Source: Paraspadella gotoi (Eukaryota; Animalia; Chaetognatha). From it: a DNA stretch of 34,071 bases. The stretch lies in the NCBI GenBank assembly GCA_051294375.1, contig JBJCIZ010000370.1:1-34071 (forward strand), given 5' to 3'. A model generated the notes under the pieces. It was not told where the DNA came from. It made no database searches and worked only from the letters and a program-made list of their open reading frames with translations. Positions within the stretch are counted from its first letter, which is position 1. Each line of letters begins with the position of its first letter. Positions 1 through 34,071 of this stretch are shown piece after piece. A program made the position numbers and the translations under genes.

Positions 1-560
1 TGCCTGTCTCGTTGAGTGGAGACAGGGAATCATTGTGCGGTCGTGGTGGTGGCGGGCCTCCACCACGCTTTTGATAAGCGAATCATAGCTTGGAGGGAGG
101 TCGAATCGTCCTCCATCACGATTCAAGAAGTTCGAGGGCTTTGATGTAATAGCCTCTCTAATACCTCTTGTGAACCAGTTTGGGTCATGGACAGCATGAG
201 ACAGTCTGATTCTCTAAATGCATGGCCAGTATTCGCTTTTGCTCAGCGATTGCGGACAGGAAGTAATCCACGGGTATCACGATAAGGTTTCGTGTGCTGT
301 TGGAACGGTCTGTGAGGGAGCTGCCTGTCTCGCGCCACGATTATGCTGCTTGCAGAGTTGGTTTGCCCGCAAAAGCAGGCAAGAACGGACAAAACCGCCC
401 GCCTCGCATGGCAGGCGAGAAGGGGGCAGTCGGCAGGCGTGTACCAGGCCAGAAGGACATTCAGTTGCCCACTATGTTTCTCTTCCCGCAAGGAAGCCTA
501 CCTAATGCAACGGCAATGGAACTCAACAGAATTGCATCTCAACCAATGACGCGTCAATGG
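1..560 (+). mobile_element. Decayed 3' end of an RTE-like non-LTR retrotransposon (RT C-terminal region)
   Basis: Translation WRQGIIVR..TTLLISES*LGGRSNRPPSRFKK resembles the LINE RT C-terminal pattern WxGHVVR..P..LLYxE..GxRxxGRPxxRFKD. The downstream RRTFSCPLCF resembles the C-terminal Zn-finger of RTE-type ORFs. Stops and frameshifts are present. Confidence 0.4.
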
Positions 561-1065
561 AACTCGGCCTTCATCGTTAAAGCCTTTCATTTGCATAAAA
601 CCAAGGGGGGCCAGCTCATTTTGAGCTCTATTTAATGCTTAATTTTTCAACTTTAACATTCACTTATCTATCCCTCACAAATGTATCATATTCACATTAA
701 AAACTTTCTTTCCTTTCATTACTATCTATTTATTACATAGGAATTAATTGTTAAATTCACCATTAGTTTAAATTTATTCTTTGTTTGTACATTACATAAT
801 GTATTATTTTAATCTCTCCCTGTTTCTCTCTCCTCCTCTCCTCTCTCCCTCTCTCCTTCTGTTCTCTCTCTCTCTCTCTTTCACCAATTGACCCATTTCA
901 CTTCTTTTCACAAACGATCTGTCCTCAAACTCAAACTTTGTACTCATTCTTTAACAACTATCTCGTGTTGAAACTTTTGGCCCTCCTCTCCTCTCTCTTT
1001 CTCTCTCACTCTCTCTCTTCTCTCTCCCTCCCTTCTTTTAACACAAATTTGTTAATGCATCATTA

Positions 1066-1107
1066 CTTGGCTGATGAAGACTCGAAATGAAGTCGAAACA
1101 TGTCCTT
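1066..1107 (+). ncRNA. Minimal hammerhead ribozyme motif (Penelope-like pseudo-LTR remnant)
   Basis: CTGATGA (1071-1077), stem II GACT/AGTC, GAAA (1095-1098), palindromic ACATGT stem III and a TC cleavage site, followed by AATAAA. Stem I is weak. Confidence 0.65.
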
Positions 1108-1389
1108 ATTACTAATAAAAAATCGTTGACGAAAACATTTCAAACTTTGTTAAAAGTTTTAAATAATTTTTATAAGTTTAATTAGTGATTAGGTTACGGA
1201 TTAGGATTTAAATTATAAGTTTAAAAATATCATTTATGTTAAATATTTAAGTTAGGATTTAAATTTTGGATAAAGGAACAGAAAGTGGGCACTCTCGTAA
1301 AAATGAACAGGAAAGTGGGCAAATCTTAGAAAAAAGGAAACAGAACAAGAGGCACTCTCGGGAAAATAGAGCCTCTGGTCAGGAATCTG

Positions 1390-1792
1390 GGGAGGGGGGG
1401 TTGGAGTGATCTTATCTGGATTTCGGTTCCAATTTAAAGTGAGGGACTTTGAGTTGAGGAGAAACTTTGGAAAGTTCCTTCTTCTTTCACTGGAATTAGT
1501 CATAGAGTCAAACAAAACCGCACTTCACTAACTTAGTATTTCAAAAGTTGTGCTGCCATTGAATCTCACGGTGATCACTTTTTAATGTGATCATTTGATA
1601 GCCAACAAGAATGTTCAAGAACGTCCTTACCTTCCTGCGAATATGAACTCAATTGATGTAATTTTAACCTATGTAGTATGAGATTTTAATATAAATAAGA
1701 CGGACCGCACGGACAGACATACGATCGGACCGACCGACCGAACAGCCAGGACTGAAAAAGTGACTTATGAGATGCACGCGAGGGTCAAAAGG
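1390..1792. mobile_element. Non-autonomous Helentron/DINE-1-like repeat remnant
   Basis: (GACG/GACA/GACC)n microsatellite at 1699-1745, followed by AAAAAGTGACTTAT..TGCACGCGA, an end signature typical of such elements. The left boundary is approximate. Confidence 0.4.
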
Positions 1793-2274
1793 TCAAAACT
1801 GTATTTTGATTTGTTGCCTCTACAAAAACTTTTCTTCCTTTTAAATTGAGAGAAATGAAACAAAAGGCAAAGTTTGGCGTTTTTGTCTTTCACTTTAAAA
1901 CGTTTTATGATTTCAAACCTTGGCGCCAATTTATTAAATCCTTTATCTCTCTCTCCTCTCTCTTCGTCTCTCTCTCTCTCTCTCTCTTCTTTCTCTCTCT
2001 TCTCCTCTGTCTCTCTCTCTCTTTCCTCTCTCTTATCTTAATCTCCTTTTTATCTCTCGTTTCAAGACTTTGTCTTTGTTTTTTTTTCTTTGGTAGACAA
2101 ATTCCAGCGATTCTCACATCACTCACTACTCCACTTCAATCTACGTTACAACATCAATTTTTTTTAACAGCATTTCGTACTTACTCACTCCATCGCTCCA
2201 CCTTCCCCATCATGCAAAATTGTTAATCTCTCGCCTTAGGATTCTGTTGTGATGGACAACAATATTCGGGCGGA

Positions 2275-2760
2275 GAGCAGGGGGGAGGAGAGAAGGGAGA
2301 GAGAGGGGGGAGGAGAGAGAGCAGAGAGAGAGAGGAGAGAGGAGAGAGAAGAGAGAGATGAGAGAAGAGAGAGAGAGAGAGAAAAGAGACAGAGGGAAAA
2401 GAGAGAGGGAGAAGAGACAGAGAAGAGAGAGAGAGAAATGAAGAGAGGGTTGAGAGAGAGAAAGGAAGAGAGAGGGAGAGAGAGAGAGGAAGAGAGAAAG
2501 AGTGGAGAGAGAGAGAGAGGGGGGACGGAGAGAGAGGGTGAGAAAGAGAAAGAGAGAGGGAGAGAGAGAGAGAGGGGGAGGAGCGAGAGGAGAGAGAGAG
2601 AGATAGAAAGAGAGAGGAGAGAGATAGAGAAAAAGCAGAGAGAGAGAAGAGAGAGAGAGACGATGAGAGAGAGATGAGAGAGAGAGTTGGGAGTGTGTGT
2701 GATGTGTGTACGAGAGAAGATAGAGAAGAGAGAGAGAAAAGAGAGATAAAGGAGGAACGA
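2275..2760. repeat. Imperfect (GA)n polypurine microsatellite
   Basis: ~480 bp of almost pure GA/GAA repeats. Similar CT/GA tracts occur at 810-880, 985-1035, 1945-2030, 6710-6815, 7635-7950 and 22180-22405. Confidence 0.95.
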
Positions 2761-2771
2761 AATGGGAGATA

Positions 2772-3030
2772 TGTCATCTCCCAAAATCGCCGCCCCGTGG
2801 GGCGGCTCTAGGGGCGGCCCCAGGGGGCGGACTATTCCGGGGGGAGCAGAAAAATGGTCATTGAGGGGGCGCCCCTCTTGATTGCCCCAGGGGGCCGCCC
2901 CCGGGGGTTTCCCCCTGGGGCAAACATTTTGCGTCTATTAGGGCGCCCCTAATGCTAAGCCCCCCGGGGGCCCAAAAAAGCCTGCTCCTGGGGTAGCCCC
3001 TCGGGGAGCAAAATAATGCCCCCCGGGGCG
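2772..3030 (+). repeat. Left TIR and GC-rich subterminal array of the KDZ element
   Basis: TGTCATCTCCCAAAATCGCCGCCCCGTGGGGCGGCTCTAGGGGCGGCCCC aligns to the reverse complement of the right end, TGTCATCCCTCAGATTCTTCTTCCCCGGGGGCGGTGTTAGGGGCGGCCCC. Repeated GGGGC(G/C)GCCCC quasi-palindromes. Confidence 0.85.
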
Positions 3031-3882
3031 AGTTAAAGAGGAGAGCTCAGTGTGGGATCGGGTATCAAATAAAAACAACTGTCTCAATTGCCAGTTCGAA
3101 AGAGTTCACCATAACTGTATTTTTGAATGATTTAAGAAGACGATTTACAAGCCTACTTATTGATGTAGTTATCAGAAACTCGCTTAGAACTATTATCTTT
3201 TAAAGGCAGTTTGTGAAACGAGCTTAAAGCTCACAATTATATTTTCAATTCAATTCAATTCTCTCTCATAGTTTTTGAATATTTAAAAAGATACATAAAA
3301 TTATGTAACTTCCTAGTCCTATCAAAAAATGCAAGCTCTGCGATATATTATTCTTCATTACGTTTAGTTGTTCTTTAAATTAAAAAAAAAATTATTCGTC
3401 AAACTTGGTATGTAGGCACTAATCAATGTAATCATACTTTACTAATCATCTCTTCTCCTGGCCTTGGTGGTAGATTCCGTTCTTAATAATACGGGTTCGC
3501 TTCCTGCCTCTTCATCGTTATATCAACCATATTTCAATATGGCTTTTATTTAATTATAGCCAACCGACCACTGCAACCGATTTTCTTTCACGTTTGATAG
3601 TATTATTAGTTATCTTTTTTAAGTCGATGAAACTTAAGAACTTTTGCTTTTTTTTAATTCCTACATCTCTCATATCTCTTTTTTGTCAAAAAGATAATGA
3701 TTGATTTGGCGCTGTATTAATTTTATGAATATTCTGTAATTGTTATAGGCAAGTGAGAGTAAAAAAATGAGTTCAACAACATTGAAATTATAATTTCACA
3801 TACAAATACATTTAAAATGTATACAAATTTAAAATCGTTAACAAAAAATATTTTTAATAAATAAAAAAGATTCAGTATATAA

Positions 3883-6261
3883 TTATGCCTTTTGGCGCAA
3901 ATAATTATGAAAAGCCATAAAGCAAGCAATAGAGGTTTTGAAGTTTTTTGGTTTCATGTATGAAACTGAAGAAACTAATCGTTTTAAAATTCTGTTTAGT
4001 TGTTCCGTTCCTTGAGAGTTTATTGTTGAAAAAGAAGGATAGGAATTCATATTAAATGATGAACTGCAATGAGTATGGTTTTTAAAATGAAAACGGTCGA
4101 TCAAAAAAATGGAATCAGAATAAAAGATTGGCTCTCTGTTGTGACAAAATTTAAATAAGTTGCACGCATTGTCATATTGAATAATTTTTGGCGCACGTTT
4201 GAACCTTGTATATAGAAGATGATGATAAAACCGAGGACCTTCGGCTTTTAACATGAATTGAAAGCCTAAGAAATATTTGTGTTGACAACTTAAGGTAAAT
4301 ATTCCGGGATGTAGAGAGGCATGTCCGTAACTATTTTTACGACAAAATTCCTCCGTGTTTTCAATGAGATGATCATCCGCCGCGTAATTGCGAGGAGGAC
4401 GAATTCGAGGGAAACTGGGAAAGAAGGAATATGTATCCTCGTTTTGGGTAATATCTAATGGTTCAGTAGGATGCATGAGGTCATTTAAAAATGGAAAAGA
4501 AGCTAAGACGCAACTCATAATGTCAATCAAGAGCTTCTGTAAAACAATTTCTTGTTCATCACTGATAATTCCTTGATAAGCGTGGTAGATGATGGGTACG
4601 TTATTTTTTAATTCTTCTAAAATTCGGAAATCCTGTCGTATCAAACCTTTCTCACCATTAGCAATTTTGATTAATAAATTGCGAAAATCTGTATCGGTCT
4701 GAATAACTGATGCCAACGATCCAGGCCGAGAAAGCTCATAAAAAAAATAAGCGAGGCTGGAAGAAGGAAAGCAAAATTCTTCTTCCATTAAATTGGTCAT
4801 TGCTATAAACTTACTCAGAGTTCGATGGCCACTGCACTTGAGAGAATTTATTAAGTGTATAAATTCTGGTCGCGTTAAAGATGGTTGTTTTAAAATTAAC
4901 TCTCCATTCTTTTTTCTCTCGACTCCAGAATACTTTTCAAGAAGAAAACGAAGATCTTTAGAGTTAATTAACTGGCGTTGATATAACGGGATGACACTGA
5001 TTTTTTCACCTTCTCTTGTTTCAGTAACAGGGTCCATGTAGTTATTTGGTACAAACTGATACTTATTTGTAGATAAAGTTGTCCCATCGCCCTGTAGAAC
5101 ATTGCAGTTACTGTCAGGACATTTCATCAAATTCGAAAAAGGAATTTCAAGGAGATTTAAATATCCTTGCCATGCATTTTTTGTAATTCTGTATATTTTA
5201 TCAGCATCCAAAGGGTCATTTTCTGGATAGAGTAGCATTTGTTTACATCGAATTTGCTTAGAAAAAGCCCATATAGATGTAGGGCCTTCCAAAAATTGAG
5301 CCAAAAAGTTTAATAAAAGAGTGTGGGTAACCAAAAATTCATTGTTGACGTTTAATAGAGCGTAATCGAGGCCATCATAGTGTTGCCGACATCGGCATTG
5401 TCCACTTGTTCCTAAAGCATATACCGAAATGTTTTGGATAATTGTAGATTCTGTAATTATTTTTGCATTAGTGGAAATCTCTAGTGGATTGTTGGTCATG
5501 AAACTAAAGCCGTGTTCACAAACACCTTCATCATGTGGAATTAAATGAAGTGGGTATCGATCTAAACCACGTGATATTTTTTCTATTTTTAACGCCAATT
5601 CTGGTTTTAGAGGCATATGTGATATTTTTTTTTTAGAAAAAATTTGAAAAGTTGTCAATTCATTTGGATTCAGATGGTAAGGCAAATCGTTTTCTTCACA
5701 CCAGTTCTTGTAATATTCGCAATGCTTGCAAGATTTATTATTATAACTGCAGTCCTGCTTTTGACAGATTAATAAATTATTTTGTCCACCTCTCGTCAGT
5801 AGACCGTATGTGCCTTCAGAAAAAACTGAAATCAGGGTTGGACTGTCCAGAAGTTGAATAACTTCTGAATTCAAGGCTTCTACAATTGCGATTGGTGGTT
5901 TTTGTGTAACATAATCCAAATATGAATATATTTGAAAACACATGAAATCTGGACCCGTATATCTTTTGACATGAATGCAAGTCAATGAATTTTTGTATTC
6001 AATCCATTCATTTCGTATCTCTTCATTGAGAAACCCAGTTGACAAAGAATCTTTAATGATCTCGTTTGAATTTTTGGCTTGACTGCATGAACAGAAAAAA
6101 CACAATGTCCCATGAACGTCTGTTGGTTCGATGATATAAAAATATTTTAATAATCGACAGTTTTTGTCTAACTGCCGTACAACTAAGGCTTGTGTGCGGG
6201 GAAGAACCCAGAATGCTTTTCCGAAACCTGAATTGAGGATGGTTTGAATTTGGGAGCACAT
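3883..6261 (-). CDS. KDZ transposase (CxC4/Dileera-like), 792 aa
   Basis: Intact ORF. N-terminal SWIM-like CSC..CIH and C..C..CKHC clusters, a CxC-type region CEHG..CRCRQHYDG, and KDZ core motifs C..C..LQGDGT, PGIFTLSCQH..GF..M..EGP, YDNACNL, DRFH.KNH..C and NSQGTEQLN (D-D-E triad candidates). Confidence 0.9.
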   Translation of the reverse strand: MCSQIQTILNSGFGKAFWVLPRTQALVVRQLDKNCRLLKYFYIIEPTDVHGTLCFFCSCSQAKNSNEIIKDSLSTGFLNEEIRNEWIEYKNSLTCIHVKRYTGPDFMCFQIYSYLDYVTQKPPIAIVEALNSEVIQLLDSPTLISVFSEGTYGLLTRGGQNNLLICQKQDCSYNNKSCKHCEYYKNWCEENDLPYHLNPNELTTFQIFSKKKISHMPLKPELALKIEKISRGLDRYPLHLIPHDEGVCEHGFSFMTNNPLEISTNAKIITESTIIQNISVYALGTSGQCRCRQHYDGLDYALLNVNNEFLVTHTLLLNFLAQFLEGPTSIWAFSKQIRCKQMLLYPENDPLDADKIYRITKNAWQGYLNLLEIPFSNLMKCPDSNCNVLQGDGTTLSTNKYQFVPNNYMDPVTETREGEKISVIPLYQRQLINSKDLRFLLEKYSGVERKKNGELILKQPSLTRPEFIHLINSLKCSGHRTLSKFIAMTNLMEEEFCFPSSSLAYFFYELSRPGSLASVIQTDTDFRNLLIKIANGEKGLIRQDFRILEELKNNVPIIYHAYQGIISDEQEIVLQKLLIDIMSCVLASFPFLNDLMHPTEPLDITQNEDTYSFFPSFPRIRPPRNYAADDHLIENTEEFCRKNSYGHASLHPGIFTLSCQHKYFLGFQFMLKAEGPRFYHHLLYTRFKRAPKIIQYDNACNLFKFCHNREPIFYSDSIFLIDRFHFKNHTHCSSSFNMNSYPSFSTINSQGTEQLNRILKRLVSSVSYMKPKNFKTSIACFMAFHNYLRQKA

Positions 6262-6705
6262 TTTGCGACAGCAGTTGAAAATATCAGAAAATTATTCTCG
6301 TTTTTTGGCTTCTTGTTGTAGCACTTTAAAAGAAGAAACGTTTTTGAAGTGAAAGCATAAATCAAAATGAGGAAAAAGCATTGGCAGAACTTAAAAAAAA
6401 TAATAAAACGGTTAGTAATCAAGGTCAGGTCAGGTCAGGTAAGGTCAGCTTTCGTCAGTTTGATATTTGTTGTTGTCATTCCCTCTTTCTTTTTTTTTCT
6501 CTGTCTCTTGGCCTCTGTTTTAACACAAAAAAAAATTTTCTTTTCTGCGAACGATCACTCAGTCATTTTCATCGCCAATATGGTCAATATTTCGTGAATT
6601 TGGCAGCTTTCTTTAACCTCGTTCTCCCTCAAGGAAGGACAAAATTTGAACTTAAATTTCCTGTCTTTTGAAATACTCTTATCTTCACAAGCGAACTTTC
6701 GATTC

Positions 6706-6736
<31 letters not shown>

Positions 6737-6943
6737 NNNNNNNNNNTCTCTCTCTCTCACTCTCTCTCTCTTTCTTTCTTTCTTTCTCTCCCTATTTTTT
6801 TCTCTCTCTCTCTCTATCCCTCTTTGCCTTGTGTACCCTGTTGTTGTTATAATTACCATAATATTCTCCCTCAAGAAAAAGATTTAAAAGGTTTATTCAC
6901 ATCGATTCTTTCACATTGCCGTAAATTTTTCTCCATCAGCATC

Positions 6944-9138
6944 ATGAATAAAAATATTTTAAAACTCATAAAAATTGCCAATCTTTTAAAACAGAACCGC
7001 CTTGACAATAAGTTTTCTTACGATGAATTTCTTCTCATCTATCGCGATCCTCGATCACTCACATTTAAGGTATAGGTTTTTAAAAAAAAAATAATCAATT
7101 TTATCAATGTTCTGTCAATATTTTAAAAGCGCACCGGGACCAACGAACTGGAAAATGCATTTGGCGCTATTTCGCAAGAATTTTTTTATCAATATAAGCA
7201 TTATGTTTCTTTGCGTCAACAAAATGCTATGCCTCGAGTTGAACCTCTTCGAGACATCATGCCCCCGCCTCTTCCTAATCCTATCGACATTTTAGCATAC
7301 TCTGATGGGAGGTAAGTTTCGATAAGTGTTGTTAAATGAGCTTTCATTGACCTTCATTGACCTCGATTCAAGTTATATAAGTAGCGAGTTCGTACCCTGA
7401 AAATGCTTTTTTTTCCTTTAATTTACATAACATTTATATACATCTTTTTTATAGGACGTATTTGCGCCGTTTAGTTGTCGCTATGATTGGGGAAAGTCGA
7501 CCAGCAAACAATCTTGGTTGGGGGCAACCTCAGAAAAGGCCGGAATTTTACCCAGATTTTCTTCCATGGATCAACCCAAGCAATTTATCACTTGAAATGA
7601 TACGTCGCGCAATAAGTAAGCTTGTTTTACCTTTTTTTTCTTTCTTTCTTTCTTTCTTTCTTTCTCTCTTTCATTTCTTTCTTTCTCTTTCTTTCTTTCT
7701 CTCTCTCTTTTTCTCTCTCTTTCTTCCTTTCTCTCTCTTTCTCTCTCTCGTTCTTTCTCTCTCTCTATCTCTCTCTCTTTCTCTTTTTTTTTCTTTTTTC
7801 TTTTTTTAATTTTTATTTCTTTCTCTTTTTCTTTTGCTCTCTCTTTCTCTTCCTCTTTTTGCTCGTTTCCTTTTTCTCACTCTTCGACTCGGTCTCTCTT
7901 TCTCTAACTGTCTTACTCTTTTTCTCCCCTTTTATTCTCTCTCTCGTTCTTTTATTCACTCTGTCTTTTTATTTTACTTAACATATTTTCTTCTCATAAA
8001 AAAGGAGTAAATTATATTTGTTGATTTCATTTCAAAGGGTTCTTCTACGACACTTACGGTTGGAGCGTCGTTATTCATCGGGAAGACTGGGATCAGTATT
8101 GTTGGAGAAGCAGCAACAAGAACAAGCAACAAGCTGATCAAGAAAATCAACTGCAACAACAACAACAACGTCAGCAGGAACCACAACGTCAGCAGGAACC
8201 ACAANNNNNNNNNNAACCACAACGTCAGCAGGAACCACAACGTCAGCAGGAACAACAACGTCGGCAGGAACAACAACGTTGGCAGGAACAACAACATCAG
8301 CAGGAACNNNNNNNNNNGCAGGAACAACAACATCAGCAGGAACAGGAACAACAGCAAAGACAAGATCAAGAAAGGCATAATCAAATTCATTTGCTCGTCA
8401 ACCCCACTACTGAACCACTTCCACCTACTGCCCGAAGCAATGTACCGCCACCGCATCCGTTATTTATTTATTATCAGCAACAACATCTCGAAGAACTACA
8501 TGGACCTGAAGAGGATGGCCGCCAACAGAGCCATCCCATAATTGACGGTGCTGTTGGTGCTTTGCATGCTCTTCAGGAACCAGACCCGGGCTATCGAGCT
8601 CCTTTACAACTTGGTGAGTGTTAGAATTAAATATTTTTTTTTTTGTCTGTCAACGAAACAAAAATTTTATTTTAATTCTAATTTCAAACGCAACGAAAAG
8701 ATAAGCAAAGACAATACTTTGTAACTTTATAACTTAATCTTATACGATTTCTGGCTTTCTTTTCCGAGAGTGTATGGCAACAGCNNNNNNNNNNGTGACT
8801 CCCATTGGGATGAGGCATCTCACTGTTCACTATTGGGTCTTCCAACCCTTGCGCTTATCCTAGGATGGTCTTGCTTTGCCAACGCAGACGAAAGTCGTGA
8901 TTTTTTTTTAGGTACACGATCTCCAGTATCTTCTCCCGAAATGCCAGAAAATTTTGTGGCTACGCCCACTGCACGTAGACGTGCCAAAGGACGAGGAAGA
9001 GCGCGCAACCGAACGGAAGTTTTCGAAGTTGGGCACCAAAACGTCGTTGATGTTCGCCCACGACGTGGAACAATGCGTCTTCGTTCTGACGATCAAGAAC
9101 CAAGATCCCTTCGACCCAGACTTGGTTCACGTCATTAA
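6944..9138 (+). CDS. Spliced gene encoding an NRF1/Erect-wing-like DNA-binding domain, a Q-rich tract and a basic C-tail; join(6944-7069,7130-7311,7455-7615,8038-8613,8912-9138)
   Basis: GT-AG introns with matching phases give FKRTGTNELENAF..MPPPLPNPIDIL..TYLRRLV..LGWGQPQKRPEFYPDFLPWINPSN..MIRRAIRFFYDTYG. This is colinear with NRF1 FKVFGAAPLENVV..LPPL..QLRAFIP..PGWGKESCKPIWWPEDIPWANV..LRTIVKNCYKQHG (NRF1 sequence recalled from memory). Exon 4 contains N-gaps, and the true start may lie upstream. Confidence 0.75.
8150..8355 (+). repeat. Coding 18-bp minisatellite (CAACGTCAGCAGGAAC(C/A)A; QRQQEP/Q)
   Basis: Tandem units in exon 4 of the NRF1-like gene, interrupted by two 10-N gaps. Confidence 0.9.
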
Positions 9139-9539
9139 AAAGAAAATGCACCAACTATACATATTTGTTGTTTCCATTCATTGTTAACTTGTTTATTTTG
9201 TATTCCATATTTTATGTAAAAATTAAAAAAAATGTTTTTTAAAAAGAATTATTTAATTTTTTAAAAGGTCTGAAACTTCAGTACTATTCGGGCAGGTTAT
9301 AATGCAATCAGTTTTTCATTGCAAAAGAGAGAGACAGAGAAAAAAGCAAATGAATGAAAGAATTGAATAAATAAAAAATATAACAGTTGAGTTGTAAGCT
9401 GTATTAGAAAAATCCAACAACAAGTAAATGGAAGAAGAAATGATAAAAGAAAAAAAATATATACGTAAGTAAGAATGTAAGTAAGAGAAAGAGAGAGAGA
9501 GAGNNNNNNNNNNAGAGAGAGAGGGAGGAGAGAGAGAGC

Positions 9540-9772
9540 CGTTCCGGGGGGCAGGCAAATTCATCACCCCCGGGGGGGGCCCCGAGGGGAAAGATTTTTA
9601 TAGCCCCTGGGGGATTCCCCCTGGGGCGGCCCCTTGGGGCCCAAAAAAATGGGCCCCAGGGGGCCGCCCCCAGGCGGTAGGGATTTGCTGCCCCTCGGGG
9701 CCGCCCCGCGGGGCCACCCCGAGGGGCCGCCCCTAACACCGCCCCCGGGGAAGAAGAATCTGAGGGATGACA
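9540..9772 (-). repeat. Right TIR and GC-rich subterminal array of the KDZ element
   Basis: GGGGCCGCCCC/GGGGCGGCCCC units at ~9623, 9660, 9697, 9710 (variant) and 9723; ends in GATGACA. Confidence 0.85.
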
Positions 9773-10499
9773 TACTTGGTAAACTTCCTCCTCTCTGTAA
9801 GGTGATCGATGTCGATCCTTCTGCAAGCCCGCGCATCGATTCCTCGTTACAATTGATCTAAGGAACGGACTCTCCTCAAATCGTCGCTGTCTGAATTGTG
9901 ATGGTTTCCCACTCGCCAATCTGGCGGTCCAGACCCGACGGCTCCCCTGATGCATAAACTAAATAAAATTCTCAAGAAAAGGTAAGGTAAGATCTGCGAT
10001 AGACCTGGAAAGAAAAAATTATGAATTGTGTAACAAATTTTTCTGATCTTAATTAATTTCATTTGTTATAAAAAACTATGGCCAATTATTTTTTCAACTC
10101 CTTGCTTCATAAAAAAAACCAGAACAATCTTACTTCAAATTTCGATGTCCTTTTGTTGAACCGCAAAGGCACGAAAAAAAAATTGGAAAAGATTGACGCG
10201 AAGCGTAATTTGGGATTTTCTCTCCTTTTAAATTTGTAGAATATTTAGGTAGGCGAAGAACGAGTAATCCTTTGGAGGCAAAAAACTTTATTCGTAACCA
10301 CCGCTGAACACCAAGTGGAGGACGGAATTTTTTAGTGAAAGGAATTCGATACCAAAGTAAAATGAACGAGAGTTTATTTCAGTATAACATCGAAGGGAAA
10401 AATGCGCGCAGAGAATAAAATAACAATGACTTTTATATGAACTACTTTGTTTACCAAAGTAGGAATGTGAAAGGGAATGGAATTTAGGCCGAGAAATTA

Positions 10500-11170
10500 A
10501 ATTATTGACAATTTTTTTGCCAAATGTTACAGAATTCTTTTCTCACGAACTTCACTGTGGTATACCAGTAAAAATATTACTGATGAAAAAAATAAATTAG
10601 TAAAGGGTATTAAAGGGTATTAAAAATTAAAACTAGGATTTGTTAAAATTAGCAAAGTCTCATTAATTGAATAAAATTGAAATGAAATTTTGAATATTTA
10701 CAGTTAAAGTTAAAAGTCATATGGCTATTAAAAAACAAATCTTTTTAAGATGTAATAATTGATAAATATGATAGGATTTTTTATGATATGCATGATAATC
10801 CTTTGTGATAAAGCCGTCATATAACAGTAAAAAACCATGAGCAGTCTGAATAGATCAAAAACTTTTAATAATACATATTTAATTGATTATCGAGCACTAT
10901 TTCCGGTTTGGGATACGCCCACTATTGATGAAAACCCTTTTTTGAACATTTTTTGTCCAAGTACTACTTATTAAATAATTATACTCATTGCAGGATAAGT
11001 AAATAACAACTGCCTAACTTTTCATTTGTAGTAAAAAGAAAAATTCCATATTGTAGTCAACGTCAACTTCCGGTAAATTGTGCGTAGGTCTAATGCAAAA
11101 TCTGATTGACGACACCTTGTTAATCGTTTTAAGCACTTAAAATTATACTAGAAACTGTACAGGATTGTGA
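10500..11170 (-). pseudogene. Possible highly decayed LINE reverse transcriptase fragment
   Basis: Minus-strand fragments FALDLR (cf. xLDLxKAFD) and W....KGFSSIVGVSQ.G (cf. F.I..GVxQG) occur in the expected order but with many stops. Confidence 0.25.
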
Positions 11171-11563
11171 AAATTTTCGATTGCATGGTTAAAAAAAAAC
11201 AGTGTAATGAATGTTTTAAAAATAGTTAAATATGATAATTTAAAAGCATTATCATTAGTAATTAACTTAATTAATGATAATTATATTTAAAAAATTACTG
11301 ACAAAAGCTAAAAAATACTCAAAGGTAAAATTTCCTAATTTGGCTCTTTAACACCCCTGGCTCGGGCGAAAAAGTTTTTTTTTTTTAAATAAAACTTTTT
11401 TAGTTAAAAAGAGCTTGGAAAAACGAACAGAATGACACCGAGACTGGTTGTTTATTTAAAACATTGTCGGATTCAAATGTGTCTAAGAAGGAGGTATAAG
11501 AAAAAATAAAACCCTTTTGGATCACAAATTACTTTATTGAACATTCGCCATTTTTAAACAATA

Positions 11564-11609
11564 TAGTGCTGATGACGACTTGAATTTAAAGGTCAAAACA
11601 TGTACACTA
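11564..11609 (+). ncRNA. Second minimal hammerhead ribozyme motif (probably inactive), Penelope-like
   Basis: Stem I TAGTG/CACTA, CTGATGA (11569-11575), stem II GACT/GGTC, core GAAA changed to AAAA, ACATGT stem III and a TA site. Followed by AATAAA-TCGTTGA, as in the copy at 1071. Confidence 0.65.
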
Positions 11610-12019
11610 CCTTAAAATAAATCGTTGATTATTATTCAAACTTTTCTCAATGCAAAACAACGAAAGAAAGGATTTCACAAAAAAAAAATAATATTGAGAG
11701 AGATATATAAAGTTTATGGTAACAACAATGATTTTTTTTTAAAATCAAACAAGTTTTGACTTAGGAATTTTTGAGTCATCAGCGTTTGACAAACTGACTG
11801 GCTGAAAAGTGAGTACTTGGTTGAAAGCTGAATGGGGCCTTAAACCACCAAAGCCGGTCCAAAGTCAGCAGAAAGAGAGCTTATTTATTAAAAAATGGAT
11901 AATATTATATTGCTTGTACCAATATCATATAATAATACAGTGAGTCACAATAGTAACTGTCCATTTAAAAGCTTACTACTCCTATACCAGATAGAAAAAC
12001 TAATTCATCTATCAATAGC

Positions 12020-12192
12020 ATCATTTTGTTTGATTTTTCCTCTACCCAAAAGTCCGGGATTCAAGCCGAATGGTTGCCGTGCAATTAAGAGGGACAGGGC
12101 GCCTAACCCGCCTGTAACATTAAGGTGTTACAGCCTGATCCGAAGCTGCAAGGACTGCTTAAATTGAACGGTTCTGCGACTAACAATTATTA
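12020..12192 (+). mobile_element. tRNA-derived SINE copy
   Basis: B-box-like GGGATTCAAGCC. The ~150-bp body is an inverted homolog of 23175-23355. Confidence 0.6.
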
Positions 12193-12278
12193 CTGTCTCT
12201 TCAGCACTTATTTTATATAAAATTTAAAATTTAACAATTTAATATCAATTAAAAAATATTTCTCTACATAATTTTTAT

Positions 12279-12488
12279 GGCTAAATTTTACTTTCGCCCA
12301 ACCGCGGTTTCAGCGGCTTTTGAAAAACCATTTAAAAATATTTTTTCACAAAAAAAAATAAAAAAATATTCCCTAATAAGCTTAAACCCTTAACCCATTT
12401 AACCCTAACCACCCCTAACCCTAAATCACCCCTAAACTACCTTAACCCTAAATCCATCCCTAACCCCGGTCGCTGAAAGTAAAAGTCC
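12279..12488. mobile_element. MITE-like element with an internal degenerate (CCCTAA)n array
   Basis: Inverted ends TTTTACTTTC (12286-12295) and GAAAGTAAAA (12475-12484) enclose CCCTAA-like repeats at 12370-12470. Confidence 0.5.
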
Positions 12489-13599
12489 CAATTTTTAAAT
12501 TTTAAAACATTTAAAAATTAAAAAAAAGCGGAAAATTAGGACTGATTTTAAAATTAAATTGATTGTTTTCGCAGGAAAAATTGATAAAAATTGTATAACT
12601 ATTACTTTAGTCATACAGACCATGGCTGTCGGATACGATGACGATGCCAGAGATATACTATTAAACCTTCCTGGCCATCTTGATAAGGTTGCGGACACTT
12701 GAAAACTCAAAAAAACTTATCACTTTATCAAAGATTCCCAGAAAGAATGCTGACGTAAGATTTTCTAGCTGCTGATTATCACTCTGGAAACCGCCAGCTG
12801 CGTTTTGATTTCAGTGGAACGGATTCAGTTAGCTGTTCTTTATACTTTTTGTTTAGCTGATTGTTTGGCTGACTGAGCGCGCGCTCGCAGTTTGGCTACA
12901 GCTTGACGGAGACCGTATGAGCGTAGATCCGTCAAAGGAATTCGTGGTGCTGATTTGAAATTGACGAAGTTGTTCAGCTTGAAGAGTAGATTCAGATGGT
13001 ATCAAAATAAGTCTCATTTATCTTTAGAGAAGGTCTTTTATTTGAAGTTGAAATCTTGCGATTCTTTGTAATTCGAAAAGATCAGATCTTGGAGACTACT
13101 CGAAAATAAACTTTTTGTTCGGGCGATCGAGGTAAACAATAGTTGTCTTGTTCTTTTTACCTTTTTTGTCTCCTATTGTCTAGTGACCTGTCCATGGATT
13201 AAAGAAAACTATATCAATTTTTAGAATTATTAGTTTACATACTTTAAACACATGAATCCCTTTCTGCTTTTTAATTCATTCATTAAGAATTATCCATTTG
13301 TGAAACGGTTGTGAATCCCTTCTCTGCAAATTATGTAGAAGAATTAAAAAAAAAGAAGTTAATTTTTTTTTACCATTTAATACCAAAATACAATGTATAA
13401 TAATAAAAAACTAAGCTAACCCTAGCTAAAAAAATTTACAAAAAAATATTCATTGGTATATATATACAAGCTCTGTCAAAAACTGGTTCTTCTTCGTTCT
13501 CTTCCTTTCTCCTCCTCCACTCTTCCTCCCTCACTCTCCCGCCTCCCCTCACTTCTCTCACCTCTCCCAATATATCCCCTCTCCTTTTCTTTCTTCTCC

Positions 13600-15627
13600 C
13601 TCCCCTACTACTACAAAACCCAATTTGTCTCGTGTTCTCCTCACCGCTGCTCGCCGCGACGCTGGTCACATAAGGCGCCCAGTTACGTCTGCCGCCTGAA
13701 GACCGCACGCCGACTCCCACGACGACGCCGAGTCCCCCACTAACGCTCGCGGATTGCTATTATGCTAAGAACGCTGTAGAAACAAATATTCAACCAGATT
13801 TTTATATAAAATCATTATCCTAGTTTCAATTTCTTTTTTTGGATTTTTAAAATATCAATTTTTTTACTCACATTAAACTGCTCTGCCAAAAGGGCCTTCG
13901 ATCCTCTTCTTCTTCTTCCTCCCTCGTTCTCGTCGTCATCATCGTCGTCGTTCTCGGAATTTCGAATCTGAAAAAAAAGATTTGAAGCAAAATTAGAAAT
14001 ATTTGTGGCAAAAAAAATCGCGTTTCGCGGCGAATTCTTTTTTAGACGTTTGAAAACTTTTTTAAAGTAGTAATGGTGAATGATGTAGTGGGTGGTGTTG
14101 ATGTAGAGGTTGATGGAGCGGATGATGTTGTAGAGTGTGATGTAGAGGTCGATGGAGTGGTTGATGGAGTGGATGATGTTGCTGTAGGGTGAGATGTAGA
14201 GCTTGATGGAGTAGATAATGTTGTTGAGTGTAATGTAGAGGTTAACGGAGTGGATGATGTTGTTGTAGAGGTTGATGGATGGGATAATGTAGAGGCTGAT
14301 GTAGAGGTGGTTGTAGAGGCTGATGGAGTTGATGATGTAGAGGATGTTGTGGAGGTTGTTGTTGAGGTTGTTGTGGAGGTTGTTGTGGAGGCTGATGTAG
14401 ATGGTGATGTAGAGAATGTTGTAGCGCTTGATGTAGAGAATGTTGTGGAGAATGATGTTTTTGCTGCTGTTGTCGTTTGTCGCCGCCGTCGCCAACTTGA
14501 CGGCCACGGCGCCACCCAAATTGGCGAAGTCGTCGTCCTCGCCACCCACACTCTCCCCGGTGGCGGCGCGGGCGTCGTCCACTCCATTGTTAGAGGTGGC
14601 GCAGGCGTCGCCTCCTCCGGCGCTGGACGCCAATATAAAGATGCTGGTCGTCGTGTGGAAGGTCGCCACGGAAAAGTTGGTATGGGCGCAGGTCGCAGAA
14701 CTTCTGGTGCAGGTCGCCAATCTTCTGGCGCTGGACGCCCACTCGTCGTTCTTGGCGCCGGACGCCGAGTCATCGTCGTTGTCCTCGGCGCTGGTCGCCT
14801 CGGCGCTGGACGCCAAGTTGTCGTCGTCGTTCTCGACGCTAGACGCCGAGTCGTCGTCGTTGTCCTCGGCCTCGTCGATGGACGCCACGGAAAAGTAGGT
14901 ATTGGCGCCGGTCGCCTATCCTCCGGCGCCGGTCGCCGATTCGAAGGCGCTGGACGCCAATCTACGGGCGCTGGACGCCAATTGACGGGCGTTGATCGCC
15001 GCGTCGTCCTCGGCGCCGGTCGCCGCGTTGTCGTCGTCGTCGTCAACCTCGGCGCTGGTCGCCGCGTCGTCATCGTCCTCGGCGCAGGTCGCCGCGTCGT
15101 CGTCCTCGCTCGCCACGTTGTCGTCGGCGCAGGTCGCCGTGTCGTGGTCGTCCAAGATGTCGTCGTCGTCACCCTCCTCGGCGCTGGTCGCCACGTCCTC
15201 CTCGGCGCCGGTCGCCAAGTTGTCGTCGTCGTCCTTCTCCTCGGCGCCGGTCGCCAAGTGGNNNNNNNNNNNNNNNNNNNNNNNNNNNNNNNNNNNNNNN
15301 NNNNNNNNNNNNNNNNNNNNNNNNNNNNNNNNNNNNNNNNNNNNNNNNNNNNNNNNNNNNNNNNNNNNNNNNNNNNNNNNNNNNNNNNNNNNNNNNNNNN
15401 NNNNNNNNNNNNNNNNNNNNNNNNNNNNNNNNNNNNNNNNNNNNNNNNNNNNNNNNNNNNNNNNNNNNNNNNNNNNNNNNNNNNNNATTCGTGGGTGATT
15501 TAGCTTACCAGCAGCAGCAGCAGCAGGGAATCGTCGACGATTGCGACGAACAACGACAGCTGGTTGAAATGGAACGTTCGGTGGATCAGCTTCTTCGCGA
15601 GTTGGAGGAGAAAAATGTGGGCCAAGC
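13600..15627 (-). CDS. Putative spliced mucin-like membrane protein (WRPAP-T repeats, S/T-rich stalk, acidic linker, hydrophobic segment)
   Basis: ORF 14042-15172 is continuous (RRPAPRTTTT repeats, then STTTSTTSS). Candidate exons at ~15508-15627 (AG..GT) and 13873-13967 (CAG|IRNSENDDDD..QFN|GT). A distal exon has VLSIIAI..ASVSGGLGVVVGVGV (needs a frameshift). A gap lies at 15262-15486. Confidence 0.45.
14590..15260. repeat. GC-rich coding minisatellite (GGCGC(T/C/A)GG(T/A)CGCC + (GTC)n spacers)
   Basis: Roughly 20 units of about 21-40 bp, open in several frames on both strands. Confidence 0.9.
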
Positions 15628-15994
15628 TGAAAATTGAACTCGGGCAAAGGGGGGAGTAAAAAAAAAGTAAACAATTAATAAATGTATATACAAATTATTA
15701 GCTCGCGTTTTTTTTCTCTTTTTGCTAATATATGTTTAAAAAAAAATAAAATGTCTCTTTCTTTCTTTCTTTCCTTCTTTCGTTACAAAGCGACTACAAA
15801 AAAAAGGGGGAAAAATAGATAGTATATTCTCCGTTAGTTACCTATATTAAAAATGGAGATGCCCATTTTTCATTGTTTTTTCCATACGTCAGAAAACAAA
15901 AGAAAGATAGGAAATTTTAGTAAATTACGTGAATTGTTAGTAACAAATTTAGTTAAATATTAAAAAGTATTTTAGAAAGAAAAAAAAAATCACG

Positions 15995-18965
15995 GCAATA
16001 ACTAGTTATACAAAGCCACTCGGTACGTGATCAAAAGAAGACAAAAAGAAAAGACAAAAAGGAAAAAAAGAAAAAGAAAAGAAACCGAAAACGCTCATTG
16101 TTATTGCTGTTGAAAAGACAGAGGGAAAATCTTTCATAATTGAAAAAGAGCGAGACAAAATATTAGAATAAAATAATAATAATAATTAATGATTGCCGCA
16201 AAAAAAAGGTGGATCGAAACCTATTACAAAATAGTCTTTGTTCAAACGTATTCGACTTCACCCGCAGCAAAAACAAAGGAATTTCCTGAGAAAATTATCA
16301 CAAAGAATACGATTGAAATTTTGCGTCACATAGAAGAAGAAAAGAGAAGAGAAGAAGAAGAAAAGGTCAGATCGTTACAAAAAGGATAGATCTGAGTAAG
16401 AAATAAATAATAATATGTTTACCTCTTTTAATATGTATTCAACTTCGAAAGCAACAAAAACAAAAGGACCAATTTCATAAAGAAGATAAAGGAGGAGAAT
16501 AGGAGGGAAAATGGAGAAGAAGAAAAACATAAAAAAAAGAGTCAGTACAATCTGTACAAAATGGATGGATTCTGAGAATGAATTTAAAAAATAGTTTGAA
16601 TGTGATGATATAAATACAAGATGTTAGTAAAAAATTTTAGAAAAGAAGCATATTATATTTTTTCGCAAAGAAAAAAGAAAGGTCCATAAATAAGCCAAAA
16701 AAACGCCCAAAAAAAACACATTTTCATGCCTTTCTTTCTTGGAAACCCATACCGTATGGAAATATATAATATAGGCAGAAGTTATCCCGACCACCGACCG
16801 ACCGACAAAATCTAAAACCAAGGGGAAATTGAAAGGAAAAAAAAAAAAAACTCGTCGTGAGCGAGCGTTTGTTTTTTTTCACTTTTTCCCCTTTTTTTTT
16901 CGTTGCAGAAAGGCGAGAGAGAGAAAGAAGAGATAGTAACTAATATTACTATACTAATAACTTAGCTTAATTCGCGTGGCGTCCCATCTCTTCTTCTCGC
17001 ACTCATTTCTTCGTTTAGACCCGGGAGAGGAGTCCATTTTATAGCAAAATTTTTTTTTTTTAACTCGCCGTTTAGTGGCAGGGTGGTGAAGGAGATTCGT
17101 TAATAGAGTAGGTAAAACTGCGTGGTTATTAAAAAAATAAATAAAAATAAAAATTTTACTCGGATATCGATATCGATAACAAGTCGTCCTTCGTTTTTGA
17201 GATTGGAGGAGCGTCCGAAGCTGCAGTTCGGACCTAAGTCTCTCTCTTCCGCTGATCATGCGCTCATTCTCTTCGAGTTCTCGCTCCTACTGGCTCCTGC
17301 CTCCTCTTCTCGTAAAAGGTTGTATAAGAGTGTCGTCGTCGCGGCTTCCCGTCCTCCTCGTCCGTCCTCGTGGCACGTGTCGATCCACTTTCTCGCAATT
17401 CGTCGGGTCGTCGTCGCGTCTCTCTCTTCGGATCCAAGATACCGCGACGATGCGCCAGATGATGGTTCAAGGAGGAAATAATAAGGACTCAGCCAGAAGC
17501 GGTGTGTCTATGAATAATATATTATAGTATGAGTATGTATGTACTTAAAAATGTAAAACATAAAAAAACGCGACGACAACTTCGAAAAATTGCGAGGAAA
17601 ATTTTTCCATTCGACTTGAATATGAAATATCCGCGTCTAAAATTGCGCGAAGCCTGTGTCGTCTGGTGCGATCGCGACTCAAGAGTCTTCGTACACTCTG
17701 TTATTATTTACGTTATGTTACGAATATTATATATTATAATAGGTTTCTCTCTTTCGGCCTTCATTCCTCAACCGATTGGTCAAACGTGAGCACCATAATC
17801 TTTAGTTATTCTTACCATCCGCGCTTTTTCTAATATTCAGTCCTCTCGGAAAAAGGCCACCTGCCGCAGGGCGGCACGGGCGAGCGGAGGGGCGGCGGAA
17901 AGCAAACCCTATCATCGTCGTCGAGTAGAGACTCCCCCTATCGCGGAGAGAGAGCGGAGGGGAGGCTGCTTCCCGACGCTCGTGAGAATCGGCGAGAGGT
18001 TGGGGGAGGCCTGGACCCCCAACCCCTCTCTCGCGCGGAATTCTCCGAGGTTGGACAAAAATTTTTTTTCTCCTCGCCCCCCTCTCCTCCTCCATCTCCC
18101 CCCTCTCGCCTCAAAAATTTTTTTTTTGGGAGAGGAGAGGAGGGAGAGGAGGAGGGGAGGATAGGAGGAAGAGAGGGGGAACGATACGGAGGAATTGAAC
18201 GGCGAGTAAGTGGAGGCGGGGAACGAAGAGAAGGCGGACTGGAACCTATCCCTCGTTATCGTATTTCTTTTTTGGCTTTTCCTCCCAAACAGTCCCCCTT
18301 GATTCTGCTAATCCTTCGGTCCGTCTTTCGTCGGTCGTCCAAATGCCATCTCAAAAAGAAACGAGAGACGAAAAAGAGATAGAGTGTATTTCGCGAACCG
18401 TACAAAGAAATCAAAAACAATCTCTTACAACTTTCATATACAGAAGGCATATTCGAGAGTAGCACGCTCGGTTGTATTACCTCGTATGAGCCTAAATCAT
18501 GAGCGAGTAGGAGCGCCGGGGTAGCCAATAACGAGAAAATATAGGGGGAACGGACCTGTCAGAGAGAGGCGGCGGACTTAGTCGCGCGAATAGCTAGAAA
18601 CAGTAACCTATAACAGGCTACCAGGGACCTGAGTAGAGTCCAATAACGGTACACTCGCGAAAGGGAGACGATAGTTTCTGCGCCAAAGCCAGCATAAACA
18701 ACTTTAAAAACAAAGAAAAACGCTTTTTCCAATGTAAAAAGAGATAAAAATTTCCTTAAAACACCGGAAACGATACTTTCAAAGGCCAGCGAAACAGAGA
18801 GCAAGATCATAGTTTCCCAAAGAAATAGCATTTCGGTTGAGAGAAACGCACTTGTATAAAAAATCCGGCCGGATTCAGTCGTGAGAGAGAGAGAGAGAAT
18901 GGAAGAATGAGAGAATGAAAGAGAGAATGAAAGAGAGAAAAGAGAAAAAGAGAGACGAGAGAGGC
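15995..18965. repeat. ~3-kb tandem duplicate of 18991-21220 + 27097-27650
   Basis: Colinear homology (e.g. 16011 vs 19005, 17450 vs 20428, 18240 vs 27170, 18810 vs 27505). The junction is a 25-N gap at 18966-18990, and the copies differ mostly by small indels. Confidence 0.9.
16954..18880 (-). pseudogene. Duplicate copy of the 3' exons of pPolB-2 (frameshifted)
   Basis: GFFIQVRFSQPK (cf. GYILEVDLEYPK), VREIHSISF (cf. KIHRVL.F), KAKKEI..NEGIG (motif B-like) and RFWLSPYY.PLNHHLAH (cf. KRYIL..TLPYGH). Confidence 0.65.
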
Positions 18966-21900
18966 NNNNNNNNNNNNNNNNNNNNNNNNNGGAATAACTA
19001 TTGACAAAGCCACTGGTCACGTGACAAAAACTTGTGACAAAAAAAAGACAAAAGAAAAAAGAAAAAAGAAAAAGAAACAGTGATACGGCTCATTTGTTAT
19101 TGCGGTTGACAGAAACAGAGAGGAAAATCTTTCATNNNNNNNNNNNNNNNNNNNNNNNNNNNNNNNNNNNNNNNNNNNNNNNNNNNNNNNNNNNNNNNNN
19201 NNNNNNNNNNNNNNNNNNNNNNNNNNNNNNNNNNNNNNNNNNNNNNNNNNNNNNNNNNNNNNNNNNNNNNNNNNNNNNNNNNNNNNNNNNNNNNNNNNNN
19301 NNNNNNNNNNNNNNNNNNNNNNNNNNNNNNNNNNNNNNNNNNNNNNNNNNNNNNNNNNNNNNNNNNNNNNNNNNNNNNNNNNNNNNNNNNNNNNNNNNNN
19401 NNNNNAAGGGACCATTTCTGAGAAAATATATCACAAAGGATATACAATCGGGAAATTTTGTGACACATAGAAGAAGAAGAAGAGAGAGAGGAAAATGAAG
19501 AAGAAGAAAAAAATAAAGAGTCACAATCAGTACAAAAGGATGATTCTGAGAATGAATTAAAAATTGAATATATATTGAATACGAATGTTAGTAAGAATTT
19601 TTAAAAAAGCATATTTTTTCCAAAGAAAAAAAAAAGGCCCAATAAAAAATGCCAAAAAAACGCCAAAAAAACACATTTTTCATGGCCTTTCTTTTCTTTG
19701 GAAAACCCATACCGTGGTAGTATGTTAAAAACGTATGGAATAATAATAATAGGGCAGAAGTTTCGTACCGACCACCGACCGACCGACGAAAATCTGAAAA
19801 CCAAGGGGGGAAAAGGAAAGGAAAAAAAAAACTCGTGAGTGAGCGTTTTTTTTTTCACTTTTCCCCCCTTTTTTTTTTCTGTTCGCCGTTCGAAAGAAAA
19901 GCAAAAGAGAGAGAGAAAGAGATAGTAACTAATATTACTACTACGAATAACTTAGCTTTATTCGTCGGTGACGTCCCATCTTCTTCTTCTCGGCATCCAT
20001 TTTCTTCGTTTAGATTCGTTAATAGAGTAGGTAAAACGGTGGTTTTATTAAAAAATTAATAAAAAAAAATTGTTACTACGATATCGATAAAAGTCGTTCG
20101 CTTTTTGGACGGACTTAGAGAGGTCCCGCTGCAGCGATAGCTGCGTCGGACGCTGCTAAAAGTTACTCTCTCTTTCCGCTGGATCATCGCTCTCGTCATT
20201 TGCTCATTCTCTCCGAGTCCGCTCCTACTGGCTCCTCCTCCTCCTCCTCCTCTTCTTCAATTAAGGGGTGGATAAGAGTCGTCGTCGTCGACCTTTCTCG
20301 TTGTCCTCGCCGTCGTCATCGTCCCACTTTCGTCGGTCCCGCTGGGCCATTCTCGTCGTCCCATTTTTTCGTCGTCCTCGTCGTCATCGTCTCTCCTCTC
20401 TTCGGCGTCCAAGATAGCCGCGGCTCGATGCGCCAGATGATGGTTCAAGGGGAAGGAATAATAAGGAACTCAGCCGAGAAGCGTTTGTCCTATTAATAAT
20501 ATATATATGTATGTATATATGTATGTATAAATGTAAACAAAAAAAACGCGACGACTAACTTCGAAATTGCTGAGGGAAATTTTTTCCAATTCGACCTTGA
20601 ACATGGAATATCCCGCCGTTCTAAATTGCGCGAGCCTGTGTCGTCTGGGCCGGTCGTGACTCAAGACGTCTTCGTACAACTCTGTTATTATTATTTACGT
20701 TATTATAATATTTACATTCTTCTTCTTTCTCTCTCTCCTCTCACCGGTATTGGTCAAACGTTGAGCCACCAATCTCTTGGTTTTTCCTTTACATCTGGCG
20801 CTTTTTTCCAATATTCGAGTCGGNNNNNNNNNNNNNNNNNNNNNNNNNCTCTCGGAAAAAGGCCACCTGCCGCAGCGGCGGCGGCAGCGGTAGGGGTAGC
20901 GGCGGGAAAACAACCCCCTATCATCGTCGTCGAGTAGAGGAGGCCTCCCCTATCGCGGAGCTAGAGGAGGCGGAAGGAGGAGGGTGGCTCTCCGACGCCT
21001 CGGAGAATCCGGCGAGAGAGTTGGGGGGGGCCTGGAAGGCCCCCCCAACCCCTCTCTCGCGCGGATTTCCGAGGTGTGACAAAATTTTTTTTTTCTCCTC
21101 CGCCCCCCTCTCCTGCCTCCATCTCTCCTCCCCTCCTCGCCTCGAAAAATTTTTTTTTGGGGAGGGAGGAGGAGGAGGGGGAGGAGAGGGGGGGAAGGGG
21201 AGGGAAAGGAGGGGAAGATTGAGGGGGTGTGCAAAAATTTCAAAATCATAGTAGCTCAATTTACATCCGGCACAATATGTGGGGGTTAAAAAAGTATGTT
21301 TGCCCAAATCTCATCGAATTTGCTTCAACACCCTTAGCAACTACCTCGCTTAAAGGATTTTTGGCACACCTTTGACTAAAAATTAATTGTTTAAAAAATA
21401 TGACTTGTTTATCGTCACTCAACTTTATTAGCTGAGGAACTCATCAAGATTATTTTCACATCATTGAAGTGCTCATTTCATCCCAAGCGCCTTCACAACT
21501 GGCTCCACAGCAAACGCTGGAGGATGTGGAGTTGATAACATCATTGCTTATAATTCCTAACATTCAGGGTAGAATCTCTTACTTTGACATAGTTTTTTAC
21601 ACTAATATGTTCCTCTATATAAATCAACAACATTTGATTTTTATTTAGAGGTGGTGGTTACATCCTGGAGGATAATTTCTGTTTCCTTTTTTTATTTTTA
21701 ATAAAATTACTATTTTAAAATTACATTTTTCGGATAATTTACATTACAGGCTGATGTAAGATGATACAAAAATTGGTCAGATTCCAAAAAAATTGCATGA
21801 ATTAAGCGTAGGTTTCAAGAGAGCCTCTCTTGAAGGATCTGGGAGCACACTCAACACCCCTTTAAATGAGTAAAGATACCTTATTTTTTAATTAAAATGC

Positions 21901-22849
21901 TTCTTTGGTTAAAAATTTTATGACCAAAAATTATGCTTCAAGTTTTAGTTACACATAATACCATTAAAAACTAGAAATATTTTTAATACTGCATATGCAA
22001 ATGATTTTGTATCATATTTGCTTCACTAGAGAATCGTTTGAAGAACAATAAACAAAAAGGGGGACAAATGTACGAATGTATTTGAAGAAATTTTATTTAA
22101 TTAACAGTGCTAATTAACAGTGCTAAGTAAATGTAAGAAAGAATGAATATAAGCTTTATAAAGGAAGAATGACTGACCAGAAAGAAAGAAATAAAGAAAG
22201 AAAGAAAGAAAACGAGAAAAAAAGAGAGAAAAAAAGAAAAACGAAGAAAAAAAGGAGAAAGAAACAAAAAAACGAGAAAAAAAGAGAGAAAAAGAAAATT
22301 AGTAAAAATAAAAAAAAGAAAACGAGAAAGAAAGAGAGAAAAAGAAAACGAGAAAGAAAGAAAGAAAGAAAAATGAGAAAGAAAGAGAAAAAGAGAACGA
22401 GAGAAAATTAATATTATTTTTTTATTTCGTGTCAAAATCGTTTTTTTCCAAAACAAAAACAAAACACAATCTCGATCACAAAAGTTAATTAATAATTAAT
22501 TAATTACAATAATTAATAATTAAATTAATTACTTATTATTTATTACCTACTTATTAAATGTAGCTTTAATTTAAAATTTAAGGCACTTTTTTTCAAGAAG
22601 CCCCCTTGCTGCGGCTCCTGAAGCAGCGGACCCAGACACACGCACAAAAATCATATCTTTGCTACTTCCATCATCGTTTTATGCGTCACTCCTTTAGTCG
22701 TTACTCTCACCGTTTCCCCGCAACAGTTTCCTCATCGTTCAAATTATCTTCGTCTTTCTGTTCGATCCCGATCTGAAGAGGCTTAATTCTTTCTCTCTTT
22801 CTTTCACCAGCAAGTCAGAATTTTATGTTGCAAAAGTGCGTAGGAAAAA

Positions 22850-22935
22850 CTACCCTAATCCCAACCCTAATCCCTACCCTAATCCCTAATATCTATCCCC
22901 TAAACTAACCTTATCCCTAACCGAAACCCTAAACA
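22850..22935 (+). repeat. Degenerate (CCCTAA)n array within a repeat element
   Basis: CCCTAATC/CCCTAAAC units flanked by the direct repeat CATCGTTCAAATTATC (~22733 and 22942). Confidence 0.7.
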
Positions 22936-22962
22936 ATTATCCATCGTTCAAATTATCGTCGT

Positions 22963-23947
22963 TGTATTGAACTAAGTTCGAGAAGTGGCTGTCCTGATCT
23001 AACTGACAAGGCTAATTCTGCGCATTGAAGACCAGATGACTCGGGTTAGAATGGCGCAAAAAAGGAGACGATGACGCCGGTCATGATGCCCTGGAGATGA
23101 TGACGACAAGTCTCGGTAGGATGACGAACTACGAAAGTCCAGGACTTGACAAAGTTCAATTGAAGAGACAGAAATTATATTATGTGTTAGTGACAGAACC
23201 GTTCAATATAAGCAGTCCCTGAGCTTCGATCAGCTGTAACACCATTTACAGGCGGGTTAGCGCCCCGTCCCTCTTAACTGCCAGACGACCACCGGGCTAG
23301 AACCCGGACCTTTGGGTTGGGAGGCGAAATGAACTTGCTTCCGCACAATGGCCGCTGATGAACGGTTGGTGGATTTTAGTCCACCATACAATGTGTCTGA
23401 TGCTGGAAGCTTTGTAGAGTCTGTAGCTTGTGAGTGTGTAGTCTGTAGTTAGCAAGAAAATAACAAGGAATAACAAAACATTTAGTACAAACTCAGCAAT
23501 ATATATAAGTTTAAAGTGTCCCTTTCTACTTGTTTCTTGAAGCCAATAATAAACAAAAAGAGATGCTTCTTTTCATAAAAAAAGTCCACCAAACAAGCGA
23601 TCACCAAAAAATAAGATTCCGAGATATCTGAAAAAGAGTTTCTATGCTCTGAAAGAACTAAAAACCCAGTGACCACTTTTAGAATCTGAAGATACCACGT
23701 GGTCAGAATTCGATTAGAATCAAATAGAAATTTATCGAAATCACGGGCACCAATCAGAATCAGCTGTACACTGGCCTTCGGGAAATCTGTACTTAAGTAT
23801 ACAACAAAAGAGAGAGCTAAAGATGTCGCTGCAATCGCTAGAACGGAGGCATTTTCGATGTCAGTAATAAAGAACAAAAGATCAACGGGGGAAAAAGGTA
23901 GAGAATCTGGATTTTTCTCTAATATAAAAGATAGTTATTTCGTAACA
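22963..23947. mobile_element. Solo LTR (contains an inserted SINE)
   Basis: TGT...ACA ends; inverted homolog of 25562-26291; flanks GTCGT/GTCTT form an imperfect 5-bp TSD. Confidence 0.7.
23175..23355 (-). mobile_element. tRNA(Gly-CCC-like)-derived SINE
   Basis: Minus strand GCGGCCA..TTCGCCTCCCAACCCAAAGGTCCGGGTTCTAGCCCGGTGGTCGT gives an acceptor stem, CCC loop and T-arm/B-box. The body matches 12040-12190 and is absent from the sister LTR. Confidence 0.65.
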
Positions 23948-24169
23948 GTCTTGGTTTTTTGTTCATCCAGATCCTGACTGAGTCATCCAGCCAAAGAGAG
24001 AGACAGCGAGAGAGATTCGCTGCTCCGTCATACGGCAAGTGGGCATCGAAGAGCATTTCGCCCAAAATCGAAGTGAATCGCCACATTCACTCATAGAGTA
24101 ATGACGTTCAAATTAGTGAAATATATTTTTTTGTTTTTTCCATTTAACTCATTTCCACTCGGACGATTT

Positions 24170-24350
24170 CCCATCAAAACTTGATTGATTTCCAGCTCAA
24201 TCACACACTTTCCTACCCACACACAAAATTTCAATCCAATCCATCCATCCAATATCACGAGTAATTGGACTTTTTTTTGCTAAGGTGGGATGAACGGACA
24301 GACGGACAGACAGACAGATGGACCGACAGATGGACGGACATCAATTTTTT
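24170..24350. mobile_element. Helentron/DINE-1-like remnant with a (GACA)n microsatellite
   Basis: CACAAAATTTCAATCCAATCCATCCA followed by a GGACAGACGGACAGACAGACAGATGGAC tract. Confidence 0.45.
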
Positions 24351-25561
24351 TCATAATTTATCAAGAAAAAAATTTTGAAATGTTTTGATGAAACAAAATT
24401 TCAACTTTTTTTTCTAAATCTCCTCAAACTAAAAAGAACAGAATAATACAATGGCTACTCATAAATTTATCATAATTCGATGTTCTGACATGATATAAGT
24501 GAATGCCCGACAAGATTGGGGGCGGCGGACCGAGACCGACAAAGTGAATTATAGAGCCGGAATCTGCTGTAAGCAAATCCGGAAGGAGGAAGACGAAAAG
24601 TCGTCTGTATTCAGGCATCTCAATACTTTTCATGAAAAAACATTATAAATAAGTTTTAGTAAAAACAAAAACAAACATGACGAAACTATAATAACAAGCA
24701 CTGTCCTTTTTTCAAATTCTTTGTTGGAGAACCCTTTCTCTCTCTCTCTCTCTCCCCCTCTCTTTTCCAACATTGTGAAAATTGTAAAAATTGTGAAAAT
24801 CATTTAATTCGCGCCTGAATAAGGTCTCAACATGTACATTATTTGTTTCTATTTTAAAAATCGTTGTTTTTTTAACACAAAACAAAATGTCTTCTCTCAA
24901 ACTAATTCACAACTCATGAAAAGAAACCATTTCACACAATACTATTCCCTTGAAACTTAACAACTTTAAATTCTAATAATTAAATACAAATTGTTGTATT
25001 GTTATATATTTTTTTTATTATTGGCTATTGTTGTCCTCTTTTCCCATTTTTTTGCCTTATTCTTATTTACTTGACTATATCCAATAATATTAAGCGTTTG
25101 TAAGATGTTCAATTATTAATTGTCTCTGTGGTTGCTGTTGCTATTTTCCCTTTGTGAATTTTATTTTGAACCAATCGTATATTCATTTAATGTTTTATTA
25201 TAAATATTTATATATATATTGTGCCAAAAATGTCTTAAATAAAATTATTCTTTGATAAGTATGCATTTAATAATTATTTTTACTCGGGTGACTTGAAATG
25301 TCCTCAGTCATTTACATGACCTTAGTCACAAAGATTCCTTTCACCAAAATTCAGTAAATCCTCTGTTGTCGCGTTGTCGTCATTGTCGTAGTTATAAGAC
25401 CTTCCGGTTAATTAAAAATAGGATTTCCTTCAAATATATTTGTACATTTATCCGCCTTTTGTTATTGTTCTCAACAAATTCTCTAGTGAAGCAAATATGA
25501 TACCAAAATCCATTTTGCATAATGGCAGTATTAAAAATATTCTCTAGTTTTTAATGGTATT

Positions 25562-26291
25562 TGTTACGAATCATTAATCAATATATATAACCGTGAAATC
25601 AAACTTCTCTTCTTCACCCCGATGGCTCTTTTATTTCTATTTATAAACGCAAGGAAATTCTATTCTTTCCGCGATCAACAGCGAACATCTTGGTTTCGAA
25701 TTTGTATCATAGTATATATACTTAAAGTACAGCTTCGAGTGGCTACGCATGGCTGTTTCTGATGGTTCCCGCCGTTCTTTAGATCTCAGCCTTGATTTCT
25801 ATCGATGTGGGACCTCTCAGTTTTGTTCAGTCTTGCAATGCCGTTTTAACTACTTTTTAAAAGATAATAAATCGCTATTTAAGATATCTCGGAAACCCTT
25901 CTTTTTTAATAAGTAAACTAGTGATCGCTGGATTGGTGGACTTCCTTGTGTAGAGGCAACCAATTTCTACAAATTTGGCTTCAGAAACAAGTAAGATGGT
26001 TCTTTAAACTTAATATATATATTTGCTGAGTGTGTATTAAATGTTTTGTTATTCTTGCCCAGGACTCTAACTCTACTCTACTCCTCTACTCAGATACACA
26101 CTAGAAGTTGCTGGGACTTAGGACTTTTGTCGTTCATGATCATCTTAGAGCGTTCAAGACCCGGCAGCCATCGATCTCGTTCCGCGCCATCTAAACTCGA
26201 TTCCGGTACTTCGTTTTTTGATAGCGGCAGGATCAGCTCAGCAGTTAGTTGTCAACGACAGCACACCTCTACGAACATAGTTTCACATACA
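25562..26291. mobile_element. Solo LTR (730 bp) inserted in the right TIR
   Basis: TGTTACG...CATACA with a perfect 6-bp TSD GGTATT (25556-25561 and 26292-26297). The left TIR has the single empty site AATACC (~21957). Confidence 0.85.
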
Positions 26292-29200
26292 GGTATTATG
26301 TGTACTAAAACTCTGAAAGCATAATTTGGTCATAACATTTAACCATACAGAAGCATTTTTTATATTTTAAAAAAATGAAGGTATCTTTACTCATTACTAA
26401 AGGGGTAGTGTGCTCCCAGATCCTTCAATGAGAGCTCCTGAAGCCTACGCTTAATTCATGCAATTTTTTTGGATCTGACCAATGTTTGTATTCACTCTAC
26501 ATCACACTGTAATAGTAATTATCCAAAACATGTAGATTAAAATAGTAATTTTATTAAAATTAAAAAAACAGTAACAGGAAATTATCCTCAGCGACTGTAC
26601 CACACCACTAAAATAAGAATAATGTTGTTGATTTATAGTAGTAGCGAACATTATTAGATTAATAAAACAGTGTACAAAGTAAGAGATTTCTACCGATGAA
26701 TTGCGTTACGGAATTATAAGCCAATGATAGTTATCAACTCCACATTCCTCCAGCGTGCGTTTGGAGCCAGTTGTGAAGGCTGTGGAATGAAATGAGCACT
26801 TCAAATTGGATGTGAAATAATCTTTGATGAGTTCCTCAGCTAATAAGTTGAGTGCGAACGGAATAAACAAGTCATATTTTTTAAACAATTAATTTTTTAG
26901 TCAAAGGTGTGCCAAATCCTTTAAGCCGAGGGTAGATGCTAGGGTGTTAGAAAAAGCAAATTCGATCGAGATTAATTTAATGGGCAAACATTATCGATAT
27001 TTTTCGTATACACCTCTGGCGACATATCTCGTGCCAGGATGTAAATTGACAACACCCGCTTCTAACTCATGCATTTTGAAATTTTTGGCACACCTCGGGG
27101 ACATGTATAGAGCGGGAGGGAATGGTACGGCGAGTAAGGAGGCGGGGTAAACGAAAGAAGAAGGTGAGACTGAACCTTCCCTCGGTTATCCGTTATTTCT
27201 TTTTGGCTTTTCCTCCCAACAGTCCCTTGATTTCTGCTAATCTCTCGGTCGTCTTCGTCGCTCGTCCAAATGCCTCCAAGAAAGAGGACGAAAAAGAAGA
27301 GGAGACGGTCGCCACCTCCCTTTCTCGATTATCTCGAGTAGATCGACCTCGGGATCGTAATCTTTCTCGAGTGGGCGCCGGGGTGCCTCGAGAAAATAGG
27401 GGAGGAATTTCGGGGGGCGGAGTCGCGATCGGACGCCTCGGCCCAGGGACCGTGGTCCTCGGTAACTCAAAGGCCAAGTTCTGCCGCCGCGCCGCCGCCG
27501 CCCCATAGTTTCCAAAGAATAGCATTTCGGTTTGAGAGAAACGCACTTGTATAAAAAATCCGGCCCCGGATTCGTCTGAGTGAGAATAGATGAAGAATGA
27601 AGAGAATGAAAGAGAATGAAAGAGAGAGAGAGAGAGAGAGGATGGGCTCTCACCTTTTAAGCAACCGAGTCTGTTCTATTACGATCCCTCCACATTCGTA
27701 ATATAGGTATTCTATCCTTGTTTTCCAACCAATACGGATGGGTTTCTTCGGGACTATAATTAAGTAATTATAAATAATCTAATAATGATAATATATTAAT
27801 CAATTATTATTTACTAGTCTTTAACGTCCAAAATGAAACAGAGATGGGCCCAATCGCGCCAAAACAAGCCAGTCGACTCTCGTAGTCTTTCGTCATGGCC
27901 AAAATATCGGCCAGCTGATTACTCAGGATGGTGAAAAAAACCTCCTTTCGGCAGAGGGTACGACATCGCTTTACCTATAATATTCAAAAAAACGCGGAGA
28001 TAAGTTACCCGTATTGTTATTATATTATATTATTATACTTAACATAGAGATTGGTAAAATCTTGATAAATTGAGTACTGCCCTCGTCCTCGTTGTCGAAA
28101 CCCACTTGGTCATTGTTCGCTACGGCGTAGCGCGGGAAGAGAGATCAGTCGGATACAACAATGGACGGGCGATCGGGTCTTATATTTCTCGTTCGCTGTC
28201 ACTGGCGCTTTCCTATTGGAAAGGCGAAGTCAAGTGTCTCCGATCGTCTAGGACACCGTTCAAATGCGGTACTTTTTTATTTTATTTTTGGTCATTTTAT
28301 ATAGTTTATCTCGATAAAAAATATTAATATAAATTATATTTTTTTAAAAGTTTTACCATTTACCGCCGCAACTGGTCAAACTAAGACGGTGATGTTGAAT
28401 CTGGGAACCGTTTATTCTTTCCCTCGTCGAATTCCAACGCTGATGGGATTTCGCGAAAGAGGAGAAGTCGCGTTTGTCGCGATGAGACGACGATGACGAG
28501 ACAGATACGACGTGGGCACCAATAAGAGGGCTAAAAAAGACATTAGAGAAATGCGCGTTTAATTTGTTTAATTTGTGGTTTAATTTTCCTATAAATTCAA
28601 GTTTTTTTTTGTTTTTTTTGAGAAAAGATAACGCATGGCGGAATGAATGGAGATGGATACAATTGCGTAGATCCCCATTTCCAACGGTGCCTTGAGCTGG
28701 CCCATCGAATCGAGTTTTGGGCAGGAAGCTCACGTTCATGCTTCGAGTCTTGAGGAAACTACGCAATCTGTTTTCATCGCGAATACGAGTGGTGGGACCA
28801 CATCAATCTTCCATCATCATTTCGAGGTTTCACGGGGAGTCGGGAAGAAATAGCTTTCTGCAGGTAGATGCCGAGAACGATCCGGACTTGAAGCTGTAAC
28901 AGACAAAAACTTTTTTTTTTGACCACGAACTCCAAATCCGGACATCGCCCAGCTAAAAACATAACTTTTCCTTCTTAAAAAAATTAGTACTAAATCCTTA
29001 AAATTCATAGTCTTATTTCATCGATTATTTATACGTCGAAGGTGATTATCACATGTAAGAATGGAATCGAAACTTAATTTGTGAAATAGGAACAATATTT
29101 ACAATTCTTGCGAGAATTTCGAAACATATACGATATCTTATCAAATTTTAAAATGTAATAAGAGTTTAGAAATTGGGAAAGAAGGGGAAGAATTTATGAT

Positions 29201-30194
29201 GATCAATTTAAATTAAGTTACCGGTCATTTTTTTTCATAAATTTAACGTAGAAAAATTTAGGGGAAAAAATTTTGATAAGATGGCAAGCAATGGTGTACA
29301 AAAGTGTTAGGAGACTCTGAGAATGTAACAAAATGAACACTCGCCATCCGATCTTAGTAGCCCGCCGCAAATGTTCTTCGCGATCCATAAATGCGCCGAA
29401 TTTCTTAAAATCAACCCTATTGAAAATTTAGTAAACAAATCGTATGAATACTAATTTTATTTTTTTTAAAAAGAAATATGCCTCTTTCAATGGAAATGAG
29501 TAAATTTTTTTTGAATCCTGATCGAACTTTGCAAAAACTATGCTTCCACATTAACTGTTTTATATTTACTACATAGTGGTGTAATATATCTTCACCGACG
29601 TTGTCCGTCCTTTCCGTCATTCCAAATCAAATTACTGTTCCGGCGGAGAGATCTGGTGGCGCGCGAGGGTCAACTTCTGAACCACCTGACCGTTCTCAAG
29701 GAGAATTTGATCTCTTTCGAACATCTCGTCACGTTTGTCAAAATCGAGTCACGATCCCATTCATTCCTTACGTCAAGTTGAGAATGCTCGACGGGAATCA
29801 CACCTGGACCCGATAATGTCACATTTTAATTAAACACTTTTGAAAACTGTTGCTTTTGGCATTTTTCCGAAACTGATTTTAGCTTACAATGAAATCCTAC
29901 AACTAATCAAAGTTTTTGAAAAATTAATTATTAGCAGTAGTAAGAAAATTGTCCCTAGTAATAAAAATATTATATCCTCATGTAGCTAGTTTTACTTTAA
30001 TTAGAGAATCGTTATACGACTGTAATAAGATAATTTCGACTAAATTTTATGACTATATATAATATCAATTTAGAGAATAAAATTTTAGAAGCGCTAATGA
30101 AAATGGACTCGGATAAAATTTGTTTAAAACAACGAAATGATGTTTTGACTTGTTGAAAAAAATTGTAAATAAATGTTTTTTAAAATCAAAACAG

Positions 30195-33100
30195 ATGCCT
30201 TTCTTTTGACGATGACAAAGAGTATAGACAAAAGTAAGCGATACAAAGAAAGCGTCAATCGAAGACAATTCGAAGCGAACTTTCCTTGTTCTAACGACTC
30301 TTCCCATCTTCCGACTCCTCGCCGGATTCCTTTCGTTCGCGAGACGGAAACCGTTTGAAGTTTGTTGGAGGAGGAGCAACAAGCGCAGATCCAATCAACA
30401 AGGGCGACGGACGATGGCGCCGACACTCTCGACGATCAAACTTCCCTGTTGCAGTCCGGATCTCTGTTTTGGAGGAGGAGGAACAGAGCCGCTTCAGGTC
30501 GGAGGAGGTAGAAGCGAAAAGGAAAAGAGAGGACGAGGTTTTTTCTCCGCGAAAAAAGACTCTCATCGACGACGACGATGACGAAACGACGATTCGGAAT
30601 CAAGACGTCGGGTCAAACCGGGGTCGACCTCGGTCATAAGCGATTTCATTCCAAAAGTCGATCACCAAAGGAAAAAGATAGCGTTGACGGAGGAAAGAAG
30701 AATGAGGAGAATGACGATTCCGGTGGCGCCGACGATGGGCGACATGTTATCGCGTCAATCCAGGGGATGCCGCAAATATCGCAACATCGTTAAACGGTTA
30801 GACTCGTGCCAACCTAGCTGGCCGACTACAAACGGCTCATCTATCGTCTGCAGAAACAATGAAATTCATCAAGGGCATGTTGAGGCGGGTTCCGGTTGTA
30901 AAATTTCAAACGTCTGCATCTATGGTCACCTACCTTCGTCCCGATGAACGATGAAAGCGTCCAATTTTATTACGACCAAAATCCGGAAACTCATCAATCT
31001 GGGGACGGGATTTGGACGCGCCGTTTTGGATCAGATCATGGGCCTGGTTTCCTTGCAAATTGAAAACAAATTGGAAATCGGGTATTTTTTTTCTTCTTCC
31101 TCTTTTTAGTTACTTACTGCTAGCGAATATTTTTATTTTTCTTTTTTCCCATCAGGAAAGTTTTTCTTATATTTCAAAACGTGAGCCTAGGCGGATTTTG
31201 GACTTTTATCCGCATTCTTCCAACTTTCTTTTTACAACCTGCGGTCTCTAAAAAGTCATCGGCTCGTTCATTGCGAGACCCGCGATTTCATACAATCGGA
31301 AAAAAGCAGTTACCAACAGTGAAGATCGAGAGATCAAACTGTTTACGTGATCTTCGCTTTTAGCGGGACTCATCCGGAGATTGCCGATTCCAAATCGAGG
31401 CCCGGGTTAAATATCTCAATACTCTCGCGAGAGATTAATTTTTGGGCGATCTCCTCGAAGAGTTGCCCGTTTCGATTATCGGAACTTAAAAAAAAGATCG
31501 AGAGCCTGAACCCCTCGCTCGCGATAAAAGCGTACTCTTACGTGGCAAGAATGAACAATAGGGGAAAAAATAAGAGCATTCTTTTTTCCTCCTTTACGTA
31601 TCGGACCGAAATGGAACTATGGATTGCGAACGTTAGGGTTGTAATTTTTATTAAAGTTATACACAAAAAGTCATCTCACTTTTGTACTATTAACTCCATG
31701 TCCTCGTCTTCTCGGAAAACAAGGTTCAAATCCTTAACAAAAAGAAAACTAACACGTGTCCTAGGCAAGTGTAAAAAATCCTGTCCTTTTAATCTTCTTT
31801 TCTTCTTCTTTTCTCAACTTAACAAGCCCCTCCCCTTCAGATTGTCTATAATTCCACGAGTCGAGAGTTTACCTTTTTTTGCTCACTTTCGAATCTGCGT
31901 CCTTTCGACAAAAACGCAGTGTCAAATATCCTCAACCGGGGTCCGTGAATGAAGTTTTTTAAACATCATCATTATCCTTTACGTACAACCCGTACGTGAT
32001 AATACAGCGGATTTTGAGACATATCCAAAGCGGCGCCAGAGGTCGAAAGGCGTCCCGGATGTCACACCCTTTGACCGAAAGAAAGATGATCCATTTTATC
32101 CTTGGGTCAAGACTGACTTACATCTGAAACACGTGACAAATATGTCACGTTTGCAACCGCTTTGAAACGTGTGGAAAATCCGCGCGGTCGTGGAATTACC
32201 AGCGGAGATATGTGCCCCTTATCGTATTGCTACAACGTTCACACAGCGAGTTCCCCGAAGATCAATTTTCCTCCGAGATCTTCAATCGGTCCGGATATGC
32301 GCCAAGCTTATTCGTCGCCTCCTTGAAAGGACGCTAAGCTTTTGTACGGTCTGCTCCATTTATTTCCGGATCCGACAATTTTGACCGGCGAAGAGTTGAA
32401 GAGAGCAACACCGAAACCACTCATTGCGACTGTTTGCCACGAGTTGCTCAAACGATGAGAAGTACCAACTATCGCGTGCTGGATCATTGTTGGCGAACCT
32501 GGGAAATTATAGGGAACCATGGTCAAGTTAGTGAGCGAGTGAAATTCATCCTTAAAAATACGACTCCACTTTCATCTTTTTTTTTCCTTTCTTATAAAAG
32601 ATCTTGCAACGCGAAAATATACCAGTAAGATCGCAAGTGTACTCTTATTATCATAACATGAATTCGAACCCGCGGCAATCTTTCACGCTTTGAAGGATCG
32701 GAAGACGACTTCAACGTCAAGTCCGTCACCAAATATTCTGACGGAATCTTCGATGAAGAAATTTATTTCCATTCGACATGAGGTGATTTTTTTTTTTTTT
32801 TCTTCTTCTATTCATTTTTTTTCCCTCGCCTTTATCCCCCTCCTCTCTCTCATCTCTCCTCTCGAGGTTTAACTGGCGATTTTTGCAAAACAAAGGCCGA
32901 GAAAGGTACGACGATGAGGACGACGATGATGACGACGACGGCCGGAGAGGATCAGTTCGACGACGACGTAGACGAATTTCGAATATCGTGGCGAACAAGG
33001 ATCACGATTAACTTTTTCCCGATACGAACGAGGTCGACGACAGAAAGGGCCGCCGAGTCGGAGATTCTCTCCGAATGGGATCGACTCAGAGATCGAGAGG

Positions 33101-34071
33101 AAGATGAGGGAATTGACCTGTCAATGTTCCTAAAATTAGTACAATCAGAGTGAAATGTAACTTACAGGTATTGGGAGAAAAGAATACAAAAAATTCAATC
33201 ATATTTCTCGACTTAAATTTCTACTTTGATAAACAACAGTAGTTCAATATACAAAACAATTGTTTAATTTTATTCGACGTTCTCAATTATTATTATTTCT
33301 TTAACTAAATAAATTACTCTTCAATTTCACCTCGGCGTCGAATTATTTACTAGTATAAAACAAATTAACTTAGTTATCTCTCTCTTCTTCTCCCTCCCCC
33401 TAGGTTTCAGTCTTTCCTTCCCTCGCGGCTACTGATCGATAATTTGACTACGGAATCGAGAGAAAAGTTAGGGGGGCGTTTGTTGTCGGGAACCAGTGTC
33501 ACGGCTCCGTGCGTAGAATGCGCGCCCAATTAAAACTTTGAAAGAGCCTTTTCAAACGGTATAACGAATATAGTCGCGGAAACTTATGGAGAGACAAAAG
33601 GGTCAAAATTTCATGGAAATTTTTAAACAAAAAATAAAAAAATGGCCCATATTCGGCAATTTTCGTTGGACCGCTTGAGCGAATCCCGACCTTCCTCCAT
33701 ACAGACAGAATTCACGACGACATGTAGTCCAAAGGAAATTTTGTAGTCAACGAGATACCGAAAAAAACCCTCGGCAATTTACCGGATGTTTAACTTTAGC
33801 AGACTTTGGACAGTTTATTCTATTTTATAACATCATAGACGTTCTGACCTTGGAAGCCGTTTTTTGAATATTCATCGAAAATACGAATTAAACCTTCACG
33901 GCATTCTCGCCGACCCATTACTACGGTTTCGACGGGAATCGGTCTCGACATTTTTTTTGTCAATGAGCAAAAGTGGAAATTCCATTATTCGCCGAAGCCG
34001 ATTCCCTTCAATATTTGACCTACGAGAGGATGATTCGGGGGGGGCGTATGCCGCGGTTTCCCGAGCGCTAT
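30195..34071 (+). pseudogene. pPolB-1: spliced Polinton-type protein-primed DNA polymerase with C2H2-like finger and endonuclease VII insert (3' part beyond the window; many frameshifts)
   Basis: RKKAVTN, INF..CPFRLSELKKKIESLNPSLAIKAYSY, HFCTINSMS, CPR|CL..H...C, PYVI.ADFET (ExoI, ~31990-32021), RVLDHCWRT..SCN (EndoVII, 32476-32610), HNM..KKFISI (ExoII), YNIIDV (ExoIII, ~33826) and MIRGG (~34030). Introns at 31082-31155, 31765-31840, ~32530-32600, 32783-32866 and 33168-33403. Confidence 0.85.

Follow-up and report, generated by a model that had tools for sequence, protein, structure and literature searches.

A KDZ transposon of the chaetognath Paraspadella gotoi enclosing a predicted gene for a divergent NRF1-type protein

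Introduction

A 34,071-nt stretch of DNA from the chaetognath Paraspadella gotoi (the window) holds a KDZ transposase gene and, head-to-head with it between the same inverted ends, a predicted second gene. A sequence-only reading had likened the product of this gene to the transcription factor NRF1/Erect wing, and had proposed that the transposon family uses an NRF1-fold accessory protein. Does the second gene belong to the transposon, and what might its product do there? Extra genes are often carried by described KDZ elements, according to two sources (PMC11343200, PMC12477816).

Boundaries and ends of the element

The transposon occupies positions 2772-9772, about 7 kb, exactly as first proposed. 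TGTCATC is read inward at both 2772 and 9772. The inverted ends are imperfect, with 43 of the first 59 bases pairing without gaps. Aligned locally with each other, the two ends score 103, against 36 ± 6 (maximum 62) in 500 dinucleotide shuffles, which bears out the claim of matched terminal repeats. The features of the ends and flanks are as follows.

2770..2771, no strand: TA, left copy, a likely 2-bp target duplication, alternatively the tip of the inverted repeat
2772..3028, plus strand: left end, where the terminal inverted repeat, itself imperfect, is joined by subterminal palindromes rich in GC, GGGGCSGCCCC twice and CCCCNGGGG eight times
6262..6943, no strand: spacer of 682 bp separating the start codons of the two genes, with a TC microsatellite and free of the terminal palindromes
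9567..9772, minus strand: right end, with subterminal palindromes, GGGGCSGCCCC four times and CCCCNGGGG six times, and the terminal inverted repeat
9773..9774, no strand: TA, right copy, a likely target duplication from the flank scan

TA is the sole flanking duplication among the sizes checked (2-10 bp). The two ends together contain 20 near-palindrome sites, compared with 1.6 (maximum 7) in 500 shuffles, and these palindromes are found nowhere else in the window. All six GGGGCSGCCCC sites include a CpG. Outside the element, none of 149 reading frames has a Pfam match above cut-off.

The left end, which is the end examined for copies, is common to an abundant family seen in sequencing contigs of all four runs, and in three of the four the other copies carry unrelated flanks. 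These copies cease to match at 2763-2770. On the contrary, the interior of the element is found in one contig per run and looks single-copy. The element thus has the marks by which KDZ transposons are taken as mobile, namely defined inverted ends and other left-end copies in different flanks.

Transposase

The transposase, described beforehand as intact, is indeed a single stop-free frame.

3883..6261, minus strand: CxC4-KDZ transposase, intronless, 792 aa, from the ATG at 6261 to the stop at 3883
about 5556-5236, minus strand: CxC4 zinc cluster (Pfam E 1.1e-7, above the curated cut-off)
about 4305-3904, minus strand: KDZ core (PF18758)

The KDZ domain matches positions 76-217 of the 217 in its profile (E 2.9e-10, 40.6 bits, cut-off 26.6). 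A SWIM-like C-x-C...C-x-H pattern can be seen by eye close to the N-terminus. The motifs GDGTT, YDNACN, DRFH and EQLN are present, and the D, D and E of the first, second and fourth are invariant in all four aligned sequences. This acidic triad, which we take to be catalytic, is intact.

A word-based protein search with the transposase returned three relatives, and the same search among longer proteins returned one, with no NRF1 fusion listed. There is one distant transposase in viral contigs, and prokaryote genomes gave a single 762-bp contig. A transposase tree of 20 rows, built without named K, D or Z references, does not place the element.

Second gene and its product

The second gene lies wholly within the transposon ends. 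Its five predicted exons are separated by introns of 60, 143, 422 and 298 nt, GT-AG throughout, and the spliced product would have 423 aa and one stop. The frames of both head-to-head genes are open, which agrees with the arrangement first described.

6944..7069, plus strand: exon 1, with 42 aa, judged from position, length and pattern to be likely the helix-strand-strand portion of a dimerisation domain of NRF1/MADS type
7130..7311, plus strand: exon 2, likely the last helix of the dimerisation domain, then a Pro-rich linker
7455..7615, plus strand: exon 3, NRF1-like DNA-binding core (first helix, GWG, P..YP..LPW loop)
8038..8613, plus strand: exon 4, likely completing the last DNA-binding helix and followed there by an 18-nt repeat coding for a Q/E/R-rich tract
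8912..9138, plus strand: exon 5, Pro/Ser stretch, Arg-rich tail and stop codon
9222 and 9366, plus strand: poly(A)-type signals 3' of exon 5

The Q-rich tract and the basic tail are both there as claimed: residues 187-268 are 57% Q, and R+K make up 30% of the last 56 residues. The frame of exon 4 counts two short runs of N at face length. All junctions are predicted, those of introns 2 and 3 with indirect support from relatives, and those of introns 1 and 4 only from the reading frame and the splice-site consensus. Pyrimidine tracts are weak at two acceptors, those of introns 1 and 3. In X9, a sequencing run guessed to be RNA, a single contig retains introns 1 and 2, as in the DNA runs, and this run is uninformative on expression.

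Likeness to NRF1

Taken alone, exon 3 has NRF1 as its best match in the PDB (E 0.018), while against Pfam Nrf1_DNA-bind (PF10491) it reaches E 0.06 and 13.4 bits, under the 23.5-bit cut-off. The match is ungapped over 40 columns, corresponding to NRF1 204-243. A word-based protein search with exon 3 gave no match, and no relatives of it were found in viral contigs. Seven metagenomic relatives (P0004-P0010) were found, 44-58% identical to the window and matching over predicted exon 3 only. They represent six distinct exons, and their contigs, 561-2278 bp long, offer no context.

None of the six distinct relatives matches Pfam Nrf1 individually. With them added, the match to NRF1 scores about 25-fold better and extends over 56 columns. 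Against 177,635 PDB sequences, the family profile finds NRF1 structures 8k3d (E 6.7e-4) and 8k4l (2.3e-3), with an unrelated match next at 4.0; the untrimmed alignment also finds NRF1 (E 8.5e-4), and NRF1 chains alone under E 4. By this profile comparison, exon 3 is a distant relative of the NRF1 DNA-binding domain. The motifs listed in the sequence-only reading are present, and its NRF1 pattern holds for exon 3; exons 1-2 have neither an NRF1 nor a MADS match in Pfam or PDB, whether exon 2 is used alone or exons 1-2 are read across intron 1.

As for single residues, the alignment register was verified on K221 and N242 (PMC10810270). Three residues of NRF1 read bases, R206, N242 and R244. The window protein retains R206, as do all four relatives spanning the position, but R244 is lost in the window (Ser) and in all relatives, so the DNA target probably differs from that of NRF1. 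N242 is kept in the window protein and in none of the relatives, K221 is not kept in the window protein, and a Trp common to NRF1 and all six relatives is missing from it.

The NRF1-like domain begins at residue 105, and the 104 residues ahead of it equal the length of NRF1 98-203, which contains the minimal dimerisation region (PMC10810270). In length and order, this segment fits the MADS-like head of NRF1. In terms of structure, a 54-aa model from a 9-row alignment is weak (pLDDT 68, pTM 0.37); Foldseek with it placed 8k4l first and second of three matches, at E 2.2 and TM 0.38, and VIA gave no match at Z 2. A single-sequence model of exon 3 (pTM 0.20) had no fold match.

Role of the second gene

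We give about even weight to the following reading. The locus is an intact cut-and-paste transposon of KDZ type, and the divergent NRF1-type protein encoded by its second gene, predicted to be spliced, is likely the element's own and likely a dimeric binder of the GC-rich palindromes at its ends. These sites suit dimer binding, since they are near-palindromic. Both genes would be read outward from the 682-bp spacer, likely their shared promoter. Exons 1-2 would form a MADS-like dimer module, and the helper would coat both ends and recruit the transposase through its Q-rich or basic tail. The transposase would then cut at TGTCATC and insert at TA, and a low-copy element of this kind would supply both proteins in trans to non-coding copies. 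TnpA of CACTA and the Myb protein of Harbinger are such end-binding helpers that bring in a transposase. The transposase's own zinc clusters are possible alternative end binders.

The main alternative, which we hold as a real if lesser possibility, is capture. A single-gene KDZ element would have taken up, as cargo, one complete gene of an NRF1-like transcription-factor family that evolves fast and has expanded in the host, and the transposase alone would bind the ends. This would agree with a gene pair seen at one locus only, its interior being covered by one contig per run, and with a gene that retains four introns, at positions that appear shared with exon-3 relatives of unplaced origin. 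Other KDZ loci also carry other neighbours, e.g. Sir2 in L005. No exon-3 match was found beside any of 41 further KDZ loci (best E 2.5), which are distant and mostly short: their transposases are 30-40% identical over long matches, and only seven of the 41 have as much as 3.2 kb of sequence upstream of it. The part of the earlier proposal in which the family at large uses the helper therefore finds no second example among these loci, while its NRF1 likeness stands for exon 3. At L008 and L009, the transposase N-terminus looked MADS-like by eye, and was rejected for lack of a match to the window (hhalign 0.1%) or to PDB.

Against capture, the gene is complete, intact and fits between the spacer and the right end with no apparent extra host DNA, whereas captured cargo is usually fragmentary (Pack-MULE type). 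Exons 1-3 have no second copy at 85% identity or above in any of the four runs, and a recent host donor is therefore not evident. Nor does the exon-3 family have the look of something newly copied from the conserved NRF1 of the host, since it is diverse (44-58%) and far from canonical NRF1 (about 13 vs 23.5 bits).

It seems unlikely that the gene, although part of the element, acts outside the transpososome as a regulator, activating the shared promoter or shielding the ends from silencing. NRF1 is a transcription factor, and the Q tract and the CpGs of the GGGGCSGCCCC sites would suit such a role. Two sources point the same way, reporting that chaetognaths methylate transposons (PMC12460157) and that NRF1 action at retrotransposons is blocked by methylation (PMC12420836). 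The palindromes, however, are confined to the ends and absent from the spacer between the start codons. A fortuitous or short-motif likeness to NRF1, with the gene wrongly modelled or an accessory of unrelated kind, is very improbable: single-sequence scores are weak (E 0.018-0.08), exon 3 is the sole match and splicing is predicted, but the family profile gains its roughly 25-fold improvement over 56 columns, has no other match below E 4, and the relatives match the predicted exon exactly.

Comparison with known systems

The element resembles the Zisupton lineage (fish Zisupton, KDZx1 of Cryptococcus deneoformans, Pristionchus) in its inverted ends and in combining KDZ, CxC4 and a SWIM-like finger, an architecture called canonical for Zisupton in PMC11343200. 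The same source gives KDZx1 two genes and 6.4 kb. The differences are a duplication of TA, or none, where 8 bp are described (PMC12730594, PMC11343200), an intronless transposase of 792 aa instead of multi-exon proteins of 1166-1400 aa, and an NRF1-like partner instead of TET/JBP or unknown ones. No target duplication was detected for Pristionchus elements (PMC9297572).

The fungal, TET/JBP-carrying Dileera and Kyakuja (PMC12730594) likewise enclose between their ends a KDZ transposase and, apart from it, an accessory gene, but their duplications are of 8 and 7 bp and their accessory is a dioxygenase. Kyakuja, in addition, has CA..TG ends without inverted repeats (PMC12730594). The 8-bp duplication of Zisupton and Dileera is absent here, with TA only under either placing of the ends; a 7-8-bp duplication was thus rejected, and TA sets the element apart from the described KDZ lineages with 7-8 bp. 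Membership of Plavaka or other CMCT groups was also rejected, as the transposase is KDZ, despite the TGT..ACA ends and 2-bp duplication (PMC12730594). A weak match to NleG (E 0.026) was set aside as chance.

To NRF1/Erect wing/P3A2 (PF10491; 8k3d, 8k4l; PMC10810270) the window protein is alike in the first helix and the loop, where the two are homologous, in R206 and N242 and in the length of the N-terminal segment. It differs in scoring below the Pfam cut-off, in R244 and K221, in lacking the N-terminal 99 residues and any C-terminal domain match, in its Q-rich and basic tail, and in lying inside a transposon.

Two-component Harbinger and CACTA/EnSpm elements also pair a transposase with a separate DNA-binding protein and repeated subterminal motifs, those of CACTA/EnSpm being tied to TnpA. 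Their transposase and DNA-binding fold are unrelated to those found here, and the comparison is one of working only. In Nuwa Harbingers the partner is a Myb/SANT protein (PMC12730594).

Significance

The way NRF1 binds DNA has been called novel, SRF being the closest fold and only to the dimer part (PMC10810270), and we found no account of the origin of its domain in the literature. If our reading is true, a divergent NRF1-type family in a transposon would be a candidate source of that domain. We consider it quite improbable that NRF1-type helpers, built of a MADS-like dimer module and an NRF1 DNA-binding domain, are the standing partner of a TA-targeting animal KDZ lineage, and that host NRF1/Erect wing descends from, or trades domains with, such helpers.

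The reading, if true, would also give KDZ elements a partner with predictable function and sites, where described partners are mostly TET/JBP or unknown. Furthermore, the element points to a lineage of KDZ transposons that duplicates TA and includes a large family of non-coding copies. Even as mere cargo, the gene would still reveal an unnamed NRF1-like family.

The transposase and the ends of the element

An intact KDZ transposase between matched terminal inverted repeats was described in the sequence-only reading, and both are real. The features concerned are:

2772..9772, KDZ transposon
3883..6261, minus strand, transposase
7455..7615, plus strand, exon 3 of a predicted five-exon second gene, core of an NRF1-like DNA-binding domain

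The transposase frame is stop-free and gives 792 aminoacids from the ATG at 6261, with Pfam matches to KDZ (E 2.9e-10) and CxC4 (E 1.1e-7). The D, D and E of its GDGTT, YDNACN and EQLN motifs are invariant in all four aligned sequences. By these two domains the element is assigned to KDZ. Its relatives are distant: P0013, a transposase relative, shows 29% identity over 599 residues, and 41 KDZ loci show 30-40% over long matches. A 20-row tree, with loci of short or split cores omitted, leaves the place of the window transposase unsettled.

At the ends, TGTCATC reads inward from both 2772 and 9772. The outermost bases pair ungapped at 43 of 59 positions, with gapped likeness over about 180 bases, and the inverted-end alignment scores 103, against 36 +/- 6 (maximum 62) in 500 dinucleotide shuffles. 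TA is the sole flanking duplication among lengths 2-10, and there is none once TA is assigned to the ends. A TA duplication and TA tips of the ends are alike compatible with this single locus.

Some of the distant KDZ loci have arrangements of their own. L005 has a Sir2-family gene (1409-2224, minus strand, Pfam E 1e-13) head-to-head with a CxC4-KDZ transposase (3565-6285, plus strand), and may represent a KDZ element partnered by a sirtuin. Two related loci, L008 (437-4921) and L009 (746-5835), with which L019 clusters in the 20-row tree, carry a KDZ transposase of 1070 aa together with a tail-to-tail frame of 415-432 aa. This frame has no Pfam match, and the transposase N-termini (34% identical to each other) have no PDB match. 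Intronless CxC4-KDZ transposases lie in gene-dense contigs at L001 (8399-10573) and L003 (5518-8061), one from a viral collection; judged by eye from their neighbours, these contigs look like giant-virus DNA.

Copies of the left end

Contigs of four DNA runs, one of which may be the window's own source, were mapped onto window 2700-6700 (133, 49, 47 and 20 per run). The majority stack at 2770-2970, at 90-99% identity. Summed depth, which is not copy number, reaches about 12,000-14,000 at this pile-up against about 50 in the interior for run X1, and about 4,000-6,000 against 27 for X3; in three of the four runs the two figures differ by two orders of magnitude, and in X9 by about 30-50-fold. 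Among the matches listed, at least 8 contigs from 3 runs stop following the window at 2763-2770 and continue with unrelated flanks. An abundant family without the genes thus shares the left end, and the boundary is correctly placed. Each run covers the interior with a single contig, and these contigs have no listed sequence differences within the transposase frame or over exons 1-3. In X3, X6 and X9, a contig over 2850-3254 at about twice the interior depth, matching the left end as far as about 3200 apart from several small indels, is likely a longer sister copy.

Elsewhere in the window, a degenerate, telomere-like TAACCC-type repeat lies inside the contig at 12380-12470. GC-rich tandem repeats at 14042-15674, interrupted by N runs, hold several open frames on both strands, those on the minus strand Asp/Ala-rich. 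Two diverged copies of one stretch, judged as such from their similar translations, lie at about 16900-18400 and 19900-21400; a third, inverted, may lie near 27000-27700.

The second gene and its likeness to NRF1

The head-to-head five-exon gene proposed between the repeats stands as a predicted model, with 423 open codons and GT-AG introns of 60, 143, 422 and 298 nt, of which introns 1 and 4 were placed by splice consensus and frame only. A spacer of 682 bp separates its start from the transposase ATG, and its end lies 634 bp inside the right end. Exon 3 has indirect support from related proteins. A HMMER search of 1.84 billion proteins found seven relatives of exon 3 (six distinct exons), all gene calls from short metagenome contigs (E 7.6e-10 to 1.2e-4, 44-58% identical). 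Each match to the spliced product is confined to the part encoded by exon 3 (within residues 101-150), and four relatives start exactly where exon 3 does. The conserved part always stops at [IL]G; the next residue is K or E in six of the seven and V in one, as read-through of a phase-1 GTAAG or GTGAG donor would give; the window has a phase-1 donor at the same place. These protein ends suggest that the relatives and the window share introns.

Against PDB, exon 3 alone matches NRF1 and nothing else under E 10 (E 0.018). Its sole Pfam match is Nrf1_DNA-bind (E 0.063; 13.4 bits, below the cut-off of 23.5), a match made by none of the six distinct relatives singly. The profile of the exon-3 family aligns with NRF1 in PDB over 56 columns at E 6.7e-4, and the best match to any unrelated protein has E 4.0. 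In the structural comparison the NRF1 structure 8k4l is the top Foldseek hit, though at E 2.2 and from a weak model (pTM 0.37).

The window aligns ungapped with NRF1 204-243, and K221 and N242 agree with the register of PMC10810270. Of the three base-reading residues of NRF1, the window and all four relatives that cover the position retain R206, only the window retains N242, and none retains R244, so that the DNA target is likely other than TGCGC. Ahead of the last helix the window is also 8 residues shorter than most relatives, and it has no counterpart of a Trp common to them and NRF1.

The 104 residues before the domain equal NRF1 98-203 in length. Their helix-strand-strand-helix look would fit the NRF1 pattern; the tools used on exons 1-2 gave no NRF1 or dimerisation match for this part. 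In NRF1, 98-203 is the minimal dimerisation region plus linker, as described in PMC10810270. The second protein is classed as an NRF1-type homologue outside the NRF1/Ewg family proper, and we consider it very improbable that the likeness is false.

Role of the second gene

The window holds six copies of GGGGCSGCCCC and 14 of CCCCNGGGG, all of them no farther than 260 bp from one or other end, and neither motif occurs in the spacer between the genes. Against these 20 sites, 500 shuffles lead to an expectation of 1.6 and a maximum of 7, a comparison that overstates significance because the motifs were chosen from these same ends. PMC10810270 describes NRF1 as bound to a GC-rich palindrome in dimeric form; the near-palindromic candidate sites would suit a dimer, and we infer binding by the second protein. 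Separately, short AGGTC/AGGTA pentamer runs lie at 6418-6450, in the spacer, and at 9979-9992, just beyond the right end.

That the second gene is an end-binding helper of the element has, in our view, about an even chance. The gene is complete and intact, the head-to-head arrangement is tidy, sites repeat at the ends, the protein is far from canonical NRF1, and the mapped runs hold no near-identical host copy over exons 1-3. Cargo is the less probable, though still serious, alternative: the gene pair is known from one locus, and the exon-3 relatives come without genomic context. The suggested search for further KDZ and NRF1-like pairs returned none at the 41 KDZ loci (exon-3 profile, best E 2.5), which are distant and mostly short, with only 7 extending to 3.2 kb upstream, where exon 3 sits in the window. 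An element-borne regulator seems rather unlikely.

Comparison with known elements

By the main text of PMC12730594, whose supplements could record further partners or lengths of duplication, Zisupton and Dileera make an 8-bp duplication, and Kyakuja a 7-bp duplication without inverted repeats. The present element, in contrast, has neither duplication, and unlike Kyakuja it has inverted repeats. In passages of other reports, 8-bp duplications and extra genes of unknown kind (PMC11343200), Pristionchus elements with inverted repeats and no duplication found (PMC9297572), giant KDZ elements with extra genes (PMC12477816), F-box links with NRF1 absent (PMC12062965) and methylated transposons in a chaetognath (PMC12460157) are described.

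The observation of a KDZ element with an NRF1-like second gene is real. As the sequence-only reading had supposed, no report of such an accessory, nor of any NRF1-type domain joined to a transposon-encoded protein, was found among the top-ranked 5-30 papers of each full-text literature search, a scope outside which lie Repbase and most subscription journals. If the second gene is a helper, the element would operate like the two-component Harbinger or CACTA, while being neither.

Follow-up and report, generated by a model that had tools for sequence, protein, structure and literature searches.

In the window analysed here, a 34,071-nt stretch of Paraspadella gotoi DNA taken at its full length, two genes related to protein-primed DNA polymerases (pPolB) lie back to back in divergent orientation, pPolB-1 on the plus strand and pPolB-2 on the minus strand. 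The reading we favour, at somewhat less than even confidence, is that a single integrated Polinton-type element carries both, with pPolB-1 as its predicted working polymerase and pPolB-2 as an old, catalytically dead accessory paralog that would grip primer-template DNA.

A divergent pair of pPolB-related genes

Both genes were recovered by frameshift- and intron-aware alignment to a Polinton-type profile, a check that the initial annotation had named when it proposed the pair. The region of pPolB-1, 29900-34071(+), scored 88.8 bits (z 23.3). Two regions of pPolB-2 also matched, 27100-29900(-) with 34.8 bits (z 5.3) and 19400-21250(-), its 3' part, with 37.6 bits (z 9.6); the remaining 11 of 14 region/strand tests gave z ≤ 1.7. 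With plain hmmsearch, three of 1337 stop-to-stop pieces reached E < 2, all of them within the two genes and weak (E 0.002-1.2). Neither gene forms a long ORF, as had been noted. GT-AG introns were located in both (eight in pPolB-2 and four in pPolB-1, picked by eye, so the count is not unbiased), and the start codons of both genes are uncertain.

Table 1. Features of the two genes and the DNA around them (a slash marks a splice point)
Feature	Position	Strand	Remarks
pPolB-1	30195..34071	+	4 or more GT-AG introns; window ends before motif A is reached
AT-rich spacer	29880..30195		316 nt, 23% GC; may hold short first exons
pPolB-2, 5' exons	28133..29860	-	~370 codons; no significant block match
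pPolB-2, RY and motif A, then post-motif-A stretch	27815..28132	-	Asp of motif A kept; split by intron 28043-27975
pPolB-2, short exon, intron, post-motif-C block	27500..27753	-	Intron 27653-27576; GCLK/DE ... CVSLKPKCYS
GC-rich stretch (~800 nt), first part	27115..27500	-	Within thumb-coding region; coding insert or long intron
5.9-kb insertion	21220..27100		Inverted arms of ~870 nt or more, 21226-22105 and 27094-25407
GC-rich stretch, second part	20850..21219	-	Strong hairpins (z -6.4)
pPolB-2, thumb exons	20430..20823	-	KxKG, last conserved exon, DKR after intron 20547-20490; then acidic stretch
Second copy of pPolB-2 3' half and downstream DNA	15997..18954	-	Noisier; no insertion, junction near 18185

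Polinton/Maverick (adintovirus) pPolB proteins have a TP-vOTU-Exo-palm architecture, as outlined in 10.1101/2024.03.18.585575, and pPolB-1 resembles them in its vOTU, Zn finger, Exo motifs, HNH insert and family order. An acidic leader is followed by a weak TP-like region, the vOTU, the Zn finger, ExoI, the HNH insert, ExoII, an acidic insert, ExoIII and RGG..RY; the acidic inserts distinguish it from the known proteins. The TP region reaches z 2.0 and the other segments z 4.4-12.1, among them the vOTU region (z 6.9), the ExoII segment (z 4.4) and the last exon with ExoIII (z 8.5), and the His/Zn and ExoI blocks were each matched by 0 of 100 shuffles. Four of the nine N-terminal blocks were significant, and the other five missed the 0-of-100 level. 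The palm of pPolB-1, which is predicted to be a working protein-primed polymerase, lies beyond the window.

Exonuclease-region and RY motifs had been described in both genes. The RY part stands (34060s on the plus strand, 28132 on the minus strand), whereas the Exo motifs are found in pPolB-1 and not in pPolB-2, where none of the nine N-terminal blocks (Exo motifs, vOTU, TP) is significant, against four in pPolB-1. The description of the genes as paralogs rather than halves fits, since RY occurs in both, the genes point away from each other and no motif B or C is seen in pPolB-2. A single gene split in two was rejected on the same motifs; without B and C, pPolB-2 could not supply the catalytic half. 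The genes share no nucleotide similarity, again as noted earlier (best blastn E 0.09), and 30 exon-pair comparisons gave no convincing protein similarity: three beat all 40 shuffles, marginally and without collinearity. pPolB-2 is thus likely to be an old paralog. The spacer, previously given as ~330 bp and AT-rich, is indeed so (Table 1), and contains no TIR and no repeat longer than 22 nt.

What pPolB-2 keeps and appears to lack

The initial annotation ended pPolB-2 at 27100, which is too early: the gene continues to the thumb exons at 20823-20430 and so spans ~29860 to ~20450 (-), across the 5.9-kb long-TIR insertion. An alternative end near 27250 was rejected (z 0.1 as thumb end). The N-terminal region is shorter than that of all 44 references, which have 540-971 residues before motif A, and in its 5' exons the ExoII-to-LP region is indicated once, weakly and post hoc (z 2.5). 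Further on, pPolB-2 has the motif A, post-C block and thumb end typical of Polinton/Maverick pPolB. The RY/motif A region scores 45.6 bits against a shuffle maximum of 31.5, and z 5.9 in a separate test; the motif A block, at 39.7 bits (0 of 200 shuffles), is the top match of the whole minus strand. In the better copy the post-C block (23.9 bits) and the thumb end block (30.9 bits) were likewise reached by 0 of 200 shuffles; the thumb exons give z 9.6-13.8, and z 6.7 in a separate test. Three introns lie inside motifs whose halves join across the GT-AG ends, at LY/G, at K/DE and before DKR.

Motif B and KPIY+motif C (DTDS), the most informative blocks of the profile (maximum 158 and 162 bits), were not found. 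Motif B was equalled by 155 and 56 of 200 shuffles in the better copy and by 12 of 200 in the noisier copy, and KPIY+motif C by 98 and 78 of 200 in the better copy and by 9 of 200 in the noisier one; the sequence examined for motif C amounts to a single noisy read. No fuzzy codon match to motif B was found in the pPolB-2 region, and the rest of the window, both strands included, scored no better than shuffles for the two blocks (7-14 of 20 shuffles). A DTDS-like string with one base missing, at 27676, lies on bases that read GCLK in another frame, and 15 such strings occur in the window. The distance from motif A to the G..K.E motif is 266 exonic nt (~89 codons); of 48 aligned references, 44 have 280-366 residues there. 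Noise can hide motifs, as for the five pPolB-1 blocks, and in the noisier copy of pPolB-2 neither the post-C block nor the thumb block was recovered locally. The stretch without B and C (27660-28060) has no second representation in the window and may reflect an assembly skip. The deficit of ~200 codons before the post-C block roughly equals the length of the unexplained ~800-nt stretch after it, one part of which resembles a post-C block in one copy (z 4.6) and scores z 0.0 in the other. The middle of the gene may therefore be collinear yet beyond recognition; the first part of this stretch matches no profile as fingers (z 0.0) or thumb (z 0.1). In this family, binding of the incoming nucleotide and of the catalytic metals depends on motifs B and C, and pPolB-2 is likely unable to copy DNA.

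The insertion is AT-rich, and its right arm is itself interrupted. Its long inverted arms were considered as the element's own TIRs and rejected: their outer ends point into pPolB-2, and an empty site exists in the second copy, which may be an allele, a duplicate or a gap-filling overlap. The two copies differ by 37 substitutions against 93 gap openings over 895 columns, and for this reason the frame breaks look like raw long-read errors. Alignments with cheap introns strayed into the AT-rich insertion and were discarded.

Element context and relatives

A CpG-rich signature covers about 13500-21200 and 27100-34071 and is mostly lower in the insertion and the left flank. This common signature, together with a spacer free of TIRs and long repeats, indirectly supports placing both genes in one element. 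None of the other Polinton core genes (integrase, capsid, ATPase, protease) was found within the window, where the element is incomplete. The best integrase profile match, a K-rich segment at 15663-16596(+) with 35.9 bits, was rejected, as 1-2 of 100 shuffles reached its score and the second copy did not repeat it (19.9 bits). Thirteen ORF-cluster profiles from reference loci gave no convincing match to capsid, packaging ATPase or protease within the window; these clusters are not formally annotated, the profiles are distant, the DNA is noisy and the element is cut by the window end. Element ends, TIRs and a 6-bp TSD were not identified within the window, the inverted arms found there being those of the insertion inside pPolB-2.

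The Pfam pPolB families gave no match in six noisy frames, and no relevant Pfam family was found on whole frames of both genes or of 12500-27100. A PF03175 call occurs in one of 120 relatives of the matching family, among the matches listed. This makes the 'group 2' label of the initial annotation doubtful, and the class appears to fit 'Beta'/group 1, as these are set out in the account of 10.1101/697771, better than Alpha/'group 2' (PF03175-type).

Searches with pPolB-1 frames found no relatives at E ≤ 10 among 1836 candidates or at E ≤ 0.001 in 1.84 billion representatives, a weak search because the queries were mostly out of frame, and none were found in searches with the last exon of pPolB-2. 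Two motif patterns derived from the window matched one viral contig each, and both matches were unrelated sequences or arose by chance out of frame. A second pPolB was seen in 0 of 106 reference loci, the four that had been flagged owing their signal to overlaps at frameshifts or to a chimeric piece of 1.3 kb; 24 of these loci had at least 2.5 kb upstream (weak HNH-only matches in six), the set included some contigs twice, and the scan might miss a gene that has diverged as far as pPolB-2. Our searches found the pair in no homolog and in no other genome. With no relative found and no further Polinton core gene in the window, the idea of an undescribed lineage with a conserved two-polymerase module gains no support here. 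In the literature searched, no Polinton is described that has a dead pPolB paralog or more than one pPolB gene; supplements and paywalled texts might hold one.

Competing explanations and known systems

The 'accessory' half of the earlier proposal, 'one active, one accessory', is supported by the absence of B and C, the short spacing and the kept motif A, post-C block and thumb; the transposon within one pPolB-2 copy counts against it, as does the fact that our searches found neither a homologous pair nor, within the window, an integrase, capsid, ATPase or protease. Under the accessory reading, both genes would be transcribed from the common spacer and spliced by the host, and pPolB-1 would prime on a terminal protein and copy the element. 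The thumb and palm remnant of pPolB-2, if maintained by selection, could hold duplex DNA at the element ends or the fork, where it might contact pPolB-1 and act as its helper or brake by gripping primer-template DNA. A broader version, in which an undescribed intron-rich Polinton-type lineage runs a two-gene module of active pPolB plus pseudo-polymerase (the paralog minus fingers and motif C) serving as clamp, end-binding scaffold or brake, strikes us as rather unlikely.

The same transposon, the lost B and C and the short N-terminus would also suit a decaying relic: a once complete pPolB-2, perhaps displaced by pPolB-1, would have passed through internal deletion and insertion and now be inert. 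A weak direct repeat flanking the ~800-nt stretch (3 and 6 of 300 shuffles) points the same way, as do the erosion of 96% of vertebrate Maverick loci given in PMC8097293 and the pPolB replacement among Polintons described in 10.1101/2023.08.22.554363. However, the surviving blocks and the splice sites within motifs have stayed intact in a gene that has otherwise diverged extremely, a copy without the insertion exists and most frame breaks resemble read error; we regard a relic as a serious but somewhat unlikely reading. If read error or an assembly skip had hidden B and C, pPolB-2 could instead be complete, active and very divergent, giving two working polymerases. Error at raw-read level, single coverage of 27660-28060 and a total motif A-to-KxKG length that comes close to normal once the GC-rich stretch is counted as coding all leave room for this; yet the two most informative blocks sit at shuffle level while three weaker ones were found, the fingers/TPR2 reading gives z 0.0 where pPolB-1 controls reach z 6.6-11.3, the hairpin region as motif C gives z -0.9 and 0.5 in the two copies, and the post-C block follows only ~89 codons after motif A. 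We consider this reading improbable. Chance adjacency of two unrelated insertions is the least probable: the genes are mutually dissimilar, their best references differ by score, with small margins, and no reference locus has a second pPolB, but they lie only ~316 nt apart without TIR or repeat and share intron style and CpG-rich composition.

To our knowledge, each element is credited with one protein-primed polymerase, regarded as a single enzyme sufficient in itself. Inactivated family-B modules are known in the C-terminal half of eukaryotic Pol epsilon and in the archaeal PolB2 group, where a dead fold persists next to an active one and serves as its scaffold or DNA-binding partner. The accessory reading of pPolB-2 would resemble these by analogy, although they are cellular, RNA/DNA-primed enzymes, and our searches found no dead paralog among protein-primed viral polymerases. 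Nematode Polintons offer another comparison: as presented in 10.1101/2023.08.22.554363, two very divergent types, pPolB1 and pPolB2 (16% identity), occur in one host genome, with an HNH insert in one class. There the two types define separate element classes, by replacement, and both retain all Exo and Pol motifs, whereas the two genes in the window are neighbours, one of them without B and C. A second, divergent pPolB-derived gene of this kind, in a window without visible core genes, also differs from known Polintons/Mavericks, as do the introns, which intact vertebrate Mavericks lack in the account of PMC8097293. Introns do occur within integrated Polinton-like elements, the introner-containing Maverick-Polinton-like proviruses of dinoflagellates (PMC11957031), which differ in host group and intron origin and for which that account, as far as it goes, gives no two-polymerase module.

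This case is one noisy locus. If kept, the dead paralog would add a pseudo-enzyme to this polymerase class and might be a point at which a genomic parasite is controlled; if pPolB-2 is a relic, the locus would still preserve two neighbouring polymerase lineages, the picture expected while one polymerase replaces another. Intron-split genes such as pPolB-2 would escape standard screens, because these ask for long intron-free ORFs (900 aa in the screen described in 10.1101/2023.08.22.554363).

Motifs of the two polymerase genes

pPolB-1, the plus-strand gene of the head-to-head pair, belongs to a known family and is spliced; its catalytic half lies beyond the window. Profiles were built from natural Polinton-type polymerases (113 sequences at first, 48 later) and aligned to the DNA with a purpose-written frameshift- and intron-aware program, with shuffled DNA as the null. 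pPolB-1 scored 88.8 bits (z 23.3), and four GT-AG introns were placed in it. Four of its nine single blocks exceeded all 100 shuffles; the remaining five were matched by 5-15 of 100. The window end cuts the gene at RY, directly 5' of motif A, leaving the catalytic motifs outside. Plain hmmsearch supported the two genes weakly (best E 0.002), and a Pfam search of whole frames returned nothing relevant.

On sequence grounds, pPolB-2, the divergent minus-strand gene, descends from the Polinton-type polymerase family yet lacks two defining motifs. Motif A (39.7 bits), the post-motif-C block (23.9 bits) and the thumb end (30.9 bits) each exceeded all 200 shuffles in pPolB-2 itself, the better of two copies. 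Motif B and KPIY plus motif C scored at shuffle level there, and likewise throughout the window on both strands. Between the aspartate of motif A and the G..K.E motif lie 266 exonic bases; the same interval in 44 of 48 aligned references spans 280-366 residues, in which motif B occurs at 134-221 and motif C at 234-321. Read as fingers/TPR2, 27756-27115 gave z 0.0 versus z 6.6-11.3 in pPolB-1 controls. Located 3' of the post-C block is a GC-rich stretch of ~800 nt with hairpins, where references have 18-40 residues. A search for a split or damaged motif C gave z -0.9 in one copy and 0.5 in the other for this hairpin region. Within the expected span, a single DTDS-like string with one error occurs (27676), made of bases that also give a GCLK reading. 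The exonuclease motifs reported for pPolB-2 in the initial annotation were not recovered: its 5' exons (about 370 codons) match none of nine N-terminal blocks, and one weak hint (z 2.5) places their start near ExoII. The ~800-nt stretch is bordered by a weak direct repeat some 35 nt long.

Features and their coordinates. Limits of segment tests were picked after inspection, so z below about 4 counts as a hint only.
Feature	Position	Strand	Remark
pPolB-1	~30195 to window end	+	
pPolB-1 TP-like region		+	z 2.0, hint-level
pPolB-1 vOTU		+	z 6.9
pPolB-1 Zn finger-ExoI-HNH		+	z 12.1
pPolB-1 ExoII		+	z 4.4
pPolB-1 last exon		+	z 8.5
pPolB-2	~29860 to ~20450	-	
Match to three reference C-termini	20733-20542	-	z 9.6-13.8
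Weak direct repeat	27500-27460; 20890-20850	-	3 and 6/300 shuffles
Insertion	21220-27100		no Pfam match
Fragment breaking right arm	about 25560-26290		
Partial inverted copy of fragment	23464-23947		
Second copy of pPolB-2	15997-18954	-	3' half
Strong GC hairpins	20960-21230; 17980-18190		z -6.4 at the former
Exon-like stretches	15490-17400; 19400-20450	-	no family match
Coding stretch	13800-15260	-	mucin-like Thr/Ser and acidic repeats
ORF, CxC4 and KDZ transposase domains	3883-6291	-	802 aa, intact
GC-rich inverted repeats	2770-2930; 9590-9774		flank KDZ ORF
Gln-rich repeats	near 8160-8360		18 nt
TAACCC-like tracts	12380-12470; 22850-22930		
Dispersed repeat	12030-12203; 23161-23333		170 nt

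Extent of pPolB-2 and its insertion

The initial annotation had placed this gene in 27100-29862. A gene is present there, but it does not end at ~27100, as thumb exons and C-terminal matches lie farther on. The blocks 19467-21219 and 27115-27640 are joined without interruption in the second copy, and the intervening sequence is flanked by inverted arms measuring some 870 nt or more; the outer ends of these arms point into pPolB-2. We therefore regard it as an insertion, of which the second copy is the empty site. A target duplication of 9-10 nt is possible, in sequence too noisy to call. The strong GC hairpins occur in both copies, exactly at the insertion site.

Readings of the pair

The incoming nucleotide is bound through motif B, and the catalytic metals through motif C. 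Without these motifs, the pPolB-2 product as read would be incapable of polymerising; its thumb and palm remnant could still grip duplex DNA. Although pPolB-2 has diverged extremely elsewhere, the splice sites inside the motifs that survive are intact, which suggests that the gene was maintained for a while; we tentatively propose that it may be a retained non-catalytic helper or brake of pPolB-1. Somewhat unlikely, in our assessment, is a mere relic. Repeated stretches within the window, which holds gaps of 10 and 25 N, differ chiefly by indels (93 gap openings and 37 substitutions over 895 columns between 17400-18260 and 20300-21300), a pattern that resembles uncorrected long reads from gap filling; frameshifts thus reveal little about gene decay. 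That an intact gene is masked by error is unlikely. Some results nevertheless speak against the non-catalytic reading, as does the weak hmmsearch support. An assembly skip may have occurred, because the short motif A-to-post-C spacing is covered once, and noise concealed blocks in the second copy. The length missing before the post-C block roughly equals the surplus downstream. At 21010-20870 one copy looks like a second post-C block (z 4.6), but the other does not (z 0.0).

We consider it quite improbable that the genes are unrelated neighbours. Their 316-nt spacer (23% GC) contains no repeats longer than 22 nt. A model trained on pPolB-1, which in part tracks GC content, finds a CpG-rich signature across both genes and over about 13500-21200; in the insertion and the left flank this signature is for the most part weaker. 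The initial annotation called the genes paralogs; they share no DNA similarity and no convincing protein similarity, and are thus either old paralogs or of separate origin.

Comparison with published elements and other features of the window

Polintons are outlined as carrying pPolB and integrase among 5-10 ORFs (PMC6431247); 13 cluster profiles found no other Polinton core genes in the window. TP and vOTU domains are described as part of pPolB (10.1101/2024.03.18.585575), intact vertebrate elements as intronless (PMC8097293), and introners as present in dinoflagellate elements (PMC11957031). The initial label 'group 2' is doubtful, as the matching family appears closer to the Beta class outlined in 10.1101/697771. 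Two pPolB classes of element are described in nematodes (10.1101/2023.08.22.554363), each with all motifs, whereas pPolB-2 fails two. A second polymerase was found in none of 106 reference loci, a weak negative; the searches run returned no relatives of either gene, and the literature searches run turned up no two-polymerase element. The pair is known from one noisy locus.

The coding stretch at 13800-15260 shares its CpG-rich signature with both polymerase genes and may be part of the same element. Downstream of pPolB-2, the short exon-like stretches have T-rich introns and acidic and hydrophobic runs. The window also contains short spliceosomal introns, microsatellites and the KDZ transposase, features that point to an animal host. 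The transposase lies within ~2770-9774, which is probably a full-length Zisupton-like element, possibly with a second spliced gene bearing the Gln-rich repeats. The dispersed repeat lies close to both TAACCC-like tracts.
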